Notes under the pieces: model-generated
Database searches by the model: none
Seen by the model: only the letters and a program-made list of their open reading frames with translations
What the model was told of the DNA's origin: nothing
In this document: positions 1 to 43,017 of the stretch, one piece after another
How positions within the stretch are numbered: position 1 is the stretch's first letter
How the letters are laid out: each line of letters starts with the position of its first letter
Sequence record: NC_047740.1
From: Enterobacteria phage phiJLA23
DNA length: 43,017 nucleotides
Strand: one strand, 5' to 3'
Position numbers and translations under genes: made by a program

Positions 1-41
1 AGAGACGCCGACCNNNCCNNTNTNNNNNATANTGCTTTTTC

Positions 42-470
42 TCCTTAACANGAAATCAAACATAGTATTTTAATAAAACACAACAACATAGCTATAGAGA
101 GTAGTTACAAGATATACATAGTAATATATATAATAATAATAATACTCTAAACCCTTNTTATATAAGGATTTATAAATGTAACTAATGCGTATCTTCGCGT
201 AAAAAGCGTATACAATTTTCAGCGGATGAGATTGTATACATCGAGTTACATCGGTTACGCGTATATAAAATAGCACGATTTGCTAAAGACTACAGCAGAA
301 GCCTTTGCTATAGTTACTCCATCGAAACGAAACATACTGACTAAGGAATACAAAATGACTAACTTCATCAAATCAGCAATCATCGCAGCAGCAGCAATCA
401 TGACGGTAGGTTGTTCTTCTGGTCCGCGCCCTGACGGATGGTGTGCGACTCAGGCGGGTGATGTTTGCGT
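42..470. repeat. Contig wrap-around overlap, copy 1 (matches ~42305-42720)
   Basis: Near-identical ~430 bp at both contig ends; second copy is N-rich. Circular or permuted genome assembled with overlap, or a terminal repeat. Confidence 0.8.
268..332 (+). promoter_or_regulatory. Composite early promoter: palindrome TAGCA-N5-TGCTA (271-285), hairpin, -10-like TATAGT (309-314), leader CATCGAAACGAAA (320-332)
   Basis: Same ordered module recurs at 13 or more other intergenic sites; palindrome centre about 43 bp upstream of predicted start; RBS aagga and ATG at 355 follow. Confidence 0.5.
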
Positions 471-600
471 AGCTAAGTGGAAAGGTGGTGTTATTGTTGC
501 AGCTGGAGAGGTTGATATTCGTTATGCTGGCATTGAGTCAAAGGTTGGTGGAGGCTACGGCGGCTCAGTTGCAGATCACGGCTCAAAGGAGTGGAAATAA
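355..600 (+). CDS. Small lipoprotein, candidate Cor/Llp-like superinfection-exclusion protein
   Basis: RBS aagga 7 nt before ATG 355; signal peptide [20 protein letters not shown] with lipobox-like TVGC; stop overlaps next start (TAATG). Longest ORF begins at 280. Confidence 0.6.
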
Positions 601-1562
601 TGCCTCAAGGTATCTTGATAGATTTGAATGACGGAAGGCCAGCAATGGAAATTACAGCTGGCTTGAGAGTTCCAGCCGTGACTGGTTCAATAAACACTAG
701 CGGGTTAAGCTCACCAGCATCATCATGGGATTTCGGTCTGACTATGACTCCTGGCTCAACAGCATTCTGCCTGCCAACTCAGGCTGTTTATGTTGATGCA
801 TATGATGTTATACCAGAAGTTTATTACATGAATGGGTTCTCGAAGGTTAATGATGGGGTTGGAAGGATTACATTAAGTAACTTTAACGGCGCTAATGGTC
901 GCATATTGCAGTTTGGCGGTCAGTGCTTTGAGATTTTACCAGCATCATCACAATCAAGCCCCGGTGTCCTTGTTGAGAACTCGACTGACTTTACAGCGAT
1001 ATCAAGTAATTCCAGATTAATGACTGCTGCTTGGGTTGGTGGCATCCAGGTTAATGGCTCTGCATCATTGCCAGTTGGCGGCATTCCTTTTGGTAAATGG
1101 GATAACCAAAACGTATCACTTGAAAGTGATGGTAGTACGATATGGTGTAGGGATATAACGTACAATGGGATTGATGATGTTGCTGCAAGTACTTACGTTC
1201 AGTTAGTTATTTTCAATAATACACCTCCAGTAGCTGGTCCGGGTTTAACGATATCAAACAGCGCTGGGCAGATAGTTTTCTCTAGCGTCAGGAGGCCATT
1301 TGTTCTAAGTGGATTTATGCAGATTAATAATGGTTACCAGTCGGTGAATGGTGGGTTCTTCCCAATACTTAGATGCGGAGCGACAACTAGAGTCACTGGT
1401 GGATATAATAACTTACGATACAAGGGTGTTTGCATGTCTGGAGGTTCAGTTAGAGCCGTCCCAGGCACTGTTATAGGTAACTATTCAACTCAAACTGGCG
1501 CGCAATTCCCATTTGATACAAACATATCAATGGCACTTCCATTTATTCCCAACTTCTACTAA
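600..1562 (+). CDS. Hypothetical Gly/Ser/Asn/Thr-rich protein; candidate receptor-binding protein
   Basis: RBS aaggag 8 nt before ATG 600; translationally coupled to the lipoprotein; convergent with J-like gene; composition typical of beta-rich adhesins. Function is inference. Confidence 0.45.
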   Translation: MPQGILIDLNDGRPAMEITAGLRVPAVTGSINTSGLSSPASSWDFGLTMTPGSTAFCLPTQAVYVDAYDVIPEVYYMNGFSKVNDGVGRITLSNFNGANGRILQFGGQCFEILPASSQSSPGVLVENSTDFTAISSNSRLMTAAWVGGIQVNGSASLPVGGIPFGKWDNQNVSLESDGSTIWCRDITYNGIDDVAASTYVQLVIFNNTPPVAGPGLTISNSAGQIVFSSVRRPFVLSGFMQINNGYQSVNGGFFPILRCGATTRVTGGYNNLRYKGVCMSGGSVRAVPGTVIGNYSTQTGAQFPFDTNISMALPFIPNFY

Positions 1563-1592
1563 AAGAAAAAGCCCCGAAAGGGGCTTAATCAT
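1561..1592. terminator. Bidirectional rho-independent terminator (hairpin gccccgaaaggggc 1571-1584)
   Basis: GC stem with GAAA loop flanked by A-run and T-rich tract, between convergent genes; identical hairpin recurs at 39227-39240. Confidence 0.7.
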
Positions 1593-4500
1593 TTACCATA
1601 CTCCAACCACTACCCTACCTCCATTTGGTAAATTAACAGTTATGCCGTTATTGTTTATTACGACAGTATTGTTGGTTCCGTTAAACGCGAAGTTACCATT
1701 GTTAGCGTACAAACTACCGCGAACGGTAGCGTTACTTAACTCAGCAAAACCAGATTTATCAATTGCCCAACCAGCACTACCAGCAACATAGTTGTTTGAT
1801 TGAATCCTGTTACCAATCTTCGCGTTAGTAATTGAACCATCCTGAATCACCGCGCTCTGAATGAACACCTGGTTATTCTCCACAACGAAAGGTAGCGACC
1901 ACTGACCGGAACCAGAACTAATGCCGTTACTGATTGCGAACCTGTTAGCATCAAAAATAAACTGACTACGAACATTTCCACCACTACCAGTTAACTCCAT
2001 GCTCATTCCAGCGCCGTACTCAACCCCATTGTACTTCAGGCCGAGCTTAACGCCGTACTGAACACCAACACCTTCGACCGTGGCATAAGAGTCAAGCTTC
2101 TGATTCAAAGCCGCCTCGTTATCACCAAGCCTTGAGCTTAATTGAGTATCAGCTGTAGCCCTGGCTTCGGTCTCCGTAGCAAGTGCGGTTTCAATTGTCG
2201 TAATCTGACCAACAATCTCATCATCAATCTGCGCTTTAAGCTGCGTGAGAGCGTCCACACGGGCCTGAGTTTCATCAGCAATCAAACTTACTGCCTGGCG
2301 ATATTCCGCCTTCCTGTTAAGATTCTCCTTTGTCATAACGCGTACGTCAGTATCATTTGCCAGGGCGTTCTCGATTATAGCTTCGGCCTGATTCTGGATG
2401 TCAGTATTTGCATCAATGGCGTTCTGGAGAAGATACTTGTAACCATCAGAGTTTTCGATATCAACCTTGATGTCACCAATGATCGCACTTACATCATCGG
2501 ATGCCATACCTCTGACAAAATCAGTCCACGGAGATACGTTACCTATCCTGTCAATAATCCTGGCCCTGTACCACCTCACGTTACCTGCTGGTAGAGTGGT
2601 GTGCCAATATTCGTATTGAGGATACGGAACCAGCGTAAGCAGTGACGCGTTCTCCGGTGTATATGTTCCGTCACCATTATCAGGAACCTGCTGAAGCTCG
2701 GTGTAAGCGGTATCAGCTGAGTCAGTAGGGAAGCCCCACTTAACCCTAATCCCGAAAACCTCATCATCAGAAGCCGTAATTACAGGCGGCTCCGAAGGTT
2801 CCCCAATCTTGCCAGTCAGGCTAACTGTCGTGATATCTGACCATGCCGACACTGATTTCTGGTCAGTTACGGCGCGAACCCTGACGTCGTAGATGCCAGC
2901 GTAAATGCCTTCAATATCAACCTCGGTATTAGCTGTCTCAGGTACGTTAATCCAGTTGCCGTTATTCTTGCGCCACTGTACGTTGTATGTTTTCGCATAC
3001 TGCACCTTGTCGTAACCAATAACCATCGTCTCAACGCTTAAGCCCTGAACTACCTTGCTGTAACTAGTAACGGTGATATTTTCAGGTGGTAAAATCCTGT
3101 CAGGGTCAACGATACTTGTTGGCCTGTCGTCAATATTCACACCATAGTCAATCTCGTCATACTTGTTCGGGTCATACTGCACCGCAGTGATGCTGTACTG
3201 GAATGAATCCTCGCCGTCCGTGTTTGCTTTTTGAATTCCTGTCACAACGTATTGCTGCAACGCCAGATTCTGCTTGTCGATTGCAAATACCGTATCCGGC
3301 TGAGGTGTGAAGCTGAATGCTGTATTCAGTTCAAGCGTCAACTTATCGGCAGATACTGAAGCGATAGTCCTGTACTCTGGGCTCCCATCTGGCTTGTTGA
3401 TTAAAATCCTGTCGCCAGGGTCAGCATCAATAGCGAATGGCACGAACACCTGCAAACCTGTAGCTTCAACAATTCGACCCGAAAGGTTTAATGTGTAGTT
3501 GCTTGACCAAGCCTGGTCATTAACGGCAATTACATCACCAATCATAGGAATCATGCCTTCGAGGCCAGTTGTGAACGTTACCGTTTCACTGCGAAGGTTT
3601 GTTTTCAGCAACCAACGCCCGCGACGGTTAGCCTCGCTTCGCCTTACGCAGCCAATTGCAGTCAAGTCTACAGGGTTGTAACCAAATCGGCGTGTTGCTT
3701 CTAAGTCGAATACTGGCTCGACATCCTGCTGGTAGTTGTTCTGCTCGTCATCAAACTGAACGTTGGCTGTCGTGTAAAGGCTCTTGTCGCTAGAGAATGT
3801 CCTGTTAAACAATCCATCAACAACGTTATCATTAGTGAACACATAGCTTGGCTGGCGCGGCCTGTCTACAACAATCCCGATTTGCTCACCATCATAGAAG
3901 GTTAAACCGCGGAAGATAGAACAGATGTCACGAATAAGCTGATACGCTTCCACTTTCTGCTGAATGACAACGTTACAAGTATATCGCGGCTCCATTCCAC
4001 CCTTACCATCAGGAACCATCTGGTCGCAGAATTGCGCTGCTTCATACAGACCCCACTTATCAATCTCTACACCAAGCTCTCGCTGATCCAATCCGTAGCG
4101 CTGACTAACCACCAGATCATATAAAACCCAGGCCGGGTTGTCAGACCATGCCATTTTAAAAGTTCCATTCCATGTGCCGCTATAAGCCCTTGTCTCTGGA
4201 TTGTAGTTTGTCGGTACGCGGATAAGTTTCCACTTTTTCTTAATGGCTATAGTTGGGATCCCGTTAGGGAACAGGTCAGAACTGAACTCCACGTAAACAA
4301 GTGCCGTAAGAGGGTAGCGGAATTTAGCATCGATTACTTCCTGATAGGTTGTGATCTGCATCCCGTTAACCAGGGTGCTATTTGTTGAGTCTGGCGTTAA
4401 CTTCCTAATACGAACAAGAGCGCTGCTAAACTCGGCTGGTAAGTTAACCCTGATACTGCGGTCGTAACCTGTTGTAGTTTTACCGTTAGCCACGCCTCTG

Positions 4501-5018
4501 ATATACTCAGTGTACGCTGAGCCATTAACTGATAAATCGATTGCATATTCACATGTTGTGCCATTTAAATCTCCATTCTCTTCTTGCTTAACGAGTCGAG
4601 GCCAGAACAGCTTGACTCGAATTGCTGATAGCTGACTGTTGTTGACTGCGATGATATAAGGTGTGTCATTATTGATTTCACGACTAACCTGAATCTCTGA
4701 AGCTGCGCCATCTAGTCCTGCGATGTAATCCTGCGACTGAGTACCAGACCTAAACTCTGCCGTAACACCTTCATAGTTGAATGAGTTATCCTGGTTTTGC
4801 ACCGGAACGTCAGCAAGGTAAACATCCTTGAGCGAGAAACTAGAATCAACCTCTCCATCAGCTACAGCCAGTAGCACCTTAATCTTGTTTAGTGAAATCA
4901 GGTTATCTTCTTGCTCTACAGGTGTGTGCGGCTTCTTGCTACCACCCTTGCTTCCATAAATCTTTGGCAAATCGGCCATATCATATAACCTCGTTGTTTG
5001 TTTAACCATTTGTGCCAT
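1593..5018 (-). CDS. Central tail fibre / host-specificity protein (lambda J-like)
   Basis: 1141 aa ORF as last gene of the tail module after I-like gene; size and position as for lambda J (established gene order). Confidence 0.8.
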   Translation of the reverse strand: MAQMVKQTTRLYDMADLPKIYGSKGGSKKPHTPVEQEDNLISLNKIKVLLAVADGEVDSSFSLKDVYLADVPVQNQDNSFNYEGVTAEFRSGTQSQDYIAGLDGAASEIQVSREINNDTPYIIAVNNSQLSAIRVKLFWPRLVKQEENGDLNGTTCEYAIDLSVNGSAYTEYIRGVANGKTTTGYDRSIRVNLPAEFSSALVRIRKLTPDSTNSTLVNGMQITTYQEVIDAKFRYPLTALVYVEFSSDLFPNGIPTIAIKKKWKLIRVPTNYNPETRAYSGTWNGTFKMAWSDNPAWVLYDLVVSQRYGLDQRELGVEIDKWGLYEAAQFCDQMVPDGKGGMEPRYTCNVVIQQKVEAYQLIRDICSIFRGLTFYDGEQIGIVVDRPRQPSYVFTNDNVVDGLFNRTFSSDKSLYTTANVQFDDEQNNYQQDVEPVFDLEATRRFGYNPVDLTAIGCVRRSEANRRGRWLLKTNLRSETVTFTTGLEGMIPMIGDVIAVNDQAWSSNYTLNLSGRIVEATGLQVFVPFAIDADPGDRILINKPDGSPEYRTIASVSADKLTLELNTAFSFTPQPDTVFAIDKQNLALQQYVVTGIQKANTDGEDSFQYSITAVQYDPNKYDEIDYGVNIDDRPTSIVDPDRILPPENITVTSYSKVVQGLSVETMVIGYDKVQYAKTYNVQWRKNNGNWINVPETANTEVDIEGIYAGIYDVRVRAVTDQKSVSAWSDITTVSLTGKIGEPSEPPVITASDDEVFGIRVKWGFPTDSADTAYTELQQVPDNGDGTYTPENASLLTLVPYPQYEYWHTTLPAGNVRWYRARIIDRIGNVSPWTDFVRGMASDDVSAIIGDIKVDIENSDGYKYLLQNAIDANTDIQNQAEAIIENALANDTDVRVMTKENLNRKAEYRQAVSLIADETQARVDALTQLKAQIDDEIVGQITTIETALATETEARATADTQLSSRLGDNEAALNQKLDSYATVEGVGVQYGVKLGLKYNGVEYGAGMSMELTGSGGNVRSQFIFDANRFAISNGISSGSGQWSLPFVVENNQVFIQSAVIQDGSITNAKIGNRIQSNNYVAGSAGWAIDKSGFAELSNATVRGSLYANNGNFAFNGTNNTVVINNNGITVNLPNGGRVVVGVW

Positions 5019-5023
5019 TCTAC

Positions 5024-5046
5024 ACTAAATAAAAAACCCGCACTAG
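5024..5046 (-). terminator. Intergenic hairpin + T-run between I-like and J-like genes (possible attenuator)
   Basis: Minus strand reads cccgcctagtgcggg then tttttt; a TAGAAT -10-like box and the J start follow. Confidence 0.4.
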
Positions 5047-5059
5047 GCGGGTTGTGATT

Positions 5060-5626
5060 TTAACTAATGTCTTCTGCATACGAGCCTGCACTAAATACAG
5101 CACCACCAACAGTTCGATATCCATAAGGTAAGCAAACGGGGTTGCCTGCCGCAATTGTATTTACTGCTGAGCCGAATGCGTATGATGCTCGGTTGCTTGT
5201 TTGTGATGCCTGGTCATTCAATCCTGTAGCTTGTGGCGCCAATAACTGAGCCACTCCACCAGCAAGGAGGCCTACAGCCACTGGCAAAAGAACAGGAAAG
5301 AAGTATGATGCCACCAAAAGTACACCTCCAAGGATGGTCTGGAATAAGCCGCCAGATTTTCGACCTTGCGGGATTGGCATAATCCTAATTTCACGCACAG
5401 TCTCAAGGTCATTAATCTTGTGCTCGTTAACATTCTTACCGTCAACGAATACAGCAAACCTTGTGTTCTGGCCCACATGGCTACGCATGAAATCTTTAAA
5501 CTCAGGGATGTTTACAGACAGCGCCCGCATTGCCTCTGGAACCGTTTTAACGCAAAGCTTATGTAGCTTTCCAAACCTCCTGCCCAAACCTAATCCCAAC
5601 TTAACATCAATCACGTTCTGGGTCAT
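5060..5626 (-). CDS. Tail assembly protein (lambda I-like)
   Basis: RBS ggagg 9 nt before ATG 5626 (longest ORF starts 5635); hydrophobic Gly/Ala-rich C-terminus; follows K-like gene with short overlap. Confidence 0.6.
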   Translation of the reverse strand: MTQNVIDVKLGLGLGRRFGKLHKLCVKTVPEAMRALSVNIPEFKDFMRSHVGQNTRFAVFVDGKNVNEHKINDLETVREIRIMPIPQGRKSGGLFQTILGGVLLVASYFFPVLLPVAVGLLAGGVAQLLAPQATGLNDQASQTSNRASYAFGSAVNTIAAGNPVCLPYGYRTVGGAVFSAGSYAEDIS

Positions 5627-6353
5627 AACCAGCATCCTCCGGTAAATCTTTATGCCTTACGATTCGTACAGTCCGCTCACGATAGTAATCGCCGTACAAA
5701 TCAACCTTACTCATCTTACCATATAAATGGTGTAGGATTTTATTGTCACCAATGTATATGGCGGCGTGGTTGGTCTTCTCGCTCTGAATCTGCATCATAA
5801 CCATTGAGCCAATTGGAATATCATTGCTTCTGACTAATTCGAACCCTTCTAACTCCCAATTATCATCGTAGATATTGTCAGGGTATTCATTGGTCCACCA
5901 CTGATAATCTACGCGATAATCGTTAAGCTTAACACCGTGTAGCTTGTGAAATTCCATAACCAAACCCCAGCAGTCGAAGCTGCCAAGACCCCATGGGCGA
6001 CCAGCAAGCGGCATCTTTTCTGGCTGAATAATCCGCAAGTCCCCTTCAGGTATAGAAACAATAACATAAGGCAGATCGCACTCATTGCAGCTGCAAATAT
6101 CAGCTGCGCTTGGCCTAGTAGTAGCGCCATCACCAGTATGTGAATGTACAACATAAACAACGCTTTCATTGTCCGAAATCTCCATGAATTCCATTGGGTC
6201 GAGAATGAATGATTGCTCTGGTGTTTTGGATACGTTGGTAATCCTGTGATACTTCTGCGCCATCCCCTTCTGAGTTACAACCCCGCAAGATTCTTGCGGG
6301 TAAACCTCGTTGGCGTGGCGAAATATTTCGATCTTAACTTTAGGCGTTAACAT
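5607..6353 (-). CDS. Tail assembly protein (lambda K-like): JAB/MPN metalloprotease + NlpC/P60 domains
   Basis: JAMM-like motif HSHTGDGATTRPSAAD; C-terminal Cys/His region (FDCWGLV ... HHLYG) consistent with NlpC/P60; RBS aaggag; between L-like and I-like genes. Confidence 0.75.
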   Translation of the reverse strand: MLTPKVKIEIFRHANEVYPQESCGVVTQKGMAQKYHRITNVSKTPEQSFILDPMEFMEISDNESVVYVVHSHTGDGATTRPSAADICSCNECDLPYVIVSIPEGDLRIIQPEKMPLAGRPWGLGSFDCWGLVMEFHKLHGVKLNDYRVDYQWWTNEYPDNIYDDNWELEGFELVRSNDIPIGSMVMMQIQSEKTNHAAIYIGDNKILHHLYGKMSKVDLYGDYYRERTVRIVRHKDLPEDAGYDPERD

Positions 6354-6362
6354 TACCTCTCC

Positions 6363-7127
6363 TTAGTTTTGGTTGGCTTTAGCTTGCAGGCTTGCAGCAG
6401 CGCAACCACCAAAGTCTAACTGATTATTTTCTCCGAACCTTAGCTTGCACGCACGAACCGTTCCGGCACAGAAGTCTTGCGATGGGTCAGTCACAGGCGC
6501 GTTGTCCTTATCGAAATATCGAGTACCCATGTAGTTACATCCATTACCTGATCGGTAAAGCCCTCGCTGTGCCCAATAACAAACAGACTGAACAAGTCGC
6601 GCTGGAATGTAAATACCATCCATATCCATTGGGCTAGTTAGTTCAAATGAGGCTGTATTGTAATCAACCTGCTTAGGTCGCTCAATGAAGTAAACCAGCT
6701 TGCGGTAATCCCCATCAGCAATGGTGCCATCTTCGTTAATATTCTCGCGGAGGGTGATCCAGATAGTAACTTTGGCCTGAACAAGTCCATTGTAAGTGCG
6801 GATAAGCGCAGATATATTCTGGTCTACGTTGGATACGACTAGAGTCACCTTATTTGCCTTGCCATCAGAGGTCATATTGATCCCCTGAATACCGAAAGGC
6901 CTTGCTCCGTACTCTTGCCCACGGAAGGTAATTGTCTTTGCTGGTAGTGGCTGGCCTGTTGATTGCGCCATCATGATTTCTTCTGGGGTATAGCTGATAT
7001 TCTCCCCATGAAATCGGTAAACTGGTGCACCAAACTTTCCTCCGTCAACCTCAATCAACGTGACAACCTCACCAGGGAACAAGCTTTGTAATTGATTCTC
7101 AAACTTAGTGCTCAATGGCGTAGCCAT
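6363..7127 (-). CDS. Minor tail protein (lambda L-like)
   Basis: 254 aa between M-like and K-like genes; C-terminal cysteine cluster as in the Fe-S-binding C-terminus of lambda gpL. Confidence 0.7.
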   Translation of the reverse strand: MATPLSTKFENQLQSLFPGEVVTLIEVDGGKFGAPVYRFHGENISYTPEEIMMAQSTGQPLPAKTITFRGQEYGARPFGIQGINMTSDGKANKVTLVVSNVDQNISALIRTYNGLVQAKVTIWITLRENINEDGTIADGDYRKLVYFIERPKQVDYNTASFELTSPMDMDGIYIPARLVQSVCYWAQRGLYRSGNGCNYMGTRYFDKDNAPVTDPSQDFCAGTVRACKLRFGENNQLDFGGCAAASLQAKANQN

Positions 7128-7150
7128 AATATTTCTCCAGTAANTCTGTT

Positions 7151-7165
7151 TAGCAATTAGTGCTA
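7151..7165 (-). promoter_or_regulatory. Isolated copy of palindrome TAGCA-N5-TGCTA at the M/L junction
   Basis: ttagcaattagtgctattt; overlaps M-like stop codon and lies about 23 nt before L start; no -10/leader module. Possible operator. Confidence 0.4.
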
Positions 7166-7166
7166 T

Positions 7167-7517
7167 TTACTGCATAGATGTGAAAACTTCTACAAACTGC
7201 ATTGATACAGTCTGCACGTCCTTGGTGTTTGGTGTGACGCTGATACTGTCCTGAGCTACAACAAACAGCTTAAGCTCACCCTGCGGAGTTGTCCATGCGA
7301 ACGGGGTGATGATGTGAGCAAAGCAGAAGTCCAACACTTCCTTCCAGCTGGTGTTGGTGTAGGTCATGTTGTAGGTGCGCTTATTGGTCCTGTAACCTCC
7401 GGTTCCGCGCTGCTCGTAGCCATTGCCAAAGCTAACAACCCTAACGTTATTCGCGTTAGTAAAGTTTGCTGATCCACCTTGAATTTGGGTACACCATGTA
7501 AAAGTATCTAATGCCAT
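7167..7517 (-). CDS. Minor tail protein (lambda M-like)
   Basis: 116 aa directly after tape measure gene; RBS aagga 6 nt before ATG. Confidence 0.6.
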   Translation of the reverse strand: MALDTFTWCTQIQGGSANFTNANNVRVVSFGNGYEQRGTGGYRTNKRTYNMTYTNTSWKEVLDFCFAHIITPFAWTTPQGELKLFVVAQDSISVTPNTKDVQTVSMQFVEVFTSMQ

Positions 7518-7527
7518 TTAAAATCCT

Positions 7528-7546
7528 TAGGGGCCGAAGCCCCATT
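7528..7546 (-). terminator. Intergenic hairpin ggggccgaagcccc between tape measure and M-like genes
   Basis: Perfect 5-bp GC stem, 4-nt loop; identical hairpin recurs at 39701-39714. Weak T-tract, so attenuator or RNA-stability element rather than strong terminator. Confidence 0.35.
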
Positions 7547-7548
7547 TA

Positions 7549-10500
7549 TTAACTATAACCTCGCAAGAACTGGTAAGCCGTTCCGCCCTGCTGGAAGGAC
7601 TGAGTAATCTCTTCCGCGATGATAACCCTGATACCAGATTCTAACTGTTTAGCGTCATTACCGCCACCACCGCCAAGACCTGTCTGAACGGTAACATTCA
7701 CTCCACCAACATTAACGTTACTTCCACCAACAAGCCCGCCAGTCGCATAGCCAGGACCAGCACCAACCACTCCACCATTTGCGTATCCGCGCATTAACTT
7801 ATAAAGGTTATCAACGCCAATCCTTGAGGTTGCCTCCTTCGTAAAGACGAATTCACCTTTATGCACCGTGCCAGCTGGCTCGTACTTACCACCGTTTCCA
7901 GTATAACCGCCAGAAGCGAAACCAAATGCGCTACCAATAGAGCCAATTGCACCACCACTACCGCCAAAACTGGAGATGGTTGATTCAATCGCCTTAATTA
8001 AAAGTAGCTGCGTTGCAATGCGTGCAATCTGCTTCAGAATCGATGCGGTAAACTCACGGAAGCTAGCTTCTCCAGTAGTTACCAGGTTTGTTATCTGGTC
8101 AGTCAATCCGTTAAAGGCACTCATGGCTAGCTCGGAACCAATCTGATTAAAGTTTGCCAATTCATCAGCCGTCTCAGCAAACGCAGATTTAACGCCAGCC
8201 AGCCAGTTACCACGTAATGCATCTTCCTGATTGTAGAAATTCTGACGAGCCTGAAGTAAAGCCTGGAAGTCAGTGTCATCTACGGAGCCACCTTTAGAAA
8301 TTTGCTGGGCTTCTAGCGCCGCCAACTCACGCCGCCTTTCCGCTTCGCGCTGAGATAATCCTGCTCCAACACTAATTGATGCCGCTTCAGCGTTAATCTG
8401 CCGAGTCTTCTTGATGTTGTCATCAAGAAGTTTATTGGCCCTTTCTTGCAGCACAATCTGGTCGCCAATCTCAGCCTTCTCGCGAGCAAGTCCTAAGATT
8501 TTATCCTGCTGCAACAGTAATGATCGCTGTTGCTTTGTGATGGTTCCGTCTGCAAGCCTTTCATTAAGGATTGCAAACTTAGCTTCCTCCGCAAAAAGCT
8601 GCTTGCGTTCGTTACTGATAACATCACTAATCTGGCGGTGCTCCTGAAGAACCTTAAGCTGAGCCTGAAGAGCTAGAACGCCAGACTCATAACTTATAGT
8701 CAAATCCCTCTCTTCTTTTGCTCCAGATTTTGTCTTTTTACTTCTCTCCTCAATTGCTTTAATCTCATCGGCCAAAGCCTTTCTTCTTGATTCTGAATCT
8801 CTATCAGAAGTTCCAGTTTGACTTTCTGAACCCTCTCCAACACTCAAGTAACCAGTCTCGCCCCTGCGAACCCTTGCATCCCTATCAGCGATAGATTTAG
8901 CTAGCCTTATGTTTTCCTTTTCTATTGCGTCATTATCCTTCCTTAGTTGTTCGGCTATTCCATTACCAACGCCAGATGCTCCTGGTATCTTTTGTAACGC
9001 CTCTATTCCGCGTATTACGAAATCATTTATTAGCTTGTCGCCAGTGCCAATTATCAGTCTTATTTGCTCAATAGTCGCAGCTATAACGTCAGTAAATAGG
9101 TTTAGAGCTCCTATAGTCCTGTCACCTATAGCATCCCATGTGTCTGAAACGAACTTACGGAAATCGCCCCAAGCCAATTCAAGAGGTGTAAGCGAGCCTT
9201 CAATCTGCTTTGTAACTGACTCATTTCTAGCTGCAAATATTTCTAAAGCTGCTGTTACTGCTGCTGTTTGCCCTTCCGTTTCTTTTAGGTTGTTAACTAG
9301 GGTCAACTGCCCTTCGCTAAGAAAGTTAAATTGCTTATCTAACTCTATCAGCCCCTTAACTGGATCTTTTGCTATCTTATCAAAGTCAGATATTATTGAT
9401 TCCGCAGACCTTGAACTAACAGCTGAAAGGTTAGCAACAGACTTAGCGATTAAGTTAATCTGACTAACAGTAAGCCTTCCGTTTGATACTAGCGACTGGT
9501 AAATGTCACCAATAGAACCTTTTGTTGCCCTTGATGTTTCATTTAGCTGATCAGCGTAATCCTTGATAGCGGCAACTGATAAAGTCGACGACCTTCCAGT
9601 TTCAATTATTGCGTTATTAAGTTGCCTAACCTCAATAAATGAGTCGTAAGCGGCTTTACCAAGAACAGCTAATGAAGCAACTATCGCGCCACCAAATATA
9701 GTTGCAGCACGACCAAACCTTAAGATAGCCTCATCACCAAGAGTCTTAACATCAGCAAATAAACTTCTCAGCTCTCCTATTGATGATACATAATCTATAA
9801 CTGCACCTTGCGCAGCTGATAATGTATTTGAAAATCCACCAAATGAATCTGTAATCTGCGGTATTTGCTGGGTAAGCACCATAAATAAAGGCATACCGTT
9901 AGCAATCGAGCTGGTGATATCATTGATCTGTACAGGAAGGAACCTTAAGGCCTGATTGTACTGACCTGCCGATATCCCAGCCGCCTGAAACGCCCTACTT
10001 TGATTTGCTATAGCGTTAGTATTGTTACTTGATGCCTGTGTTATTCTATCTATTATTGGTGCTGCCTGATCGCTAACTCCAAGCTGTGCCGCCCTTAACT
10101 TTAAGAACTCATCCCTACTTAATGTCGCTGCATCAGCCTGCGCTTGAAGCGACCTAATAAATGATTGCGCTTGCCTCTCAGCGGACTCTTTATTTTTTGC
10201 AGCTTCTATAGCCGCCCTACCCTCCTCAGTTAATGCTGACCTAGACCTTATTAACCTATTTGTTTGCGTTTCTAATGCTTCACCAAGCCTGTAAAACTCA
10301 GCCTCTGGAACAACCCCTGCGGAGAAGGCCTTATCAAGAGAACTTGCTGCATCTTGAAGTTTTCGCAATTTTGAAGCTGTTGGATCAATTGCAGACTGAA
10401 GCGACTGAAAAGCACTTCTCTGCTCAGAAAGATACCTTGCAGTGTCGCGAGCCTGATTCTTCGCAACCAGCTCAGCATTAACGAACTCGCTAACTCCAGC

Positions 10501-10602
10501 TGCCGCCTGTTCATTGGCACGTTTAAATTCTTGCAGGGACTTTGTGCCCTGGTCAACCTGGCGAACGTCAACGCCAAGTGTGATACCTGCAAATTCTGCC
10601 AT
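7549..10602 (-). CDS. Tail tape measure protein
   Basis: About 1017 aa, Ala/Gln/Glu-rich helical body with Gly-rich C-terminal region; RBS ggagg 4 nt before ATG 10602 (ORF track starts at 10629 on a non-ATG codon). Confidence 0.85.
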   Translation of the reverse strand: MAEFAGITLGVDVRQVDQGTKSLQEFKRANEQAAAGVSEFVNAELVAKNQARDTARYLSEQRSAFQSLQSAIDPTASKLRKLQDAASSLDKAFSAGVVPEAEFYRLGEALETQTNRLIRSRSALTEEGRAAIEAAKNKESAERQAQSFIRSLQAQADAATLSRDEFLKLRAAQLGVSDQAAPIIDRITQASSNNTNAIANQSRAFQAAGISAGQYNQALRFLPVQINDITSSIANGMPLFMVLTQQIPQITDSFGGFSNTLSAAQGAVIDYVSSIGELRSLFADVKTLGDEAILRFGRAATIFGGAIVASLAVLGKAAYDSFIEVRQLNNAIIETGRSSTLSVAAIKDYADQLNETSRATKGSIGDIYQSLVSNGRLTVSQINLIAKSVANLSAVSSRSAESIISDFDKIAKDPVKGLIELDKQFNFLSEGQLTLVNNLKETEGQTAAVTAALEIFAARNESVTKQIEGSLTPLELAWGDFRKFVSDTWDAIGDRTIGALNLFTDVIAATIEQIRLIIGTGDKLINDFVIRGIEALQKIPGASGVGNGIAEQLRKDNDAIEKENIRLAKSIADRDARVRRGETGYLSVGEGSESQTGTSDRDSESRRKALADEIKAIEERSKKTKSGAKEERDLTISYESGVLALQAQLKVLQEHRQISDVISNERKQLFAEEAKFAILNERLADGTITKQQRSLLLQQDKILGLAREKAEIGDQIVLQERANKLLDDNIKKTRQINAEAASISVGAGLSQREAERRRELAALEAQQISKGGSVDDTDFQALLQARQNFYNQEDALRGNWLAGVKSAFAETADELANFNQIGSELAMSAFNGLTDQITNLVTTGEASFREFTASILKQIARIATQLLLIKAIESTISSFGGSGGAIGSIGSAFGFASGGYTGNGGKYEPAGTVHKGEFVFTKEATSRIGVDNLYKLMRGYANGGVVGAGPGYATGGLVGGSNVNVGGVNVTVQTGLGGGGGNDAKQLESGIRVIIAEEITQSFQQGGTAYQFLRGYS

Positions 10603-10616
10603 GTAACCTCCATAAA

Positions 10617-10640
10617 AAAACCTCCACAAAGGGAGGTTAT
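10617..10640 (-). terminator. Hairpin + U-run between chaperone GT and tape measure genes
   Basis: Minus strand reads cctccctttgtggagg then ttttttt, immediately before the tape measure RBS. Confidence 0.4.
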
Positions 10641-10996
10641 TTTTGCCTTACTTGCATCATCTCAAGTGCTTTGCACTCCAGTATTCGCAAGTCATTTAAA
10701 GTCATCTCTTTGTCCTTGACATTATACACATCAAAGAGGAAAGGGAGTACTGAATAATCTATTCCGGTAGCGCCGTTCATACCTACACGCCATTGAGTTG
10801 AAGCTGCCTGATAAACAGTCCATGCCAGCATCATGTCATCATCGAAGTGTAACTCCTCTGGCTCCTCATCTTCGTAATCGGAACGCCGCATTCCAATGGC
10901 TTCAAGTTCGGCGTCCGTTGGCTCTCTTTGATACTGTAGATATACTGCGCGCTTTAGACCTTTGCGCGCTGGCCCGCCAGAGCTTGCATGTAAGCA
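10637..10996 (-). CDS. Tail assembly chaperone T portion (-1 frame extension of G; G-T fusion by programmed frameshift)
   Basis: The -1 frame is open from 10996, overlapping the last 14 codons of G, to stop at 10637; conserved G/GT arrangement before the tape measure gene; candidate slip site GCA AAG G. Confidence 0.55.
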   Translation of the reverse strand, partial: CLHASSGGPARKGLKRAVYLQYQREPTDAELEAIGMRRSDYEDEEPEELHFDDDMMLAWTVYQAASTQWRVGMNGATGIDYSVLPFLFDVYNVKDKEMTLNDLRILECKALEMMQVRQK

Positions 10997-11268
10997 TTAG
11001 TCAGTGCCAGAACGGATGCGGGGAACAGAGATACCAGCTCTTCGATGTTCTCGTCGTTAAATTCTTCTTCAAGGTTCCAGCCGCTGCAAATCTCTTTAAC
11101 AAAGTCAAAATCCTTAAGGCCTTCGGTCTGGAATACTTCCTGAATCTCCTTAGCCTTACGGTGCTTGGCATTGAAGATAACCTCAGCTTCCTCGCCGTTG
11201 ATCATCTGGAACTTAACCGGAAGCTTGAAATCAGGGAGCGCGCCTAATTTTAATTTGAATTTCGCCAT
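10954..11268 (-). CDS. Tail assembly chaperone (lambda G-like)
   Basis: 104 aa acidic protein between major tail and tape measure genes; RBS gagagga; downstream -1 frame open. Confidence 0.65.
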   Translation of the reverse strand: MAKFKLKLGALPDFKLPVKFQMINGEEAEVIFNAKHRKAKEIQEVFQTEGLKDFDFVKEICSGWNLEEEFNDENIEELVSLFPASVLALTNAYMQALAGQRAKV

Positions 11269-11301
11269 TTAAATAATCCTCTCGTGTTTGTTTGAGTTGA
11301 A

Positions 11302-11336
11302 ATTATAACATAAAAAAAGCCCCTGTGAAGGGGCTT
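11302..11336 (-). terminator. Terminator after major tail gene (hairpin gcccctgtgaaggggc, T7) followed by TATAAT -10-like box
   Basis: Minus strand: gccccttcacaggggc ttttttt atgt TATAAT, then RBS and G start. Confidence 0.6.
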
Positions 11337-11341
11337 GATTG

Positions 11342-11992
11342 TTATGCAGCCAGGAAGCTATAGCGTCCACGTACCGTAATTGCTACGGATACAGTTTCGA
11401 TCTCGTTAACGGAAACGTTTGGAGTTTCGTTAAACGCGATAGTGCCAGTCCAAAGTCGAACTTCGCCAGCTTTAGGAACGTATGCACGAATCGCAATCAG
11501 CGCGCCAGACTCGTCGTAGTTACGGAGTACCGGGTAGATCGGGTTGGTGAACTCGTGAGCAAACGTATAGGTCGTGTTTACCGCTGACTTATAAGTTGGA
11601 ATCTGCTGCTCACGGTCATCAGCCAGGCACTGATAAGTAACGAACTGCTGCTCTCCGCCATCAGTTGAAACGTCTTGAACACAAGGCATTTCATACCAGG
11701 TAAGAACCTTGTAGATCGATGCCGTTCCGCCAGCTGGGAACTGAAGCGGGTCAGTAGTGTCAATGCCTTCAACGGTAATTGTTGTATCCGTTGATGTAAC
11801 TACTCGCAACTGTTTCTCTGAAAGTTTAGACCATGAAGATGACTCAACAACAATGAAGTCACCAGCTGCGAAAGTTGAAGCGTCAGCTACCGTCATAACT
11901 GGCTGAGCTGCGTTAGTGATAGCCGTTACGGCTACCGATTCAGATTTAGAGCCTTGCAAAAAAATTTGTGTGCCATTGCTGAGATGGGCCAT
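11342..11992 (-). CDS. Major tail protein
   Basis: 216 aa immediately upstream of G/GT; strong RBS aaggag 6 nt before ATG; positional call. Confidence 0.65.
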   Translation of the reverse strand: MAHLSNGTQIFLQGSKSESVAVTAITNAAQPVMTVADASTFAAGDFIVVESSSWSKLSEKQLRVVTSTDTTITVEGIDTTDPLQFPAGGTASIYKVLTWYEMPCVQDVSTDGGEQQFVTYQCLADDREQQIPTYKSAVNTTYTFAHEFTNPIYPVLRNYDESGALIAIRAYVPKAGEVRLWTGTIAFNETPNVSVNEIETVSVAITVRGRYSFLAA

Positions 11993-12006
11993 GTAAATCT
12001 CCTTAA

Positions 12007-12405
12007 TTAATCCATACGTACGTAGAATCGGACAGGAATGAACCAGCCGGATTGCGATTTCACTGGAGGAAATACGGATCCGCCTTCATAAATGTATCCG
12101 CTGTCAAGCATTGTACCATCGGCGAAAGCTTCTGACAATCGCCCAGCCAATTGGCGAGGTCTATCAGTCCCCTCACCTGGTGAAAAGAATATAGAGACCT
12201 GAACCATGCCTACGTAATACCTGCATGTTCGCTGCAATCCCCATGTCACACTATCAACCTCCGTGTAATCAAACTTCAACCATGAACTTCCGTTTTTGGG
12301 TGGCGTGAATCCGCAGTTCTCGTAAGCAACTGGTAGACTGCCAGCAATATCAACTGCCGCATCACTAACCAGTTTCCTTGCTGCAACCATCATTTCATAG
12401 TGCAC
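12007..12405 (-). CDS. Putative tail terminator / completion protein
   Basis: In-frame GTG 12405 with strong SD aggagg 6 nt upstream (ORF track start 12522 overlaps previous gene by 128 nt); sits between connector genes and major tail gene. Confidence 0.4.
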   Translation of the reverse strand: MHYEMMVAARKLVSDAAVDIAGSLPVAYENCGFTPPKNGSSWLKFDYTEVDSVTWGLQRTCRYYVGMVQVSIFFSPGEGTDRPRQLAGRLSEAFADGTMLDSGYIYEGGSVFPPVKSQSGWFIPVRFYVRMD

Positions 12406-12823
12406 GTTTAGCCTCCTGTACCGCCTCAGCAAAGTAACGGCCAAGCCTCTTTTGGACAACTCCAAGAACACCAGAAGGTGCCTGATTGGATGAACCAAAC
12501 TCAAGACCTTGCGCATAATCAAGGCGGTTGGTAATGTAAATTACGTTCGTATTGTTATCACTGGCGAGTGCGTAGATCTGCCTACGAAGAGAGTTTCGAG
12601 TCTCATTTCCGTCAGGGTCGTAATTATTCAGTGACTGCGCAGCTGGTGAGTTGCCAGTAGCCTGCCAGTTACCTCTAAATCGACCAGTATCAACGGGAGA
12701 TAGCTTAACGATGTCGTTGGCAGCCTTGGTTAATGTGCCTTCCACAATCAATTCTACACCCTCCGTGACTCCATCAATCCATGCGTTAATTGAGTTCCTG
12801 AAACTAACAACGTCATTAGCCAT
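12395..12823 (-). CDS. Head-tail joining protein (HK97 gp10-like, tentative)
   Basis: 142 aa with VDTGRFRGNW-type motif reminiscent of the HK97 gp10 family; RBS ggaggg. Confidence 0.45.
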   Translation of the reverse strand: MANDVVSFRNSINAWIDGVTEGVELIVEGTLTKAANDIVKLSPVDTGRFRGNWQATGNSPAAQSLNNYDPDGNETRNSLRRQIYALASDNNTNVIYITNRLDYAQGLEFGSSNQAPSGVLGVVQKRLGRYFAEAVQEAKRAL

Positions 12824-13184
12824 AAGTTGCAGCCCTCCGCAATACTGGCCTGTAGGCGATTACCGTGCCAGTTGGCTTCACTGGTCGAGGGTCAATTACT
12901 GTGTATGCTTCCTGGTCAATGTAGATGCGGTCTCCTTCCGATACAACTGAATCAGCAGTAAAAATTCCGCGACGGTCACCGAATTTGATGATGTCACCAT
13001 CAATGTCTCTCGCTTTGAATTCACGGATAACACCCCGCACAGTGTAGGAAGTGCCTGGTGTGCGCACTTCATAGCCATTAACGATAGAGATGGCTGGCTG
13101 TGTCGTAGCTTCGAAAACTCCATCACCATCTGACAGGAGATTAATACCAGCCTTAATTTGCTGCTGCAAAAGTGCATGATTCAT
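12816..13184 (-). CDS. Putative head-closure / head-tail adaptor protein
   Basis: ATG 13184 overlaps upstream stop (ATGA); position in connector module; no diagnostic motif. Confidence 0.4.
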   Translation of the reverse strand: MNHALLQQQIKAGINLLSDGDGVFEATTQPAISIVNGYEVRTPGTSYTVRGVIREFKARDIDGDIIKFGDRRGIFTADSVVSEGDRIYIDQEAYTVIDPRPVKPTGTVIAYRPVLRRAATYG

Positions 13185-13582
13185 CGGCAGCACCTCGACC
13201 CACCAGAGGTAATCAAGCCCCAGCGGCCAACCTTGCGACGCATCAAATCAATGTAAAGCTTACCCCATGAGGATTCCTCAAGGTTTGATGAGCTAGCTGC
13301 GGCAGTGCTTGTATCGTAGCTAATCGTGTACTCGCCTGAAAGTGAGTAGGACTTAACCCGCTCAGATGATGTCTGGCTTGAATCATTCTCAGTCTTAAGT
13401 GCAATATCCTGGCTAAGCAAGTGAAGAGTGTAGAATGCCAGTGCCTGAACCTGCTTGTCACCAAACTTGTCTAAGCAGATGAATAGCTTGGCTACCTCAA
13501 TCCATGCGTTAAGAACATCATCAGGCTGACTCTTAAGAGGCGGGTAAAGCGTGCGCATGTACGCAATTACTTCTTCATTCAT
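13181..13582 (-). CDS. Putative head-tail connector protein
   Basis: 133 aa; RBS ggaga 6 nt before ATG; position between capsid and tail genes. Confidence 0.4.
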   Translation of the reverse strand: MNEEVIAYMRTLYPPLKSQPDDVLNAWIEVAKLFICLDKFGDKQVQALAFYTLHLLSQDIALKTENDSSQTSSERVKSYSLSGEYTISYDTSTAAASSSNLEESSWGKLYIDLMRRKVGRWGLITSGGSRCCR

Positions 13583-13626
13583 GTGATATCTCCATACAAT
13601 AAAGGACGCCGAAGCGCCCTTTTGGT

Positions 13627-13872
13627 TTATTTGTAGTCGCCGCCATTCTCAGCTTCATCAATAGTCTTTGGTTGCTTCTTGGGCTTAGCCTTGGCTTTAA
13701 CTTCCTGCTCGATTTCTTTAGTTGCCTTGTGGTCATCCTCAACCTCAAGCTTACCTTCAGCTACCAGAATCTTTAATCCAACTGATAACTCTTCAACCTC
13801 GATAGTGTCGCCTGGAAGATAATCTTTTGCGCCAAGACGGATAACACAAGCACCTTTATGTAACAGTTTCAT
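13627..13872 (-). CDS. Hypothetical protein (81 aa, Lys/Glu-rich C-terminus)
   Basis: Strong RBS ggagga; preceded by TATAAT box (13900-13905) and conserved leader CAATCGAAACAAA. Confidence 0.5.
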   Translation of the reverse strand: MKLLHKGACVIRLGAKDYLPGDTIEVEELSVGLKILVAEGKLEVEDDHKATKEIEQEVKAKAKPKKQPKTIDEAENGGDYK

Positions 13873-13883
13873 TTATTCCTCCT

Positions 13884-13968
13884 TTGTTTCGATTGTTTGA
13901 TTATATCTCAATAGCTACCAAAATAGCACCCCGANGGGTGCTTCTTCCTTGTCAAAAAGTGCTATTAA
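13884..13968 (-). promoter_or_regulatory. Terminator (13917-13945) plus TATAAT -10 and conserved leader; degenerate palindrome over capsid stop
   Basis: Hairpin gcaccc-loop-gggtgc then T-run on minus strand after capsid stop; TATAAT; leader as in other composite promoters. Confidence 0.5.
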
Positions 13969-14912
13969 GCAAAAGTAATGCCCTTCATGACAGCCATAGT
14001 TAAAGGCCTAAACACGATCAAACCGGTTGCTTTAGAAGTTACCGGAACACGGAAGTGCAAGTCGCGCGGCTGAGCCGGCAGTGCGTTAGTCGCTTCCGGA
14101 ATCTCGATTGCCATGTTGTTAGGGTCTTTCTCGTAAGCGATAGCTGCAGAGGTACCAGTGCCATTGTAATCATTCAGGTACTGAACGAACTCAACGGTTA
14201 CGCCGCTATTGTTCTGACGGAAGAACTCACCGTAGCTAACAGAAGTGCCAGGCACCAGGTTCTGCATAATACGACGGGCGGTAGTAGGCAGAAGCAGGTG
14301 AGTTGCACGGTGCTGACCATTAGTTGAAGTCTCAATGATATCCAGCAGGCTTGTAATATCGCTTACTGCTGTAGTTGGTTGAGACCATGAACCACCGCTA
14401 ACAACGTTGTTGATGTTCGGGTAGTCGAACACACTCGGGATGCCGTGAGCAGTAGAGCCGGACCACACCAGTTTATCAAGCAGCTTGTCATGAGCTTCGA
14501 AAGCAAGAGACTGCTTGCGAGTAGACAGAGACTGACCGGTAGCCTGACCAACTTTAATTTCATCAATGGAAATCAGGAACGCGTTACCGAAACGGAAAAC
14601 TTTACCCTGACGTTCAGTTGCCAAAGCATCAACCAGCGGCAGGTCATCAGTGTAGTCAGCCACGATCTGAGCAATACCAACGCCATCAAATACCGGATAC
14701 TCAAAGTACTTAGCGTAGCCAGGAATTTCATTGCTTACAGGGAACAGGTTTACCACGGAGTTCTGGTCGTACTCGGTTTCGTAAGCTTTATTCAGGCTTG
14801 CGGTGAGCTGCTTCACGGTCCAGATACCAGCTGCATCAGCCTTATCAACGCCCATGGCTCGCAGGTGGTTAGTGATCTTTTCTTGCTCGAAAGCGTCAAG
14901 TTTGATAGTCAT
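13965..14912 (-). CDS. Major capsid protein
   Basis: About 315 aa after scaffold/decoration genes and before connector genes; consensus TATAAT (14951-14956) just upstream; start at ATG 14912 chosen by RBS aagga (ORF track starts 14951 on non-ATG). Confidence 0.7.
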   Translation of the reverse strand: MTIKLDAFEQEKITNHLRAMGVDKADAAGIWTVKQLTASLNKAYETEYDQNSVVNLFPVSNEIPGYAKYFEYPVFDGVGIAQIVADYTDDLPLVDALATERQGKVFRFGNAFLISIDEIKVGQATGQSLSTRKQSLAFEAHDKLLDKLVWSGSTAHGIPSVFDYPNINNVVSGGSWSQPTTAVSDITSLLDIIETSTNGQHRATHLLLPTTARRIMQNLVPGTSVSYGEFFRQNNSGVTVEFVQYLNDYNGTGTSAAIAYEKDPNNMAIEIPEATNALPAQPRDLHFRVPVTSKATGLIVFRPLTMAVMKGITFA

Positions 14913-14950
14913 ATTAAGATGCATCCTTTTGTTTATGAGTTTACGTGTCA

Positions 14951-15000
14951 ATTATACACGAGATTTTAATTGGAACAATAGAGTAATCATTTCTCTATTG
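14951..15000 (-). promoter_or_regulatory. Late promoter candidate: 8-bp inverted repeat caatagag/ctctattg (14976-15000) upstream of consensus TATAAT (14951-14956)
   Basis: Perfect TATAAT hexamer about 30 nt before capsid start; no recognisable -35, IR occupies that position. Confidence 0.4.
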
Positions 15001-15003
15001 ATT

Positions 15004-15823
15004 TTATGCATCAAGCCTTACAACTTCTATACACAGGTCTTGATTGTCGCTCACAACATAACCGACTGTAAATAGATTTATTGTTACTCTCCACGCCGTT
15101 CCTGTTGTGGTTTCATAAAAGCTAAAAACATATGGCCTTATTCTTTGAAATTCACCAATGCCAGTAACCAATGCTGTTCCAGTTACGGAAGATGAAGATA
15201 TTGCTGTCCTTACTGTTGTATTGAAGTAGTTATCTGTATTATTGAAGCCCTCAATATTACCTCTTATGTTCCTGGCAGTGCTTCCCTCATCAATCCAGGC
15301 TCTAATGCTAAAAGCANTTGGNGAATCAAGCCTTATACCACCGAGNNCNCNCCNNTCNTCGCCTTGAGGACCTNGCGGCCCCGCAGGGCCTGCCGGACCA
15401 GTGTCGACCTTGNGGCCNTGCNGCACCAGCTNCGCCTGCGGGACCTGCTGGACCNTGCGGACCAACCGGACCTTGTGGACCTGCTTCACCTGAACCCCCT
15501 CCTTCATCACTTGCAAAATCACCTTTAGCCAGAGCTGAAATATAAGCGCCATCCTCGAAGTGAGCATTGCCAAACCTTTTCCAGCCCTGCGCTAGATATC
15601 GGTTAACCCTGTTAACTAGCCCCTGAATTGTGGTGTCGGATGTAACCATGAAGTCTTCAACGTTGTTTGTTGTTCCTTTCGCCATCTTCATGCCAAAGAG
15701 GGTGCCGCTTAGCATCTGCACATCACCATATGGCTGAAAGCCTGATGACATCATCACTTTTACGTTCCTGGCTAAGATTTCAGGTGAATTCCCTACTGCC
15801 ATAGCAATTTCTGTGTAAGCCAT
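15004..15823 (-). CDS. Structural protein with collagen-like Gly-X-Y repeats (ORF disrupted by N-run 15300-15500)
   Basis: RBS aggaga 5 nt before ATG 15823; translation contains GEAGPQGPVGPxGPAGPAG; two overlapping ORFs (15326-15823, 15004-15573) rejoin if the N-rich tract is corrected. Confidence 0.5.
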
Positions 15824-15874
15824 TTCTATCTCCTGATTGGTTAATGATCATTGACAGTCTAACAGAAAACAGGC

Positions 15875-15900
15875 AATAAAAAACCTCCCGAAGGAGGTTT
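15875..15900 (-). terminator. Rho-independent terminator (hairpin aacctcccgaaggaggtt + T-run)
   Basis: Minus strand: aacctccttcgggaggtt then tttttatt, after the 155-aa gene. Confidence 0.6.
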
Positions 15901-15916
15901 GATTTGGAGGTGATAA

Positions 15917-16384
15917 TTACTTCTGAATGACCTGGACTTCAACGAGCGCTGGTTCTCCAGATGCGGCATCAGCTGCCTGGAATCCACCTGCGAATGTCCA
16001 GTTAGTACCTAAGGCATCACCGCTTGTTGCTAACCCATTGGCATCAACGGTAACGGCGCTACCAAATGCAGGCGCTTCTGAAAGGCTAGTTGCCATCCAG
16101 ATTCGACCGTGAGTCATTACGTTAGCCACGGAGAAGTTGTCGACATTGCCAACAGCGCCACCGTAAGAACCGCGAGGGCTTTCATAGTGTGACTTAACCA
16201 GGACGCCGTAAACGTTACCAGATGCCGGGGCTACCAGCACCTTGTGACCATCAACAACTGAACCAACTCCAACAGCAGTGCCAACATTGCGCACGAGAGC
16301 CGAAGATGTTACACAGGCACCATCAATATTGTACAGAGAGGTATCTGCAACCATACCAGCAGTAGCTTGACGACGAATTGCCAT
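15917..16384 (-). CDS. Hypothetical structural protein (possible capsid decoration protein)
   Basis: 155 aa Gly/Ala/Val-rich; strong RBS aaggag 7 nt before ATG; between protease/scaffold and capsid genes. Confidence 0.45.
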   Translation of the reverse strand: MAIRRQATAGMVADTSLYNIDGACVTSSALVRNVGTAVGVGSVVDGHKVLVAPASGNVYGVLVKSHYESPRGSYGGAVGNVDNFSVANVMTHGRIWMATSLSEAPAFGSAVTVDANGLATSGDALGTNWTFAGGFQAADAASGEPALVEVQVIQK

Positions 16385-16395
16385 ATTAAGACTCC

Positions 16396-17505
16396 TTATT
16401 TTTTCAATTTAGCGAGGCGAGCGCGCGGGTCTAATTTCTTAGGCGCGTCGGCTGCGTCAGATTTATCCGCAGCAGCAACTGCTTTGCGGGCTTCGGCCAT
16501 TTTATCACTATCTTTAGCGATATCAAAGGCTGCATCGATGTATGCGTCAGATTTCTCAGCAACTTCAATACCAGACACTTCTTTAACGTAAGCAACTTTG
16601 ATTGCTTTAGCATCCAGGCCATCACATTTAACGCCAGCTTCTGCGGCAACTGCGACCAGGGCAGCCATTTCGTCAGCATCAGTCTTAGCTTTGGCTAAAG
16701 CAGCTTCTATTTCAGCGGGGATGCCATCAACTTTAGCTTTCAGTGCGTCGCGCTCAGCTTCCAGAGTGTCAGCTTTAGCTTTAGCCTGCTCCGCATCAGC
16801 CTTAACAGCTTCGATATGCTTAGCAACTTCCGGGGCGATTTCGAACTCCTGTTCGCCATCGAGTTTAATCTTAATCATCAATTTATCCTCTTTATTTGAT
16901 TGAACGGTATCAGTATACGGGTTTTCCTGTTCCGCGTCCAGATTGAGTTTAGCAATACCTGCGCGACCTTTATATACGAGTGCGATATGATTAACAACGA
17001 TATTCGTCTGTAGCGCATCAAAGCGTACCCAATCAGCAGGAATCTCATCCTGGCTTGCGTACTCTCCATCAAGCTTGTACTCACCCGTTTCATTACTACC
17101 CCAGCCAGGAGACTCAATGTCAACAGTGTTGTAGCCAACAGAGAGCTCACCAGCAACGCCAGACTTGGCCTTCTCAATTGCTTCCTTGTCGTAAACGGTA
17201 AGAGGAACAATCACTGCCGAGTCCTGACGCATTGCTGACCCAGATACAGAACCAACAACCACCTCTTTAGCATTTTCAGAGTTTACAACCACGTGACCAA
17301 GAGTAAGCGGCTTACCCTGGTAACTTTGCAGCGAATCGGCTTTAAAAACCTCTGAAGCCGGACGGAACTCTCGGCGCTCTGAACCATCTGGCATATAGTA
17401 GGTTTGTACACCTACGCGAGCAACCACTGGGGTGTCCACGAGAAAACCGTTCTCATCGAAACGGGCTTTTACCTTGGCGCTATCATAACGCATTTTACTC
17501 TTCAT
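16396..17505 (-). CDS. Prohead protease / scaffolding protein
   Basis: Globular N-terminal domain then long Ala/Lys/Glu-rich coiled-coil-like C-terminus; between head morphogenesis and capsid genes. Confidence 0.55.
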   Translation of the reverse strand: MKSKMRYDSAKVKARFDENGFLVDTPVVARVGVQTYYMPDGSERREFRPASEVFKADSLQSYQGKPLTLGHVVVNSENAKEVVVGSVSGSAMRQDSAVIVPLTVYDKEAIEKAKSGVAGELSVGYNTVDIESPGWGSNETGEYKLDGEYASQDEIPADWVRFDALQTNIVVNHIALVYKGRAGIAKLNLDAEQENPYTDTVQSNKEDKLMIKIKLDGEQEFEIAPEVAKHIEAVKADAEQAKAKADTLEAERDALKAKVDGIPAEIEAALAKAKTDADEMAALVAVAAEAGVKCDGLDAKAIKVAYVKEVSGIEVAEKSDAYIDAAFDIAKDSDKMAEARKAVAAADKSDAADAPKKLDPRARLAKLKK

Positions 17506-18259
17506 TAATTAAATTCTCCCATTTAGGAACAGCCCAGCAACGACACCCGTATTGCTGACCGGGGAATATCGCAAGGCCGTCAAGTTTTCCAGCGTCCGAA
17601 CCATCTGATTTAAAGCTAACCCCCTCACGCAAAACGTGAGATGGTCGCTCTTTGTCGTCAAGTCTACCACGCCAAACATACTGAGATACACCGGCATCTT
17701 CAAGCCTTCTCCGCATAAGGTTTGAGTTTAGAGACCCTGTAATTCCAGCAGCGATATTTGCTGTTCTCTTTCTGTAGATTCGGTATCTATCATCAAGGTC
17801 AACAGTGTTACCAGCCTGCGCAGTAATGGCGTTGTTTATGAAATCATCCTTGATGTTGTTTAGCAGCTTTGATGCACTTAACTGCGTGCCAACAATCCAT
17901 GAGTTCCTGGTGTCGAGCCACCATGGTTCATCCGCGTTAATACCATACAATCCTAGCGCAAGAACTACAGGATTATCCTTACCTCCGGAGTTGTTGGCCA
18001 CCTTAAGGAATTGCGCCGAGTTATAACGATATATTGCTAGTGCCAGCGCAGGCAGAGTGGAAACAAAACCAGATAGCAGCGCTGAGATTACATCTGAAAG
18101 GTCTGAATCTTCCTCTTCAATCTCCTGCGCTGTGTCAATTTTTAGCCTCTTTGCAGATAACTTCATTTGCTCAATAAGTTCAGATACCGCAACCAAAAGG
18201 CTGCGATTAATCTGGCTCTCAATTATTTGCGGATACATCCAGCGGGTCTTCTGATTCAT
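17495..18259 (-). CDS. Head morphogenesis protein (Mu gpF / SPP1 gp7-like)
   Basis: C-terminal motif GQQYGCRCWAVP typical of this family; directly after portal gene. Confidence 0.65.
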   Translation of the reverse strand: MNQKTRWMYPQIIESQINRSLLVAVSELIEQMKLSAKRLKIDTAQEIEEEDSDLSDVISALLSGFVSTLPALALAIYRYNSAQFLKVANNSGGKDNPVVLALGLYGINADEPWWLDTRNSWIVGTQLSASKLLNNIKDDFINNAITAQAGNTVDLDDRYRIYRKRTANIAAGITGSLNSNLMRRRLEDAGVSQYVWRGRLDDKERPSHVLREGVSFKSDGSDAGKLDGLAIFPGQQYGCRCWAVPKWENLINEE

Positions 18260-19493
18260 TAATTACAACCTCCGTTTGAATTGAGCCTTCGCCAATCTTA
18301 ACCTCAGTTGAAATTGCGCGCAACGTATCTCTTGCTTCGTCTGCGTCAATGATTCCAGCTGCAATCAATGCGGCAACTGAATTGACGTTCTTCTCAAGAA
18401 TCTCAGATTTATCCTTGTCGCTAATCTGCGATAGAGGGTTAAATTCTACTGACCATTCCTGCTCACTTACAATGAATGAAATCAGGAACTCAAGAAGGGG
18501 CAGTAATTCAGCCTTGCGCTTGCGGTCAACGTAACCATAGAAAGTTTCCAGAGCCGTATTTTGGCTGGCTGATACACCGCCAGTATTCTTGGCTTTGAGA
18601 ATAATTTCATGGATGCCGCTCAGGGCAACGATTCGATCGAACTTCTGACTCAGAAATGTATCAATACCGCCAATATCTGAGTTGAGAACGTTGTACTCTT
18701 CACTCTCCGCGTCAATCCCGATAGCCTGACCAACGCCACTGTTATTATCTACCTGAGCCAGACGTAAACGAGCCGCGCCAAATCCATCCGAATCATCGCA
18801 CAAGTCAGCAAGGCCTTTAGCTTTCCATACAGCCTGCTGCTTACGACGCAGTAACTGAGTAGCCAGTCTCTCGCAGTTCTGATAGTCGTCAATCGCGTCG
18901 ATTAAGTCACTAGTTAGCACGCTTGCGCCCCAACCATCGTTATTACGACGTAAATTGTTAGGCACTCGCTCGCCATCAATGATATGGCAACGTGTGTAGT
19001 GTACATCATAGAACGTAGCTGAACCATTTGGCGTGATGCGGTAAGTTAATGGCTTACCAAATCGAGCGTTTCGTGGATTCTCCTCGCGAGTCTGCACTTT
19101 TACTTGCTGCCGGTCGTATACGCGAACGGTTTCGAGCTCCGCACCTTCACGAGCTGGGCTAGTTAGCGCCCTACCATCCTTAACTATTGCTACTACAGCT
19201 GCGCCACCGTATAACCTTGCCCACGCCAGGGCGTCAATTACGCTATCTGAAAGGTCTAAATCATCCCATCGAGACCAGAAAGCACCTTCATCGCTGATGC
19301 CTTCGATGTTAAAGCCAGCACCAAGTGCAACCTCCGGCACGATATCAATGATTCGGCGAACCAGTGCGCTGTTGACGTAAAGCTGCTCAAGCTGCGCTGG
19401 AGCTGTTAGGCCAAGGCCGCCAAGCTTTCCGTAAATCTCGCTACCATCACTCCCGTTGAGAAAGATGTTTGCGTAGCTGTCTGCTTTTACCAT
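18219..19493 (-). CDS. Portal protein
   Basis: 424 aa immediately after large terminase; RBS ggaga 6 nt before ATG 19493. Confidence 0.8.
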   Translation of the reverse strand: MVKADSYANIFLNGSDGSEIYGKLGGLGLTAPAQLEQLYVNSALVRRIIDIVPEVALGAGFNIEGISDEGAFWSRWDDLDLSDSVIDALAWARLYGGAAVVAIVKDGRALTSPAREGAELETVRVYDRQQVKVQTREENPRNARFGKPLTYRITPNGSATFYDVHYTRCHIIDGERVPNNLRRNNDGWGASVLTSDLIDAIDDYQNCERLATQLLRRKQQAVWKAKGLADLCDDSDGFGAARLRLAQVDNNSGVGQAIGIDAESEEYNVLNSDIGGIDTFLSQKFDRIVALSGIHEIILKAKNTGGVSASQNTALETFYGYVDRKRKAELLPLLEFLISFIVSEQEWSVEFNPLSQISDKDKSEILEKNVNSVAALIAAGIIDADEARDTLRAISTEVKIGEGSIQTEVVINESEDPLDVSANN

Positions 19494-19494
19494 G

Positions 19495-19700
19495 TAATTT
19501 CTCCAATAAAAACGCCCCTGGTAAGGGGCAGTTTATCATGATTACTTAACTCCAGCTAGCCTCATTAACCTAGNTCTTGGGTCGNNCNNNNNNNNNANNC
19601 CGTCTGNNTNNNCTTTNNANNTTTTNTANTCNATAAAAAAGCCCCTGAGTAAGGGGCAGTTTATCATGATTACTTAACTCCAGCTAGCCTCATTAACCTA
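19495..19700. repeat. Tandem duplicated segment (~19507-19575 and ~19631-19700) around an N-run: probable assembly artifact containing the terminase terminator
   Basis: Two near-identical copies of the large terminase 3' end plus terminator hairpin, separated by Ns 19575-19635. Confidence 0.7.
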
Positions 19701-21238
19701 GCTCTTGGGTCGTCACTCAAGTTCAATTCACAGTTTATTGCCATCGTTGTTGTATCTACAATGTCATCATGGGGGTGTGAATCGTCCGCAGTGAACGCCG
19801 AGAACTCAGTTAGCAGAGATGTAAGCCATGGCGCTGAGTCTGGCAGAACTACGTTACCAGCCTTAATCTGTGGTAATGCGCTCATCACCCTGGTTAACTT
19901 ATCTGTATCGGGAACGAAAGGCTCAATAGGAGTCCGCATCGTTCGACCTGCTGACTGGATAAGCCCTATGCCAGATGCTTTCTTCTCGATAATAACCTTA
20001 CGTAAGATACCATCTGTTTTACTAGCTGCTCGGTGCTTACTCTCAAAGTTCAGAAGAGTTTGCTCAAGCTCTGGAGCCTCCCATTTACCCCTAACCATAT
20101 CCAGAAGATAAATCTTGTTATCCTTTCTACCCCAAAGCTGGAACACAGAATAATCGCTGTAACTCTTCGTAGTCATGGCAGTATCAGCTGTAATGAAGCG
20201 GTAGTCATACTTGACTGGCGGCCTGTTGTTCTCGTCAAGCCTCACGAACCAATCTACGTTAATCAGGTTTCCACCTAAGGCTACTGGAGATTGTTGGTAC
20301 TGGCTTAGGAACGTGTACGGATCTGAGTCCCACATTGCCATCAAGTCATGCGCAGATTCCTTCTGCGGGAAGTAGCTGTAATACTTAACACCATCTCGCT
20401 CGACGTACTCGGATGAAAGCACGTCCTTCTCGAACTGCTCACGAATCCAGTCAGGAAGTTCATTCACATATTCTTCAGTGACCAGCGCCGGTATCTTCAA
20501 TACATCAAAGTCGATACCCATACCACCAGAAGTCATGAACCACGTCGAATCCTGCGTATGAAGCCTTTGCTGGATGGACAAAATCGGCGTAGCTTTACCT
20601 TTAACGCTACTCGCCCTACGTGAGCGAATGGTATTTTTAAGTAAAACGTGGACAGCTTCTCGCCTTACCTTGCTGAGCATATCGTCTGGCTTGTCTGGGT
20701 CATCAAGCATCAAGCAACCGCTATAGGTTTCAGTAATATAACCGCCACGAGCGCCGGTAATCTGACCGCCAATTGCCTTAGATATCGCTTCGAACCTAAC
20801 CTTTCCACTCTCGTCAAGAACCTGAATCTCGTCATCCTTGCACGTGCCGAACTTACAGGGCCATAGTTCCTGAAACTCAGCTGACTTTATAAGGTCGCGA
20901 ACACGCTTAGAGTTGCGCTTCACCAGACTGTCAGAGAATGAGAGGCTCAGATTTCGCACCTTCTTTAGCTTAAGCATTGAGTATACAGGGAAGTGTATTG
21001 AAGTAATCTCGGTCTTCCCGGCCCCGGGAGCCACGTTAATGATGGTATCCCTACGCTCGCCACTAATAACCTCGTCAATTATTCGGCAAAGGTACTTGTG
21101 ATGCCAGTTAGGGATGTATCGCTCTCCCTGGCTTAGCTGAAACCACACGCGAAGGAATGCCTCGAAGCTGTGAGTGGACAGCACTTTAACTGCCAGCTTT
21201 TCGGCTGGCGTCATTTCTTCCCAAACCAATGTCTTCAT
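19670..21238 (-). CDS. Terminase large subunit
   Basis: 522 aa; Walker A NVAPGAGKT near N-terminus; start overlaps small terminase stop (ATGA). Confidence 0.9.
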   Translation of the reverse strand: MKTLVWEEMTPAEKLAVKVLSTHSFEAFLRVWFQLSQGERYIPNWHHKYLCRIIDEVISGERRDTIINVAPGAGKTEITSIHFPVYSMLKLKKVRNLSLSFSDSLVKRNSKRVRDLIKSAEFQELWPCKFGTCKDDEIQVLDESGKVRFEAISKAIGGQITGARGGYITETYSGCLMLDDPDKPDDMLSKVRREAVHVLLKNTIRSRRASSVKGKATPILSIQQRLHTQDSTWFMTSGGMGIDFDVLKIPALVTEEYVNELPDWIREQFEKDVLSSEYVERDGVKYYSYFPQKESAHDLMAMWDSDPYTFLSQYQQSPVALGGNLINVDWFVRLDENNRPPVKYDYRFITADTAMTTKSYSDYSVFQLWGRKDNKIYLLDMVRGKWEAPELEQTLLNFESKHRAASKTDGILRKVIIEKKASGIGLIQSAGRTMRTPIEPFVPDTDKLTRVMSALPQIKAGNVVLPDSAPWLTSLLTEFSAFTADDSHPHDDIVDTTTMAINCELNLSDDPRARLMRLAGVK

Positions 21239-21750
21239 AGTTTATCCATTACAGAAGCCAGAGCAGACTTCATTGCTTCCTCGTCGTTTACTACAGCATT
21301 AGAAGCGTTGTTGATGTTAACCTCTTGCGGCTTATCGATGCCAAGGTCTTTGCTAATAAGTCCAGGGTTGACGATGTTGTTAACACCCAACTGGTACTTC
21401 TGTTCAAAGATAACTGAGTCGACGAACTCCATAACTTCATCGAATCCTGGTGATGAGCGCCATTTGCTAATAGCATTATGACCAACGCCGCAGAAAAGCT
21501 GGAATCCAGTTATCGTAAATACCCTCGGCTTGTGAACAAGGTTTTCCGTTACGACACCCTGAAAGCTTGCTGTCTCGATAGCTTTAATTGCCTGCTCTTC
21601 AGCCCAGCTGAAATACCTTACAGCCATGTCGAATACCTGCTCGGGAGTGTATCTGTGGTTAATCTTAAGATTGGCAATGTCGCCATACTTCTTATTGTAA
21701 AGCTCCTTGAAGTTACCAATCTTCTGGTGAATTTTTTTCTCTTCTGACAT
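21235..21750 (-). CDS. Terminase small subunit (putative)
   Basis: 171 aa immediately upstream of and coupled to large terminase; strong RBS aggagg. Confidence 0.6.
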   Translation of the reverse strand: MSEEKKIHQKIGNFKELYNKKYGDIANLKINHRYTPEQVFDMAVRYFSWAEEQAIKAIETASFQGVVTENLVHKPRVFTITGFQLFCGVGHNAISKWRSSPGFDEVMEFVDSVIFEQKYQLGVNNIVNPGLISKDLGIDKPQEVNINNASNAVVNDEEAMKSALASVMDKL

Positions 21751-21776
21751 TTGATATTCCTCCTGTTTTAAAAGTC

Positions 21777-21821
21777 ATTGTACCATGACTATGGACGAAA
21801 AAAAGCCCTCACAAGGAGGGC
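21777..21821 (-). promoter_or_regulatory. Terminator hairpin (21805-21821, T7) followed by TACAAT -10-like box (21777-21782) upstream of small terminase
   Basis: gccctccttgtgagggc ttttttt, about 15 nt, TACAAT, about 12 nt, aggagg, ATG. Confidence 0.5.
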
Positions 21822-21849
21822 AAAGTACTGCATTGCGAGATGACCAATC

Positions 21850-22035
21850 TCAAACGAGGGATACTTTATCAACGCTGACTTTGTGGACTGTCAGGTCAAT
21901 CTTAAATGCTGCCTTTGCGGCTGCAACTGCTTCTTCAGGGCTTTTAGCAATGAACCTACCTTCGTAGGATTGCTGGCAAGATTTGCATTGCCGACCCATT
22001 AGGCGGGAAGTTAAACGGACTTCGTAGTTATTCAC
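21850..22035 (-). CDS. Hypothetical protein (61 aa, CxxC)
   Basis: ORF between tRNA and terminase terminator; weak RBS. Confidence 0.4.
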   Translation of the reverse strand: MNNYEVRLTSRLMGRQCKSCQQSYEGRFIAKSPEEAVAAAKAAFKIDLTVHKVSVDKVSLV

Positions 22036-22051
22036 TAGGATGCTCCATGTT

Positions 22052-22127
22052 TGGTGTTCCGCACTGGACTCGAACCAGTAACTGAGACTTAGGAGGTCTC
22101 TGCGTTATCCTGTTACGCCAGCAGAAC
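22052..22127 (-). tRNA. tRNA-Arg (anticodon CCU), CCA encoded
   Basis: Manual cloverleaf: acceptor GTTCTGC/GCGGAAC (one G-U), U8, D-stem GCGT/ACGC with A14 G18 G19, anticodon stem GAGAC/GTCTC, loop CTCCTAA, T-arm ACTGG-TTCGAGT-CCAGT, discriminator A, CCA. Confidence 0.7.
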
Positions 22128-22402
22128 TAGAATGAGTCCCGCTTACCGAATGCGGGGAGGTTTCACAATCCTCGGAATGTCAAGCCCGACTTACTGCATT
22201 TATTGGTTCGCTTCAAGGAGTANNTGCGGTTTTATTTGCCTCGTATCTTTATCCAGCCCGGCTATCGGCTTGCATCTCCGCGATGCGCGTTACGGTCATT
22301 GCCGTCTACGTGGTTAATACTAACCACTTTTAACATTTTCGTCAAGCCATGACGACGAAATAAATCCACGTCAACATGCCAGCCAGGAACCAGATTGATA
22401 GC

Positions 22403-22597
22403 TCAGTCATAAAATACCTCAAAGTAACCAAACTCAATGTCAATGCCATCTTTAACCATCTCTATACACCCATCTTCTGACTCACATTTAACCCAACCAT
22501 ATGCGGGTGATGACAAAATGCTGTAAGATTTACCAGTTTTGAACTTCTTATCATTGTAAGACACAATACATCTGACTTTCCCTAGTGATTTAGTCAT
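22403..22597 (-). CDS. Hypothetical protein
   Basis: RBS gggag 7 nt before ATG 22597; overlaps upstream gene end by 8 nt. Confidence 0.5.
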   Translation of the reverse strand: MTKSLGKVRCIVSYNDKKFKTGKSYSILSSPAYGWVKCESEDGCIEMVKDGIDIEFGYFEVFYD

Positions 22598-22829
22598 AAA
22601 TCTGCTCCCCATCTTCACGCTTACCTACGCGACCAGCAAGATAGCCTGCAACCCAAACAAACTTCATCTTCTCGATGATTGTACTGACTGGGCTATGAAA
22701 CTCACAGATAATCGCCTTCATGATGTCATTATCCTGCTTCTGCTTGCTTGTCAGCTTATCCACCGCCTCGTTAAGTTTCTTAGCTTGGGCGCGAACTGCA
22801 TTAAATTGTGGTTGAGTAAGTCCGAACAT
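22590..22829 (-). CDS. Hypothetical protein (79 aa)
   Basis: ORF in early small-gene cluster. Confidence 0.5.
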   Translation of the reverse strand: MFGLTQPQFNAVRAQAKKLNEAVDKLTSKQKQDNDIMKAIICEFHSPVSTIIEKMKFVWVAGYLAGRVGKREDGEQIYD

Positions 22830-22831
22830 GA

Positions 22832-22966
22832 TTAAGCCTTCTTGTAAGATTGAATATCGCCACCCAGGACTGCCTGCTGTGCCTTTGCCGCTTCATAGCT
22901 GTCATACACTCGTTTGTGCATTACGCTATTGAACTTGCCAGTGTAGTACGTGTGAATCCATATCAT
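22832..22966 (-). CDS. Hypothetical small protein (44 aa)
   Basis: ATG 22966 and stop 22832 fill the gap between flanking genes with tight coupling; below ORF-track size cut-off. Confidence 0.3.
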   Translation of the reverse strand: MIWIHTYYTGKFNSVMHKRVYDSYEAAKAQQAVLGGDIQSYKKA

Positions 22967-22969
22967 GGG

Positions 22970-23263
22970 TTATTCTCCAGCGATGTAAAATTCAGCGTCG
23001 AGATAAAATGCAGGCTGAAACAATTCTCTCTCATCGTCATATTCATCATATCCAGTATATACGTAACCATTCCTAACCTGTTCCGCTTGAAGCTCACCAT
23101 CACATACCCACAAGCAAACGAAGCTACCAATTTTAATTGCCTCATCAATAGATATGCGCCTCATTGTTTGTTTCTTACTCCACATATGAATTGCTCGCTT
23201 GCCGTCTCCACCCTCAGAATCGTTGGCTGCCAATAAGTTGCCAGTGAATACGTTAATTTTCAT
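22970..23263 (-). CDS. Hypothetical acidic protein (97 aa)
   Basis: RBS ggaga; start overlaps upstream small ORF stop (ATGA). Confidence 0.5.
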   Translation of the reverse strand: MKINVFTGNLLAANDSEGGDGKRAIHMWSKKQTMRRISIDEAIKIGSFVCLWVCDGELQAEQVRNGYVYTGYDEYDDERELFQPAFYLDAEFYIAGE

Positions 23264-23265
23264 TT

Positions 23266-23388
23266 CTTCTCCTCACGTTCGCGCCACATGTTCATCAACT
23301 CAAAGTACGCCATTACTTCATCCCCATCTTTAGCCTCATCCATCATTTTTTTACACCATTCACTTGGCAACTCATCATATCCACACAT
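23266..23388 (-). CDS. Hypothetical small protein (40 aa)
   Basis: First ORF after composite promoter 23396-23466; RBS gaggaaag. Confidence 0.4.
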
Positions 23389-23395
23389 TTAATCT

Positions 23396-23466
23396 TTCCT
23401 CGTCTAATTTCGATAAAGTAATGGTAACGCATCCTTGCGATGGATGTTTAGCAATTTGTGCTATTT
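23396..23466 (-). promoter_or_regulatory. Composite early promoter (palindrome 23449-23463, hairpin, -10-like box, leader ATCGAAATTAGAC)
   Basis: Same ordered module as 268-332. Confidence 0.45.
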
Positions 23467-23700
23467 ACTGAAATAAATATCACGNTNCTCACCACGCTNC
23501 TTTCGAAGTTCATAAGCCTTATTAAGCGACTCAATAGCTTCATCAAGGTCTGTTAANANGTCCTTGTGCCCACGCANNCCNCNNANGCGNGNNAACNCAN
23601 CNCGCTCAACAATAAGTACCATACCCTCATCAGCAAGGCATTCGGTGTCGAATCCGTGATTTTCGTGAAAGTAAACTGCCTCATCAACTTCAATTATGCN
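23467..23700 (-). CDS. Probable gene obscured by N-run (hypothetical protein)
   Basis: Long open frame on minus strand through 23485-23700; stop codon lies inside the palindrome copy; start unresolved. Confidence 0.25.
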
Positions 23701-23841
23701 GTTTTAAAAAAATTCAAGCTCATATCTCAATCCTCGTTATTGTGCCGCCATGCGTCTTCTGCATTAACATGGCGTATCTCTCGTCTACGTAATGCAGGAG
23801 CATATCGATACCCCTGCTGCTGAATTTGTGTTCGTAGATTG

Positions 23842-24075
23842 TCACTTGTATTGGCTAGCCAGTTGGCAGCCTGATAGTGCCGTGCAAATCTGCTCGTACT
23901 CAAGCCAGGCCAAGTCCTCTTCCCACGGCAGTATATCTTCAAACTCCTGATTTCGAATCTGATTTACAACCTCTGTAAGCGATTCTGACGCGCTAAACAT
24001 CTTGCGGCTAAGGCAATGCATTAGTATAGCCCTAATCTCGGCAGCATGCTCTTCTGAAAGGTTAATGGTAATCAT
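23842..24075 (-). CDS. Hypothetical acidic protein (77 aa)
   Basis: ORF with helical acidic composition in early cluster. Confidence 0.5.
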   Translation of the reverse strand: MITINLSEEHAAEIRAILMHCLSRKMFSASESLTEVVNQIRNQEFEDILPWEEDLAWLEYEQICTALSGCQLASQYK

Positions 24076-24125
24076 GTTAGCTTCCTATCGTTTAGTTGTC
24101 ATTTGCTTCAATTATGATACTGAAT

Positions 24126-24356
24126 TTACTCGCTTCTACGCCGACCAGTGTAACCCTTACCATTCTCAATCCCCTCAGCCGCCTGAATAAGCGCCGCCGC
24201 CAGTTTGCGCGCTTGGTAGGCAGTATAGTGAGCAAGCGCACATCCGTCGCCATGGTTACCGAAGTTGATATCAATACTCACGATGCCTTCGTAATGTACT
24301 GAGGTTGACACCTCTGTGCGAGCGCCTGCGAAACCTTCAATAATTACAGCTTTCAT
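24126..24356 (-). CDS. Hypothetical protein (76 aa)
   Basis: Preceded by composite promoter 24370-24432 and RBS gagga. Confidence 0.5.
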   Translation of the reverse strand: MKAVIIEGFAGARTEVSTSVHYEGIVSIDINFGNHGDGCALAHYTAYQARKLAAALIQAAEGIENGKGYTGRRRSE

Positions 24357-24369
24357 GGTTATTTCCTCT

Positions 24370-24432
24370 TTGTTGTTGATAGGGTAATCATAGCTGACTA
24401 CCCAATTTATTGTTTAGCAATTTGTGCTATAT
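24370..24432 (-). promoter_or_regulatory. Composite early promoter (palindrome 24415-24429, TATGATTAC, leader TATCAACAACAAA)
   Basis: Palindrome also encodes the last residues and stop of the upstream gene. Confidence 0.45.
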
Positions 24433-24974
24433 TCACCATTCGGGAGAGCTTTCGCTTTCCGGTAGAACTGTATGGCCTTCTCCACCTCATCGGCATTATA
24501 GCCATGGATTGTTGTTTGCGGTGGCACGTAGTTTGAGCGTGGCACGTCGGATCGGCACTGACTGCACCAGTTTTGCACGTCGTCCTTATCCATCTCAACC
24601 AGGGCCGGATGAACATAAATCTTATCGCCAATGAGGCAAACAATTCCCGCCTCTTGTAGTTCTGGGATGATGTTATTTGTCAGGTCATGCATAATCCCTT
24701 CGCGCCCGACGAATGGCTGGACATTTCGTATTGCCTCGTATAGAGATCGAATGCCAACCACTCCATTCCAGCCATGGCGGCTAATCCTGCTAACTACGAC
24801 ACCGTATTTGTAGCTCAACTTGACGCACAGCATCTCTTCGGCGCTGGGCCAGAAATTGAATGATTGGCGGTATCCATTAGTACTGATTGCCACACGAAGT
24901 GGCGGCAGGTTATCTTGCCTGGCGACTTCCATCACCTGGTCATCAGTTAACTTATCCTCGTTGAAATCAAACAT
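24414..24974 (-). CDS. Hypothetical protein; truncated paralog of the P-loop ATPase 26758-28341 (shares its N- and C-terminal segments, lacks the ATPase core)
   Basis: N-terminus MFDFNEDKLTDDQVMEVARQDNLPPLRVAISTNGYRQS and segment VVGIRSLYEA...CLIGDKIYVHP align with both ends of the 527-aa protein; strong RBS aaggag. Confidence 0.6.
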   Translation of the reverse strand: MFDFNEDKLTDDQVMEVARQDNLPPLRVAISTNGYRQSFNFWPSAEEMLCVKLSYKYGVVVSRISRHGWNGVVGIRSLYEAIRNVQPFVGREGIMHDLTNNIIPELQEAGIVCLIGDKIYVHPALVEMDKDDVQNWCSQCRSDVPRSNYVPPQTTIHGYNADEVEKAIQFYRKAKALPNGEYSTNC

Positions 24975-25237
24975 TATTTAGTCTCCTTAATCATTTCCTG
25001 ATATGCGTTAATCATAGCTACCGCACCCTTCAGTTCATCTCCACTCATTCCTGCTACGCTGGGGAAAGCTTAAGTAGCCTAGCTTTAAACTCGCTTACCG
25101 CTTTCTCCCTTATTGGACTGTTTGTCTTAGCTCGNGGTTNCNTNNNNACNACGCNGAANTNCATNCAGAAGANNATTTTCTGTGCTGCGATGGACTTGGC
25201 TGCGTCGAATGTTTACCATTTATTTGAGGATTGAGAT

Positions 25238-25477
25238 ATGAAAATTCGCTGCACCAATTGCATTACAAGTACCGACAAGAAAATACTAACACCATTCGTA
25301 AAAGGCTCTTTATACGACGCTGAGCGTCTAATCATTAACGGCAAGGCAATCCCGAACGAATGGGTTATTAATGGCGCTGAGCGACCACACAAGCACGATT
25401 CTGGATGGATTGCCATTACAGGCTGGAAGGTTGGAGTGTTTATTCCTGGTATTGCAACTTTTGATGAGGTTAAGTAA
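25238..25477 (+). CDS. Hypothetical protein (79 aa)
   Basis: RBS gagga 7 nt before ATG; first plus-strand gene after divergent intergenic region 24975-25237. Confidence 0.55.
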   Translation: MKIRCTNCITSTDKKILTPFVKGSLYDAERLIINGKAIPNEWVINGAERPHKHDSGWIAITGWKVGVFIPGIATFDEVK

Positions 25478-25630
25478 ATGCTAAAGCCATCTGACTTGAA
25501 CTATTACGATCTAGAAACCATAGCCAAGTACAGCGGTAAGGGTTGGCCTGTTGGTGACTACTTCAAAGAAGATTTGATTGAGAGCTTCAACATCGTCCAG
25601 AAGGCAATTGCAAAAGCAGCAAAGAAATAG
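25478..25630 (+). CDS. Hypothetical small protein (50 aa)
   Basis: ATG overlaps upstream stop (TAAATG); stop TAG lies in palindrome copy 25628-25642. Confidence 0.35.
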   Translation: MLKPSDLNYYDLETIAKYSGKGWPVGDYFKEDLIESFNIVQKAIAKAAKK

Positions 25631-25688
25631 CACGAATTGCTAAAGCCCTTCGGGGCTTTTATTGTATATTCATCTCATCGAAACGAAA
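25626..25688 (+). promoter_or_regulatory. Composite early promoter (palindrome 25628-25642, terminator hairpin gcccttcggggc + T-run, TATATT, leader CATCGAAACGAAA)
   Basis: Palindrome centre about 42 bp upstream of predicted start. Confidence 0.5.
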
Positions 25689-25702
25689 AAAACAAAAGGA
25701 AA

Positions 25703-26062
25703 ATGATTATGATTAACATGATCACTAAAAANGGCATCANCTCAGATAACAATCTGTTTAAAGCTCGCGTTAAAGATGGTATTGAGCAAATCAAGATTCA
25801 TGGTAAATGGCAAAATCTCACTGAGCGGGGGCGTTACATCAAGACTAAGACTCTTTATGTCACATTTGTTAACCATAAATCAGGAGTATCAAAGTCATTC
25901 AAGCAAGGTCGTCGCTATCAGGTAGAAATGACCGCATCTCTTGGACAGAACGCTGGTAAAATATTTGATGAAGATGGTGACTCATGGACGCTGATTCGCT
26001 CTGAAGATGTTGGATTTACAACTGTTTGCGGAACTTATAAATTCGAGAGCCAATACAAATGA
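25703..26062 (+). CDS. Hypothetical protein (119 aa)
   Basis: ATG 25703 after RBS aaagga (ORF track starts at a non-ATG codon, 25637, inside the palindrome). Confidence 0.55.
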   Translation: MIMINMITKXGIXSDNNLFKARVKDGIEQIKIHGKWQNLTERGRYIKTKTLYVTFVNHKSGVSKSFKQGRRYQVEMTASLGQNAGKIFDEDGDSWTLIRSEDVGFTTVCGTYKFESQYK

Positions 26063-26253
26063 ATGAGACAGTAAGAATTTACATAACAAAAGATTCAATT
26101 TATTGCAAGTCTATACAACACGGCACTAAGTACAGATACTGCAAAGATAGAGGCTATTTTTGCGTGGTTGATTTCATTACTAGAAAATGGTTGCTTGAAA
26201 CTTTCATAGATAAAATGCCTAGTAATAAGCTATCATCTGGCGAAAGGTTTTAA
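26059..26253 (+). CDS. Hypothetical Cys-containing protein (64 aa)
   Basis: ATGA overlap with upstream gene. Confidence 0.5.
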   Translation: MNETVRIYITKDSIYCKSIQHGTKYRYCKDRGYFCVVDFITRKWLLETFIDKMPSNKLSSGERF

Positions 26254-26255
26254 TT

Positions 26256-26312
26256 AATAGCACTTTTTGCTAATGACACTACCCGCTTCGGCGGGTATAT
26301 TTGTTTCCATCA
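26256..26312 (+). promoter_or_regulatory. Composite early promoter (palindrome 26258-26272, hairpin acccgcttcggcgggt, TATATT, leader CCATCAAGAAGACAAAC)
   Basis: Same module; starts 2 nt after upstream stop. Confidence 0.45.
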
Positions 26313-26338
26313 AGAAGACAAACACTAAGGTGAACAAA

Positions 26339-26455
26339 ATGAAAAACATCTCTAAAGCAGTTGATGCGGTAATGGAACAAGTAATTAAGTTTGGTTTCTT
26401 TGGCTTCATGGGCGCAATCGCTGTTGTAGTTGGCAAATGTCTGGTTGGTCTTTAA
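26339..26455 (+). CDS. Small hydrophobic membrane peptide (38 aa)
   Basis: RBS aaggtg before ATG 26339; C-terminal FGFFGFMGAIAVVVGKCLVGL. Confidence 0.4.
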   Translation: MKNISKAVDAVMEQVIKFGFFGFMGAIAVVVGKCLVGL

Positions 26456-26517
26456 TGGCACTTTTTGCTAAAGACCTTAACAACAAAAATTGATATATTC
26501 TCTTCATCGAAACGAAA
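26454..26517 (+). promoter_or_regulatory. Composite early promoter (variant palindrome TGGCA-N5-TGCTA 26456-26470, TATATT 26494-26499, leader CATCGAAACGAAA 26505-26517)
   Basis: Same module, left arm one mismatch. Confidence 0.45.
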
Positions 26518-26537
26518 TACATTAAAAGGGCTAAAAA

Positions 26538-26717
26538 ATGGATATCATGACTACTATCGAAAACATCAAACCTGGCATGATGGTAAAAATGGGGCCACTG
26601 TTCCGCAAAGTACTTCACGTTGACCTTAAGGAGAATATCATCACCGTAATGATTAGAGGTCGCGCAAAGCTGTATCTTCCTCATAAAGGTCAGATGATTG
26701 AAGTTCGTATCAAGTAA
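26538..26717 (+). CDS. Hypothetical small protein (59 aa)
   Basis: RBS aaaaggg before ATG 26538; terminator-like hairpin gccccttcgggggc 26724-26737 follows. Confidence 0.45.
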   Translation: MDIMTTIENIKPGMMVKMGPLFRKVLHVDLKENIITVMIRGRAKLYLPHKGQMIEVRIK

Positions 26718-26757
26718 ATAATCAAGCCCCTTCGGGGGCATTTAGAGAGAGATGATA

Positions 26758-28341
26758 ATGTTTGATTTTAATGATGACAAATTGACTGTTGAACAAGTAA
26801 TGGCTGTTGCCGCTCAGGATGGATTACCTCCTTTACGTGTTGCTATTAATGCGAACGGTTATCGCCAGAGCGCATCATTCTGGAAAGCTCCGGTTGAGAT
26901 TGATTCTACTGGCGACAAGTATCCTGTTATCTCGCTTGGTAACGACTATGATGTAGTTGGCAAACTATCAAGCAACATTGCTCGTTCTGTTCAGTTTCCT
27001 GAATCATCTGCTTATATGCACTTCCTTGGTTGCATCTCGGCAGCTATGTTAGGTCGCTTTACGGTTGAGTATCACGGAACTCAACAACCAACATCACTGT
27101 ATGTAGTGACCAGCCAGCCTCCATCAACTGGTAAATCCGCCATTAACTCGCTGTCTCTGGCTCCAATGATTGCAGAGACTGAGCGACTAAACGATCTGCG
27201 TAAGCGTGACCGTAAAAAGATTATGGCCAAGCTGTCGGCTCTGGCTAAAGAAATGAAGCAGGAGAAGTCGCCTTCTGAGATGGCTGGTTTGTTTGAGGAG
27301 AAGGAGGAGCTGGAAGATAAGCTCGAGAAACTTTGCGACATCGTATTCCCTGTATCTGATACTACTCCTGAAGGTCTGGCACGCATTAACCATCGTCAGG
27401 GTAGCTTCGCTGTCATCTCGGATGAGGCGACGAGCGTCAACTCACTGCTTGGCATGACCTATGGTGATGGAACAAAGAAAACAAACAGCGAACTGGTACT
27501 TAAGGCCTGGGATGCTGGTAACGTATCTATCGCGCGTGCGAACGCAGAGAACAACATGAGCTTTATTGCTATGGGGTGTATTTCTGTAATTGCGCAGGAT
27601 GAAACAATAGTCGCAATCATGAATGCTGGTGCTCGCGGTATTGGTGTATCCGAACGTTTCTTGCTTGTGCGTGAAAAGTCATTCCTTGGTGAGCGTGTTT
27701 TCGTCGATGATAATGGCGAGTCAACATATGAGCCGATTGACGGAGCGTTGAAGGCTGATTACTTCCGTCTTGTTCATGAAATTATGAGTGAGCAAGATGT
27801 GAAGTTGACTATTAGTAACTCAGCAATGAAGCACCTTAACCGTGCTCGACAGGAAATGGAGCCACACCTTGCGGATGGCGGCAAGTATTCACACACAATG
27901 CTCCGTGGCGCACTAGGTAAAATGGATAAGCAGGTTATTCGCCTTGCTGCCGTTCTTCACACCATACGTAACTGGTTTAATCCAAATGGCGGTAGTCCGC
28001 AGAAGTCCAGGGAGATTGGACTGGAAACGATGCAGGAGGCTTTATTGATGTTTGAAGAACTTAGCAAGACTTACTTATCTTCTGCTAACGCAGCTGGTCA
28101 TGCTGGCGATAACGCTGAGATGAACAAGTTAATTGATATCCTTATCAAGCAAGGCAAGAACAGTAAAGGAGTTGTGGGTTTGCGCTCACTTTATGAAGCT
28201 GCGCGTAAGGTTCGACCTTTCGAGTCACAGGCTGGTGTTATGGCTAAAATTAAAGACCACTTACTCCCGATGCTTGATGATAAAAACTATACCTGCCTGA
28301 TTGGTGACAAGGTATATATCAATCCACGGCTGCTGGGGTAA
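26758..28341 (+). CDS. Replication-associated P-loop ATPase (putative initiator or helicase-loader type)
   Basis: Walker A SQPPSTGKSA and Walker B-like FAVISDEATS; N- and C-termini homologous to the 186-aa protein at 24414-24974; start at second ATG (MFDFNDDK) by paralog alignment. Confidence 0.65.
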   Translation: MFDFNDDKLTVEQVMAVAAQDGLPPLRVAINANGYRQSASFWKAPVEIDSTGDKYPVISLGNDYDVVGKLSSNIARSVQFPESSAYMHFLGCISAAMLGRFTVEYHGTQQPTSLYVVTSQPPSTGKSAINSLSLAPMIAETERLNDLRKRDRKKIMAKLSALAKEMKQEKSPSEMAGLFEEKEELEDKLEKLCDIVFPVSDTTPEGLARINHRQGSFAVISDEATSVNSLLGMTYGDGTKKTNSELVLKAWDAGNVSIARANAENNMSFIAMGCISVIAQDETIVAIMNAGARGIGVSERFLLVREKSFLGERVFVDDNGESTYEPIDGALKADYFRLVHEIMSEQDVKLTISNSAMKHLNRARQEMEPHLADGGKYSHTMLRGALGKMDKQVIRLAAVLHTIRNWFNPNGGSPQKSREIGLETMQEALLMFEELSKTYLSSANAAGHAGDNAEMNKLIDILIKQGKNSKGVVGLRSLYEAARKVRPFESQAGVMAKIKDHLLPMLDDKNYTCLIGDKVYINPRLLG

Positions 28342-28345
28342 TTAA

Positions 28346-28681
28346 ATGTTCATCCTTGATGTGTTCAAGTTCTGCGAGAGCTACGAAAAGTTTAACAGGC
28401 AGCACCTGGCGGTATTCATTTACCGCCACAAAGAATGTGAAAGAATGGCTAAGGCAGCTGGAGTTAATGCGCGTTACTTTGCATCATCTGCGTCAAAGGA
28501 GTTTCTGGCAAGATGCATGACTGAAGGTTACATCGATGGAGTTAATGGCAGTTACTGGAGCAAAGGAAGCACGAAGCGACCATTCGGTTTTAGCTTTAGG
28601 TGCCTCGGAGGTGAGAGTGATAAGTACACCAATGAGATGATGACCATAAAAGAAATGACAGACGACCAACTGTTCGCGTAA
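28346..28681 (+). CDS. Hypothetical protein (111 aa)
   Basis: ORF 5 nt after ATPase stop; ends at bidirectional terminator. Confidence 0.5.
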   Translation: MFILDVFKFCESYEKFNRQHLAVFIYRHKECERMAKAAGVNARYFASSASKEFLARCMTEGYIDGVNGSYWSKGSTKRPFGFSFRCLGGESDKYTNEMMTIKEMTDDQLFA

Positions 28682-28685
28682 AATA

Positions 28686-28710
28686 AAGGAGCCATTAGGC
28701 TCCTTTTTTG
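28686..28710. terminator. Bidirectional terminator (hairpin ggagccattaggctcc, T6)
   Basis: Between convergent genes ending at 28681 and 28695. Confidence 0.7.
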
Positions 28711-29099
28711 TTTCCTGCGAATCTTAAAGCGAAGTAAGTTAGCAAACCTGAAACTAATCCAGCCAGAATACCCCAGACTAAAGAGTCAACCCCAGAGTTT
28801 TCAGTGCTATGAATTTCAATCTTTTCAGCTGTTATTGTGTTAGCTGAGAGACCCGTAGCAGCAGTCTTTTTATGGCTTGATGAATCTACATCTCTGTTAG
28901 TTGAGTTGCGCATATCGCTCTCTGTTGAGCTAGATTTGTCTGTCTGGCTGGATAATCCAACGCCAGTTTTCTGGTTTGACTCGCCAACCTGCGCCGTTGC
29001 CTCGACGCCATCCTTTGCTGGTAAGAAATCAGAAATGGCTGACATAGCAGAGCAGCCAGTCAGTGATGCAATTACCAGAACTACAATTCCGAGACGCAT
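28695..29099 (-). CDS. Unimolecular spanin (u-spanin, T1 gp11-type)
   Basis: N-terminal lipoprotein signal with lipobox LTGC plus C-terminal transmembrane helix LVWGILAGLVSGLLTYFAL in one polypeptide; directly after endolysin. Confidence 0.75.
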   Translation of the reverse strand: MRLGIVVLVIASLTGCSAMSAISDFLPAKDGVEATAQVGESNQKTGVGLSSQTDKSSSTESDMRNSTNRDVDSSSHKKTAATGLSANTITAEKIEIHSTENSGVDSLVWGILAGLVSGLLTYFALRFAGNKKGA

Positions 29100-29564
29100 A
29101 GCTTAATCTCCGCGTTACGCCTGTTAACCAGGCCTTTGCTAACAACTTTNTTACCACCAACGCTGATTTTATTCCATAGATAACGCCTCGCATCCTCCCC
29201 TGATATCACCACGATTTATGCGCCTTATAGCAGTTGAATTGCGCATTGCACTGGTTCCAACATTGAATGAAAAACTGTACAGCGCCGCCCTGGTGCTAAC
29301 TGGAACATTAACCTTCAGCGCTTTATCTACAGCAGCTCTATGAATTGAAAGGTGCTTCATCAGGAGTGCATCGCATTCTCTCTGGGTGTACTTTTTACCG
29401 AGAATAACATCAGGACCAGTGATTCCCTGGCAAACAGTCCACACTCCAGCAATATCTCTGTAAGGCCTGTACTTAACTCCTTCATGCTCATTCAGGAACG
29501 GAATAGCTAATGCCATGGCTCCAGCCACAGCCGAACCAATGACCTTATTCTTGAAGCTCATCAT
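29081..29564 (-). CDS. SAR endolysin (T4-lysozyme-like), frameshifted in this assembly
   Basis: N-terminal signal-anchor-release segment; catalytic spacing E..D(+9)..T(+6); annotated frame stops at 29169 but +1 frame continues to 29081 with lysozyme-like C-terminus (GLVNRRNAEIKL). Confidence 0.7.
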
Positions 29565-29776
29565 TTACTCCTGATTCTCATTGCCTCTCGAATGTCACCA
29601 TCCTCAAGTGCTTTATGGAGCGCCTTACTGTCACGCCATCGCAGCCATGCGCCAAAAATACCAAAGCATACGGCGATAACTAAGCCGATAATGCCGATGA
29701 TTGTGTTGTCAGATAAACCGCCGCCCATAGCTACTCCGCTACCGGATAAGGCGGCTGCGTCATAGAAATGCTTCAT
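29561..29776 (-). CDS. Holin (putative)
   Basis: 71 aa with hydrophobic helix and charged C-terminus; ATGA-coupled upstream of endolysin; RBS aagagg. Confidence 0.6.
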   Translation of the reverse strand: MKHFYDAAALSGSGVAMGGGLSDNTIIGIIGLVIAVCFGIFGAWLRWRDSKALHKALEDGDIREAMRIRSK

Positions 29777-29806
29777 GTTGCGGCCTCTTTAAGTTGATTT
29801 GATTAA

Positions 29807-29866
29807 ATAATACCAGATATTAAACTTTGACATAAACGAAAAAAGGCAGCCTTAAAGGCCGCCTGT
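29807..29866 (-). promoter_or_regulatory. Terminator hairpin (29845-29865, T6) followed by TATTAT -10-like box (29807-29812) upstream of lysis cassette
   Basis: aggcggcc-ttta-aggctgcc then tttttt; -10-like hexamer; RBS; holin ATG. Confidence 0.45.
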
Positions 29867-29884
29867 TTTCAAGTTGATGTTTCT

Positions 29885-30064
29885 TATAAGTTAGTCTGCG
29901 ATAATGAATTCCACCAATTCTCCATCAATCGGGGTGAAGATCCAAGTCATGTCATCTCCATAAATCTTGTAATTACCATCCCCCTGGTACTCACCACTGT
30001 AAGGGTTGTTTACAGTGAAAGGCAGTGATTTTGATTTGTTGCTAACGCAGAATAATTTAGTCAT
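29885..30064 (-). CDS. Hypothetical small protein (59 aa)
   Basis: ORF filling the gap between 30077 and the terminator; below ORF-track cut-off. Confidence 0.35.
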
Positions 30065-30076
30065 TTTGATAATCTC

Positions 30077-30265
30077 TTAACGGTTTACGCAAATAAGTGT
30101 GTTTACATTAATTGGGAAGCAGTTACCGCCCATGGTCTTAATCATTACGAACGTACAGCTAGGGTAATACTCAAGGCTTGTGGCCTTAACTTTTTGCCGT
30201 TGGCAATTTGAGAACAAAACCTCATCACCCACCTTTACCATATCAGCTTTAATTGTTTGCAACAT
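30077..30265 (-). CDS. Hypothetical protein (62 aa)
   Basis: ORF coupled to upstream gene. Confidence 0.5.
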   Translation of the reverse strand: MLQTIKADMVKVGDEVLFSNCQRQKVKATSLEYYPSCTFVMIKTMGGNCFPINVNTLICVNR

Positions 30266-30450
30266 TAACGCTCTCCAAGTGCCGCAAGGATTGCATAAGC
30301 GATCTCACGTGCATTCTTAGCAGTAAGGTTAATAGTGTCAACCTTTACATCTTCTTCGCTAGTTCCGTAAGCCTGTGCAATCCGAAATGTCTTACCAAAA
30401 CCAACATCTTTAACTTCAATCTGTGCATCTGATTGTGTGAACTTAGCCAT
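30265..30450 (-). CDS. Hypothetical protein (61 aa)
   Basis: Preceded by composite promoter with leader CATCAAAACAAAAC and RBS gagagga. Confidence 0.5.
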   Translation of the reverse strand: MAKFTQSDAQIEVKDVGFGKTFRIAQAYGTSEEDVKVDTINLTAKNAREIAYAILAALGER

Positions 30451-30451
30451 C

Positions 30452-30520
30452 TTTGTATCCTCTCGTTTTGTTTTGATGGAGTAAATATACCCCCTCTTTT
30501 NATTTGTNTTTTANTTNGTG
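30452..30520 (-). promoter_or_regulatory. Composite early promoter (TATATTTAC, leader CATCAAAACAAAAC; palindrome degraded by Ns)
   Basis: Module order conserved; upstream half-site region contains Ns. Confidence 0.35.
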
Positions 30521-30843
30521 CTAGTTCNTGTNTNCNTTNTNNNTNNNNTTTCTAGCGTATTCATCATCTCCTCAAGCTTCTCTGCATCAATAGAGGACTT
30601 AACCCATTGCAACTTCACATTGCCATCATTATCAACAAGGCTAGATACACCTTTAACCATGTAGCCCTGAGGAATTAGGTTACTCACATCGCGACCGTGA
30701 CCATCCCCAGCCTTAGCCAACTTGCTGCGACGCAGCTCTACGTTACGAATATTCATACCGTACTTCTCTGCGATTGCCTTGTTAGTCATACCGTTAGCCA
30801 GTTCTTGCTTTAACTCTTCGTTGGTGATTTTAGCTATAGACAT
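30511..30843 (-). CDS. Putative HTH DNA-binding protein (3' end uncertain, runs into N-run)
   Basis: N-terminal helix-turn-helix-like segment TNKAIAEKYGMNIRNVELRRSKL; ORF passes through Ns 30490-30550. Confidence 0.45.
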   Translation of the reverse strand: MSIAKITNEELKQELANGMTNKAIAEKYGMNIRNVELRRSKLAKAGDGHGRDVSNLIPQGYMVKGVSSLVDNDGNVKLQWVKSSIDAEKLEEMMNTLEXXXXXXTXTSXX

Positions 30844-30931
30844 TATTTAATTTCCTGTTAGCAGATTATGAAGTACATGATTATAAAGGTTAATGGCATA
30901 GCCATCAACGGTAGTAATGTTTTCATCTGAA

Positions 30932-31000
30932 TCGTCTCTCGTTTCGATGAACACACTATACGCCATCCATGGCGATGTGTTTTAACAAAAAGTGCTATTT
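30932..31000 (-). promoter_or_regulatory. Composite early promoter (variant palindrome TAACA-N5-TGCTA 30983-30997, hairpin cgccatccatggcg, TATAGTGTG, leader CATCGAAACGAGAGACG)
   Basis: Same module; about 100-nt leader before the HTH gene. Confidence 0.45.
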
Positions 31001-31252
31001 AACTTCTTTTAGCCAGTAATCAAGAAACTCAGTTTCAAGCGCAGCAATTGCTGGAGAATACTCACTAGGCATCATCATATTGCAGCCAGGTGAGTAGTAC
31101 ATCAACTCAGCCTTACCAATCTCAATTTGCACCAGTACATCGAGGTAGTCCGGAGGAATCCACTCAGAGAAAGGAATCTTCCGATAAGGCTTCTCACCAA
31201 AAAACACAACCTGATACTTACTCTCATCAAAATCCAGACCAGGTAAATTCAT
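30995..31252 (-). CDS. Hypothetical protein (85 aa)
   Basis: ORF; stop TAG inside the palindrome copy. Confidence 0.5.
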   Translation of the reverse strand: MNLPGLDFDESKYQVVFFGEKPYRKIPFSEWIPPDYLDVLVQIEIGKAELMYYSPGCNMMMPSEYSPAIAALETEFLDYWLKEVK

Positions 31253-31488
31253 TTCTTCGCACCTTTCTTAAATATCTTCTTACCTTCCTCACGATACATT
31301 GCGAGGCTAGGCGTTGCTGGAACTCTTACATACTTGCGTGGCCGCTGGTTCATATAACTAAACTTCCCATTGAAAACTACAGATATGTCATCAATATCAA
31401 AGTATTTACCTATCATCTTGATGTCATCCTGCAATCCCGCCTCTCCACAATGCGCCCATACAGCGGCGCGTCCGGTTTCAACTATCAT
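31249..31488 (-). CDS. Hypothetical protein (79 aa)
   Basis: ATG 31488 overlaps upstream small ORF stop (ATGA); ORF track starts at 31533. Confidence 0.45.
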   Translation of the reverse strand: MIVETGRAAVWAHCGEAGLQDDIKMIGKYFDIDDISVVFNGKFSYMNQRPRKYVRVPATPSLAMYREEGKKIFKKGAKK

Positions 31489-31610
31489 AGGCCGTAAGCC
31501 ATTTTTAAAGCTTCTCGAGCGCAAATCCAGCAATATTCAGATCCAGTCTTAACTGCGTCATTTGCGAAAGACTGCGCAATCTCGAACATCTCTTTGTCTA
31601 TAATTTTCAT
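31485..31610 (-). CDS. Hypothetical small protein (41 aa, CxxC)
   Basis: First ORF after composite promoter 31612-31686; RBS gaggg 7 nt before ATG 31610. Confidence 0.35.
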   Translation of the reverse strand: MKIIDKEMFEIAQSFANDAVKTGSEYCWICAREALKMAYGL

Positions 31611-31611
31611 C

Positions 31612-31686
31612 TCTTAACCCTCTCATTTGCTGATGTAATTAATATAATCCATCCTTGTATTTTAGTTTTAACAAAAAGTGCTATTT
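31612..31686 (-). promoter_or_regulatory. Composite early promoter (variant palindrome 31669-31683, TATATTAATTAC, leader CATCAGCAAATGAGAG)
   Basis: Same module; palindrome overlaps upstream stop. Confidence 0.4.
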
Positions 31687-32297
31687 ACTCATAAACAAGA
31701 AAACTTACATGCTTACCTTTCGCATCATTACACCCGTAGTACCCATCAAATTCATTATGTAACTTCCATGCAAATCCGTCATCGCTAACTATTTCAACCT
31801 GGTCATTAATCGGGTCAAGTTTGAATTCATACTCATTGAGCAGGGTGAATGAGCCGTTCGTCATTACGCAAGTCGCAGTAATCATGAAAAAATCCTCCGG
31901 GCAATCTTTCTTCATTTCTTCGATATCAGCAATCATTCGGTCNNNCCATGTTTCGATATCAGTGTTCAGATAACCCNCTTCTNAACTATTTAAACCNGTT
32001 CATTAATCGGGTCAAGTTTGAATTCATACTCATTGAGCAGGGTGAATGAGCCGTTCGTCATTACGCAAGTCGCAGTAATCATGAAAAATCCTCCGGGCAA
32101 TCTTTCTTCATTTCTTCGATATCAGCAATCATTCGGTCGCGCCATGTTTCGATATCAGTGTTCAGATAATCCTCTTCGAAACTATAATCAAGACACCAAG
32201 CTAAATCCCAAACATCATTTTTATATCCAGCTTTACTCAACTCCTGCGCCACCATTGCCTGAAAGAGTTCCCATTGCTTATCAAAGGTTAATTTCAT
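31685..32297 (-). CDS. Hypothetical acidic protein (about 155 aa in the true genome; interrupted by an artifactual ~198-bp tandem duplication)
   Basis: ORFs 32079-32297 and 31685-31936 share ...RMIADIEEMKKDCPEDF; copies differ by homopolymer length and Ns at the junction. Confidence 0.45.
31786..32181. repeat. Tandem ~198-bp duplication with N-rich junction (probable assembly artifact)
   Basis: Unit 31786-31983 repeats at 31984-32181; Ns at 31943-31997; A6 versus A5 run between copies. Confidence 0.7.
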
Positions 32298-32491
32298 TAT
32301 TCTGACACCTCATCAAATTTTTCGCCGAATGCGTTTTTAACAGTCTCTAAATCATCTTTGTATGTTGGGCTAACTTCGAATGAGTAACCGTCTCCATCAT
32401 CAAGAATATAACCCTCAGGGGTGATTGCTAATTCATATTCATAACCAGTTTTGCGTGACTTGTACAGCTTTTCAGTGTAGATAGTAGTCAT
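32297..32491 (-). CDS. Hypothetical acidic protein (64 aa)
   Basis: ATG 32491 after composite promoter and RBS gagagag; ORF track extends to 32611 through the promoter. Confidence 0.45.
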   Translation of the reverse strand: MTTIYTEKLYKSRKTGYEYELAITPEGYILDDGDGYSFEVSPTYKDDLETVKNAFGEKFDEVSE

Positions 32492-32504
32492 TTTGTTTCT
32501 CTCT

Positions 32505-32568
32505 CTTCGTTTCGATGAAGTAACTATATCGCATCCTTGCGAAATCTCTTTAGCAATTCGTGCTATTT
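32505..32568 (-). promoter_or_regulatory. Composite early promoter (palindrome 32551-32565, hairpin atcgcaaggatgcgat, TATAGTTAC, leader CATCGAAACGAAG)
   Basis: Palindrome centre about 42 bp upstream of predicted start; also encodes ...STNC-stop of VRR-NUC gene. Confidence 0.5.
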
Positions 32569-32939
32569 GATAGATAATCTGTAATTGCCAACTTAAACAT
32601 TTCAAACCCATAACAGATTGCTGCGTAACCTCCTGTTTCTGATACCTTTTCCAGGAACTCCTTTTGCTCCTTTGAAACCTTGCTATCTGATTTTATTGCT
32701 CGCTTAAGCTCTATTGCGGCAAAGCCATTTGGTCCAATCAGTAGAATATCTGATACACCCTTAATTACTCCCTCCTGCTTGTCCTTCATTGCTGTGCCGA
32801 TAGACTTGAGACCTTCATTCTTCACGTGAAAAGCAAATATCTCTGGATGGTTGTGGCGAACCCAAGCTATTGAATTTATTTGGTGAACAACCTCTTTAGC
32901 CTTGTCCGTGCTTGTTTTGTCGTGAAAAACCTTAACCAT
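32550..32939 (-). CDS. VRR-NUC domain nuclease
   Basis: 129 aa with VRR-NUC-like motifs (GxPD-type SDILLIGPNG, AIELK); coupled to helicase gene (stop/start overlap at 32939). Confidence 0.65.
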   Translation of the reverse strand: MVKVFHDKTSTDKAKEVVHQINSIAWVRHNHPEIFAFHVKNEGLKSIGTAMKDKQEGVIKGVSDILLIGPNGFAAIELKRAIKSDSKVSKEQKEFLEKVSETGGYAAICYGFEMFKLAITDYLSNSTNC

Positions 32940-34882
32940 TAGAACTCCTTATTAGCAATATTATCGCCACCTTTAGCGGTCTTGCGGTGAGTTACCCTCT
33001 TAGGGGCATGGATGTACTGCGCATACTCCATAATCTTGCGAGCATTGCGATATGCAGCCATATATCGCTTAGCGTTCATGTCGACTACGTGACCTTTAAT
33101 TCCATTGTTCAACCAGAGCGTTTTACATACTCGATGGCCAGACTCTACAAAGAAAACCTCATGAGCTTTGAATGTCCCACCCATGCCATCATCAAGGATG
33201 TAGTTGTAGATGATTCCTGATTGGTTCTTTGTTAGCCCAACCTTAAAGTCAACAACATCAAACCAGTCGTTCTTGCGGTAATGTTTGCCGCTTAAGTTGA
33301 GATTTGGATCAAGCAAAGTGCAATCGCAACCCCTACAAATCTTAGCTGCAACGTCATTCTGAACTCCACAGCCTTTAACGATAACCTTTCCGGTTCGTGG
33401 GTCTTTCTGGTCTTCACATGTGCGACTAACCCAGAAATATTCGCAGCGATTATTATTCTCATCAATATGCATGCAACGTCGAGCAAAGAAGCTGTTCTCT
33501 GTTCCGCATACTGGACACTGCTTAGTCTCCTTGCCATTACTCTTTCGTAGCTGATATTGAGCCTGCTCAAGAATTGGATTGAAGTACAATGATGCCATAG
33601 AGTCCATCGTTCCTGCGAAGTCCAGTACCAAATGGTCATTCTTTACCATTCCTTTATCTTCATGGAGCTTCTTAAGCTTACGCATTCCTCGACCAAGTAG
33701 CTGAACCAGGAGCGTAAGGCTACCGATCTTACGCAGAATAACGCTTGTATCCCATGTAGGCACATTTACGCCAGTGGTTAGCGCCTGAACCTGAAAGCAA
33801 TATTTAATCTCCCCGCTAAAGCACTTATCAAGCAACTCCTTGCGCTGCTTCTCGCCAGTCTTTCCAGTTATAATGCAGAACTTTTCACCTTCAGGAAGGT
33901 AACTTGCGGCTTCGTGGCAATGGCGCTCACCTGCGCATGTTACCAGAACTCCATTCCTGTCTTTCGCGGCAAGCCATACTTTCTTCATTATCTCCGCTGT
34001 CATTGTTCCAGATGCCTGAATCTTTTTATCCATGGCTTCAAGCTGGGCTTTAGTGTAATCCTGAACACCATCTTCAGATGATGCATCAAACTCTGACAGG
34101 TCGTAACCAACGCCATCAGTAGCACCAAAGTTTGTCGGAACCACGGAACCGAACTCTACCAGGTAGTTTGTATCGATATTTGTGACCGTCTCACGCCAAA
34201 ATCCCAACTCCTTTTTGTTTTCAACAACTATTGGCGTAGTTCCACGGAAAGGAGAACCAGTCAGTCCAAAGATACGAAGATTCTTGCCATACTTAGCACG
34301 GCAGCGCTCCATTAAAGTCAGGATGATGACCGTATACTGGCTACGCCCCTTATCTGATGCCTGTTGCGCAGTCTCATTGTTATCAATTGCCTCCGCTATG
34401 TCCTGGTCATCAATATGGTGACACTCATCAATAGCAACTACCGCAGGACAGAAATCGCCAAGTGACTTCTTAAGCCCGCCAACTACTGTGCCCTCAGAGC
34501 CAACCACCACAGGGAAATAAGATGATTTTATTCCAAGCCCAGAGCAATAAATGGAGTTAGGAACCCCGTAATCAGAAATCTCAGAAGCATTCTGGCTAAC
34601 CAGCTCTGCCTGACGAGCAAGAACAAGCATAGGCAAGCCAAGCTCAGAGCAACGCTTAGCAACCATACCAAAAACCAGAGTCTTACCAGCAGAAACTGAA
34701 GCCATTGCGATAAATGGATGCTCATAGCGACTAATGCGCTTTGCAATCTCATTGTACATAACACACTGATAGCTATACGGAACCATACAGTTAGAAGAGG
34801 TGAATTTAGTTTGAATCTCTTTAATCTTATCTTCGCCCAATTCTTCAATCTGTTTTTGTATTGTTTTCAATCGGTTTTCCAT
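32939..34882 (-). CDS. SF2 (DExH-box) DNA helicase with C-terminal zinc ribbon
   Basis: Walker A ASVSAGKT, DExH box VAIDECHH, Cys cluster CPVCG...CMHIDENNNRCEYFW; start at ATG 34882 (MENRLK) by promoter spacing and RBS. Confidence 0.8.
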   Translation of the reverse strand: MENRLKTIQKQIEELGEDKIKEIQTKFTSSNCMVPYSYQCVMYNEIAKRISRYEHPFIAMASVSAGKTLVFGMVAKRCSELGLPMLVLARQAELVSQNASEISDYGVPNSIYCSGLGIKSSYFPVVVGSEGTVVGGLKKSLGDFCPAVVAIDECHHIDDQDIAEAIDNNETAQQASDKGRSQYTVIILTLMERCRAKYGKNLRIFGLTGSPFRGTTPIVVENKKELGFWRETVTNIDTNYLVEFGSVVPTNFGATDGVGYDLSEFDASSEDGVQDYTKAQLEAMDKKIQASGTMTAEIMKKVWLAAKDRNGVLVTCAGERHCHEAASYLPEGEKFCIITGKTGEKQRKELLDKCFSGEIKYCFQVQALTTGVNVPTWDTSVILRKIGSLTLLVQLLGRGMRKLKKLHEDKGMVKNDHLVLDFAGTMDSMASLYFNPILEQAQYQLRKSNGKETKQCPVCGTENSFFARRCMHIDENNNRCEYFWVSRTCEDQKDPRTGKVIVKGCGVQNDVAAKICRGCDCTLLDPNLNLSGKHYRKNDWFDVVDFKVGLTKNQSGIIYNYILDDGMGGTFKAHEVFFVESGHRVCKTLWLNNGIKGHVVDMNAKRYMAAYRNARKIMEYAQYIHAPKRVTHRKTAKGGDNIANKEF

Positions 34883-34896
34883 AATATCAAATGCCT

Positions 34897-34966
34897 TTAA
34901 TGTTCGTTCGATTGACGATATAATAACAGCCATATAAACCAATGTTTAACAAAAAGTGCTATTGAG
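34897..34966 (-). promoter_or_regulatory. Composite early promoter for helicase operon (variant palindrome TAACA-N5-TGCTA 34947-34961, leader CAATCGAACGAAC); in divergent region abutting HTH gene RBS
   Basis: Palindrome ends 6 nt before the RBS gaggtgag of the plus-strand HTH gene while at about -42 of the helicase promoter. Confidence 0.5.
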
Positions 34967-34974
34967 GTGAGAAA

Positions 34975-35448
34975 ATGGATTCAATTGACAAGCGTACTCT
35001 TAATGGTAACAACGGAACAATTCGCACAGAAGACAAGAAGCCGCGTAAGCGTCCATCAGGTTACTATGTACTAAAGGATGAAGTGAGAGCGGGATTAAGG
35101 GCGCGCCTTGAGATTGTATTGGACTTCTACGGCAGCAAGGCCAATCTAGCTAAGCAGCTAAAGGTTACGCGCCAGGCTGTAGAAGAATGGTGTAAGCGGG
35201 GAATGATTTCAGCTCGCGGCGCACAGCTTGCGCATAATCGATATAAGCGAACTGGCGAGGGGTTCAGGGCTACATTCTGCCGACCTGATTTACAGTTCGA
35301 CGGTAACGGCAAGCCTCTAACACTGCGATGCAAGAAGCGTCAGATGCTTCGAGTTGTTACAGAAGCTGAGTTAGCAACCAAGCCGCAGCGTAAATCATGG
35401 CGAAAGGTTAAGAAAGAAAGAGAAGAAGCACGAAAAGCTAAAGAGTAA
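34975..35448 (+). CDS. Putative HTH transcriptional regulator (Cro/YdaS-like)
   Basis: HTH-like segment SKANLAKQLKVTRQAVEEWCKRG; basic C-terminus; RBS gaggtgag; terminator 35454-35485 follows. Confidence 0.6.
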   Translation: MDSIDKRTLNGNNGTIRTEDKKPRKRPSGYYVLKDEVRAGLRARLEIVLDFYGSKANLAKQLKVTRQAVEEWCKRGMISARGAQLAHNRYKRTGEGFRATFCRPDLQFDGNGKPLTLRCKKRQMLRVVTEAELATKPQRKSWRKVKKEREEARKAKE

Positions 35449-35453
35449 AAATT

Positions 35454-35485
35454 AAGGTTGTGCCATAATCGGTACAACCTTTTTA
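35454..35485 (+). terminator. Rho-independent terminator (stem aaggttgt/acaacctt + T-run)
   Basis: 8-bp stem, T5 tract, after HTH gene stop. Confidence 0.6.
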
Positions 35486-35500
35486 TTGGATTAAATAAAA

Positions 35501-36424
35501 ATGAATTACGACAAGAATGAAGTAATACCTAAAATGGCTGGATTGTGGAAATCATTTTATGCAAAGGAGCTTGGTTGGAATGATAGACACCTTAGCAAGA
35601 AGCACGGGCCGTGCCCTTATTGCTTTGGTACTGACAGATTCAGGTTTACAGACGAAATAGGAAGCGAAAAAGGTAATGGGGCCGCAGTTTGCTCTAAGTG
35701 CGGCAGTGACTCAGGAATAGGCTGGGTTATGAAATGTTCCGGCCTTAGATTTGTGGAAGCTATAAATTTACTTGGCGACTGGCTTAATTTGACTCCCGTC
35801 GAAATCATAGTGAAGGCAAACAAAGCAGCGAGCCGAGTTCAGAGATATAACTTTGGCGCTCAGGCATCCATTGAATCAATCGAGAAGGTAATCTCTCGCA
35901 CCAAGTCTGTAGAAATGACACAGCTTACGAGATTTGAAGCAATTATTACTGAACGGGAATACAAAATAGGAATAAAGGGGTCTGGAGAAGAAATTATAGC
36001 CGAGCAATGCTTTATGGTTTACGAGGATGGTTTATCAGATGAGCCTTGTAACGTAAAGTTTATAGATGAAGAGGGTAATGAGTCATATCTCGCAAAAGAC
36101 TACACTCGCGGCTCGGTTGTTCCGGTAAGTAAATGTAGTGATGGCGCTATCTACCTCACTGTTGGCTGGATTAACGCACTACATGTATCGGCATGCACAA
36201 AAAGGACAACTTACGACTGCCTAACTCACCACAACTTAGAAATGGTTGCTTATGAACTCAGGAATAAAGAGTGCAGGATAGCTTGCTTAGCTGATGAAAA
36301 GGAGTCGCTTTATGTTGCTGATGATAGAGGTCTAAAAGTCGTAATACCTAAAGGTGGCAATTTCAAGATGGGGCTTGAAAGAAGGTTATATAACCCGCAA
36401 GATCTGATAGATAAGCATTCATAG
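35501..36424 (+). CDS. Putative DNA primase (zinc-binding N-terminus)
   Basis: Cys motif CPYCFG...CSKCGS typical of primase zinc-binding domains; adjacent to helicase/regulator. Confidence 0.5.
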   Translation: MNYDKNEVIPKMAGLWKSFYAKELGWNDRHLSKKHGPCPYCFGTDRFRFTDEIGSEKGNGAAVCSKCGSDSGIGWVMKCSGLRFVEAINLLGDWLNLTPVEIIVKANKAASRVQRYNFGAQASIESIEKVISRTKSVEMTQLTRFEAIITEREYKIGIKGSGEEIIAEQCFMVYEDGLSDEPCNVKFIDEEGNESYLAKDYTRGSVVPVSKCSDGAIYLTVGWINALHVSACTKRTTYDCLTHHNLEMVAYELRNKECRIACLADEKESLYVADDRGLKVVIPKGGNFKMGLERRLYNPQDLIDKHS

Positions 36425-36429
36425 CAATC

Positions 36430-36473
36430 ACCCTCTTCGGAGGGTTTTTTATTGCATTTAATCTGATACAATA
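36430..36473 (+). promoter_or_regulatory. Terminator hairpin (ccctcttcggaggg 36431-36444, T6) followed by TACAAT -10-like box (36467-36472) upstream of lateral tail fibre gene
   Basis: Same hairpin-then-TACAAT layout as upstream of small terminase. Confidence 0.5.
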
Positions 36474-36502
36474 GGTTTCATCTATCAAATAGGAGAAATA
36501 AC

Positions 36503-39220
36503 ATGGCAATTTATGACGCTGGAACTGCATCGCTTGCAGCTGACGGAACTGTAACTGGTGTTGGCACCACGTGGAGGCAACCACTAACGCTAATCCGAGT
36601 TGGCGCAACAATGATTTTTAACACCACCCCGACAAGCATTGTTACTATCGCTGAGATTTTAAGCGATACAGAGATTCGTGTATTCAATGATAAAGGTTTT
36701 ACTGCGCCAGCTGGGACTCAGTACTCAATCCTTGCTCATGACGGAATTACTGTCCAAGGTCTTGCTCAGGACGTTGCTGAGACACTTCGTTATTATCAGT
36801 CCCGTGAAACAGAGGTTGCAGCGGCAGTTGATGCTTTTAATCAATTTGATTCTGATTCTTTCCAGCAAAGCGTAAATAATGTCAACATGCAATCTCAGCA
36901 AGTTGCTGTTGATGCTGCTCAAGTTTCTTCTGACAAAGATCAGGTATCTTCTGATAGGCAGTTAGCTGAAAGTAGCGCTAACTCGGCTTCCTCTTCAGCT
37001 ACAATAGCAAGCTCTGCTGCGGCTTCTGTGTCATCTGCTCTTGTAGTTGATTTCTCAAATGGTGGAGAAATAAACTCAAGAACTCAGCCTGCAATTTACT
37101 TTAATGACAATCATGTTTCGGTTTATTACTGGTCTGGTAGCGTTCCAAAATCCATACCACAAAACTCATCACCACAGTCTACAGGTGGTATTGGAGTTGG
37201 TTTTTGGATTCAACAGGATTACACAAGAAGGTTTGAATCAGTATCAGCAATGACAAACTCTGCCAGAATTTATGACTTAGAGGTTGTCTATTGTGATTCT
37301 TACATTGGTGGTCTTGGTTATGGTGGTGGGTTCTTTGTTTGTAAGCCGGAGTCATCTTTATCATATGGATTATCTTCAGGATTGGTTTTTGAATCAAGTA
37401 CAGGTTATTACTGGGAAAGAATCTGTAGCGGGGAGCTGTCGCCTTGCGAACTTGGGGCCATTAAGTCATCGACATCAGACTCAACGACACAGATACAGCA
37501 AATCCTAGACTCCGGGCTGGCATTAAAGCTTGATAGCGACTACATGGCATCAAACCTGGTAATGAGAAATAAATCTTGCTCTATAATTGGTTTTGGCAAG
37601 CACAAGTCAAGAATAACTCAGCTTAGTTCATCAATTGGCTCTTTAATTGAGGTTTCTGATTCTTGCTCGCTCATTCATATTGAAGGTATTGCTCTTTACG
37701 GCACTGGAGCCCAGCAAGACACGGCGTTTACTGATGGTACTGCTGGGATTTACATCCCTACGCCGACTGGGTTATCAACCAATTACCCATTCAACACTGG
37801 TGCTGACCCTAGGAGGGACTTAACGATAAGAAACACTCACATTGCTGGGTTTGATGTTTACGGAATTTTCGTTGCTGCTGGTAACTACTCTCCTGTTCTT
37901 GATGATGTTCTTATTCAGCACATAAAAAAAGACGGATTGATTAACGAAACAACAGACTTCACATGGAATAACATACAGGTAAACACCTGTGGAAGAAATT
38001 GTCTAATACTTAGGAATGCCGGAAACTGTAGGATTGTTGGCGGTAAGTTTATTTGGTCGGGTTGGTCGGCTTATAATGAGCTTGATGATGCTTATGGCAT
38101 CCTGATTGATAACTGCCAAAACATCACCATGTCAGCTATAGAGGCGCAGGATTGCGGTGGTGACGGTGTTAGAATTGTAAACTCTAGAAATGTGGTATTT
38201 AATGGATTAAATAGTAACAGGAACAGCATAAACTCAAACTACAGAGATTATAACGTTTCGTTTTCAAATAGCTCTGTAAGAATCTATGGTTTTGTTGGGC
38301 TTAACTATGTATCTAACAATGGCGATGGAAGGCCAACTTCCGCTGGCAACTTCAGATTCCTTGACTCAAGATCTGATGTTGTGATCGATGGGGTTGTTGA
38401 ATCTGGTTACTTTGGCCCAAATTTCTCAGGGGACACTAACTATGTTGCTGAGTATTCAGGAAACCTGAAGATAAACGGACTGATAGACAAAAGGAAGACA
38501 AGAATTAAGCCAGCAAACGACACTTCAGCTTTTGATGGGGTCTCTAATACACCAGTATTCGCCGCAGCGGCATCATCAGTTGGGCAGCAATATTGGCTAA
38601 GGCTTTCACAGGCAAATAAAGATAAGATTATATGCACTGGATTTGACCCGTCACTAGGTTTCACCGCTACATGCAATATATCGCCGACCATAACTGTTGC
38701 TGAAGACTTTAACCTTATAGCTATAGGGACTGGTTTTGGAGTTAATAGTAATGCTCTTTACTTGCAGTATAACGTGATGGCATCAGGAGAACACAGTGTC
38801 TCATTGTTAATATCAGCATCAGGTGAAACAAGAGTTTTATCAGGTGTGTTGCCAGTCTCATCAAGAATGGTCAATGGTGGTACTTACAATATTGCTCTTG
38901 GTTTTGATGTATCTGGTAAGGTTTGGTGGAGCATCTTAAACCTGAATACTGGATTTAGAGTTAGAAGGTCATTTGATTCTCAGTATATAGATATTGATGT
39001 CAGACCTATACTAACAACAGCTGGTAACTATGTAACCATGTATTCAGGTCAAGGCGCTGGTGATGTAGCTTGCTCTGGATATGGCTTTGGTGTTTACGTT
39101 GGCAGCTATTCAGATGAGTCTGATTATTGCGCTTCAAGATACTATTCGCTTAAAGGTGGTGTTGATTTGACAAAACAATCAGTATTTTTGAGTTTGAATG
39201 GTGATGTAACGTCACAATAA
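36503..39220 (+). CDS. Lateral tail fibre / tailspike-like protein (predicted beta-helix, possible glycan-binding or depolymerase domain)
   Basis: 905 aa; conserved-looking N-terminal anchor, Ser/Ala-rich linker, long Asn/Gly/Ser-rich repetitive region typical of beta-helix fibres; RBS aggag. Confidence 0.7.
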   Translation: MAIYDAGTASLAADGTVTGVGTTWRQPLTLIRVGATMIFNTTPTSIVTIAEILSDTEIRVFNDKGFTAPAGTQYSILAHDGITVQGLAQDVAETLRYYQSRETEVAAAVDAFNQFDSDSFQQSVNNVNMQSQQVAVDAAQVSSDKDQVSSDRQLAESSANSASSSATIASSAAASVSSALVVDFSNGGEINSRTQPAIYFNDNHVSVYYWSGSVPKSIPQNSSPQSTGGIGVGFWIQQDYTRRFESVSAMTNSARIYDLEVVYCDSYIGGLGYGGGFFVCKPESSLSYGLSSGLVFESSTGYYWERICSGELSPCELGAIKSSTSDSTTQIQQILDSGLALKLDSDYMASNLVMRNKSCSIIGFGKHKSRITQLSSSIGSLIEVSDSCSLIHIEGIALYGTGAQQDTAFTDGTAGIYIPTPTGLSTNYPFNTGADPRRDLTIRNTHIAGFDVYGIFVAAGNYSPVLDDVLIQHIKKDGLINETTDFTWNNIQVNTCGRNCLILRNAGNCRIVGGKFIWSGWSAYNELDDAYGILIDNCQNITMSAIEAQDCGGDGVRIVNSRNVVFNGLNSNRNSINSNYRDYNVSFSNSSVRIYGFVGLNYVSNNGDGRPTSAGNFRFLDSRSDVVIDGVVESGYFGPNFSGDTNYVAEYSGNLKINGLIDKRKTRIKPANDTSAFDGVSNTPVFAAAASSVGQQYWLRLSQANKDKIICTGFDPSLGFTATCNISPTITVAEDFNLIAIGTGFGVNSNALYLQYNVMASGEHSVSLLISASGETRVLSGVLPVSSRMVNGGTYNIALGFDVSGKVWWSILNLNTGFRVRRSFDSQYIDIDVRPILTTAGNYVTMYSGQGAGDVACSGYGFGVYVGSYSDESDYCASRYYSLKGGVDLTKQSVFLSLNGDVTSQ

Positions 39221-39246
39221 AAAAGCCCCGAAAGGGGCTTTATCTT
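39221..39246. terminator. Bidirectional terminator (hairpin gccccgaaaggggc 39227-39240)
   Basis: Identical hairpin to 1571-1584; A-run upstream, T-rich downstream, between convergent genes. Confidence 0.7.
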
Positions 39247-39251
39247 TTGCA

Positions 39252-39680
39252 TTAAAACGGAATATCATCTTCATCACTAAATCGGCTTTGTTGCTGCGGC
39301 TGCTGTCTCTGTTGCTGTTGAGCTTGTTGTCGCTGCTGCTGCTGTTCTGATTCACCTCCTCGCTGACTAAACATCAATCGAGGATTCTGCAACTCAAGCG
39401 TAATATATGTCTTGCCATTATGTTCGCGCTCATTAACCGCTAATGAATCGCCGCTCACAGAGATAACTTTTCCTTCCTGAAATGCTTCGTCATACCAGCT
39501 AATTTGCGCCTCGCTAGCAAAGAAGGTAGCTCGATAATTACTATACTTACGCTCTCCATCTCGTGTTTTATAAGATTCGCTCATTTCGATAGCGTACATC
39601 TTCCAGTTACCCTTGGCGTTCTGACCATCTTTACTGAACAGCGTCTTACCAACCATATCTAAGAATTTGTCCCAATTCAT
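39252..39680 (-). CDS. Single-stranded DNA-binding protein (SSB)
   Basis: OB-fold-like N-terminus, Gln-rich linker, canonical acidic C-terminal tail ending DEDDIPF. Confidence 0.8.
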   Translation of the reverse strand: MNWDKFLDMVGKTLFSKDGQNAKGNWKMYAIEMSESYKTRDGERKYSNYRATFFASEAQISWYDEAFQEGKVISVSGDSLAVNEREHNGKTYITLELQNPRLMFSQRGGESEQQQQRQQAQQQQRQQPQQQSRFSDEDDIPF

Positions 39681-39721
39681 TTCATATCTCGTTTGATTTT
39701 GGGGCCGAAGCCCCGTTTAGT

Positions 39722-40369
39722 TTAGAACTGCTCGATTGATTGTGATTCTACTACTTCATTCGTTGCGTTTGCAACTTTTTTAGCGACTTCCTTTGGCTTA
39801 GCTGGGTTGAAGCCACTTGCGGAAGCCATTTTGATCTCTGCTTGTTTATCTATTATCGCTTTCTCTACTATACCCCACGTTGCCGTGTCAGCTTGTGATT
39901 TGCATGATTTGTAGATTTCGATAAGCTCTTCTCGAGTTTCTGCCTTCTCAATATCGCGCTTCCAGTCCTTGACGCTCTTAACTGCCATCTGCGCATCATC
40001 GTCAGACTGACTAATTCCCAAAGCCGCCGCTAGTGAGTAACGCCGAGCGTATGTAAATGCAGATCCTACTCCTTGCGGGTCTTTCTTAACTATTGGCATA
40101 ATCATGAAGAAGCTAACCCACTCGCCAGAAACGTGATAGAGAGTCGTCTCTACGTTAAGATTGTCAGTAGTTGATGTTTCTAACATGCTCTGCATAATCA
40201 TTAAGTCGTTATCATCAAGTGCTGGGATTACAGCCTCCAGCATGGAATCAAGTGTTGCGTATCTATTCTTTAGGTGACTGTTCTGCTTGTCTCTTGCCGC
40301 CTTCGCAAATCCTGTGCGAGCTTTAAATAGTGCCTGTAAAACTGTTTTGTTACTCTCTGAAGTCTTCAT
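39722..40369 (-). CDS. Erf-family single-strand annealing protein
   Basis: Motif GVGSAFTYARRYSLAAALGISQSDDD characteristic of the Erf family; adjacent to exonuclease and SSB. Confidence 0.7.
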   Translation of the reverse strand: MKTSESNKTVLQALFKARTGFAKAARDKQNSHLKNRYATLDSMLEAVIPALDDNDLMIMQSMLETSTTDNLNVETTLYHVSGEWVSFFMIMPIVKKDPQGVGSAFTYARRYSLAAALGISQSDDDAQMAVKSVKDWKRDIEKAETREELIEIYKSCKSQADTATWGIVEKAIIDKQAEIKMASASGFNPAKPKEVAKKVANATNEVVESQSIEQF

Positions 40370-40380
40370 TTCTATCTCTC

Positions 40381-40445
40381 TTTGTTGTCGATGAGGTAAC
40401 TATACCCCATCAATTTAATACCGTTTTAGCTATTCGTGCTATCTT
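40381..40445 (-). promoter_or_regulatory. Composite early promoter (variant palindrome TAGCA-N5-AGCTA 40427-40441, TATAGTTAC, leader CATCGACAACAAA)
   Basis: Same module; palindrome encodes ...STNS-stop of exonuclease gene. Confidence 0.45.
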
Positions 40446-41394
40446 CGTACTTCTTCATCTCATACTCAGGAACTTGCAGTTCCATCTCTGTTTCGCCAAA
40501 TCCGTAACCAGGCCAAATATCAAGTTTCTTGCATTGCTTGTATGTGGATAGGGCGCTCATGTATTGCAATCTACCAACCTTTAAGTGCTCTTTTGTTATC
40601 GTGTAGCACATTGGAAGGAATGGGCTTTTCTTTTCCTGGCAAAGAAGCTGAACAACAACTCGACGCTTCTCATTAAAGGCGCGAACAAACAAATCATGCT
40701 GAAGCGCCATTTTTAGCAAGTAACCATGCTTGAAGGCCAATCTCCCAAATCCAGATGGAGATGCGTCGCTAGTCGTCTTGTAGTCACGGATATAAACTAC
40801 ATCATCAACGACATCGACATGGTCAAGACGAACCTTAACGCCGCACTCGTTAATCTCACCGAAGATTGATAACTCTCGCTGAGCGGTTTTACTGTTCACT
40901 ATCGCATTGTATGCAGGAATGCCACACAGCACCTCTCGCATCGCATGTACTGTGTCAAAGTCTTTAGCTGATACAATCTCGCGACCGTTCGCTTTAACCT
41001 CGTTAGAGCGCTGAATATCCCACCATACGTTAAGTGATTCACCGCTCAGCGCCAGAATCTCCATTAATTCTGGATAATCCTTACCAGATGTTCCAGCAAT
41101 ACCCATCGACTTCAACCGAGTTGCCAAAGCAGTCTTGCTAGTAATCAGATCATCAAACTCTTCTTGCGCTGGCTGGCGATAGTAAGTCGCATCGAATACA
41201 GAGTTTTCAAGAATAACCGTGTGGGCTAATGTACCGAACTTTAAAGCCTTATTGCTATCATCATGCTCTGCAAACTTATAAGCAGCGGGGCAAGTTGAGA
41301 AGATGTGAGCCAGACCAGAGCCAGACACATGGTCTGACTCCTTGTGGTAGGCTTCGTTGGTTAACTCGTCGCTAGTGTAAACCTTGAAGCTCAT
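40426..41394 (-). CDS. PD-(D/E)xK-family recombination exonuclease (lambda Exo/YqaJ-like candidate)
   Basis: 322 aa with DxK-containing motif VVYIRDYKTT; adjacent to Erf and SSB. Confidence 0.6.
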   Translation of the reverse strand: MSFKVYTSDELTNEAYHKESDHVSGSGLAHIFSTCPAAYKFAEHDDSNKALKFGTLAHTVILENSVFDATYYRQPAQEEFDDLITSKTALATRLKSMGIAGTSGKDYPELMEILALSGESLNVWWDIQRSNEVKANGREIVSAKDFDTVHAMREVLCGIPAYNAIVNSKTAQRELSIFGEINECGVKVRLDHVDVVDDVVYIRDYKTTSDASPSGFGRLAFKHGYLLKMALQHDLFVRAFNEKRRVVVQLLCQEKKSPFLPMCYTITKEHLKVGRLQYMSALSTYKQCKKLDIWPGYGFGETEMELQVPEYEMKKYEDSTNS

Positions 41395-41397
41395 AAT

Positions 41398-41592
41398 TTA
41401 TTCCTTCACCTTAATAATCTTCATTACTGAACCAAGCTCCTCATCTGTCACGTGGGCGTATTCAATAGCTTCCTGCTTTGTATCAAATCTTGCCGCCTCT
41501 GATTTATTGCTTGTGTAACCTGAGCCATCTACACAGTAGTAACATGTGCCGAAAATAGGATTGTTTCGCTCTTGAATAATGAAGTATGCCAT
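41398..41592 (-). CDS. Hypothetical protein (64 aa, CxxC)
   Basis: ORF coupled to exonuclease gene; leader ACACAAACAAAGAGAGATATAGAA. Confidence 0.5.
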   Translation of the reverse strand: MAYFIIQERNNPIFGTCYYCVDGSGYTSNKSEAARFDTKQEAIEYAHVTDEELGSVMKIIKVKE

Positions 41593-41665
41593 TTCTATAT
41601 CTCTCTTTGTTTGTGTGGTTTAACTATGCCATCCGTGGCTAATTTTATCCAATTGGTTTTGCCTA

Positions 41666-42049
41666 TTATTTCAACTTAAGAATCTCGCTATTCTTATCAA
41701 CTAGATTAGCAATAAGCTCATCTTTAGCCTTTAACTTTTCGCAGGCAACCTCAAGCTGAGCCTGATATTTGTAAACCACCTCTTGAGAGTCATGGTAACG
41801 ATTTGACTCGAACTTAACATCGAAGTATTGCTCATCAAGTTCCGCAGGATTTCCACACTTATCCATGCTCTTAAACATGAACTTCTCAATCGCGTAATAG
41901 TTATCCTCAGCTCTGTGCTGCGCGGCTCTATTTAGCATCTCCCTTATNNCCCTTANTACGTGGTCATGTCGCTTTCCCGTGATCTCGGCAATTTCAAGGC
42001 TACTCATGGTNACGTTTTCATCAATATTAATCAGATTCATATCTATCAT
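41666..42049 (-). CDS. Rha-family phage regulatory protein
   Basis: Motif MSSLEIAEITGKRHDHVxRxIREML typical of Rha N-terminal domain; start taken at ATG 42049 (ORF track starts 42079 on GTG); Ns at 41945-42010. Confidence 0.65.
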   Translation of the reverse strand: MIDMNLINIDENXTMSSLEIAEITGKRHDHVXRXIREMLNRAAQHRAEDNYYAIEKFMFKSMDKCGNPAELDEQYFDVKFESNRYHDSQEVVYKYQAQLEVACEKLKAKDELIANLVDKNSEILKLK

Positions 42050-42079
42050 CTCTAGTTTTTGGGGTTGAATTATTTTCAC

Positions 42080-42185
42080 TCCCGGATTTTGTGGTGCATT
42101 TTTTGCATCAAAAGCAGCACCACTGCTGCCGGTGAGTGCACTATAACCAATCAGGAATCATGCTTTTTGATTATTCGTGCTATTT
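42080..42185 (-). promoter_or_regulatory. Promoter region for Rha gene with half-site copy (ATAGCAC) and TTATAGTGC -10-like box
   Basis: One palindrome arm only; variant of the composite module. Confidence 0.3.
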
Positions 42186-42304
42186 TGTATATAGCTGTAA
42201 AACTCACATAAATACGCTTTGATGCTCTGTACGCCGCATGAATGCTGAATGTAACCCTTGTAACCAATGTATCCACCAAATTTGCACCCTATCTATATAT
42301 ATAT

Positions 42305-42720
42305 GCATTTTCTCCTTAACAGGAAATCAAACATAGTATTTTAGTAAAACACAACAACATAGCTATAGAGAGTAGTTACAAGATATACATAGTAATATAT
42401 ATAATAATAATAATACTCTAAACCCTTATTATATAAGGATTTATAAATGTAACTAATGCGTATCTTCGCGTAAAAAGCGTATACAATTTTCAGCGGATGA
42501 GATTGTATACATCGAGTTACATCGGTTACGCGTATATAAAATAGCNNGTTTTNTAAAAAACANNACAGNAGNCTTTTCCTTTANTACCNCCATCAAAACA
42601 AAANATACTGACTAAGGAATAAAAAATGAANAACTTCATAAAATCAGCAATCATCGCAGCAGCAGAACTNATGACGGTAGNTTGTTTCTGGTGNNCNCCC
42701 CCTTGACGGNTGGTGGGGGC
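42305..42720. repeat. Contig wrap-around overlap, copy 2 (low-quality duplicate of ~42-470)
   Basis: Matches window start including lipoprotein 5' end; many Ns. Confidence 0.8.
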
Positions 42721-43017
42721 TNGTGGGGGGNGGTGNTGNGGTGNTTGNNTGGCGAAGGTGGTNAGGTAGGGTNATGGTGTGNGCTGTNGAGTTTGTTTAN
42801 TTCGTNTTGNGNNNGNTGNTTNNNAGNGTNGGTATGNGNTGGGACGGGTCGNGNNGCANNGTNNNGNGTNGANGNNNNGGNNGNNNGANNNNNNNNGNCN
42901 NNGNNNNNNANNGNNNANANNNTTNNNNNNNNANNNGNNNNCNNNGTANNGTATTTAGAATAGGAACGGAACGGCAGACAAGTAGGAAATTACAGTCGTG
43001 GTCGTTAGAGTTACCGG

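Follow-up and report, generated by a model that had tools for sequence, protein, structure and literature searches.

A motor-less paralogue of the MCM-like replicative helicase in T1-like phages

The protein of 186 residues encoded on the minus strand at positions 24414 to 24974 of the phage genome analysed here (the window, a single stretch of 43,017 nucleotides) is, judged from its sequence, a true paralogue of the 527-residue DUF3987 helicase of the same phage, in which both ends of the enzyme have been kept and the ATPase core has been lost. The short paralogue is a real gene with a strong ribosome-binding site, and it is under purifying selection. Because the entire AAA+ core, including the Walker A and Walker B motifs, is lacking, the product can be neither an ATPase nor a helicase, and it belongs with the DUF3987 family only as a paralogue. 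The favored explanation, to which a probability of roughly 0.4 can be attached, is that the protein serves as an accessory, motor-less paralogue that would compete for the ligand of the helicase terminal modules, modulating helicase recruitment or diverting a factor that targets the helicase.

T1-like phages are common laboratory contaminants as well as phage therapy candidates, and the MCM-like (DUF3987) helicase on which their replication relies has been little studied. A natural copy consisting of only the ends of this enzyme marks which of its parts make up an independent interaction unit, and the short protein is a ready probe for what the helicase ends bind. The family has been catalogued before as phrog_7327, but the PHROGs entry carries no function and does not record the helicase paralogy. 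Full-text literature searches found no paper describing the relationship, nor is it mentioned in the AHP24/AHP42 (AHP24/Rogue1) genome paper.

THE PARENT HELICASE

The parent gene occupies positions 26758 to 28341 on the plus strand. Pfam DUF3987 (PF13148) spans residues 81–433 of its product (E 2.5e-42), and the gene can be divided into an N-terminal module (26758–26901), the DUF3987 core (26998–28056), and a winged-helix (WH) domain (28117–28338), all on the plus strand. A Walker A motif (QPPSTGKS, residues 120–127) and a Walker B motif (VISDE, at about residues 219–223) can be read directly in the sequence. There is an alternative ATG at 26752, but a start at 26758 better fits the weak GAGAG ribosome-binding site and agrees with the MFDF start of all homologues. 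DUF3987 proteins have been classed as SF6 (MCM-like) replicative helicases with a C-terminal wHTH domain (Kazlauskas et al. 2016; PMC4889955), and the findings for this helicase agree with that classification. The annotated gene set of Escherichia phage C119, which is about 99% identical to the window, lists primase, SSB, and helicases. Since it includes no DNA polymerase, a C119-like phage presumably uses the polymerase of its host, and the helicase would then have to interface with host factors.

Two further observations concern the surroundings of the helicase gene. A GC-rich hairpin, GCCCCTTCGGGGGC, lies at 26728–26741 (plus strand), about 10 nucleotides upstream of the helicase ribosome-binding site and without a T-run after it, and could act in processing or attenuation of the transcript of the helicase gene. 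Directly after the helicase, at 28346–28681 (plus strand), is a gene for a 111-residue protein (phrog_2794, labelled ‘YdbL’ in JK06) that is conserved in all loci for which sequence beyond the helicase was recovered, with invariant Cys, His, and Arg positions.

A SHORT PROTEIN THAT MATCHES BOTH ENDS OF THE HELICASE

The open reading frame of the short paralogue (24414–24974, minus strand; 186 codons plus stop) contains no ambiguous bases and corresponds to C119 gp59 and to JK06 JK_46. Its product is 100% identical to C119 gp59, which is annotated as a “hypothetical protein,” and it matches the phrog_7327 profile over its full length (residues 1–181 on profile positions 1–179 of 179, E 1.3e-98).

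An initial annotation had proposed that this protein resembles the 527-residue ATPase at its N-terminal and C-proximal ends and lacks the region between them, and both parts of that proposal hold. Using BLASTP with composition-based statistics, residues 1–48 of the short protein align with residues 1–48 of the helicase (33/48 identical, or 69%; E 5e-20), and residues 71–126 align with helicase residues 471–526 (27/56 identical, or 48%; E 2e-17). Neither segment is low-complexity, and both matches stay significant after correction for composition; beyond these two terminal segments, BLASTP of the pair finds nothing significant. Profile–profile comparison with hhalign pairs residues 56–127 with helicase residues 454–527 at a probability of 99.3%, and PHROG cross-hits, hhalign, and an exhaustive profile search together widen the C-proximal match to residues ~38/56–127 against helicase residues ~436/454–527. 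The short protein can therefore be described as the helicase minus residues ~45–445, plus a C-terminal tail of 59 residues that is foreign to the helicase. No Pfam family matches it at E ≤ 1, the DUF3987 core included, and the 186-residue sequence contains no GK[ST] motif, Walker A motif, or Walker B motif. Residues conserved in both families comprise A18, A29, I30, and W42 in the N-terminal module and an RKVxPFxG loop, P104, L106, and P123 in the winged helix. The paralogy is real and more than chance, and the structural interpretation of the protein is right.

MODULES AND PREDICTED FOLD

The N-terminal helical module that is common to both proteins (residues 1–48 of each; 24831–24974, minus strand) carries the motif LPPLRVAINANGYRxSxxFW, and its predicted helices (residues 11–20, 25–33, and 36–41) have pLDDT values above 90. 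The winged-helix domain (residues 55–127; 24594–24812, minus strand) is homologous to helicase residues ~454–527. In a monomer prediction, as all of the structure predictions were, the model has an overall pLDDT of 82 and exceeds 90 across residues 4–140, the linker between the modules included. It consists of three short helices (11–41), a connecting segment, a canonical winged helix (55–127), a disordered stretch, and a terminal helix. The winged helix resembles the WH domains of ORC and Cdc6 and has the H1-S1-H2-H3-S2-wing-S3 topology. The N-terminal module and the winged helix are predicted to pack as one compact unit, and an independent BFVD model of the homologue from phage DTL superposes at 1.4 Å over 134 columns, so this modeled arrangement is reproducible.

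Sequence searches found no solved-structure match for the short family, the helicase, or the DUF7174 protein encoded next to the short paralogue. One GenBank record for a homologue (phage UDF157lw) is labelled ‘HEPN domain-containing protein,’ an identity that can be set aside because no Pfam or NCBIfam profile matches the protein and the fold is that of a winged helix rather than HEPN. The consensus of WH helix 3 in the short family (IMxDLxNNILPSLQDAG) includes no basic residues and is unlike helix 3 of the helicase, and so the ligand of the short protein may have diverged from that of the helicase. The protein as a whole is acidic (pI 5.4), and its winged helix has a net charge of +1.

The C-terminal extension (residues 128–186; 24417–24593, minus strand) is absent from the helicase in the alignment and consists of a variable linker followed by a conserved amphipathic helix (HGYDADEVEKAIxFYRKAK). 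In the model, pLDDT is low at residues 142–155 and a helix is placed at residues 161–175. Distant short forms bear analogous tails. The first residues of the 111-residue protein encoded after the helicase (MFxLDVxxFC) are loosely like the start of this tail, and tblastn read-through matches drew attention to the same M-x3-DV-x2-[WF]-C resemblance between the tail and the gene downstream of the helicase. An origin of the tail from the start of that gene was nevertheless rejected, as the profile–profile probability is only 2.4% and falls on another region.

DISTRIBUTION AND GENE CONTEXT

The initial annotation had recommended a search of related phages for the short form, and it proves to be present in some of them. 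The helicase ends give tblastn matches in 506 phage records, almost all of them from Drexlerviridae, and a full-length short form is present in at least 102 of the 506, from Rogunavirinae, Braunvirinae (including BASEL phage Bas03 JulesPiccard), and Nouzillyvirus. T1 has no short form. Among 1.84 billion cluster representatives, searched exhaustively with HMMER, there were only 48 matches, which comprise about ten short-form clusters (164–185 residues), helicases, and fragments; no other architecture with the N-terminal module or the winged helix was found among these representatives. A BFVD fold search likewise retrieved only proteins of T1-like phages. The short family is thus a narrow one.

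In every short-form locus, the gene for a DUF7174 protein (gp58 in C119) lies directly upstream, with a TAATG overlap of its stop codon and the start codon of the short gene, and this pair has been kept across Rogunavirinae, Braunvirinae, and Nouzillyvirus. The two genes head an operon that runs toward the terminase and is divergent from the helicase operon, and the intergenic region between the two operons measures about 700 bp with 36–38% GC. The counterpart of this position in T1 is the physical left end of the genome, within the 2.8-kb terminal repeat. There, ST77 is a weak relative of DUF7174 and is followed by an unrelated gene, and in an IMG/VR genome (locus L023) a 67-residue ORF occupies the place after DUF7174. 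For these reasons, the position after DUF7174 is a variable accessory slot. The DUF7174 proteins of JK06 and C119 are 38% identical and their short proteins 94%; the two genes therefore recombine independently, which argues against a tight, specific complex of both products. As a separate observation, the last ~35 residues of the DUF7174 protein (LKLSPSVAG..AMINAYQEMIKETK) are near-identical in C119 (gp58, positions 3478–3990 of locus L001) and L023, and the rest of the protein drops to 30–45% identity across phages, a pattern that suggests a mosaic boundary or else an element conserved for coupling.

This arrangement bears on how the short gene is read. The initial annotation had given it a promoter and a strong ribosome-binding site of its own. 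The latter is present, as a Shine–Dalgarno sequence (AAGGAG) at 24983–24988 on the minus strand, 8 nucleotides before the ATG, and it is strong compared with the weak GAGAG-type site of the helicase. The promoter was not borne out. A consensus promoter scan of the minus strand from 24975 to 25240 found no sigma-70-like site, relatives carry the gene as a second cistron, and in a close relative a single promoter is annotated, about 370 bp upstream of the DUF7174 gene.

A different element is repeated across the genome. A 20-nucleotide motif, AATAGCACTTTTTGYTAA, of the form T[TA]AATAGCACTTTTTG[CT]TAA, occurs in 7 copies in the window, where none is expected, and in 9 copies in C119. The window copies are at 26254–26273 and 26452–26471 on the plus strand and at 7150–7169, 13949–13968, 30982–31001, 31668–31687, and 34946–34965 on the minus strand. 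They share the strand of nearby genes, and those inspected are intergenic. A TATAGT/TATATT-like hexamer stands about 22–23 nucleotides after most copies, with a CATCGAAACGA-like block next in several. The helicase is preceded by two copies, and C119 has one in its divergent region. The motif looks like a phage-specific promoter or operator. A search for iterons or tandem repeats near the short gene, near the helicase, and in the C119 intergenic region yielded nothing convincing.

ASSEMBLY STATE OF THE WINDOW

Comparison with C119 also clarifies which features of the window are particular to its assembly. The window is a complete genome of 43 kb from a T1-like siphophage (Drexlerviridae, Rogunavirus). 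Its assembly is circular and the ends overlap, such that the first ~750 nucleotides (1–750) are repeated at 42271–43017. Ten C119 segments are missing, three HNH endonuclease genes (C119 gp05, gp27, and gp41) among them, and the deletion junctions are marked by clusters of N (15317–15455, 19574–19632, 23485–23602, 25135–25174, 30501–30548, and 31943–31997). At the N-riddled junction of 25135–25174, 1,324 bp of C119 are missing, namely the 5′ two-thirds of the DUF7174 gene, the whole AT-rich divergent intergenic region of about 670 bp, gp57, and part of gp56. What is left of the DUF7174 gene (24974–25164, minus strand) amounts to its last ~60 codons with a frame break. In all relatives this gene stands before the short one, and its stop codon overlaps the ATG of the short gene. 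By analogy with T1, the genome ends fall in this region, and an assembly artefact would therefore be as probable as a true deletion. As the upstream promoter region is missing, expression of the short paralogue in the window genome is uncertain. The spacing of 1.8 kb between the short gene and the helicase, to which the initial annotation had drawn attention, is likewise specific to this assembly; the distance is 3.4 kb in C119, mainly by virtue of the 1,324 bp.

AGE, SELECTION, AND DISPENSABILITY

The DNA of the two genes has diverged far more than their common residues would suggest. Within single genomes, the short gene and the helicase gene have pS values of 0.68–1.05 in the N-terminal module (nucleotide identity 59–69%) and of 0.67–0.86 in the winged helix (nucleotide identity 54–67%), and the protein identities are about 60–77% and 48–73%, respectively. 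Since synonymous sites are saturated, the duplication is judged from these sequences to be ancient, with the similarity held at the protein level and no recent gene conversion. A recent duplication or conversion event is ruled out by this saturation together with a nucleotide identity of 54–69%, and the copies are too diverged in DNA to act as an inverted repeat for recombination. An internal-deletion duplicate, as had been suggested at the outset, remains the best description of the gene, with the amendment that the event is old. In the Sf12/AKS96 lineage, the short winged helix is 71–73% identical to that of the helicase although synonymous sites are saturated, and among these comparisons this is the strongest hint of a ligand that both proteins have to fit. 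Co-variation of the N-termini of the two proteins within genomes gave the same value on the diagonal (64%) as off it (64%), with helicase N-termini that are nearly invariant.

Comparisons between diverged phages show the short gene to be under purifying selection, with a dN/dS of 0.13–0.2 overall and 0.04–0.15 in the N-terminal module; the tail has values of 0.2–0.7 and exceeds 1 only between near-identical pairs. The helicase is held far more tightly (dN/dS 0.01–0.05, with protein identities of 87–100% compared to 39 to 100% among short forms). In a side comparison of C119 with e4/1c, dS in the short gene is 0.08 in the N-terminal module and 0.94 in the WH segment (the 24594–24812 region), a difference that implies replacement of the WH part by recombination and a mosaic short gene.

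The gene is disrupted in four of the 14 lineages examined, its frame being otherwise intact and conserved. Phage DTL (L010) has a TAG at codon 141, phages isolated on E. coli DSM 12242 (L015) have a TGA at codon 140, CEB_EC3a (L014) has a stop at codon 37, and locus L019 has both a stop and a frameshift. The four disruptions look recent and independent, and may have been driven by the host. Because of these nonsense and frameshift mutations and the patchy distribution of the gene, an essential role in replication is excluded; the short gene is dispensable and is not a core replication regulator.

POSSIBLE FUNCTIONS

The proposed history begins with an old duplicate of the helicase gene that would have lost codons ~45–445, and with them the AAA+ motor, in frame. 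The remainder is the N-terminal helical module joined to the C-terminal winged helix, to which a new tail with an amphipathic helix at its end has been added. Both kept pieces are predicted to form a compact body, and in the full-length helicase they probably make up a terminal ‘cap’ as well. Helicase-like residues have been kept long after synonymous sites were randomised, and so the ligand of the short protein is most likely that of the cap, whether a partner protein or DNA. By occupying or titrating the ligand, the motor-less copy could modulate helicase recruitment or shield the helicase from a factor that targets the cap. It would be produced by translational coupling to DUF7174, from the second cistron of an operon by the left end of the genome.

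A more specific version of this proposal is possible, albeit doubtful. The free cap copy might act in trans as a decoy or throttle, either by titrating something that brings in the helicase or attacks it (a replication protein or a host immune sensor, for instance) or by limiting helicase loading. If so, no motor-less regulator or decoy encoded by a paralogue would have been described before it for an SF6-type viral helicase, and it would add a paralogue-based means by which a viral replicative helicase is controlled or protected. On this view, the recurrent nonsense mutations would mark escape from the effect of the protein on particular hosts. If the protein instead has no measurable effect, the locus would still show clearly how domains can be excised from an essential gene. 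Phages with homologues include tractable ones such as Bas03 JulesPiccard, with E. coli K-12 as host.

Three rival explanations share their structure with competition for a cap ligand and differ in what that ligand is. The first holds that the protein is a stand-alone DNA-binding regulator, whose freed winged helix binds specific sites and controls transcription, packaging, or initiation independently of helicase partners. Candidate sites would be the AT-rich divergent, pac-proximal region or the repeated promoter-like motif of 20 nucleotides. The fold itself is suggestive, as is the placement of the short gene second from an AT-rich regulatory region of about 700 bp, and the 7–9 copies of the motif per genome would supply targets. 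Furthermore, the C-terminal winged helix of SaPI Rep helicases binds origin iterons (PMC9371898). An acidic protein with a WH charge of only +1 and no basic residues in helix 3 is poorly suited to this task, however, and the repeat searches revealed no iteron array close to the short gene or the helicase. DNA recognition by the winged helix also leaves the helicase-like conservation of the N-terminal module unexplained, and this explanation is considered unlikely.

The added amphipathic helix raises the prospect of an adaptor or loader, in which the cap copy would dock on helicase subunits or on a partner and the C-terminal helix would recruit a third component, such as primase, a host polymerase, clamp or SSB, or DUF7174, to aid assembly at the origin. 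Conservation of that helix, translational coupling to DUF7174, and the interface between helicase and host factors inferred from a C119 gene set without a DNA polymerase would all accord with such a role. It is hard to reconcile with two facts: about 80% of the Drexlerviridae records with this helicase, T1 included, have no short gene, and nonsense mutations have removed the tail in DTL and in the phages of the DSM 12242 group, which are still viable. The chance that the protein is an adaptor is accordingly rated as small.

The disruptions can also be viewed from the side of the host. A free cap could mimic a helicase surface that is seen by a host immune sensor or inhibitor, and so serve as an anti-defence decoy or, conversely, as a trigger of defence. 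In favor of this are the location of the gene, in the variable slot that follows DUF7174 among the small accessory genes of the left end, and a level of constraint far below that of the helicase. The single nonsense mutations, independent of one another and in ORFs that are intact apart from them, also resemble escape mutations. PADLOC, however, gives no match for the short protein (nor for DUF7174 or the helicase), and full-text searches of the literature turned up no helicase-sensing system for these phages. This evidence is purely circumstantial, and the idea is a special case of competition for the cap ligand rather than a distinct structure; on its own, it is regarded as rather improbable. 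Finally, a functionless, decaying remnant of the duplicated helicase gene, which the disruptions in 4 of 14 lineages and the patchy distribution might suggest, is very improbable given an ORF that is intact across synonymously saturated lineages at a dN/dS of 0.13–0.2, a confidently predicted compact fold, and a conserved Shine–Dalgarno sequence, synteny, and tail motif.

COMPARISON WITH KNOWN SYSTEMS

The nearest relatives of the short protein are the DUF3987 (PF13148), or SF6 MCM-like, helicases of the same phage lineage, with which it has a homologous N-terminal module and C-terminal winged helix. It differs from them in having no AAA+ core, in its extra tail of 59 residues, and in a dN/dS that is about 3- to 20-fold higher. 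Compared with the winged helices of MCM, ORC, Cdc6, and SaPI Rep, the domain is found here in a free protein, fused to a small N-terminal module, and its helix 3 is not basic.

Truncated competitors that lack an effector domain are known from other systems, as exemplified by the papillomavirus E8^E2 and E2-TR repressors and by the Tn5 inhibitor protein. These are made from the same gene as the full-length form, by way of internal starts or splicing. Like them, the short protein has kept targeting or interaction modules and has lost the catalytic or activating one. Unlike them, it is encoded by a separate, anciently diverged gene on the opposite strand, and its inhibitory action is putative. 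The retention of helicase-like residues despite saturated synonymous sites fits a protein that would act as a competitive or dominant-negative truncated paralogue of this kind.

Follow-up and report, generated by a model that had tools for sequence, protein, structure and literature searches.

The stretch of DNA analysed here (hereafter the window) is the 43,017-nt record of Enterobacteria phage phiJLA23 (NC_047740.1), a T1-like phage (Rogunavirus) with about 99.5% identity to Escherichia phage C119. At the focal locus, the TAG stop codon of an open reading frame (25478-25630) forms part of a 15-nt box, TAGCA-N5-TGCTA, which is followed by a terminator-like hairpin, a -10 element and a predicted transcription start shortly before the next start codon. 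The same ordered module recurs in the window (Table 1): aaATAGCAC-N3-TTG(C/T)TAAA, then 22 nt, then a sigma70-type -10 element with no -35, and a predicted start at the A of CATC, from which a short A/C-rich leader of about 26 nt would run to the start codon. This repeated element is the standard early/middle promoter of T1-like phages.

Table 1. Promoter modules, lone boxes and associated features in window coordinates; +1 positions are predicted, and scores are those of the host marbox matrix.
Feature	Position	Strand	Box	-10 element	Predicted +1	Score	Remarks
Promoter module	268..333	+	271-285 (15-mer 273-287)	TATAGT 309-314, TGc before	321	16.5	Start codon 355
Lone weaker box	5003..5017	-	5003-5017	no usable -10		15.9	Start of gpJ-like tail gene; position also occupied in T1, TLS and Rtp
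Exact box, no promoter behind	7151..7165	-	7151-7165			18.0	C119 counterpart drives an extra small gene that is absent from the window
Atypical module	13893..13967	-	13950-13964 (TTGACA variant)	TATAAT ~13900-13905			Terminator hairpin; 44-nt spacing; leader CAATCGAAAC
Promoter module	23401..23466	-	23449-23463 (GCACAAATTGCTAAA)	TACCAT 23421-23426	23414	18.2	Box identical to best host ChIP site
Promoter module	24367..24432	-	24415-24429	TATGAT 24387-24392	24380	18.2	
Focal module	25625..25689	+	25628-25642	TATATT 25665-25670	25677 (A of CATCG)	17.1	Start codon 25703
Focal terminator-like hairpin	25642-25659	+					GCCCTTCGGGGC, then T-rich sequence
Promoter module	26255..26321	+	26258-26272	TATATT 26296-26301	~26308-26310		Terminator hairpin 26280-26297
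Promoter module	26453..26518	+	26456-26470 (TGGCAC variant)	TATATT 26494-26499, TGa before	26506	16.9	
N-blurred module	30464..30526	-	30509-30523	TATATT 30484-30489	30477		
Promoter module	30935..31000	-	30983-30997	TATAGT 30955-30960	30948		
Promoter module	31621..31686	-	31669-31683	TATATT 31641-31646	31634		
Promoter module	32503..32568	-	32551-32565	TATAGT 32523-32528	32516	17.1	TAA in box is the stop codon of ORF 32550-32939
Helicase promoter module	34900..34964	-	34947-34961	TATTAT 34920-34925	34913		Divergent from regulator gene 34975..35448; overlaps regulator promoter
Cro-fold regulator gene	34975..35448	+					T1 gp23 family; own sigma70-like promoter (TATAAT -10)
Promoter module	40379..40444	-	40427-40441	TATAGT 40399-40404	40392		-10 within hairpin GATGGGGTA/TACCTCATC
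Module, degenerate right half	42120..42185	-	42168-42182	TATAGT 42140-42145	42133	11.5	Upstream of Rha-like gene
Extra N-blurred copy	42539..42604	+	42542-42556				CATCAAAACAAAA leader 42591-42603

Copies of the module and their relation to a published repeat

All 14 modules listed in the original prediction were recovered, each in gene-sense orientation, and the window holds two or three further modules or boxes that it had missed (7151-7165 on the minus strand, 42542-42556 on the plus strand and 5003-5017 on the minus strand). Two of the 14 are atypical: at 30452-30520 the sequence is corrupted by Ns, the C119 counterpart being a normal module with 22-nt spacing, and at 13884-13968 a terminator lies between box and -10 element and extends the distance to TATAAT to 44 nt. 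The window has seven exact copies of TAGCA-N5-TGCTA where shuffles predict 0.03, and CATCGAAACGAAA, with up to two mismatches, occurs seven times against 0.91 expected. A few boxes stand alone with no -10 element (5003-5017 and 7151-7165 in the window; 8363 and 25022 in T1), and promoter function leaves these unexplained.

The window box is the same element as a 21-nt direct repeat, aaATAGCACnnnTTGnTAAAA, described by German, Misra, Kropinski et al. in 2024, which is present in 21 copies in TLS, oriented in the direction of transcription about 76 nt 5' of start codons, and is recorded also for T1, Rtp and Rogue1 (PMC11447400). Those authors did not settle on a function, naming a stoperator, an enhancer site and an UP-like element as candidates (PMC11447400); unlike the present analysis, they tied the repeat neither to a -10 element at fixed distance nor to a marbox. 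The box itself has been known since 2024, and what is new here is its reading as an asymmetric marbox. Our literature search found no start-site mapping or RNA-seq of T1-like phages, and no report linking a marbox to phage promoters.

The box stands at a fixed distance from a -10 element

Of 348 modules, 257 have a gap of exactly 22 nt between TTGCTA and the -10 element and 309 (89%) one of 21-23 nt, against a flat distribution in the shuffled control. Within the -10 element, A-11 and T-7 are present in 100% of modules and G-14 in 81%; an extended -10 (TGn) occurs in 39%, compared with 6% expected. The predicted start region carries C-1 in 71% and A+1 in 82%, and positions -35 to -30 read AAAACn, with no -35 hexamer. 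Of the 14 listed copies, 11 have the centre of the palindrome at -42 or -43 relative to the predicted start, the others being 30452-30520 (-39, an effect of the Ns), 13884-13968 (-44) and the helicase module 34897-34966 (-41). At the level of sequence, these data bear out the original prediction of a promoter module with a sigma70-type -10 and no -35, with an upstream site in the class II position, recurring phage-wide before early and middle genes as a regulon. Its designation of these promoters as early is roughly right, with the qualification that some copies lie in the late region before inserted genes and that lone boxes exist. The leader consensus it proposed fared less well, being the weakest part of the module (at most about 0.8 bit per position family-wide).

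Canonical promoters are few. Sites resembling a -35/-10 promoter are not enriched in the early region of the window (29 against 26.8 in shuffles), and the TLS genome has only three sigma70-like promoters. T1-like phages have about 20 terminators and few canonical promoters. To our knowledge, they encode no RNA polymerase or sigma factor of their own. Two other assignments of core promoter elements were rejected. As a -35 hexamer, TTGCTA would leave a 22-nt spacer, which is too long, and no -10-like hexamer stands 17 nt downstream of it; and the sigma54 consensus (TGGCAC-N5-TTGC, its GG and GC doublets 10 bp apart) requires a spacing 2 bp longer than that of the box and a GG where 14 of 15 window copies have AG.

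RNA polymerase might nevertheless need no accessory protein and read the box directly, either like an UP element or with TTGnTA as a displaced -35. An UP-like role was raised by the TLS authors (PMC11447400), the TTG of the right half is conserved and A-tracts flank the box. However, a 22-nt gap is 5 bp beyond the reach of sigma70 region 4, and UP elements, which lie at -40 to -60 and are bound by alpha-CTD, are A/T-rich, which the invariant positions of the box (G3, C4, C6, G12 and C/T13 among them) contradict; we regard this reading as highly improbable. We also consider it very unlikely that the box binds a repressor or serves as a roadblock, with the -10 promoters independent of it, in the manner of the mycobacteriophage L5 stoperators, which are repressor sites dispersed through transcribed DNA and bear no fixed relation to promoter elements. 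This was one suggestion of the TLS paper (PMC11447400), and both the lone boxes and the extended -10 features, which could allow activator-free initiation, would fit it, but a gap of 22 +/- 1 nt in nine-tenths of modules with a -10 marks box and -10 as a joint promoter element, these virulent phages have no annotated repressor system, and there would be no explanation for why the box, as described below, corresponds exactly to the site of an activator and is positioned like one.

Spacer hairpins and a possible role of the box in RNA

The original prediction placed a variable hairpin between box and -10 element, and this is statistically real when many modules are pooled, the only setting in which the signal is visible. 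Across 83 modules the region from -34 to +14 has a mean folding z of -3.0, and across 309 modules its mean energy is -12.5 kcal/mol, while random windows of 48 nt taken from those genomes average -7.2 (p = 3e-51); the focal 80 nt alone folds no better than its shuffles (z = -1.3). In about 37% of modules a hairpin ends at the -10 element, whose T-rich sequence could serve as its tail; in about 39% the hairpin arms flank the -10, mostly with no T run; and about 25% have no hairpin.

As RNA, the box (UAGCA-CNWWU-UGCUA) would form a hairpin as large as lambda boxB (stem 5 bp, loop 5 nt) and could act at the 3' end of upstream messages in antitermination, processing or stability before the terminator hairpins. 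In favour of this, the box is a sense-strand element throughout, its stem is part of the fold predicted for the focal region, the late region of T1 is rich in terminators and poor in promoters, and the only common stem variant retains pairing as G-U: the pair at positions 3 and 13 is G-C in 289 boxes, G-T in 94 and other in 12, G-T being far above A-C. Set against this, the strict distance to the -10, a DNA element, has no role in an RNA reading, the focal fold is at shuffle level, and there are no compensatory double changes, which is because the stem sequence is fixed. The C/T alternation at position 13 also coincides with the Y of a longer form of the marbox, AYnGCACnnWnnRYYAAAYn. The published 15-mer leaves position 13 free (PMC12052159). 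On balance, we regard a function of the box as RNA as extremely improbable.

The box matches the marbox in sequence, orientation and spacing

The consensus site of MarA, SoxS and Rob, gcannwwntgnnaaa (GCANNWWNTGNNAAA), is described as non-palindromic, and a published search for it tolerated two mismatches (PMC12052159). The box meets every specified position of this consensus. There are 11 exact matches in the window against 0.88 expected; family-wide, 316 of 397 boxes match in full and 388 of 397 within one mismatch, and the only variable box positions are those that are free or W in the consensus. [quoted passage not shown] Two window boxes are identical to the best host site, and the median score of family boxes is 16.9, compared with 11.5 for the host sites themselves.

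The geometry agrees as well. The 15-mer spans -47 to -33 from the predicted start, with its centre at -40/-41 and 20 nt to the -10 element. Class II marboxes are in forward orientation and overlap the -35 position (PMC12052159), the site at micF lying at about -41, and forward host sites cluster near -41 at class II promoters with no -35 (PMC10268841). In E. coli, micF has the 15-mer, 20 nt and TAGAAT, a gap equal to the modal gap of the phage modules, and Klebsiella phage Sweeny has the same layout as micF and the window modules.

These observations tell against the proposal, made in the original prediction, that the box is a palindrome read by a dimeric phage HTH protein. Its symmetry is limited to the 5-bp arms TAGCA and TGCTA, outside which dyad symmetry fails, so that a dimeric Cro/cI-type operator is not supported. 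Equally conserved positions are asymmetric (AA before, C6, T10 and AAA after; A/A at the pairs -1/17 and 0/16), with conservation of 85% at -1 and 93-100% at the rest, and the element always points in the same direction, with AAA nearer to the -10 than GCAC in every module. The site it fits is non-palindromic and is read by monomeric host activators with two HTH motifs. Sites of CRP, FNR, IHF, Fis and DnaA fit more poorly than the marbox, the half-sites of CRP and FNR and their spacing giving no fit; an Lrp site has only the outer TAG...CTA in common.

Box positions outside the marbox consensus are also near-invariant (AA-T-A before GCAC, T10, T11 and T14), more tightly so than in host sites. 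A second reader, the use of the box as a stop codon or selection for the highest affinity could each account for this. Searches for a phage-encoded MarA, SoxS or Rob homologue by tblastn with the three proteins returned only hits with E > 1, and a Pfam scan of 40 C119 proteins found no AraC-type domain. Taken together, the match in sequence, orientation and spacing suggests that these phages tie their gene expression to the antibiotic-stress system that MarA, SoxS and Rob control in the host, and the most likely activator is the host's Rob, MarA, SoxS or RamA.

A conserved Cro-like regulator as a candidate reader

Of the phage proteins proposed as readers of the box, one (30511-30843) is a fragment of a DNA repair exonuclease rather than an HTH protein, and the Rha protein (41666-42049) is missing from the T1 and TLS annotations, yet the box is family-wide. 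The third, the product of 34975-35448, might bind the box and activate the promoters or later shut them off, in which case either the likeness to the marbox would be convergent or the protein would be in competition with the host activators. It is encoded by the only transcription-factor-like gene conserved across the family; its core is modelled as an all-alpha Cro fold (pLDDT 89.5; TM-score about 0.7 to Xfaso1 and N15 Cro), with no hint in the structure of a sigma, MotA, Mor or AraC fold; and its N-terminal motif, DKRxxNGNNGTxRGxDKKxRKR, is nearly invariant. The gene is preceded in the relatives examined by a sigma70-like promoter with a consensus or near-consensus -10, in TLS one of the three mentioned above, and has a box on either side, one in the 5' UTR and one at the 3' end.

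However, the putative recognition helix 3, which holds the usual base-reading positions, differs widely among relatives (for example TRQAVEEW, THGCIEQC, NGLRMVLW, KRHRVARW) while their boxes are identical. All Drexlerviridae examined have an unchanged box, including those in which identity of the regulator falls to 30-45%, and no co-variation was seen among the most distant regulator homologues checked. This argues against the regulator as the reader and cannot by itself prove a host reader. The asymmetric box is, moreover, unlike the operators of Cro dimers, and an unrelated protein would have to copy the sequence, orientation and 20-nt geometry of the marbox exactly. We judge it unlikely that a phage-encoded protein, of which the regulator is the most plausible, reads the box.

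Proposed mechanism

Judging from sequence and geometry, each module is probably a sigma70-dependent class II marbox promoter, read by a host activator of the MarA/SoxS/Rob family. The 20-bp asymmetric box (core GCAC-N7-AAA), at about -50 to -31, stands where a -35 hexamer would be and would be bound in forward orientation by a monomeric two-HTH host activator, RamA filling this role in Klebsiella and Salmonella. The activator would touch RNA polymerase in lieu of the -35 contact, as in the solved micF complexes, while the polymerase would read the -10 element. Rob would be the favoured factor because it is constitutively made and the tightest binder, with MarA and SoxS adding to its effect in stressed cells. 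The 20-nt spacer holds no recognition signal and could be used for a hairpin that ends the upstream transcript, the box often doubling as the stop codon of the upstream gene. A few canonical promoters, such as the three in TLS, including that before the regulator, would fire unaided.

MarA and SoxS are scarce in cells grown under ordinary laboratory conditions, and most Rob is sequestered (PMC2787020); such a low activator supply is at odds with the fast growth of T1-like phages. The combination would imply that the extended -10 provides sufficient basal activity, that a small pool of free Rob is enough for sites so close to the optimum, or that another factor takes part. A further point against the mechanism is that a few records name hosts beyond Enterobacterales, for example Vibrio phage Vc1. 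We put at about even the chance that the Drexlerviridae, a family of virulent enterobacterial phages that includes the therapeutically applied Klebsiella weberviruses, hand nearly all of their early and middle promoters to host MarA, SoxS, Rob or RamA, which are activators of multidrug resistance and stress responses.

Relation to known systems and implications

The closest known counterparts of the phage modules are class II promoters of the micF type. Both have the same asymmetric site (GCANNWWNTGNNAAA, equivalently CACN-7N-AAA), placed forward near -41 over the -35 position with a 20-nt gap to a sigma70 -10, and neither has a recognisable -35. The phages differ in carrying some 15-25 near-identical, near-optimal copies in a virulent genome of 45-50 kb, whereas host sites are single and degenerate, and in flanks conserved beyond the marbox consensus, unlike those of host stress-regulon sites; terminator hairpins in the spacer and overlap with upstream stop codons are found in the phages only, and activator binding is in their case predicted. 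Class II promoters of the galP1 type have a CRP dimer at -41.5 and an extended -10. There too a site near -41 replaces the -35 and the extended -10 does the core recognition, but CRP binds as a dimer to a true 22-bp palindrome (TGTGA-N6-TCACA), whereas the phage box is asymmetric.

Among phages, Mu Mor/C binds a dyad near -43.5, and T4 MotA, with AsiA, a box that has its centre at -30, some 12 nt away from the -10. Their promoters resemble the modules in combining a good -10 with the lack of a -35, and their temporal class is likewise defined by a conserved box upstream. Both are phage-coded activators, however, and no homologue is annotated or was detected here; a MotA-dependent middle promoter was further rejected on spacing, since TTGCTA ends 22 nt and not 12 nt from the -10.

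Taken as a marbox coupled to a fixed -10, the published 21-nt repeat would acquire a function, and T1-like transcription a concrete mechanism. If this is true, phage gene expression would be linked to how far the cell is under antibiotic, bile or oxidative stress, and about 20 top-affinity sites per replicating genome could soak up the host activators. Should it be confirmed, annotation pipelines could call these promoters directly; expression of these phages might differ in over-producers of MarA, SoxS or RamA, which are frequent among multidrug-resistant clinical isolates; and therapy based on T1-like phages, the Klebsiella weberviruses for instance, could be open to modulation by antibiotics or bile. 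The T1-like phages would then be a clear case of a virulent phage family wired to a host stress regulon.

Copies of the promoter module in the window

All 14 promoter modules listed in the original prediction were found, each co-directional with its downstream gene, and a motif search using a matrix derived from the window copies, the follow-up proposed there, turned up extra copies. Each module consists of a repeated box of about 20 bp (aaATAGCAC-N3-TTG(C/T)TAAA), about 22 nt of intervening sequence, a -10 hexamer, and a predicted start at the A of CATC followed by a leader. The exact form TAGCA-N5-TGCTA occurs 7 times in the window against 0.03 expected, and the leader CATCGAAACGAAA, allowing at most 2 mismatches, 7 times against 0.91 expected.

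By megablast of 24000-32000, the closest relatives of the window are Escherichia phage C119 (99.5% identity) and many other members of Rogunavirus (T1-like, Drexlerviridae); public annotations of the C119/Rogunavirus relatives include a handful of sigma70-like promoters and mark nothing at the box. The window contains 230 Ns, with N-rich stretches at 30452-30560 and 42500-43017, its end (42542-42650) is a diverged repeat of the module and gene start at 268-375, and the C119 exonuclease gene is represented at 30511-30843 by a truncated ORF; these features suggest assembly noise or a mixed template.

Coordinates of box and module features (window numbering unless another genome is named)
Feature	Position	Strand	Remark
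Focal box	25628-25642	+	TAG terminates ORF 25478-25630
Focal terminator-like hairpin	25642-25659	+	follows the box
Focal -10, TATATT	25665-25670	+	
Focal predicted start	25677	+	start codon at 25703
Extra box	7151-7165	-	matrix from window copies
Extra box, with Ns	42542-42556	+	matrix from window copies
Extra box, weak; lone gpJ-gene box	5003-5017	-	matrix from window copies
Lone gpJ-gene box, T1	25022		
Lone gpJ-gene box, TLS	24909		
Lone gpJ-gene box, Rtp	23314		
Inverted repeat around -10	40399-40420	-	
Inverted repeat around -10, Rtp	~37810-37850		
Inverted repeat around -10, TLS	5150-5185		

Promoter anatomy

We described the anatomy of the element from 397 distinct modules pooled across the family. 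Between TTGCTA and the -10-like hexamer, 257 of 348 modules have exactly 22 nt and 309 of 348 have 21-23 nt, while a shuffled control is flat. When the pooled modules are aligned on the hexamer, A-11 and T-7 reach 100%, T-12 82% and G-14 81%, and TGn is present in 39% against 6% expected; at the predicted starts C-1 reaches 71% and A+1 82%, with a median of 26.5 nt from the predicted +1 to the start codon. Judged by sequence, the modules are sigma70 promoters: they have extended -10 features, and AAAACn at positions -35 to -30 leaves no -35, which bears out the earlier reading of promoters that lack one. Canonical promoter-like sites show no enrichment in the early region (29 vs 26.8 in shuffles).

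The region from -34 to +14 folds better than shuffles (mean z -3.0, with 66% of modules below -2), averaging -12.5 kcal/mol compared with -7.2 in random windows of the same genomes (p = 3e-51). About 37% of modules, including the focal copy (25625..25689, +), have a hairpin between box and -10, with the T-rich -10 region next to it like a terminator tail; in about 39% the hairpin arms lie on both sides of the -10 (e.g. Rtp GATGGGGTA-TAGT-TACCCCATC), and about 25% lack a hairpin of at least 5 pairs. The arms around the -10 form an inverted repeat of variable sequence, some with G-T pairs in the stem, that would put the -10 in the hairpin loop. At 35454-35481, downstream of a gene for a Cro-like regulator, the same design makes a full terminator whose loop holds a -10-like hexamer. 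In no fewer than 60% of modules the upstream ORF terminates within or at the box: the stop of an ORF of 40 codons or more is the box TAG in 164/397 (41%), the TAA of GCTAAA in 47/397 (12%), and a TAA immediately preceding the box in 26. Within the window, the upstream gene ends on a stop codon supplied by the box at 25628-25630 and 32550-32552.

Match to class II marbox promoters

The box is not truly palindromic. Its symmetry is limited to the arms TAGCA/TGCTA, and an AA preceding the box, C6, T10 and an AAA following the box are asymmetric yet equally conserved; only A or T occurs at positions 8 and 9, and position 13 holds C in 73% and T in 24%. These asymmetric positions break the dyad beyond the 5-bp arms, and the orientation of the box relative to the -10 is constant, which argues against the palindrome-bound dimeric phage protein that had been envisaged.

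The marbox consensus, 5'-gcannwwntgnnaaa-3', is non-palindromic and has a specific orientation (PMC12052159), and the equivalent form CACN-7N-AAA is bound by the two HTH motifs of the monomeric MarA/SoxS/Rob activators (PMC8811837). Every specified marbox position is matched by the box, in which the positions left free by the consensus are near-invariant too. Exact matches number 11 in the window against 0.88 expected; family-wide, 316/397 boxes match in full and 388/397 with at most one mismatch. We also scored the window with a matrix built only from 71 Salmonella ChIP-seq sites of MarA/SoxS/Rob/RamA (PMC10268841). The top 12 hits are phage boxes, with scores of 15.6-18.2 (90th percentile of the host sites, 16.2), 18 hits reach at least 13.8 compared with 0.83 in shuffles, and GCACAAATTGCTAAA, found at 23447-23461 and 24413-24427, is the same sequence as the best host site.

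Geometry points the same way. Class II marbox promoters carry a forward site overlapping the -35 (PMC12052159), the micF marbox lies at about -41 (PMC8811837), and host sites in forward orientation cluster near -41, a recognisable -35 being absent from class II promoters (PMC10268841). In E. coli micF, GCACTGAATGTCAAA is followed by 20 nt, TAGAAT, 7 nt and the annotated 5' end. The commonest phage layout, a 15-mer aligned with the marbox consensus, 20 nt and then the -10, has the same gap. Martin et al. (1999) reportedly gave a longer consensus, AYnGCACnnWnnRYYAAAYn, and this 20-mer is said to lie 18-19 bp from the -10 in class II promoters. The class II activator position and regulon originally predicted are supported, and by every sequence and geometry test run the element would belong to class II marbox promoters. 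On the marbox model, the 20 nt separating activator site and -10 are devoid of recognition signals and would therefore be free to end the upstream transcript, which may be the reason for the hairpins between box and -10.

Candidate readers of the box

Searching the phages for an AraC-family protein by tblastn with MarA, SoxS and Rob returned only E > 1, and no HTH_18 or HTH_AraC domain was detected when 40 non-structural C119 proteins were scanned against Pfam. Among the HTH proteins earlier put forward as readers, that at 30511-30843 proved to be the N-terminal fragment of a DNA repair exonuclease, and Rha has no annotation in T1 or TLS. The third, the Cro-like regulator of the T1 gp23 family encoded at 34975-35448 (+), is indeed conserved in the family (homologues in 829 phage records), with a core that is all-alpha and Cro-like; however, its helix-3 positions, normally the ones responsible for base recognition, differ greatly between relatives with identical boxes, and a symmetric Cro dimer misfits the asymmetric site, both of which speak against it as the box reader. 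In 12/12 family members examined its gene is preceded by a sigma70-like promoter with a consensus or near-consensus -10 and a weaker -35, which corresponds to TLS promoter P57. Its N-terminal motif, DKRxxNGNNGTxRGxDKKxRKR, is nearly invariant and predicted to be disordered (alignments A1 and A3), and the helicase-promoter box is present in reverse complement within the 5' UTR of the gene.

Although the family's own proteins have diverged to 30-45% identity, the box is invariant, as expected if its reader is a conserved host protein. Combined with the failure to detect a phage AraC-family protein and the misfit of the Cro-like regulator, this leads us to infer from sequence comparison that host Rob/MarA/SoxS, or RamA in Klebsiella and Salmonella, would read the box. 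Rob is constitutive and has the highest marbox affinity (PMC10268841), but without inducers it is largely sequestered, and unstressed cells are low in MarA and SoxS (PMC2787020), a real difficulty for the host-activator reading. Basal activity may come from the extended -10 features, a small free activator pool may suffice at near-optimal sites, or another factor may help.

Distribution and relation to the known repeat

C119, T1, TLS and Rtp, from four subfamilies, each carry about 20-25 boxes per genome, and the box is also present in the most distant relatives obtained and in a Klebsiella webervirus. In a scan of viral contigs, the multi-copy box occurred only in those of 42-53 kb, with single matches at about chance level elsewhere; the element is therefore family-specific, which speaks against a dispersed repeat common to unrelated phages, the possibility that was to count against the original prediction. 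Vibrio phage Vc1 (MT360682; host as recorded) has the same boxes and layout; should the recorded host be correct, it would have to supply a marbox-binding activator.

Inserted genes aside, sense-oriented box promoters are absent from the core late operon (terS through the tail genes); inserted late-region genes (HNH endonuclease and others) have their own (C119 3731; Rtp 6317 and 21394; T1 41957). In each of the four subfamilies, a lone marbox-like box without a usable -10 immediately precedes the gpJ-like tail gene's start codon, and one lone box precedes T1 terS. Antisense boxes lie inside the late regions of T1 (15085(-) and 18849(-)) and TLS (15041(-)), two of them in matching positions upstream of the major head gene. 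The extra window box at 7151-7165 abuts the next tail gene, and in the corresponding C119 region (11081-11400) this box drives an additional small gene absent from the window. Boxes may mark junctions at which gene cassettes are gained or lost.

The 2024 TLS paper described a 21-nt direct repeat, aaATAGCACnnnTTGnTAAAA, with similar repeats in T1, Rtp and Rogue1, offered a stoperator, an enhancer site or an UP-like element as its possible function, and listed only three sigma70-like promoters for TLS in its supplementary table (P01, P51 and P57; PMC11447400). The repeat is therefore known, and the link to the -10 and the proposed reader are new; a limited literature search found no publication of a marbox mechanism for these phage promoters. 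For this known repeat we propose a specific mechanism, in which it would act as a class II marbox served by a host activator.

Follow-up and report, generated by a model that had tools for sequence, protein, structure and literature searches.

The window analysed in this study is the whole 43,017-nucleotide sequence of Enterobacteria phage phiJLA23 (NC_047740.1). The phage is a T1-like siphovirus of the genus Rogunavirus, the subfamily Rogunavirinae, and the family Drexlerviridae. When positions 25200–28400 were used as a megablast query, C119 and phiKP26 showed 99.3–99.4% identity over the whole query, followed by JK06, AHS24, Rogue1, and e4/1c with 93–97% identity. Seven small genes, designated A to G, were studied. 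Genes A (26339–26455, 38 aa), B (26538–26717, 59 aa), and E (25478–25630, 50 aa) lie on the plus strand. Genes C (23260–23388, 42 aa), D (31485–31610, 41 aa), F (29891–30064, 57 aa), and G (22832–22966, 44 aa) lie on the minus strand. The seven ORFs sit in the non-structural arms of this known phage type. They had all been listed in a sequence-only reading of the window, and all are present. The listed coordinates of A, B, D, E, and G were exact, but the 3′-ends of C and F were 6 nt off: the range 23266–23388 (40 aa) given for C ended before the stop codon, and the range 29885–30064 (59 aa) given for F ran past it.

The ORFs were placed on the C119 CDS by local tblastn. Gene A lies within gp51, and B to G correspond to gp50, gp65, gp37, gp54, gp44, and gp67, respectively. 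The C119 protein products are 100% identical to those of the window, and their order and context are the same; only the start of A differs. The equivalents of A to G in AHS24 are gp59, gp58, gp75, gp44, gp63, gp52, and gp77. Full-length PHROG profile matches were obtained for all seven (E-values 1e-16 to 1e-38), to phrog_11986 (A), phrog_8121 (B), phrog_1312 (C), phrog_2180 (D), phrog_4548 (E), phrog_4788 (F), and phrog_3955 (G), all of them families of unknown function. The seven ORFs had been presented as genes missed by a 60-aa cut-off. They are, in fact, already annotated as hypothetical proteins in C119, phiKP26, and AHS24 and are not new genes. Small genes are the norm here, since the C119 stretch has 41 CDS and 11 of these do not exceed 60 aa. 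Further annotated small genes at 23720–23845, 21850–21999, and 30847–30966, all on the minus strand, were absent from the earlier list. A Pfam search of the seven ORFs gave nothing significant except DUF7244 for F, and NCBIfam gave no match. A literature search on Rogunavirus small proteins returned nothing relevant and no transcription or translation data for these genes.

A total of 149 ORFs of at least 25 aa were found in the 11 kb that hold the seven candidates. An ORF of 38–59 codons alone is therefore not beyond chance, and the reality of the seven genes must come from other evidence. In every one of the seven genes, the claimed frame alone gave a positive codon-usage log-likelihood, scored by a model trained on the long ORFs of the window, and the values fell at the 92nd–99th percentile of 121 ATG-initiated ORFs of 35–65 aa. 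Selection was assessed by pS and pN from Nei–Gojobori counts against relatives. In six genes (B to G), pN was far below pS against diverged relatives and third-position changes were in excess, indicating purifying selection. Conservation of the frames in relatives, proposed earlier as a check, is thus borne out for these genes.

Several of the small genes had also been credited with a ribosome binding site of their own. When every ATG in the window was ranked by its anti-Shine-Dalgarno pairing, C, D, E, and G fell in the top 7–10% and A and B in the top 16%. The Shine-Dalgarno (SD) sequence of F is weak, and its pairing is unremarkable (37%). The tight coupling that had been suggested was confirmed for E, G, and F. 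The ATG of E directly follows the TAA of an upstream 79-aa gene (0 nt), G begins 3 nt after the stop of a 97-aa gene, and F begins 12 nt after that of a 62-aa gene. These three genes would be translated by coupling to the upstream gene. Taken together, all seven are true small protein-coding genes; the evidence is good for six of them and moderate for A.

Gene C is the first gene of a leftward operon shared with G, and there is a 4-nt overlap between its stop codon and the ATG of the following gene. The SD of C is GAGGA (−5.9 kcal/mol). Comparison with Jk06, AHS24, and e4/1c gave pS of 0.24–0.29 and pN of 0.009, and a homologue with 60% identity occurs in AugustePiccard. For G, comparison with several relatives gave pS of 0.43–0.81 and pN of 0.03–0.20. 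Besides phrog_3955, G matches parts of longer PHROG families, and the AHS24 record states that the G protein is the N-terminus of a fusion protein in Rogue1.

Gene E differs from its counterpart in Opt-79 by 10 synonymous changes and 1 non-synonymous change, and from that in BECP10 by 5 and 0, respectively. Its homologue in AugustePiccard is 66% identical. Gene F belongs to Pfam DUF7244, with a score of 100 bits (cut-off 27) and coverage of residues 1–57 of 57. Its comparison with Opt-79 gave pS of 0.58 and pN of 0.055.

Gene D is also the first gene of a leftward operon. Its product was modelled by AF2 in single-sequence mode as a helical hairpin with predicted helices at residues 6–22 and 25–38 (pLDDT 94.6). 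Homologues were found in 113 phage records, from 100% down to 51% identity, and comparison with AugustePiccard gave pS of 0.59 and pN of 0.075. Apart from phrog_2180 (E-value 1e-20), D showed a weak match to the Kil-labelled family phrog_2055 (E-value 2.5e-5). Direct comparison of D with lambda Kil gave nothing by BLASTP and a probability of 1.6% by hhalign. Homology of D to lambda Kil was rejected on these results, and the match was kept as a weak lead.

Genes A, B, C, and D each appear to be the first gene behind a copy of a promoter-like module. The box TAGCACnnnTTGCTAA, counted within two mismatches, occurs 14 times in the window, where 1.6 ± 1.4 occurrences are expected, and no shuffle out of 100 gave as many. 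A fixed geometry is shared by 11 of the 13 copies examined: a −10-like hexamer at +37/38, ATCGA(AACGAAA) at +49–51, and the gene ATG (first ATG) at +71–84. The hexamer has the form TAnnnT (TATAGT, TATATT, TATGAT, or TACCAT). All 11 full-geometry copies point towards a downstream gene start.

The module of A (26258–26321, plus strand) contains the box TAGCACTTTTTGCTAA at 26258–26273, a hairpin at 26280–26297 with a T-rich tail, TATATT at 26296–26301, and a CATCAAGAAGACAAA leader. The box-hairpin-hexamer arrangement has a "composite" look. The module of B (26456–26518, plus strand) contains the box TGGCACTTTTTGCTAA at 26456–26471, TGaTATATT at 26491–26499, which is an extended −10 form, and CATCGAAACGAAA at 26505–26517. 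On the minus strand, the module of C (23401–23463) has its box at 23448–23463, TACCAT at +37, and ATCGAAA at +49, and the module of D (31621–31683) has its box at 31668–31683 and TATATT at +37. Rogunavirinae, Braunvirinae, Tempevirinae, and Webervirus loci all contain exact copies. Homologues of B are still preceded by the module in Roth93, KLPN1, and KL, which are Webervirus phages, and homologues of D in AugustePiccard and the Hafnia phage Pocis76.

A composite promoter had been claimed for the small genes. This holds insofar as A, B, C, and D lie behind the 14-copy module. In a sigma-70 promoter, the −35 and −10 hexamers are 16–18 nt apart. Generic sigma-70 consensus matches numbered 27 against 24.3 expected, which is no enrichment; the case for a promoter rests on the repeated motif and not on a canonical −35/−10 pair. 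Among the four modules, only that of A has a canonical-looking sigma-70 match (ATGACA-17-TATATT, 10/12). A canonical −35 is absent in most copies, and the conserved TTGCTA of the box lies 22–23 nt from the hexamer, which is too far for a −35. Comparison of the copies gives good support to the view that the "own promoter" of A, B, C, and D is a conserved Drexlerviridae-wide module with a putative promoter function. A literature search on Drexlerviridae promoters and transcription starts found nothing relevant; Niu et al. 2014 gives generic promoter prediction only (PMC4070988).

The non-canonical spacing and the lack of enrichment of generic matches also suit a module with a role other than that of a promoter. 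It could be a terminator or a site of RNA processing between genes, or it could serve purely as an operator or as a binding site for a protein. Between the box and the −10, a GC-rich hairpin with a T-rich tail is present in two copies, at 25628 and at 26258 (that of A), and both hairpins score as terminator-like. Where the copy of A lies, the AHS24 record has a promoter and a terminator that overlap. The box is a TAGCA-N5-TGCTA palindrome, centred near −42 if the hexamer is a −10. Dimeric regulators bind palindromes of this type, and the box may be read by such a factor; a Cro/YdaS-like HTH protein is encoded at 34975–35448 (24 bits, below the Pfam cut-off). However, several copies have no hairpin, for example those at 26456, 24429, and 271. 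The TAnnnT at a fixed offset, the conserved start region, the SD, and the ATG have the anatomy of a promoter with its leader, and the orientation always matches the downstream gene. We therefore consider a non-promoter module unlikely. The two readings are also compatible, as a terminator, a promoter, and an operator are possible together.

The element is a family-wide intergenic module of about 62 nt. It combines a palindromic box, in many copies a hairpin, a hexamer resembling a −10, and a start region with the conserved ATCGAAACGAAA. Most likely it serves as a promoter for host RNA polymerase, possibly under the control of a box-binding factor.

The product of gene A is MKNISKAVDAVMEQVIKFGFFGFMGAIAVVVGKCLVGL, which has a polar N-terminal half and one C-terminal transmembrane-like segment (residues 18–38). 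The Kyte–Doolittle means of 19-mers starting at residues 13–20 were 1.6–2.1 and reached the C-terminus. A hydrophobic stretch of about 19–21 residues marks a single-pass membrane protein, and the hydrophobic tail of A has 21 residues. The AHS24 record likewise notes one transmembrane domain for gp59, the equivalent of A (Phobius and TMHMM). The product may be a tail-anchored single-pass inner-membrane peptide. The comparison of A with Pfam YqzM gave an E-value of 0.016, below the cut-off.

The publicly annotated starts of A disagree: 60 aa in C119 and BECP10, and 41 aa in AHS24. JK06 has no sense-strand CDS at A, and JK_51 is annotated there on the opposite strand. An SD, AAGGTG (−4.7 kcal/mol), precedes the ATG at 26339, but neither of the alternative starts, ATG 26273 and GTG 26330, has one. 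The 60-aa protein of C119 gp51 and BECP10_00008 would start at ATG 26273 (or, with 62 aa, at TTG 26267), and the phrog_11986 profile is 60 positions long. This longer form is highly unlikely, because the ATG at 26273 falls within the module's box and hairpin, before the −10 is reached, and has no SD (+1.3 kcal/mol, 95th percentile).

No nucleotide differences were found in A among six relatives. The whole block 26256–26513 hardly varies: BECP10 has one difference and e4/1c has two. The invariance of A is uninformative on selection because its non-coding flanks are equally invariant, and the case for A rests on its SD, codon usage, and position. This leaves room for the reading that A is not translated: the two promoter modules would be separated by a mere spacer or by transcribed but untranslated sequence, and the ORF would be fortuitous. 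A 38-codon ORF is common by chance, and the conflicting starts and the missing sense-strand CDS in JK06 agree with such a reading. A search of 5.8 billion proteins with the 41-aa version found no homologue outside the clade; the only cluster was the same protein annotated with 60 aa.

However, A reaches a codon score of 17.7 bits in its own frame, and all five other frames score below zero. This value lies at the 99th percentile and is the best per codon of the seven genes. The ATG lies at +81 from the box start, within the 71–84 nt at which the other copies have their gene start, the stop codon directly adjoins the next module (that of B), and the composition is that of a coherent amphipathic-plus-transmembrane peptide. 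A non-coding RNA was dropped as an explanation because Rfam gave no match in 25000–27000 and the RNA of A folds no better than shuffles (z +0.87). An untranslated A is accordingly doubtful, though it deserves more weight than the longer form. We conclude that A is probably a real gene with its start at 26339.

Gene B encodes a 59-aa protein predicted to be all-beta. Its model (pLDDT 93) is an SH3/KOW-like barrel, closest to EF-P domain I/eIF5A, and has the six strands of the KOW-like barrel of EF-P domain I and the eIF5A N-domain. The SH3-like barrel is a very common fold. Foldseek of the B model against the PDB gave no significant match (best E-value 0.17), and B showed no sequence similarity to any solved structure among PDB chains. 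Lys31 is nearly invariant and is placed by the model at the tip of the beta3-beta4 hairpin; it is absent in P0021, the most remote relative.

Homologues of B were found in 175 phage records, of which 157 are below 60% identity, mostly in Klebsiella (Webervirus) phages. Among the matches listed, those below 60% have about 44–47% identity and span all 59 residues. A search of 1.84 billion representatives with the B family profile returned four proteins only, all of the same narrow family, and an IMG/VR scan with B returned three loci only, all copies of known phages. Comparison with Webervirus gave pS of 0.81 and pN of 0.37.

The original JK06 record annotates JK_51, an antisense ORF of 111 aa (26406–26741, minus strand) that is also open in the window, as the gene at this place. 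We regard it as almost certainly not the real gene under B. Stops interrupt it in four of the five divergent homologues, whereas the sense frame alone stays open in all five. The differences from Webervirus, 20/21/42 by codon position of B, concentrate at the sense third position, which is the antisense first position, and the codon score of the antisense frame is negative. The antisense ORF was rejected on the stops and on this codon-position pattern.

The B homologue of the Klebsiella phage Roth93 (XNP00724.1) is named "anti-RM protein stp1". Taken literally, this product name would make B an Stp-type anti-restriction protein. Such an identity is extremely unlikely. With a T4 Stp query verified against T4-like genomes, hhalign of the B family gave a probability of 0.07%, and the Stp motif SNYHNEHVMRWH (NFHNEHVM) sits not in B but in the next gene. 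The latter is a 35-aa peptide, MSKKNPYSTSNYHNEHVMRWHWQKLKERYLARQGK, encoded by the next ORF in Roth93, KLPN1, and KshKPC-M. This ORF (1511–1618 in locus L003) shows 53% identity to T4 Stp over 19 aa (pairwise E-value 6e-8). B as Stp was rejected on these grounds. Since the motif lies in the adjacent ORF and B is unlike T4 Stp, the stp1 label has most likely been displaced by one gene and belongs to the 35-aa neighbour. No Stp-like ORF was found in the window. A literature search on Stp1 gave nothing relevant, and the KlebPhaCol paper gives no explanation of the "stp1" label.

Genes A and B lie between a conserved gene and the helicase gene (26752–28341), and their presence varies among relatives. 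BECP10 has A, and other genes replace B, with the junction at about 26514–26552. In AugustePiccard and Opt-79, the gp52-like gene lies 75–77 nt from the helicase gene, with no A, B, or 64-aa ORF in between. In Webervirus, B and its module lie in a different neighbourhood, near the left end of the genome and adjoining the Stp-like gene. A GC-rich hairpin, GCCCCTTCGGGGGC, is located at 26726–26739 between B and the helicase gene. Its T-run on the plus strand is poor, and it is therefore at best a weak terminator.

The presence and absence of A and B among relatives support the view that they are accessory genes. They behave as separate moron-like cassettes, each made of a promoter-like module plus a gene, inserted between the conserved gene and the helicase gene. 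The earlier suggestion that small early phage proteins are often host-takeover or anti-defence factors is compatible with, though not proven by, this accessory status. The barrel of B may be free-standing and bind a host macromolecule, which would be nucleic acid or else part of the translation or transcription machinery. None of the proteins A to G would be a structural or replication protein, and we speculate that all are accessory proteins that modify the host cell. We consider the account as a whole likely, namely seven genuine genes, four behind the module and three coupled, with A and B as moron-like cassettes and the products as host-modifying accessory proteins.

The earlier observation, two coordinate errors aside, is correct but ordinary, and nothing in it is surprising for a T1-like phage. 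It carries little weight as a discovery, as public annotations and PHROGs already include these genes. The practical value lies in the corrected coordinates of two ORFs, the best-supported start for the 38-aa peptide A, which is publicly annotated in three ways, the probable reassignment of the "anti-RM stp1" label on a B homologue to its neighbour, and a confident predicted fold for B. The Drexlerviridae-wide promoter-like module could guide transcript mapping or reporter work in T1-like phages. As candidate mobile accessory cassettes, A and B are reasonable choices for host-takeover and anti-defence screens.

Several of these small proteins can be compared with known systems. Lambda Kil, an FtsZ inhibitor of 47 aa, prevents the FtsZ ring from assembling and makes cells filamentous. 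The product of D is about as long, its model is a two-helix hairpin, and it matches phrog_2055 over the same profile region as Kil (E-value 2e-6 for Kil). Kil differs in its own families, which are phrog_3924 and phrog_2461. As with small phage inhibitors such as Kil, the target of the D hairpin may be a host protein. A resembles small phage membrane peptides and type I toxins of the Hok, TisB, and Ldr class in its 38 aa, its single hydrophobic helix, and its small-xxx-small motifs. Unlike that class, A has no sequence relation to any family, and an antisense RNA is not evident.

In EF-P and eIF5A, the conserved PGKG loop carries a modified Lys/Arg. B has a 4-residue turn (LKEN) instead of this loop and lacks the OB domains II and III. 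It is conceivable, but very unlikely, that B mimics EF-P domain I/the eIF5A N-domain, with Lys31 allowing it to compete with EF-P, either at the ribosome or at the enzyme that modifies EF-P, and that the module is a class-II-type activator- or repressor-controlled promoter whose box is read by the phage's own Cro-like regulator (34975–35448). If this were true, B as an EF-P mimic would retune host translation.

Morons are promoter-gene-terminator cassettes in lambdoid phages. A and B resemble them in that each has a promoter-like module (26258 and 26456, both putative promoters), that hairpins flank them (26280–26297 and 26726–26739), and that their presence varies between conserved neighbours. 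This presence and absence in relatives suggests that A and B each assort independently, as morons do. Unlike morons, they lie in a virulent T1-like phage and not in a prophage, and their promoter module is a repeated motif of the phage family itself and not a foreign promoter.

The palindromic box TAGCA-N5-TGCTA occurred 14 times in the window against 1.6 expected, and the promoter-like module that contains it was spread through the genome, with boxes at 271, 7150, 13949, 23448, 24414, 25628, 26258, 26456, 30982, 31668, 32550, 34946 and 40426. Counted from the box, the other elements of the module are a -10-like hexamer at position +37/38, followed by ATCGAAACGAAA at approximately +50. It was kept in four Drexlerviridae lineages, and no account of it was found in the literature searched. 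The box is centred near -42, a position that suggests a dimeric regulator; the ORF at 34975-35448 (+) codes for a candidate HTH protein of Cro/YdaS-like type.

The window contains more small ORFs than the seven listed in the sequence-only reading. These are a 41-aa ORF with a GTG start (23720-23845, -; gp62 of Escherichia phage C119), a 49-aa ORF (21850-21999, -; C119 gp70), a 39-aa ORF (30847-30966, -; gp47 of the Rogunavirus phage AHS24) and a 22-aa hydrophobic ORF MKTLLPLMAMPLTFIIMYFIIC (30858-30926, -). The ATG of the 39-aa ORF falls within the promoter module at 30997, and the start of the 22-aa ORF coincides with the gene-start position predicted from that module.

The 529-aa helicase starts with MFDFNDDKLTVEQVMAVAAQDGLPPLRVAINANGYRQS (26755-26867, +), and this N-terminal stretch recurs at the N-terminus of a 186-aa protein, MFDFNEDKLTDDQVMEVARQDNLPPLRVAISTNGYRQS, encoded on the opposite strand (24414-24974, -). 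The DNA identity between the two repeats was approximately 69%, and C-terminal motifs are likewise common to both proteins.

Gene G (44 aa) and the next gene, of 79 aa, together occupy 22590-22966 (-). They are two separate genes in the window and in AHS24, and in Rogue1 they carry the annotation of a single "putative fusion protein" according to the notes in the AHS24 record. The locus shows a gene fusion or fission polymorphism.

Compared with C119, four stretches were absent from the window: approximately 167 nt; 1.3 kb covering part of gp58, then gp57 and gp56; 307 nt, by which the paralogous gp53/gp52 pair is collapsed into a single 141-aa ORF; and 1.4 kb that in C119 holds the HNH endonuclease together with a portion of the exonuclease gene. 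The window also had a tandem duplication of approximately 197 nt. The differences are located at 23576-23594, 25139-25166, 25694-25709, 30513-30559 and 31787-32185. Clusters of scattered Ns (23485-23602, 25135-25174, 25732-25740, 30501-30548 and 31943-31997; 230 N in total) coincide with all of the junctions, a pattern that looks like an assembly or consensus artefact and not biology.

In Webervirus phages, the gene directly 3' of the homologue of B, the 59-aa ORF, codes for a 35-aa homologue of the T4 anti-restriction peptide Stp. It is located at 1511-1618 in Klebsiella phage Roth93 (L003), 2015-2119 in KLPN1 (L010) and 1371-1475 in L014. This homologue is "hypothetical" in the Roth93 annotation and without annotation in KLPN1. 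The label "anti-RM stp1", carried by the Roth93 homologue of B, is most likely on the wrong gene.

Follow-up and report, generated by a model that had tools for sequence, protein, structure and literature searches.

The open reading frame at 28695-29099 on the minus strand of the genome of Enterobacteria phage phiJLA23 very probably encodes the unimolecular spanin (u-spanin) of this Rogunavirus phage, a member of the T1 gp11 family. Spanins are phage proteins that break the bacterial outer membrane, which is the last step of lysis. The window considered here is the whole stretch of 43,017 nucleotides of record NC_047740.1, and all positions refer to it. The predicted function rests on homology to T1 gp11, with 36% identity over 117 aa (BLASTP, E=2e-15). 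The first-pass annotation, made from the DNA letters, had proposed both the 134-aa frame and its assignment to the T1 gp11 type; the same coordinates, strand and ATG were recovered, and the assignment agrees with the two membrane signals, the gp11 homology and the synteny described below. This exact protein had been entered in a 2018 catalogue as a u-spanin of the T1 family, so the reading is correct and ordinary, and not new.

The spanin gene and its membrane signals

The exact-sequence look-up found the protein to be 100% identical to AGC35372.1 (phiJLA23 JLA_42) and to YP_009615882.1 (gp47 of Escherichia phage C119), and PHROG 1804, named 'Rz-like spanin', matched it over its full length with E=1e-45. 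No Pfam or NCBIfam model matched the spanin above threshold, the best being Dsc3_C (E=0.015) and TraV (E=0.007); neither library has a curated u-spanin model. As for the homologues, the word-indexed protein search gave close relatives only, and the distant ones came from a tblastn search of phage sequences; the latter returned 913 phage records, the majority from Drexlerviridae and from KP34-like podophages of Klebsiella and Escherichia, and u-spanin or unimolecular spanin is a frequent label among them. The features of the gene, all on the minus strand, are as follows.

28695-29099, minus: predicted u-spanin gene, ATG start, 134 aa; phiJLA23 JLA_42, equal to C119 gp47
29108-29111, minus: Shine-Dalgarno sequence GGAG, read from the sequence, 8 nt 5' of the spanin ATG and within the 3' end of the endolysin gene
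29052-29099, minus: lipoprotein signal peptide, residues 1-16 (regular expression and hydropathy)
29052-29063, minus: lipobox LTGC, residues 13-16, fitting the consensus [LVI][ASTVI][GAS]C
28788-29051, minus: periplasmic domain, residues 17-104 (composition and hydropathy)
28725-28781, minus: core of the C-terminal transmembrane (TM) helix, residues 107-125 (Kyte-Doolittle 19-mer mean 1.96)
28698-28724, minus: basic cytoplasmic tail RFAGNKKGA, directly after the TM helix

The lipoprotein and TM signals were judged by regular expression, Kyte-Doolittle hydropathy and conservation. Regarding the N-terminus, a basic M-R is followed by the hydrophobic stretch LGIVVLVIAS and then by the LTGC motif, and the 10-residue Kyte-Doolittle mean ahead of Cys16 is 2.98. 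In an alignment of 11 sequences with 27-87% identity, which included the T1, TLS, KP36 and Minorna proteins, G15, C16 and S17 were invariant. The residue at position +2 after Cys16 is thus Ser17, and not Asp; by the sorting rule of the Lol pathway, a lipoprotein without Asp at +2 goes to the outer membrane. An N-terminal lipoprotein signal with the lipobox LTGC, as claimed in the first-pass annotation, is borne out by the regular expression, by the hydropathy and by these three invariant residues.

At the other end of the protein, the 19-residue window with the highest Kyte-Doolittle mean covers residues 107-125, LVWGILAGLVSGLLTYFAL, and the TM helix spans about residues 105-126. AlphaFold2 modelled one helix at 2-25 and another at 102-133, with pLDDT values of 75-91 for the second; together with the hydropathy mean of the core, this second helix confirms the C-terminal TM helix proposed earlier. 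The hydrophobic C-terminal segment and the basic tail occur in all the homologues examined, down to 27-36% identity (T1, TLS, KP36 and Minorna). Both of the signals on which the initial reading had been made to depend were therefore found by regular expression and hydropathy; in addition, among the 103 ATG-started frames of at least 60 aa present in the six frames of the whole window, the spanin was the only one to combine a lipobox with a C-terminal hydrophobic 19-mer.

The TM domain (TMD) contains a glycine zipper, GxxxGxxxG (G-ILA-G-LVS-G), formed by G110-x3-G114-x3-G118 at positions 28743-28772 of the window; of 18 close relatives within Rogunavirus, 16 keep the motif, and it is missing from the T1, TLS, KP36 and Minorna u-spanins. 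According to the literature, the TMD of u-spanins is no more than an anchor. A zipper that drove TMD-TMD oligomerisation, and so aided the clustering of spanins or fusion, would contradict this anchor-only view, if true; such a role for the Rogunavirus motif is, however, unlikely, and its restriction to one clade is a mildly unexpected trait that may well mean nothing.

As for the periplasmic domain, it is rich in Ser and Thr (27 of 88 residues), the hydropathy between the two hydrophobic ends of the protein reaches a maximum of 0.39, and no Cys occurs anywhere in the spanin after Cys16. The motifs TAQVG and A-x-x-I-x-AEKIEI are conserved in this part of the alignment. AlphaFold2, run on an alignment of 20 sequences, gave a mean pLDDT of 56, with confident helices only at the two membrane segments; in the periplasmic part it placed a short helix at 32-35 and no strands, and pLDDT was below 50 over residues 25-58 and 72-88. 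Because the periplasmic values were mostly below 50, no fold was assigned to this domain. The published prediction for the phiJLA23 u-spanin gives a periplasmic domain of 90 residues with 28.9% strand and 6.7% helix, and the signature of the u-spanin family is a short periplasmic helix followed by at least four beta-strand elements (PMC6139136).

The lysis cassette and the endolysin reading frame

The spanin gene is the last one of a lysis cassette, the other features of which are the following.

29844-29864, minus: terminator-like hairpin 5' of the holin gene, 9-bp stem with 6 GC pairs and a T-run (terminator scan)
29561-29776, minus: holin gene, 71 aa, T1 gp13 family (PHROG 2877 holin, E=2.7e-36)
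29081-29564, minus: predicted SAR endolysin gene, GH24/T4-lysozyme type (Pfam Phage_lysozyme, E=5e-29)
28685-28706: GC-rich hairpin over the spanin stop, 9-bp stem and 4-nt loop, flanked by A-runs and T-runs (terminator scan)

On the minus strand the order is therefore hairpin, holin, endolysin, spanin and the hairpin over the spanin stop; beyond the spanin there is a convergent YdbL-like gene, and then a DUF3987 helicase. The holin stop overlaps the endolysin start as ATGA, and the spanin start overlaps the endolysin gene, once the frame of the latter is restored, by 19 nt, an overlap that couples the translation of the two genes. The holin-endolysin-spanin order is the same in T1, TLS, KP36 and Rogue1, and the spanin closes the lysis operon in all the Drexlerviridae examined. 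Over the cassette region, phiJLA23 has 99.8% identity to Escherichia phage C119 (Drexlerviridae, Rogunavirus) and 99.5% to phiKP26. A compact minus-strand module of holin, SAR endolysin and spanin had been announced in the first-pass annotation; its genes, their order and their strand stand, with the correction that the endolysin frame is broken in this record.

Regarding its boundaries, the hairpin at 29844-29864 marks the 5' end of the lysis module. The hairpin at 28685-28706 folds at -19.3 kcal/mol (z=-5.6) and is probably a bidirectional intrinsic terminator, common to the spanin gene and the convergent YdbL-like gene; at the equivalent site, the KP36 record annotates a rho-independent terminator on both strands, and the Rogue1 record two overlapping terminators. 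A possible extended -10 element, TGgTATTAT, was seen at 29807-29815 on the minus strand, about 30 nt 5' of the holin ATG (29776), and it would make the lysis cassette a transcription unit of its own; a sigma-70 scan that needs a -35 hexamer made no call at this site. Two small conserved genes lie 5' of the cassette on the minus strand, at the same position in C119, phiKP26 and Rogue1: DUF7244/PHROG 4788 (57 aa, 29891-30064), just next to it, and PHROG 10052 (62 aa, 30077-30265).

The holin shares 37% identity with that of T1 (E=2.5e-16), and the identical C119 holin gene matches PF27028, Phage_T1_holin. It has one clear TMD, at about residues 24-46, with Kyte-Doolittle values up to 2.8; the Gly/Ala/Ser segment ahead of it is weakly hydrophobic, with a value of about 0.7. 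Pinholins of the phage 21 S68 type are small proteins with two TMDs, of which TMD1 is releasable and weakly hydrophobic, and they form small depolarising channels. With the exception of two outliers, the cassettes of the T1 family encode a pinholin and a SAR endolysin (PMC6139136); for the T1 and TLS homologues, the pinholin status is a literature assertion from prediction only.

As for the endolysin, the intact C119 protein matches 3HDE, the SAR endolysin of phage 21, from residue 10 onwards (E=4e-38), and also RrrD (E about 1e-38). It has the catalytic spacing E-x8-D-x5-T, in a motif that begins at residue 28, and its N-terminal segment, KVIGSAVAGAMALAIPFL, consists of Gly, Ala and Ser to 44%. 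The match to 3HDE, the catalytic motif and the Gly/Ala/Ser-rich N-terminus support the prediction that the upstream gene encodes a SAR endolysin, and they agree with the earlier proposal of such an enzyme.

In the phiJLA23 record, compared with C119 and phiKP26, the endolysin gene lacks a TG between 29177 and 29176, so that TATGTGG becomes TATGG. This 2-bp deletion breaks the frame at codon 130: a frame of 131 aa remains at 29169-29564, and the rest of the gene, from 29081 to about 29176, is read in a different frame, where the last 30 aa, which are conserved, stay encoded without further change. The endolysin of C119 and phiKP26 is intact, with 161 aa, and the truncated product of 131 aa, deposited as AGC35373.1, occurs in the phiJLA23 record only. 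The frameshift is probably a sequencing error, because the record is of draft quality: it contains 230 N in 138 runs, and the ambiguous base at 29150 is 26 nt from the deletion. A programmed frameshift was rejected as the leading reading, considering the draft quality of the record and the intact frame in the two nearest relatives.

A reading in which the deletion is real, the lysis module defective and the spanin without a working cassette to complete is very unlikely. The missing TG and the shortened product, confined to this one record, are what such a reading would build on; the draft state of the sequence and the ambiguous base so near to the deletion speak against it, together with about 30 gap openings relative to C119, blocks missing or duplicated at N-rich joins, and the unchanged C-terminus in the downstream frame. 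Moreover, phiJLA23 was propagated as a lytic phage, and hence would need an endolysin.

At the level of the whole genome, the phiJLA23 record aligns collinearly with C119 once circular permutation and reverse orientation are allowed for. Its N-rich joins are at about 7144, 13920, 15341-15396, 19574-19632, 23577-23602, 25140-25174, 30501-30548, 31943-31997, 39639-39654 and 41928-41956. Among the C119 blocks that it lacks are the genes of three HNH endonucleases (gp05, gp27 and gp41), most of gp40 (exonuclease), a part of gp03 (tail fibre), and both gp16 and gp53. Genuine presence or absence of homing endonucleases may account for some of the blocks; others look like assembly gaps, for instance at the truncated exonuclease frame 30511-30843, which runs into Ns. 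Two short apparent tandem duplications, both around N-rich stretches, are most likely mis-assemblies: approximately 200 bp of C119 (29444-29645) align twice at about 31788-32185 of the window, and approximately 80 bp (44880-44959) align twice at about 19505-19712.

Other functions considered and the proposed mechanism

Several records call the protein, or close homologues of it, 'Rz1 protein' or 'putative Rz1 protein', and its outer-membrane lipoprotein signal is what an Rz1-type o-spanin would have, with the i-spanin partner encoded elsewhere. That the phiJLA23 protein is such an o-spanin is nevertheless hardly conceivable: it has its own C-terminal TMD and basic tail, which are absent from o-spanins; no other frame with a lipobox exists in the cassette or beside it; no frame with an N-terminal TMD and a helical periplasmic domain adjoins it, the next gene being convergent; and the homologous T1 gp11 complements Rz/Rz1 alone. 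In the three minus-strand frames of 28600-29800, no second lipobox frame was detected, and no embedded or overlapped o-spanin was found in all three minus-strand frames. Since the cassette has no second lipobox, it does not encode an Rz/Rz1 pair; the earlier exclusion of a two-component system thus holds, the single lipobox being joined in the same protein by a C-terminal TMD. A two-component spanin of the lambda type consists of an i-spanin with an N-terminal TMD and a coiled-coil periplasmic domain, and of an o-spanin lipoprotein whose gene is separate, embedded or overlapped; here the hydrophobic stretch at the N-terminus runs into a lipobox, and no periplasmic helices are predicted.

A phage lipoprotein of another role, for instance in superinfection exclusion like T5 Llp or Cor, that merely adjoins the lysis genes deserves next to no credence: small phage lipoproteins with exclusion functions do exist, a 'putative lipoprotein' is annotated at another site of the C119 genome, and the sub-threshold NCBIfam match to the TraV lipoprotein might be taken in this sense (17 bits, against a cut-off of 44.75), but this match is far below its cut-off and lies mostly over the signal peptide and a low-complexity stretch, the gene overlaps that of the endolysin and closes the lysis operon in the Drexlerviridae examined, and the protein is homologous to the experimentally characterised T1 gp11.

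For the u-spanin, the sequence features and the work on T1 gp11 suggest the following mechanism. By virtue of the N-terminal signal with its LTGC motif, the prolipoprotein would be exported through Sec, lipidated on Cys16 and cut by signal peptidase II, and Cys16 would be the lipidated first residue of the mature spanin. From established lipoprotein biogenesis, the Ser at +2 would lead to Lol-dependent transfer of this end to the outer membrane; the C-terminal helix would stay in the inner membrane, with the basic tail inside the cell (N-out/C-in). With the lipidated N-terminus in the outer membrane and the C-terminal helix in the inner one, a single polypeptide with about 90 periplasmic residues would bridge both membranes through the peptidoglycan. 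By analogy with T1 gp11, intact murein would hold the spanin inactive until the holin collapses the membrane potential, whereby the SAR endolysin would be released and degrade the wall. The freed spanins would then oligomerise and collapse, pulling the inner and outer membranes together and probably fusing them; with the outer membrane destroyed, the virions would be released. Even for T1, fusion of the two membranes is a model, and reviews describe the mechanism as still lacking.

Relation to T1 gp11, its family and lambda Rz/Rz1

T1 gp11 is the prototype unimolecular spanin (Summer et al. 2007; Kongari et al. 2018, PMC6139136). The phiJLA23 protein has nearly the same length (134 aa, against 133 aa in T1), and both have a lipobox with Ser at +2 (LTGC in phiJLA23, LSGC in T1), a C-terminal TMD with a basic tail, no periplasmic Cys, and the motifs TAQVG and strand-like A-x-x-(I/V)-x-AE. 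The gene context is alike too: in T1 the spanin is the last in a holin/SAR-endolysin/spanin cassette (genes 13-12-11), followed by the convergent YdbL-like gene and the DUF3987 helicase, and the identities between the two phages are 37% for the holin, 51% for the endolysin and 55% for the YdbL-like protein. As for the differences, the central periplasmic region of the phiJLA23 spanin is divergent and more Ser/Thr-rich, its TMD is Gly-rich (GxxxGxxxG) whereas that of T1 is rich in Leu, Phe and Val, and the spanin/endolysin overlap is 19 nt instead of the 1 nt of T1. The lipobox and the C-terminal TM features are also conserved in TLS RzlA, KP36 gp68 and the Minorna u-spanin.

In the survey of Kongari et al. 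[quoted passage not shown] The T1 family has 28 members, among them phiJLA23, phiKP26, Rogue1, JK06, AHP42, AHS24, AKS96 and e4-1c, and the supplementary table has the entry 'phiJLA23 USP 134'; a periplasmic Cys occurred in none of the 58 u-spanins (PMC6139136). From the same study, T1 gene 11 complements the lysis defect of lambda Rz/Rz1, and disruption of the outer membrane was shown for T1 gp11 only (PMC6139136). The spanin described here is 100% identical to the listed phiJLA23 member and has 85-91% identity to proteins of the Rogue1, AHP42 and e4/1c type. Within Rogunavirus, C119 gp47 is identical and phiKP26 gp66 is identical but for one ambiguous residue, and the other members (e.g. Rogue1 gp64 and JK06 JK_57) have 85-96% identity; all of them are in the T1 family of Kongari et al. 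or are close kin of listed members, with no difference of substance.

Like lambda Rz/Rz1, the phiJLA23 spanin comes last in its lysis cassette, is predicted to bridge the inner and outer membranes, and would be restrained by the peptidoglycan. Unlike them, it is one polypeptide and not two, with no i-spanin carrying an N-terminal TMD and no embedded lipoprotein frame; it also has no predicted coiled-coil helices and no periplasmic Cys for disulfide-linked dimers. Between u-spanins and lambda Rz/Rz1 there is no sequence homology (PMC6139136).

The labels given to the Rogunavirus spanin in the databases are 'hypothetical protein' (phiJLA23), 'Rz1 protein' (UniRef), 'putative spanin' and 'Rz-like spanin' (C119); the Rz1 and Rz-like names wrongly imply homology to the two-component spanin of lambda. 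In conclusion, the correct label for the phiJLA23 protein is 'u-spanin, T1 gp11 family', a change that matters little beyond annotation. The protein adds no new handle on the mechanism of u-spanins; as a divergent member of the family, it is usable for comparative mutagenesis.

Follow-up and report, generated by a model that had tools for sequence, protein, structure and literature searches.

The split endolysin gene of phage phiJLA23 is probably a consensus or assembly error

The SAR endolysin gene in the genome record of Enterobacteria phage phiJLA23 is split by the loss of two bases, TG, from a TGTG dinucleotide repeat. The split is most probably an error in the consensus or the assembly of a record of draft quality, a reading to which we assign a probability of roughly 0.87. 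The dinucleotide would have been dropped from the consensus at a spot of low local confidence in a poor-quality 454/Geneious draft, and the actual phiJLA23 gene would encode the same 161-aa enzyme as gp46 of Escherichia phage C119. Hence, we infer that only the consensus lacks the TG, and that the phage DNA contains it. The analysis considered sequence record NC_047740.1 over its whole length of 43,017 nucleotides, referred to as the window, and all coordinates are given on it.

Lysis cassette organization

A compact lysis cassette occupies positions 29776–28695 of the minus strand, and is composed of the holin, endolysin and u-spanin ORFs presented in the ORF list. The holin (71 aa, 29561..29776, minus strand) leads the cassette, and its stop overlaps the endolysin start in the tetranucleotide ATGA. 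The PHROG 2877 holin matches it over its full length with an E-value of 2.7e-36, and the protein is 100% identical to C119 gp45. This small holin, located directly upstream of the endolysin, is presumed by analogy to be a pinholin, a character taken from the T1 family (Kongari 2018).

The unimolecular spanin (134 aa, 28695..29099, minus strand) presents the lipobox LTGC and, at its C-terminus, a transmembrane (hydrophobic) segment. It is matched full-length by the PHROG 1804 Rz-like spanin with an E-value of 1e-45, and is 100% identical to C119 gp47. Its ATG lies at 29099, which yields an overlap of 19 nt with the end of the restored endolysin, the same as in C119.

The closest known systems to the phiJLA23 lysis region are the Rogunavirus cassettes of C119 gp46 (YP_009615881.1) and phiKP26 gp65. 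Over the 1111-base lysis region, C119 and phiJLA23 are 99.7% identical, the only differences being one N and the missing two bases, and the overlaps of the endolysin gene with the holin and spanin genes are the same in both phages. Phage T1 (holin gp13, endolysin gp12, u-spanin gp11) has its gene order and u-spanin family in common with phiJLA23, although the two belong to different genera, T1 being a Tunavirus and phiJLA23 a Rogunavirus. The T1 gp11 u-spanin family includes phiJLA23, and the lysis cassettes of this family combine a pinholin with a SAR endolysin (Kongari et al. 2018). The cassette is the known Rogunavirus/T1-type module of (presumed) pinholin, SAR endolysin and u-spanin, with no new biology.

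Upstream of the holin gene, a terminator-like hairpin is found on the minus strand at 29844-29864, with a T-tail one T shorter than that of C119.

Location of the frame break

The endolysin ORF as deposited (29169..29564, minus strand) terminates after 131 aa, ending in …RGGCEALSME*, where a TAA at 29171-29169 stops it prematurely. Over 29212–29081 the adjacent frame stays open, and it encodes …WNKISVGGXKVVSKGLVNRRNAEIKLCVSEL*, in which the X is due to an isolated N at 29150. The original prediction had described an endolysin frame that stops at 29169, a next frame that runs on to 29081 with a lysozyme-like C-terminus and overlaps the spanin start, and an N at 29150. The ORF list bears out the stop (131 aa, CEALSME*) and the second frame with its overlap, and the N is present in the sequence.

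When C119 gp46 was searched against phiJLA23 with tblastn, residues 1-130 were matched in frame -2 (100% identity), and frame -3 supplied the match to residues 130-161. Up to and including residue 130, the penultimate codon before the stop, frame 0 agrees with the C119 endolysin at 100% identity. The displaced 3' end of the gene (29081..29176, minus strand), identified from the adjacent frame, the alignment and tblastn, comprises W131…L161 and a stop at 29083-29081. Alignment of both frames to related endolysins had been proposed as a check on the split, and this division of C119 gp46 between the two frames is what it returned.

In a megablast comparison of the lysis cassette against 50,697 phage records, a single place spans 80% or more of the query in 29 records; the best matches are Escherichia phage C119 (99.7% identity) and phiKP26 (99.4% identity). 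Among the matches listed, all full-length spans (27 of 27) measure 1113 bases, versus the 1111 bases of the query. In the nucleotide alignment, phiJLA23 reads TCTATG--GGAAT, versus TCTATGTGGAAT in C119, phiKP26 and Sf12. In the longer alignment, phiJLA23 reads TCTATG--GGAATAAA, C119 and phiKP26 read TCTATGTGGAATAAA, and Sf12, which has the same TG, reads TCAATGTGGAATAAA. The junction is read as TCTATGGAAT with the TG deletion and as TCTATGTGGAAT when intact.

The missing bases are therefore the TG of a TGTG dinucleotide repeat (…TCT ATG TGG AAT…), i.e., a 2-base deletion within ATG[TG]G at 29174-29176 (29174..29176, minus strand). The list of differences from C119 gives the same event as a deletion at 29176, corresponding to C119 33632-33631. 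Re-inserting the TG and reading the N as G produces, by reconstruction, a 161-aa protein identical to C119 gp46. Four relatives were aligned at the N (29150), and the base is G (codon AAG) in all except Rogue1, which has A; the codon specifies Lys either way.

The original prediction located the cause of the shift in a GGGG run at 29195-29198. The run is actually found at 29197-29200 (29197..29200, minus strand), and the indel is elsewhere: the TG deletion lies approximately 22 nt downstream of the run, and 26 nt from the N.

Endolysin identity

The restored 161-aa protein scores 128.1 bits against Pfam's PF00959, covering profile positions 2-125 of 125. The deposited 131-aa ORF scores 101.6 bits and covers positions 2-105 of 125, i.e., it is truncated, and adding the displaced 3' part to the 5' part fills out the profile. 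The restored protein is a member of the GH24 phage lysozymes (PF00959). It aligns nearly end to end with R21 (PDB 3HDE/3HDF) and E. coli RrrD (PDB 4ZPU), with E-values of ~1e-38, and its residues E28, D37 and T43 fall on the R21 catalytic Glu-8aa-Asp-5aa-Thr triad (EGV…D…T of 3HDE/3HDF). The putative SAR segment comprises residues 8-24, VIGSAVAGAMALAIPFL, with a mean Kyte-Doolittle value of 2.09 and 47% G/A/S/T; it is preceded by the basic residues K5 and K7, and its assignment follows a sequence criterion only. Both the SAR segment (residues 8-24) and E28/D37/T43 are retained in the deposited 131-aa ORF.

The features common to this protein, R21 and RrrD are the GH24, T4-lysozyme-like fold family (PF00959) with E-8-D-5-T catalytic spacing, a weakly hydrophobic Gly/Ala-rich N-terminal segment immediately before the catalytic Glu, and a conserved C-terminus, W-x-x-x-GG-K…KGL…RR…E…C. 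In addition, the stretch of the phage 21 endolysin that aligns with GGCEALSM of the restored endolysin is KGACDQLRR. Sequence identity is, however, only ~50%, and the phiJLA23 cassette has a u-spanin in place of Rz/Rz1. As an enzyme of this type, the phiJLA23 endolysin would be exported by the sec route independently of the holin, tethered to the membrane, and released when the membrane is depolarised. These comparisons support the classification of the phiJLA23 endolysin as an ordinary R21-type SAR endolysin. The claim that the gene is a SAR endolysin split by a frameshift is likewise upheld by the R21 and PF00959 alignments together with the two-frame tblastn match.

An AlphaFold2 single-sequence model of the restored protein, intended for assessing the burial of the C-terminal 31 residues, was discarded for its mean pLDDT of 44.

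Distribution of the short form and constraint on the C-terminus

The exact 131-aa product was found once among ~15 billion proteins, as the phiJLA23 'putative phage-related lysozyme' in a cluster of one; the deposited protein is AGC35373.1 / YP_009784128.1. Scans for the junctions were exact, yet tolerant of known third-position variants. The short-form junction presented 0 exact matches in the viral, metagenome and genome contig collections, and the intact junction presented 3 matches in viral contigs. A short form shared by related phages would have pointed away from the original prediction, and none was found in the collections searched.

When the restored protein was searched with tblastn against the 50,697 phage records, homologues were found in 1013, and in 1005 of these 1013 a single place spans 80% or more of the protein. 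The sampled tblastn rows present a single-piece match reaching residues 157-161, and Salmonella phage 36 is the only two-piece match among them.

Over the last 31 codons, the ratio of synonymous to nonsynonymous changes within the Rogunavirinae is 5:0 for Sf12, 7:1 for e4/1c, and 14:7 for Rogue1. As these changes are mostly synonymous, they indicate the lost segment is under purifying selection. Furthermore, except at the N, both halves of the phiJLA23 endolysin are identical to C119 gp46, which is not what a decaying pseudogene would present.

Quality of the phiJLA23 assembly

Phage phiJLA23 originates from farm-animal faeces in Culiacán, Mexico, and is highly lytic on E. coli O157; its genome was sequenced with Roche GS Junior 454 and assembled with Geneious (genome announcement). 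C119, a phage of the same laboratory, has an intact endolysin gene, and its genome was sequenced with Illumina MiSeq at ~50x.

The phiJLA23 record (KC333879) contains 230 Ns in 138 runs, and is ~4.3 kb shorter than C119 (47,319 bp). Comparison of the two yields 13 colinear blocks and 12 breaks of colinearity. The N-rich joins at 15340/15397, 23576/23594, 25139/25166 and 30513/30559 lose 683, 166, 1324 and 1419 bases of C119, respectively. These joins cut genes internally: C119 gp03 (annotated as a tail fiber protein) is left without residues 115-370, and of the DNA repair exonuclease gp40 only the first 95 of 378 residues are left in phiJLA23. The joins resemble contigs abutted directly at read ends of poor quality. 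Tandem near-duplicates flank N-rich joins at 31787-31989 versus 31984-32185 (203 bp, 94.6% identical) and at 19506-19584 versus 19633-19712 (80 bp, 96% identical). Both are present in a single copy in C119, and they are most likely overlapping contig ends left unmerged.

The ends of the record also repeat each other: positions 29-443 and 42301-42715 are 89% identical over ~415 bp, with the repeat degraded by Ns. This is the untrimmed overlap of a circularly permuted or terminally redundant genome.

Differences from C119 are concentrated around the Ns. Positions within 30 nt of an N account for 3.4% of the aligned window, versus 25 of the 31 indel events (binomial p ~1e-31) and 49 of the 63 substitutions (binomial p ~1e-59), values to be read with the events being partly non-independent, as many are clustered. 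The pattern is unmistakable, and indicates most phiJLA23–C119 differences are noise around low-confidence consensus positions. Beyond 100 nt from the nearest N, only 9 substitutions and a single indel occur, the latter being a one-base homopolymer loss at 29844. The 454 chemistry is prone to homopolymer errors, and the loss of one base in a homopolymer run is the classical 454 error. Other deletions beside Ns are outside homopolymers, namely 2 bases at 23477 and 11 bases over 22214-22220, which places the TG loss within the error repertoire of this assembly.

Small genes at 23464-23718 and 24977-25164, the counterparts of C119 gp63, gp64 and gp58, are frameshifted or degraded beside N clusters. 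Hence, the endolysin is not the sole broken ORF in the record.

Evaluation of the explanations

The TG deletion lies near an N, in an assembly whose differences from C119 cluster around Ns, which is what is expected of an artefact. Over the 4.76 kb from 25736 to 30493, phiJLA23 presents zero substitutions relative to C119, the differences being the N, the TG deletion and the homopolymer loss at 29844. Given real divergence is expected to bring substitutions before frame-breaking indels, and this region has none, an artefact is favoured. Some observations nevertheless count against it. The nearest N to the deletion stands alone, with no dense cluster around it; a loss at TGTG is atypical of a 454 homopolymer miscall, and replication slippage could yield the same result; and an undecayed downstream frame is also expected from a very recent real mutation.

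The latter points correspond to a genuine and very recent deletion, in which the phiJLA23 DNA itself lost the TG by slippage at TGTG. The gene would then be a pseudogene in some of the stock, or else would encode a shortened 131-aa enzyme that still functions. We consider this unlikely as a whole. It would fit a lesion in a dinucleotide repeat, which is no homopolymer miscall, and a 131-aa ORF that keeps its SAR segment, E28/D37/T43 and 101.6 bits on PF00959. However, phiJLA23 is lytic, forms plaques, and in a later paper from the same institute was grown to 1e9 PFU/mL and titred by plaque assay (PMC3587941, PMC5953568), and plaques and a high titre require a working endolysin. Moreover, the 31 residues removed by the frameshift are conserved and subject to purifying selection, no public sequence searched other than phiJLA23 has the short form, and the deletion falls within an error-prone part of a faulty assembly, with zero substitutions across the surrounding 4.76 kb. 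That the deletion is real in a viable phage would mean the C-terminal 31 residues are dispensable, the fragments complement each other, or a low-level +1/-2 shift suffices, and this is very improbable.

Programmed frameshifting and an extra G in the GGGG run are both effectively excluded. In the former, a +1 or -2 ribosomal shift at UCU AUG G would produce the full-length endolysin; the frames do overlap, the downstream frame is intact, and an SD-like GGAGGA is found ~15 nt upstream of the site. Yet the site has neither a slippery motif nor a slow codon, and the two-frame arrangement is unconserved in all collections searched. Every relative examined has one continuous ORF, including phages that are substitution-free here and share the same upstream sequence, which indicates this context did not evolve for frameshifting. 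In the latter, a homopolymer over-call would cause the shift, in line with the general knowledge of the 454 error profile, and dropping one G formally joins the frames. The GGGG run and the 24 bases that follow it are, however, identical in C119 and phiKP26, and frame 0 matches homologues to residue 130, well beyond the run. Besides, removing one G yields 160 aa, instead of the 161 aa originally predicted, with EDARRYL where GGCEALSM is conserved. Of the two outcomes the original prediction allowed, an indel error in the contig or a pseudogene, the contig error is far better supported, although the proposed mechanism of one surplus G in a homopolymer was wrong.

Use of the phiJLA23 record

With the split attributed to a consensus or assembly error, it is mainly a matter of database hygiene, and brings no new biology. 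The truncated 131-aa 'endolysin' (AGC35373.1, YP_009784128.1, UniRef L7TMI6) circulates in public databases as a real protein, and the phiJLA23 record carries the label of a complete genome despite ~4 kb of missing or collapsed sequence. Published uses of phiJLA23 include allergenicity screening and biocontrol cocktails. For users of the phiJLA23 proteome, the C119 sequence is the proper guide.

Other differences from C119

At 39638-39655, phiJLA23 cleanly lacks the HNH endonuclease gene gp27 (528 bp) of C119, with no N within 2 kb, and the C119 HNH gene gp05 (552 bp) is absent at 13919/13920, with one N nearby. These absences may be real homing endonuclease presence/absence polymorphisms, and not assembly faults.

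In tblastn, C119 gp59 (a 186-aa hypothetical protein; 24417-24977) cross-matches the DNA helicase gp49 (26752-28338), the identity being 69% over residues 1-48 and 46-48% over a C-terminal piece. The gp59 gene may be a paralogous fragment made of the helicase ends.

Follow-up and report, generated by a model that had tools for sequence, protein, structure and literature searches.

The recurring S-T-N-C/S tail of phage phiJLA23 proteins is probably a by-product of a DNA element upstream of sigma70-type promoters in T1-like phages

Three genes on the minus strand of Enterobacteria phage phiJLA23 (sequence record NC_047740.1; by the window we mean the whole stretch of DNA that was analysed, 43,017 nucleotides) encode a protein with a VRR-NUC domain, a 186-aa protein and a RecE-like exonuclease, and all three products end in S-T-N-C or S-T-N-S. 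The codons of this tail are at the same time a copy of a short DNA motif, which in the direction of transcription reads ATAGCAC-N3-TTGCTA. At the VRR-NUC gene the minus strand from 32567 to 32550 is read as the codons AAT, AGC, ACG, AAT, TGC and TAA, that is as N, S, T, N, C and stop. We call the first A of ATAGCAC A1 and count all stop offsets from it; in these terms the stop of all three genes is the TAA at +14..+16 (minus-strand copies with A1 at 24430, 32566 and 40442). The first-pass annotation had described the three gene ends, and their open reading frames and coordinates are confirmed; the sequence of the three sites is identical in Escherichia phage C119. It had also listed copies that give or abut the stop codon of the upstream gene (at 7151, 13965, 25628, 26251, 30995 and 31685), and all these coordinates hold. 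Two more gene-end sites, absent from that list, lie at the copies with A1 at 23464 (minus strand, stop at 23461) and 26455 (plus strand, stop at 26453). Gene models in which the stops would lie upstream of the motif and leave it purely intergenic are excluded: the reading frames continue without interruption into the motif, and the homology of the proteins is genuine.

A position weight matrix recognized 12 strong copies of the motif in the window, along with weaker matches at 13965 (minus strand), at 42541 (plus strand, the terminal-overlap copy of the one at 270) and at two other places. The degenerate pattern TARCWNNNNGTGCTA has 11 exact matches in the window versus 0.09 expected, and none of 100 shuffled sequences contained at least 11. 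The 12 strong copies and one weak copy were taken as 13 distinct copies. Every copy in the window faces the gene that follows on its own strand, and in 11 of the 13 the stop of the upstream same-strand gene falls within -6..+16 of A1; the copies at 270 (plus strand) and 34962 (minus strand) have no upstream gene on their strand. The three nucleotides of the spacer fall into the classes GAA, AAA, TAA, GAT and TTT. Several copies have noteworthy surroundings. The copy at 25627 (plus strand) carries a terminator-like hairpin in the DNA that separates it from its -10 hexamer, and a strong terminator hairpin lies downstream of the weak copy at 13965. The cassette of the copy with A1 at 7166 (minus strand) is cut at N 7144 in the window and is intact in C119. 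Positions 34975-35448 encode a conserved 157-aa Cro/YdaS-like HTH protein, whose ATG (34975) lies 13 nt from the copy at 34962. The coordinates of the features are collected in Table 1.

Table 1. Motif copies, tail-bearing gene ends and promoter-like features in the window
Feature	Position	Strand	Remark
VRR-NUC gene end, N-S-T-N-C + TAA, encoded by motif AATAGCACGAATTGCTAA	32550..32567	-	129-aa ORF 32550-32939
Gene end E-Y-S-T-N-C + TAA (..GEYSTNC)	24414..24434	-	186-aa gene 24414-24974
Gene end E-D-S-T-N-S + TAA (..YEDSTNS)	40426..40446	-	322-aa RecE-like exonuclease 40426-41394
Motif core ATAGCACGAATTGCTA, GAA class	32551..32566 (A1 = 32566)	-	VRR-NUC gene end
Small spacer hairpin TCGCAaggaTGCGA between motif and -10	32529..32542	-	predicted fold
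-10-like hexamer TATAGT, 22 bp past TTGCTA	32523..32528	-	putative promoter
Predicted +1, the A within CATCGAAACGAA	32516	-	predicted from the sequence
ATG of the next gene after the VRR-NUC cassette	32491-32489	-	
Motif core, AAA class	24415-24430	-	overlaps end of 186-aa gene
Motif core, variant ATAGCACGAATAGCTA	40427-40442	-	overlaps end of exonuclease gene
Motif copy	23449..23464	-	TAG 23463-23461 (+1..+3) is the stop of 53-aa ORF 23461-23622
Motif copy	25627..25642	+	TAG 25628-25630 (+1..+3) is the stop of 50-aa ORF 25478-25630
Motif copy	30983..30998	-	TAG 30997-30995 (+1..+3) is the stop of 85-aa ORF 30995-31252
Motif copy	31669..31684	-	TAA 31687-31685 of 83-aa ORF abuts (-3..-1)
Motif copy	26257..26272	+	TAA 26251-26253 of 64-aa ORF (-6..-4), 3 nt before motif
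Motif copy, ATGGCAC variant	26455..26470	+	TAA 26453-26455 of 62-aa ORF overlaps A1
Motif copy	7151..7166	-	TAA 7169-7167 (-3..-1) of 116-aa minor tail gene abuts
Weak motif copy ATAGCACTTTTTGACA, with TTGACA	13950..13965	-	TAA of 328-aa major head gene (-2..0), 1-nt overlap with A1
Motif copy	34947..34962	-	head of helicase transcription unit, divergent region; no gene end
Motif copy	270..285	+	upstream of lipoprotein gene; repeated with Ns at 42541-42556, terminal overlap

The 6-kb stretch around the VRR-NUC gene end is 99.8% identical to C119 (Rogunavirus) and 98-99% identical to Rogue1, AHP24 and related Rogunavirus phages, and by these identities phiJLA23 is a Rogunavirus of the Rogue1 type, a T1-like phage of the Drexlerviridae. 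The whole window is colinear with C119 across 13 blocks. The phiJLA23 record looks like a draft genome, because N-rich stretches, short duplications and segments present only in C119 lie just where these blocks join. Tandem Repeats Finder gave no result over 19400-32400; the repeat search of the same region showed two near-identical duplications of 100-200 nt, both at assembly joints. Each of the three tail sites falls within a clean block and has an identical counterpart in C119, an independent genome, and at the two sites where phiEB49 has a clear orthologue that reads into the motif its proteins end in ..SNSTNC and ..ENSTNS. Therefore, the tails are not artefacts of the N-containing window. 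For the wider comparison we used the whole genomes of T1, TLS, RTP, phiEB49, Klebsiella phage NJS1 (Webervirus) and K50_evo21. A regular expression found 10-15 copies of the motif in every one of these genomes, and they relate to gene ends in the same way. The seven-genome set comprises 127 copies that score above the highest score obtained in shuffled sequences, and their column consensus is aAATAGCACtatTTGcTAAAa. A larger set, to which 120 IMG/VR stretches were added, holds 311 cassettes with both a -10 hexamer and an upstream ORF, grouped into 132 site families.

The three reading frames through the motif have different outcomes for the upstream gene. In frame 1 (offset +1) the gene meets the TAG inside ATAGCAC and ends in ..K/E/Q-TAG. 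In frame 2 (TAA at offset +14) the motif is read as (A)AT AGC AC(N) (N)(N)T TGC TAA, that is as x-S-T-N/F-C-stop, and a TAGCTA variant gives S-T-N-S. Frame 0 meets no stop in the motif, and such a gene has to bring a stop itself, as a rule a TAA at -3..-1. The recurring S-T-N-C tail thus arises because frame 2 of a conserved DNA element is translated. Among the 127 copies, 100 follow an ORF of 40 aa or more, and the stops of these genes lie at +1 in 44 cases, at +14 in 14, at -3 in 11 and at -2 in 9. Counted by family, the use of the TAG frame, of the tail frame and of an own stop in frame 0 stands at 85.6 : 29.6 : 16.9. This excess of the TAG frame over the tail frame is the opposite of what would be expected under selection for the tail; such frame use suggests that the shortest extension is favoured. 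Across the family NSTNC occurs 18 times and NSTFC 9 times, besides other tails. Tails with Phe (STFC) make up 7.0 of the frame-2 read-ins at family level, while about 11.8 are expected (p ~0.05). The deficit looks strong in the seven genomes (1/14) and is borderline in the family-level set, and we do not claim it as a bias. Weak selection on the residues appended to the protein may exist.

The alignment of orthologous gene ends, a check proposed in the first-pass annotation, gave a clear answer: the DNA of the motif is conserved, and the tail is gained or lost with the frame. The VRR-NUC protein ends in ..LSNSTNC in the window, C119 and phiEB49 and in ..LENSTNC in K50, and its orthologues end at the TAG of the motif in T1 (..EMMK), TLS (..DATK), RTP (..MISK) and NJS1 (..DAIK). 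A metagenomic VRR-NUC orthologue (P0007) is 93-94% identical and ends in ..YLSK, and its contig has one extra A just upstream of an otherwise identical motif. When the DNA of eight genomes was aligned, the columns AAATAGCAC and TTG.TAAA were invariant, and the flanking coding DNA averages 64% identity. The same picture emerges from the other two genes. The exonuclease gene runs into the motif to end in STNS in the window and in phiEB49, and in GTNS in NJS1, and its orthologues of T1, TLS, RTP and K50 stop ahead of the motif; the 186-aa protein has an orthologue in phiEB49 that ends in ..LTGK at the TAG of the motif. Within 15 of the 132 site families we found orthologues that use different frames, for example ..DGLPE* versus ..DGLPNSTNC* and ..CLANQK* versus ..AIANSTFC*. 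In these alignments the tail is conserved as DNA only and not as protein. The annotated recurring protein tail is one of the three frames of a DNA motif, between which orthologues switch freely, and because they change frame or stop while the motif stays the same, the tail is not a feature of the protein.

Protein-level predictions agree with the alignments. The Pfam VRR_NUC match covers only residues 40-112 of the 129-aa protein, and the phrog_7327 profile ends at residue 181 of the 186-aa protein, so both matches leave the tail outside. In the AlphaFold model of the VRR-NUC protein (mean pLDDT 90.8) the last helix comprises residues 112-124 and residues 125-129 are coil; the mean pLDDT is 70 for residues 121-129 versus 91-97 in the five preceding blocks of ten residues. 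The tail is most likely an unstructured appendage rather than a functional peptide.

The first-pass annotation had also proposed that the element serves as a translational stop context. It does supply stops, passively, to the genes that run into it, but use as a stop brings its triplets no extra conservation. In copies that do not use them the TAG triplet is kept in 0.79-0.82 and the TAA triplet in 0.93-0.96, essentially the same as in copies that do (127 copies), and the positions of the motif that belong to no stop (GCAC, TTG) are as invariant as the stop triplets. In C119 four of the eight TAG stops are supplied by the motif. Since the triplets are kept equally well whether used or not, the motif must be constrained by something else, and its stops are used opportunistically.

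The DNA downstream of the motif indicates what this constraint could be. A sigma70-type -10 hexamer, for which we required A2, T6 and at least four of six matches to TATAAT, has its first base exactly 38 nt past A1 in 74% of the 127 copies from the seven genomes and lies at +37..+41 in 114 of them (90%). The commonest hexamers are TATAGT, TATTAT and CATAAT, and a TG at -15/-14, the mark of an extended -10, is present in 46 of the 114 (40%). At the predicted -1/+1, 7 nt past the hexamer, follows a conserved cA and then tc.aAA (window consensus CATCGAAACGAAA). The distance from A1 to the ATG has a median of 75 nt (interquartile range 71-77). Counted from the predicted +1 the motif would span about -52 to -31, with the imperfect dyad TAGCA-N5-TGCTA centred at about -42. 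The pair 3-13 of this dyad is G:C in 82 copies and G:T in 41, and the loop is CTTTT in 46 of the 127 copies, CGAAT in 40, CAAAT in 10 and CTAAT in 9. A -35 hexamer placed 16-18 bp from the -10 and matching TTGACA in at least four of six positions was found in just 2-8% of copies. An extended -10 promoter can do without a -35. We also considered TTGCTA as an ordinary -35 and rejected it: the gap between TTGNTA and the -10 is 22 bp in 74% of copies, and no -10-like hexamer lies 17 bp after it. The suggestion that the element is the upstream half of the next promoter thus stands insofar as a promoter-like cassette with a regularly spaced -10 follows, and fails insofar as TTGCTA, at 22 bp and not 17, is no ordinary -35. 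A search of the literature on transcription start mapping and RNA-seq of T1-like, Drexlerviridae and Webervirus phages yielded no usable 5'-end data.

From this geometry we infer that the motif cassette fires as a promoter. The fixed spacing to the -10, together with copies that head divergent units and have no expected upstream transcript, supports a DNA element upstream of a promoter rather than an element that acts in RNA. Candidate readers of the motif are the alpha or sigma subunit of RNA polymerase or an activator of the class II type, for example the Cro-like HTH regulator. The class II type is attractive on geometrical grounds; the motif also precedes the leftmost and earliest genes, so that it may be read directly by the unaided host polymerase.

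Most cassettes also have the potential to form a hairpin between the motif and +1 (mean z = -2.4 versus shuffled sequences, z < -2 in 59%). In 42 of 114 cassettes it has a stem of about 10 bp, whose 3' arm includes the discriminator and the last part of the -10, as in GGGGTA...TATAGT-TACCCC or AAGGCCA...GGCCTT, and the stem sequence differs from site to site. In 32 of the 114 a short hairpin within the spacer is followed by a T-rich -10, an arrangement that resembles a terminator. Such hairpins of variable sequence over the spacer and the -10 are outside the reach of a simple promoter model.

Taken together, these data point to a DNA recognition element upstream of sigma70-type promoters, with the S-T-N-C tail as its frame-dependent by-product, and we put the probability of this reading at roughly three in four. 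An element of 16-22 nt, (a)aATAGCAC-N3-TTG(C/T)TAAA(ac), would lie upstream of sigma70-type promoters, often with an extended -10, and in all T1-like phages such promoters would act as punctuation among the early and the middle genes. With spacer DNA nearly absent, the upstream gene would run up to the element, and the frame in which it arrives would decide its end: the TAG at +1, five residues encoded by the motif and then the TAA at +14, or a stop of its own before the motif. A more ambitious and more tentative reading, possible but clearly on the minor side, is that the cassette constitutes an undescribed promoter architecture that would run the early and middle programme of T1-like phages, composed of the invariant motif at -42, 22 bp from an extended -10, of the hairpin with its variable sequence and of the conserved initial transcribed ATCGAAACGAAA, and read by a separate factor such as the Cro-like HTH regulator. 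In such an architecture the loop and 3' arm of the hairpin may often contain the -10 together with the discriminator. Depending on whether the upstream gene stops at the TAG (+1) or at the TAA (+14), ribosomes that terminate there might intrude on the hairpin to a different extent, so that read-through of the junction would be coupled to the translation of this gene.

Two alternatives would place the selection on translation. One would argue that S-T-N-C/S is a selected C-terminal peptide, namely a degron, a tag for localisation or interaction, or the carrier of a reactive cysteine, because unrelated proteins throughout the family share the tail and frame-2 tails mildly favour N over F (12 of 14 belong to the GAA or AAA class in the seven genomes). 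However, indels of 1 nt create or remove the tail in orthologues with the DNA motif unchanged, 15 families mix frames, and the tail frame is about three times rarer than the TAG frame. Additionally, the residues of the tail follow the spacer class of the DNA, which entails a radical change between N and F, the Pfam and PHROG domains do not extend to the tail, for which coil is predicted, and the same DNA is kept where it is not translated. Thus a selected peptide is very improbable. It is also quite unlikely that the motif was selected in part to stop translation in several frames, as a safeguard that would bar ribosomes from the region of the promoter and the hairpin. The motif core does supply the stop to 58 of 100 upstream genes and contains stops in two frames, the subset of copies with TAAATAGCAC...TAA has them in all three, and half of the TAG stops of C119 (4/8) are derived from the motif. 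Against such a role, TAG and TAA are no better kept where they are used, GCAC and TTG are just as invariant, and the TAA of the third frame is present mainly where this TAA is itself the stop of the gene. In E. coli termination, a UAG followed by C is a weak context, which is not expected of a designed stop.

The remaining alternatives concern the nucleic acid itself. An RNA-level cassette, in which the 15-nt dyad of read-through transcripts would form a stem of 5 bp with a pentaloop (boxB-like) beside the second hairpin, could serve in antitermination, processing, stabilisation of 3' ends or as a roadblock similar to the stoperators of mycobacteriophage L5. This notion is in line with the strict co-orientation of the element with transcription, with the main variable position of the dyad, where G:C (82) and G:T (41) would correspond to a G-U wobble in RNA, and with downstream hairpins (mean z = -2.4), some of them terminator-like, whose stems differ by site. 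When compensatory pairs were sought in the dyad, however, no two-sided change was found, only G:C/G:T and C-A and A-C mismatches. The fixed spacing to the sigma70 -10 signature (A2, T6, TG) and to the C-1/A+1 start context, as well as the copies at the heads of divergent units, also speak for DNA, and we regard an RNA-level cassette as unlikely. T1-like phages are virulent, and to our knowledge no repressor of theirs is known. The stoperator was nevertheless raised as an idea by the authors of the TLS re-annotation, who mention 'enhancer-binding sequences' as well (PMC11447400). The latter could point to a sigma54 (-24/-12) promoter, since ATAGCAC-N3-TTGC resembles TGGCAC-N5-TTGC and the copy at 26455 (plus strand) even reads ATGGCAC. 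Yet the GG doublet that is invariant in sigma54 promoters is AG in 116 of the 127 copies, the gap from its equivalent to the GC is 8 nt and not 10, and a conserved sigma70-type -10 sits 22 bp downstream, so that sigma54 can practically be dismissed. The UP element and the sites of IHF, Fis and lambda cII (TTGC-N6-TTGC) were also considered and set aside, since their consensuses do not seem to fit in sequence or spacing.

The element itself has been seen before. The 2024 re-annotation of phage TLS describes a 21-nt direct repeat with the consensus aaATAGCACnnnTTGnTAAAA at 21 places (DR1-DR18/21), oriented with transcription about 76 bases upstream of start codons and with the spacer classes AAA, TTT and GAA, which is also present in T1, Rtp and vB_EcoS_Rogue1 (PMC11447400). 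Its function was left open there, with a stoperator, an enhancer-binding site or an UP element as options, and only three canonical sigma70 promoters were reported in TLS, one of them at the gene of the Cro-like HTH regulator (PMC11447400). Our matches in TLS coincide with the published list of repeats (PMC11447400), and to judge by its sequence the motif of the window is the 21-nt direct repeat of T1-like phages and hence an already known element. The two share consensus, spacer classes and orientation and stand about 75-76 nt ahead of the start codon, and the element itself is no different; what is added here beyond PMC11447400 is that it supplies or abuts the upstream stop, that the -10 follows at a fixed 22 bp and that hairpins lie in between. 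The punctuation described as unusually tight in the first-pass annotation is the norm in T1-like phages: we observed the same arrangement in all seven Drexlerviridae genomes examined, and the repeat was already published (PMC11447400).

These findings have a practical side. The ends NSTNC, NSTFC and STNS in proteins of T1-like phages should be annotated as an appendage encoded by the motif and not be taken as a signal of a peptide, a domain or paralogy. The element outweighs the tail in importance, since it stands at nearly all early and middle transcription units of the T1-like family, a classical group of phages. Its geometry is precise (centre at -42, 22 bp to the -10) and can therefore be tested by standard promoter assays, and the remaining interest lies in this promoter geometry and in the hairpins.

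Among known systems, the stoperators of phage L5 (Brown et al. 1997, cited in PMC11447400) are similar in being many short, asymmetric and co-oriented sites in very short intergenic gaps. In L5, which is temperate, these sites serve as roadblocks of the gp71 repressor and are not placed at any set distance from a -10, whereas the phages considered here are virulent and 90% of the copies have a -10 at a fixed position. Class II sigma70 promoters, with CRP or FNR sites at -41.5 or lambda cI at -42 of PRM, resemble the cassettes in the position of the imperfect dyad, predicted at about -42, the frequent extended -10 and the lack of a usable -35 at 17 bp, and a Cro-like HTH gene stands beside one copy of the motif. 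They differ from the motif, whose dyad is asymmetric, with an invariant C and T flanking the spacer and a right half that is TTGCTA or TTGTTA; moreover, the motif precedes the earliest genes, and the protein that would read it is here a candidate only. Regulatory signals that lie over coding sequence are familiar from other phages: class II and III promoters of T7 overlap gene ends, and phiX174 has overlapping signals. The likeness consists in regulatory DNA placed over the 3' end of the upstream ORF, with the spacer minimised and the signal dictating residues of the protein. The difference is that in T1-like phages a single motif with stops in two frames has led to stereotyped C-termini across more than 100 gene families.

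Genes that end at the repeat motif (ATAGCAC-N3-TTGCTA) do so in a preferred manner. The three stop frames were used in a strongly non-uniform split among 132 site families, which were drawn from the window, from six related genomes (T1, TLS, RTP, phiEB49, NJS1 and K50; L003-L008) and from 120 IMG/VR stretches (L011-L130): 85.6 families stop at the TAG of the motif, 29.6 read on to the motif TAA and thus encode an STNC-type tail, and 16.9 use their own stop before the motif (frame 0). Gene ends favour the motif's own TAG, although TAG followed by C is a weak stop context in E. coli.

Downstream of the motif and before the predicted +1 lie hairpins with site-specific stem sequences, for example in cassettes of the window, T1 and TLS; their mean z over the cassettes studied is -2.4 compared to shuffles. 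We considered the 114 cassettes, out of 127 copies from seven genomes, that carry a -10-like hexamer at +37 to +41 from the first A of the motif. In 42 of them a stem of about 10 bp, such as GGGGTA..TATAGT TACCCC, has a 3' arm that spans the discriminator together with the last bases of the -10, and 32 have a terminator-like arrangement in which a spacer hairpin of about 6 bp is followed by a T-rich -10.

The motif copy that follows the exonuclease gene retains a site-specific variant, ..GCAC-AAA/GAA-TAGCTAAAC, which is common to Rogunavirus, phiEB49, the Webervirus NJS1, T1 and K50. Therefore, judging from the sequences, individual predicted promoter sites appear to be ancient and orthologous. 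A copy between the primase and tail-fibre genes, oriented against both, is likewise kept across three genera (T1, RTP and phiEB49); it lacks a -10 at +38 and leads into a terminator, and its counterpart was not picked up in the window. A perfect TTGACA replaces TTGCTA in the weak copy that follows the major head gene, and a strong terminator hairpin (AGCACCCnTCGGGGTGCT-ATTTT) comes directly after this copy.

Features of the window and related genomes
Feature	Genome	Position
Cassette hairpins (examples)	window	24380-24412(-), 40392-40425(-), 30950-30980(-)
Cassette hairpins (examples)	T1	1450+, 2269+, 3535+
Cassette hairpins (examples)	TLS	1523+, 4061+, 5136+
Exonuclease-site copy	window	40427-40442(-)
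Primase/tail-fibre copy	T1	34902+
Primase/tail-fibre copy	RTP	33762+
Primase/tail-fibre copy	phiEB49	12450-
Weak copy after major head gene, with terminator	window	13900-13965(-)
Truncated cassette	window	7144-7166(-)
Its counterpart	C119	11080-11160
Block joints (near)	window	7144, 13919, 15340-15397, 17056-17165, 19584-19633, 23576-23594, 25139-25166, 30513-30559, 31984-31989, 39638-39655, 41927-41930
Duplications at joints	window	19508-19584 / 19636-19712; 31787-31989 / 31984-32185
End repeats	window	33-415 / 42304-42686
186-aa protein gene	window	24417-24974(-)
HTH regulator gene	window	34975-35448
Regulator/helicase gap	window	34886-34975
Corresponding region	TLS	35832-35921

Against C119, the window falls into 13 colinear blocks, at the joints of which N-rich stretches and short duplications are found. 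Joints also coincide with C119 segments that the window lacks, among them HNH endonuclease genes, a DNA-repair exonuclease and gp16, and the two ends of the window contain repeats of each other. The joints look like the product of a draft assembly and not like real rearrangements. Downstream of the 116-aa minor tail gene, the cassette breaks off at the N at 7144, so that no more than 39 nt separate its motif from the following ATG; the C119 counterpart is intact, with TACAAT at +38, and is followed by the small extra gene gp16.

Some 65 aa (residues 60-126) of the 186-aa protein (phrog_7327) match the C-terminal region of the 529-aa helicase family of this phage (phrog_2373). The only tblastn matches of the 186-aa protein in TLS, RTP, NJS1 and K50 cover aa 60-126 (aa 4-48 in NJS1) and finish at ORF termini (..NPALMG, ..NPRLLG or ..NPSFMR); we take these ORFs to be the putative corresponding helicase genes.

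In the window, the genes of a Cro/YdaS-like HTH regulator and of the helicase diverge from a gap of about 90 nt, inside which a motif copy lies 13 nt from the regulator ATG. TLS has only three canonical sigma70 promoters, of which P57 serves the regulator, and DR11 is located between P57 and the regulator start codon (PMC11447400). Such a layout of P57 and the motif would allow autoregulation of the regulator.

Follow-up and report, generated by a model that had tools for sequence, protein, structure and literature searches.

A repeated, marbox-like promoter element in a T1-like phage and its possible reading by a host MarA/SoxS/Rob-type activator

The 43,017-nucleotide stretch analyzed here (the window) is the near-complete genome of a C119/Rogue1-like T1-type phage (Rogunavirus, Drexlerviridae). 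At the locus under study, the helicase gene, which is the first of a minus-strand operon in which the VRR-NUC gene comes next, diverges from a plus-strand gene whose ATG at 34975 opens an ORF for a 157-aa helix-turn-helix (HTH) protein (Table 1), an arrangement that a preliminary description of the region had given correctly. The most likely start of the helicase is ATG 34882, the one annotated in phage AHP24. Neither TTG 34942 nor ATG 34933, the start given in the C119 RefSeq record, is probably used, since both fall inside the promoter. The -10 hexamer of the HTH gene (TATAAT, 34919-34924, plus strand) overlaps that of the helicase operon (TATTAT, 34925-34920, minus strand) by 5 bp, and the predicted divergent starts, placed at 34931 and 34913 from the -10 hexamers only, are separated by 18 bp, which is the commonest spacing between the divergent starts of bidirectional promoters. 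Overlapping divergent -10 hexamers are common to C119-like phages, T1 and Klebsiella phage Sweeny, and the plus-strand TATAAT is kept in both T1 (TTGAAT-17-TATAAT) and Sweeny (TTGTCA-16-TATAAT).

Table 1. Features of the helicase/HTH intergenic region and copies of the repeated element in the window
Feature	Position	Strand	Basis or remark
Element copy ATAGCACGATTTGCTAAAGA, 19 bp, TATAGT; serves lipoprotein/membrane-protein genes	270..289	+	Alignment, consensus match
Element copy ATAGCACTAATTGCTAAACA, tail-gene region; 15-mer core equals consensus of ChIP-derived matrix	7147..7166	-	Consensus, matrix
Element copy ATAGCACAAATTGCTAAACA	23445..23464	-	Alignment, consensus, matrix
Element copy ATAGCACAAATTGCTAAACA	24411..24430	-	Alignment, consensus, matrix
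Element copy with terminator hairpin (25642-25659) in spacer before -10	25627..25646	+	Alignment, consensus
Element copy ATAGCACTTTTTGCTAATGA, terminator hairpin (26280-26297) before -10	26257..26276	+	Directional scan, alignment
Element copy ATGGCACTTTTTGCTAAAGA	26455..26474	+	Directional scan, alignment, consensus
Element copy ATAGCACTTTTTGTTAAAAC	30979..30998	-	Alignment, consensus
Element copy ATAGCACTTTTTGTTAAAAC	31665..31684	-	Alignment, consensus
Element copy ATAGCACGAATTGCTAAAGA, overlaps VRR-NUC gene stop codon	32547..32566	-	Alignment, consensus
Helicase gene (ResIII/Helicase_C), ATG 34882	32939..34882	-	Pfam, AHP24 annotation, ~75 nt from motif to start
HTH-gene sigma-70-type promoter TTTAAT-17-TATAAT	34896..34924	+	Annotated in AHP24; predicted start ~34931
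Initial transcribed leader CAATCGAACGAAC (predicted)	34902..34914	-	Local form of conserved (T)CATCGAAACGAA, 12-copy alignment
Helicase-operon -10 TATTAT	34920..34925	-	17 bp past marbox; predicted start ~34913
Marbox-like candidate activator site, 20 bp, ATAGCACTTTTTGTTAAACA	34943..34962	-	0 mismatches to AYNGCACNNWNNRYYAAAY; 16.3 bits with ChIP-derived matrix
Imperfect palindrome TAACA-N5-TGCTA (4/5)	34947..34961		Core of 20-bp element
HTH-gene Shine-Dalgarno GAGGTG	34964..34969	+	Sequence
157-aa Cro/YdaS-like HTH protein	34975..35448	+	ORF; core Drexlerviridae gene
Intrinsic terminator 3' of HTH gene	35454..35481	+	Found in window; AHP24 annotates the same
Element copy ATAGCACGAATAGCTAAAAC, upstream of Erf recombinase gene	40423..40442	-	Alignment, consensus

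The preliminary description centered on a palindrome between the two genes. The sequence TAACAAAAAGTGCTA is indeed found at 34947-34961, but its arms, TAACA and TGCTA, pair at four of five positions, so the symmetry is not perfect. The repeat had been placed about 42 bp upstream of the helicase leader start, in agreement with our estimate of approximately -41 (center at 34954, predicted start near 34913), while the gap to the ribosome binding site, given as 6 nt, is 2 nt, the Shine-Dalgarno GAGG beginning at 34964. Because the helicase promoter and the TATAAT promoter that serves the HTH gene share a -10 region back-to-back, their predicted starts lying 18 bp from each other, the proposed geometry of an activator position for one gene and an operator position for the other holds: the repeat would occupy a class II position (about -41) for the helicase and about +12 to +31 of the plausible HTH promoter.

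This palindrome lies at the core of a 20-bp, directional element and represents one copy of the repeated promoter element of the phage. The element follows the pattern ATAGCACnnWTTGYTAAAnn, then 17-19 bp and a TATAGT-like -10 hexamer, without a usable -35. The window contains at least 12 copies. Approximately 18 bp past each one lies a -10 of the TATAGT type, after which come a conserved leader and a co-oriented gene. Scanning the window with the palindromic form TAACANNNNNTGCTA at up to one mismatch gave 18 strand-matches against 3.96 expected, and the directional form TAGCACNNNTTGYTA gave 12 against 0.65. Although the family consensus of the core can be written as TAGCA-N5-TGCTA, the two-fold symmetric half-site conservation of a palindromic operator for a dimeric HTH protein is not found: C7 and T11 are non-complementary in every oriented copy, the AA(A) of the 3' flank has no TTT counterpart on the other side, and G4 is fixed across copies while its would-be partner at position 14 varies between C and T. 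In all 12 copies, the order GCAC...TAAA points toward the -10 and the gene that follows, and a start codon lies 70-80 nt ahead in the same direction.

Among 40 sites, 25 have 18 bp between the box and the -10, and 31 fall within 17-19 bp; the helicase copy has 17 bp. This places the box center at about -40 to -41 from the starts predicted via the -10 hexamers. These hexamers match at four to six of six positions. By comparison, the -35 position matches TTGACA at no more than three of six in most copies; at the helicase copy, the 3' end of the box, TAAACA, makes a weak -35 as well (four of six). The same DNA motif is present in C119-like phages, T1, and Klebsiella and ‘Vibrio’ phages, representing four lineages, and the conserved leader is seen also in T1 and in the phage Vc1. 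A scan of viral contigs found multi-copy loci on contigs of 45-53 kb and single matches elsewhere.

A repeat of this kind has been published. The description of phage TLS reported a 21-nt direct repeat, aaATAGCACnnnTTGnTAAAA, also present in T1, Rtp and Rogue1, that is co-directional with genes and lies about 76 nt upstream of start codons. Its function was left open, with a stoperator, an enhancer site and an UP element as options, and only three sigma-70-like promoters were found in TLS. The TLS repeat and the element in the window are the same, with the same orientation rule and start-codon distance. The TLS publication linked the repeat neither to the marbox nor to a -10 hexamer at a constant distance; what is new here is the marbox match of this published repeat, together with its class II orientation and position.

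The marbox is the binding site of the AraC-family activators MarA, SoxS and Rob (and RamA in Klebsiella), which act on class II promoters as monomers with two HTH motifs. Its published consensus is AYNGCACNNWNNRYYAAAYN, to which positions 34944-34962 (minus strand) have no mismatches. Matches with up to one mismatch number 14 in the window against 0.78 expected, 21 in T1 against 1.06, 14 in Sweeny against 0.87 and five in the 20 kb of Vc1 against 0.56, whereas lambda, the negative control, has none against 0.97 expected. We also built a 15-position score matrix from 87 ChIP-seq sites of MarA/SoxS/Rob/RamA (Table 1 in PMC10268841). The matrix consensus, GCACTAATTGCTAAA, is the exact sequence found at 7149 in the window, and the element at 34943-34962 scores at least as high as 92% of the 87 experimentally mapped sites. 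The ten best matches in the window are all copies of the family, each scoring at least as high as 92-100% of the genuine sites, and 18 matches reach 13.9 bits or more compared with 0.74 in shuffled sequences. A -10-like hexamer lies 17-19 bp downstream of 17 of 22 matrix matches in T1 and 16 of 17 in Sweeny. Class II marbox promoters in the literature have the box in forward orientation, overlapping the -35 at about -41, and lack a -35 hexamer; likewise, the phage element is a 20-bp asymmetric site in forward orientation with a weak or absent -35 and a recognizable -10. Judged by sequence, it is a candidate near-perfect MarA/SoxS/Rob-type binding site, in which GCAC would be recognition element 1 and TAAA recognition element 2 of ATAGCACTTTTTGTTAAACA. 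Sites of this type are bound by monomers that carry two HTH motifs, so that a factor binding a palindrome as a dimer is not supported.

The explanation we consider best, and to which the evidence tips us slightly, combines a host activator of the MarA/SoxS/Rob type with a bidirectional promoter; the promoter reading of the region between the helicase and HTH genes shares the modest confidence we place in this explanation as a whole. The minus-strand arm would drive the helicase operon via the characteristic Drexlerviridae promoter, with the element serving as a high-affinity forward marbox near -41 in a class II architecture. A host MarA/SoxS/Rob-type protein may bind the box, substitute for the missing -35 contact and recruit sigma-70 RNA polymerase. 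On the plus-strand arm, the Cro-like gene would have an ordinary TATAAT promoter. Because the two -10 hexamers overlap, polymerase should engage only one direction at a time, and when the helicase direction is activated, transcription of the Cro-like gene should fall through polymerase competition. By analogy to PacrA/acrR of Escherichia coli, we regard repression of the HTH gene by competition at the shared -10 as more likely than repression by an operator roadblock.

A host factor is the most likely reader since no protein of this type was found to be encoded by the phage. Searching the window by tblastn with MarA, SoxS and Rob gave nothing better than an E-value of about 1; the MarA query itself was confirmed against a Salmonella fragment, which it matched at 95%. 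Pfam searches of 20 small ORFs and of the helicase, VRR-NUC, primase and 157-aa proteins identified no AraC-type domain, the small ORFs yielding nothing but a Rha domain and one weak match to GerE. These scans speak against a MarA-like protein encoded in the window, and no T1-like genome was among the matches listed when phage records were searched for MarA. Several points count against a host factor. Unstressed cells contain little MarA or SoxS, and most Rob is reported to be sequestered, which makes dependence on them look risky for a fast virulent phage. Our literature search found no paper tying rob, marA or soxS to the growth of T1-like phages, which could mean that the link was never examined or that it is absent. 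The relative Vc1 is labelled a Vibrio phage, so that a MarA-family factor in its host is only presumed. The sigma-70 promoter of the HTH gene, one of only a few good ones, would also suit an early activator encoded by the phage. Finally, the phage copies are more uniform than host marboxes, with an invariant A at position 3 that is free in the marbox consensus, and this uniformity could point to an additional or different reader.

Uniformity of the copies is also what speaks for a phage reader without homology to AraC, an alternative we hold to be unlikely. Candidates are any of the numerous small proteins that lack an assigned function and a conserved 377-aa protein in which an N-terminal GerE/LuxR-like HTH is fused to a metallophosphoesterase. 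The HTH helix of the latter is conserved among C119-like phages, T1 and Vc1 (M-x-I/V-R-x-V-E-x-R-x-x-K-L-A), and LuxR-type activators commonly act from about -42, close to the position of the element. The GerE match is weak (E-value 0.038, 14 bits), however, and the gene for this protein itself lies behind a family promoter (30979-30998) and is apparently truncated to 110 aa in the window, where the promoter family is intact. A reader of this kind would also leave both the exact host marbox optimum and the class II spacing unexplained.

The preliminary description had proposed the 157-aa protein as the leading candidate for a factor that recognizes every member of the motif family. Spelled out, the model has a Cro-like protein, made early from its own sigma-70 promoter, that would bind the element as a dimer, activate the helicase promoter and the rest of the family from -41, and repress its own gene. 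Parts of this proposal have held. The monomer model of the protein supports an all-alpha Cro fold with an HTH, and although the Cro/YdaS Pfam profiles (PF14549/PF15943) score 24.3 bits, below the cut-offs of 30.2 and 30, some homologs carry precomputed matches to one or the other. The gene is a Drexlerviridae core gene with 829 phage records, and it lies divergent beside a copy of the site in all lineages examined. (Shigella phage Sf11, a candidate case of the motif without the regulator, was rejected as it is not a Drexlerviridae.) Its good promoter, independent of an activator, would suit an early regulator, while sigma-70-like sites are otherwise not enriched (35 found against 39.9 expected in 23100-43017). 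The positions are compatible with one protein activating the helicase genes and repressing its own, but the 157-aa protein is a poor candidate for that role. In an alignment of 30 members of its family, variability peaks in the recognition helix (residues 66-72), with a mean entropy of 2.30 bits and 13 different residues at position 66, as opposed to 0.72 bits in the invariant, disordered, basic N-terminal arm and 0.94 bits in the conserved C-terminal domain, for which no solved structure was matched. Recognition helices reading RQAVEEW, NQTVQGW and CVRLTNAY occur in phages with an identical DNA motif. Nor did the intergenic regions of C119-like phages, T1, Sweeny and Vc1 contain a convincing inverted repeat as an operator covarying with the helix. 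Set beside the asymmetry of the element (C7 against T11, the AAA flank, variable position 14 against fixed G4), and given that a dimer site would have to hit the MarA/SoxS/Rob matrix optimum by chance over 15 positions, the hypervariable helix leaves this model improbable.

We give a similarly low chance to the possibility that no activator is involved and that the element is an intrinsic polymerase-recognition feature, either UP-like or an unusual upstream element. UP elements were raised by the TLS authors, and TAAACA at 17-bp spacing gives the helicase copy four of six -35 positions; most copies, though, have three or fewer, and the element does not resemble an A/T tract, its most conserved part being GCAC. 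TTGCTA cannot serve as the -35 either, being too distant at 22 bp from the conserved -10, with no conserved hexamer 17 bp past it. The other suggestion, that the repeats are stoperators or roadblocks silencing transcription as in mycobacteriophage L5, fits their intergenic, co-directional placement but is very improbable, as the phage is virulent with no known repressor, and the fixed 17-19 bp to a -10 hexamer, the conserved leader and the start codon mark the repeats as promoter elements.

If a host activator does read the element, the consequences extend beyond this phage. Drexlerviridae comprise over 800 sequenced genomes and infect E. coli, Shigella, Salmonella, Klebsiella and relatives, and our results suggest that the family ties its gene expression to the antibiotic- and stress-response system of the bacteria. 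We see about an even chance that these phages drive most of their early, replication and recombination units from optimal class II marboxes, and thus depend on host MarA/SoxS/Rob/RamA. Phage development would then be coupled to the stress or multidrug-resistance state of the host, strains over-expressing MarA or RamA could be better hosts, and the Cro-like gene on the opposite arm would report the state in which the activator is absent. Throughout infection, T1-like phages rely on the RNA polymerase of the host, yet hardly any ordinary promoters have been found in them, and the 21-nt element has been a recognized puzzle; the class II marbox reading offers a mechanism concrete enough to be put to the test using purified proteins and available E. 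coli strains. [quoted passage not shown] A further gain would be a collection of promoters that are compact, strong and dependent on an activator.

Compared with known systems, TAGCAC-N3-TTGCTA superficially resembles the -24/-12 elements of sigma-54 promoters (TGGCAC-N5-TTGCW), and one copy does read TGGCAC (26456). We rejected this assignment, as the spacing is 2 bp shorter, AG replaces the invariant GG in 11 of 12 copies, and a conserved sigma-70-type -10 lies 22 bp past TGCTA. The 157-aa protein differs from all-alpha Cro proteins (Xfaso1 Cro, P22 Cro) and YdaS in its length, invariant basic N-terminal arm, conserved C-terminal domain and sub-gathering Pfam scores, and in belonging to a virulent phage without a repressor partner. 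With class II MarA/SoxS/Rob (RamA) promoters such as micF, lpxC P2, lpxL P1 and rfaY P1, the element shares the asymmetric 20-bp marbox in forward orientation, with a poor or absent -35 and a normal -10; its place over the -35, centered near -41, would be shared as well if the starts are as predicted. In contrast to those host promoters, it occurs in a virulent phage as 12-21 near-identical copies per 43-50 kb genome, much nearer to consensus than most host sites; the transcribed leader is conserved, the spacer often contains a terminator hairpin, and the copies are predicted targets of the host factors. The closest parallel to the divergent region is PacrA/acrR of E. coli, where SoxS/MarA/Rob activate the acrAB direction and SoxS/MarA activation of one arm represses the other via polymerase competition for a shared -10 region. 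In both, a regulator gene diverges from a marbox-bearing operon with overlapping -10 hexamers and starts about 18 bp apart (predicted in the phage), and activating one arm of the phage promoter would be expected to depress the other in the same way. The two differ in that the acrAB marbox is class I while that of the phage would be class II, and in that AcrR, of the TetR family, represses its own gene from a known operator, whereas its phage counterpart is Cro-like.

The element between the helicase gene and the gene of the 157-aa helix-turn-helix (HTH) protein of phage phiJLA23 belongs to a genuine motif family. The form TAACANNNNNTGCTA, with at most one mismatch, gives 18 strand-matches against 3.96 expected, and the directional form TAGCACNNNTTGYTA gives 12 in the window against 0.65 expected. 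The preliminary description had read the local copy as a palindrome; its sequence is present as described, but the arms pair at only four of five positions. All family copies have C at position 7 and T at position 11, a non-complementary pair, and a 3' flank of AA(A), which rules out a palindromic element. The 12 oriented copies instead share one layout, beginning with A-TAGCAC-nnW-TTG(C/T)TA-AA, followed by a variable stretch of about 18 bp that often holds a small GC hairpin, and a -10 hexamer (TATAGT, TATATT or TATTAT). About 6 bp further downstream comes (T)CATCGAAACGAA, and then a ribosome-binding site, with the ATG 70-80 nt away from where the motif starts. Each of the 12 aims at a gene on its own strand, which makes the element a directional promoter module. 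The repeat itself is not new, having been reported in TLS: the 2024 re-annotation described a 21-nt direct repeat aaATAGCACnnnTTGnTAAAA with 21 occurrences, co-directional with transcription, ~76 nt upstream of start codons and seen in T1, Rtp and Rogue1 too. The TLS authors found only three sigma-70-like promoters and left a stoperator, an enhancer-binding site or an UP element as options (PMC11447400).

(T)CATCGAAACGAA forms a conserved transcribed leader in most copies here, and also in T1 and in Vc1, which is labelled a Vibrio phage; it could serve as start-site context or as a signal for RNA stability or translation. Several family promoters carry terminator-like or small GC hairpins within the 18-bp spacer, and the upstream gene frequently has its stop codon inside the box (TAG of ATAGCAC or TAA of CTAAA), thus placing gene end, terminator and next promoter in one short segment.

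Coordinates of features (window positions unless T1 is named)
Feature	Position	Strand	Remark
Local repeat	34947-34961		TAACAAAAAGTGCTA
Local marbox match	34944-34962	minus	0 mismatches to published pattern
Helicase -10, TATTAT	34925-34920	minus	predicts start near 34913
HTH-gene -10, perfect TATAAT	34919-34924	plus	5-bp overlap with helicase -10
Leader examples	32514-32502, 30945-30933, 34914-34902	minus	about +1 to +13
Spacer hairpins	25642-25659, 26280-26297, 32529-32542, 30961-30974
GCACGAAAAGCTAAA with CATAAT	35425-35469		final HTH-gene codons; box 14.8 bits
ATGGCACAAATGGTTAAAC	5000-5018	minus	perfect marbox-consensus match
T1 box, equivalent position to ATGGCACAAATGGTTAAAC	25021 (T1)
Opposing T1 boxes	15068-15086, 18832-18850 (T1)	minus	high-scoring
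Tandem duplication, ~197 nt	31787-32185		copies 93-97% identical
Gene of 377-aa protein	30511-30843		apparently truncated to 110 aa
Rha-family gene	41666-42079	minus	Pfam Phage_pRha, 5.9e-08

MarA, SoxS and Rob are monomeric two-HTH activators that read the marbox/soxbox, a degenerate and asymmetric site with the consensus AYNGCACNNWNNRYYAAAYN (PMC2064960, PMC3709825). At the level of sequence, the phage element fits this consensus. Allowing up to one mismatch, the published marbox pattern occurs 14 times in the window (0.78 expected), 21 times in T1 (1.06), 14 times in Klebsiella phage Sweeny (0.87), five times in Vc1 (20 kb; 0.56) and never in lambda, the negative control (0.97). [quoted passage not shown] The matrix consensus GCACTAATTGCTAAA is the same sequence as the window site at 7149. 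Some phage 15-mers equal sites in the ChIP list, such as GCACAAATTGCTAAA on pSLT, and others differ by one base, such as GCACGATTTGCTAAA versus CCACGATTTGCTAAA at marR<>marC.

Across three genomes, the box lies exactly 18 bp from a -10-like hexamer in 25 of 40 sites and 17-19 bp from it in 31; such a hexamer follows at the box spacing in 17 of 22 T1 matrix matches and in 16 of 17 Sweeny ones. This spacing puts the centre of the box near -41; GCAC is its distal part and AAA its proximal part, and the -35 position shows little likeness to TTGACA. Class II marbox promoters have a forward-oriented box at about -41 that overlaps a missing -35 element (PMC12052159, PMC6900184, PMC8811837, PMC10268841). 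With transcription starts as predicted, the phage boxes would be class II marboxes by this definition, and we are highly confident of a promoter element at about -41. In the longest ORF called for the large tail protein, the opening codons coincide with the ATGGCACAAATGGTTAAAC box, which has an atypical 15 bp to its -10; the protein probably truly starts at an ATG ~40 nt downstream. Two T1 boxes oppose the surrounding structural-region genes, as possible antisense promoters or possible sites in reverse orientation (class I-like).

The 157-aa protein, proposed in the preliminary description as the factor for the whole family, is probably the wrong candidate. It belongs to PHROG 2856, scores below threshold for Pfam P22_Cro and YdaS, and is encoded by a Drexlerviridae core gene found in 829 phage records, with the order helicase, regulator, primase kept. 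Among 30 diverse homologues, no segment varies more than the recognition helix (residues 66-72; 2.30 bits), in which position 66 takes 13 different residues, and the same DNA element accompanies helices as different as RQAVEEW, NQTVQGW and CVRLTNAY. A variable helix with an unchanged DNA element argues against this HTH as the reader. An N-terminal arm predicted to be disordered, DKRTxNGNNGTxRGxDKKxRKRP (residues 5-25; 0.72 bits), and the C-terminal region GFRAxFCRPDLxFDxNGK (residues 96-120; 0.94 bits) are almost invariant in these homologues. Set beside the hypervariable HTH, this suggests that the protein has a conserved partner, one that is not a fixed DNA sequence.

The window encodes no homologue of MarA, SoxS or Rob (tblastn best E about 1), no T1-like phage is among the phage records listed as matching MarA, and Pfam detected no AraC-type domain in the helicase, VRR-NUC, primase, 157-aa protein or 20 small ORFs. 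The simplest reading would be that a host factor reads the element, with Rob as the constitutive candidate and MarA, SoxS and RamA as inducible ones; we favour host MarA/SoxS/Rob-type activators with moderate confidence. Our literature search found nothing linking marboxes to T1-like phages. The window also codes for a regulatory protein of the Rha family; T1 has no annotated counterpart, and the protein is therefore not a core regulator.

Around the element, 3.6 kb match C119 at 100% identity, and phiKP26, Rogue1, AHP24 and related phages at 99.5-99.8%; all are virulent T1-like siphoviruses (Drexlerviridae, Rogunavirus). By motif positions, the window maps onto a nearly entire circularly permuted genome, reversed relative to the C119 record and ~4 kb shorter. 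C119 carries HNH endonuclease genes that were not found in the window. A tandem duplication on both sides of an N-base stretch repeats portions of two small ORFs; it could reflect an artefact of assembly or a genuine variant relative to C119 and AHP24. Also beside N bases is the apparently truncated gene of the conserved 377-aa protein (weak GerE-like HTH plus metallophosphoesterase), which is intact in AHP24, T1 and Vc1.

At the divergent region, the geometric part of the earlier interpretation is right, and the observation is partly confirmed. The repeat centre lies at ~-41 relative to the predicted helicase start, in agreement with the ~42 bp described, and the 157-aa ORF does begin at ATG 34975; the Shine-Dalgarno GAGG starts at 34964, 2 nt past the repeat and not 6. 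In line with the AHP24 annotation, ATG 34882 is the likely start of the helicase; starts at TTG 34942 (a longer ORF) and 34933 (C119 RefSeq) both fall within the promoter. TTTAAT lies 17 bp before the plus-strand TATAAT, and AHP24 has an annotated promoter here; the same place holds TTGAAT-17-TATAAT in T1 and TTGTCA-16-TATAAT in Sweeny. In the final HTH-gene codons, GCACGAAAAGCTAAA is followed after 19 bp by CATAAT within a terminator hairpin loop, a pair that could be the primase gene promoter; we saw no equivalent matrix match in T1 or Sweeny.

Judged by sequence, this is a known T1-like phage repeat, which we now read as an optimal class II marbox joined to a predicted bidirectional promoter. 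The predicted divergent starts, 34931 and 34913, are 18 bp apart, the commonest start spacing in bacterial bidirectional promoters (PMC12825309). At PacrA/acrR, activation of one arm by SoxS or MarA represses the divergent regulator gene via RNA polymerase competition, with no block to elongation by the bound activator itself (PMC12825309). The phage region resembles PacrA/acrR, and by this analogy the HTH gene could plausibly be repressed as proposed for an operator: the cause would be polymerases competing for the shared -10 rather than a roadblock at +12 to +31.
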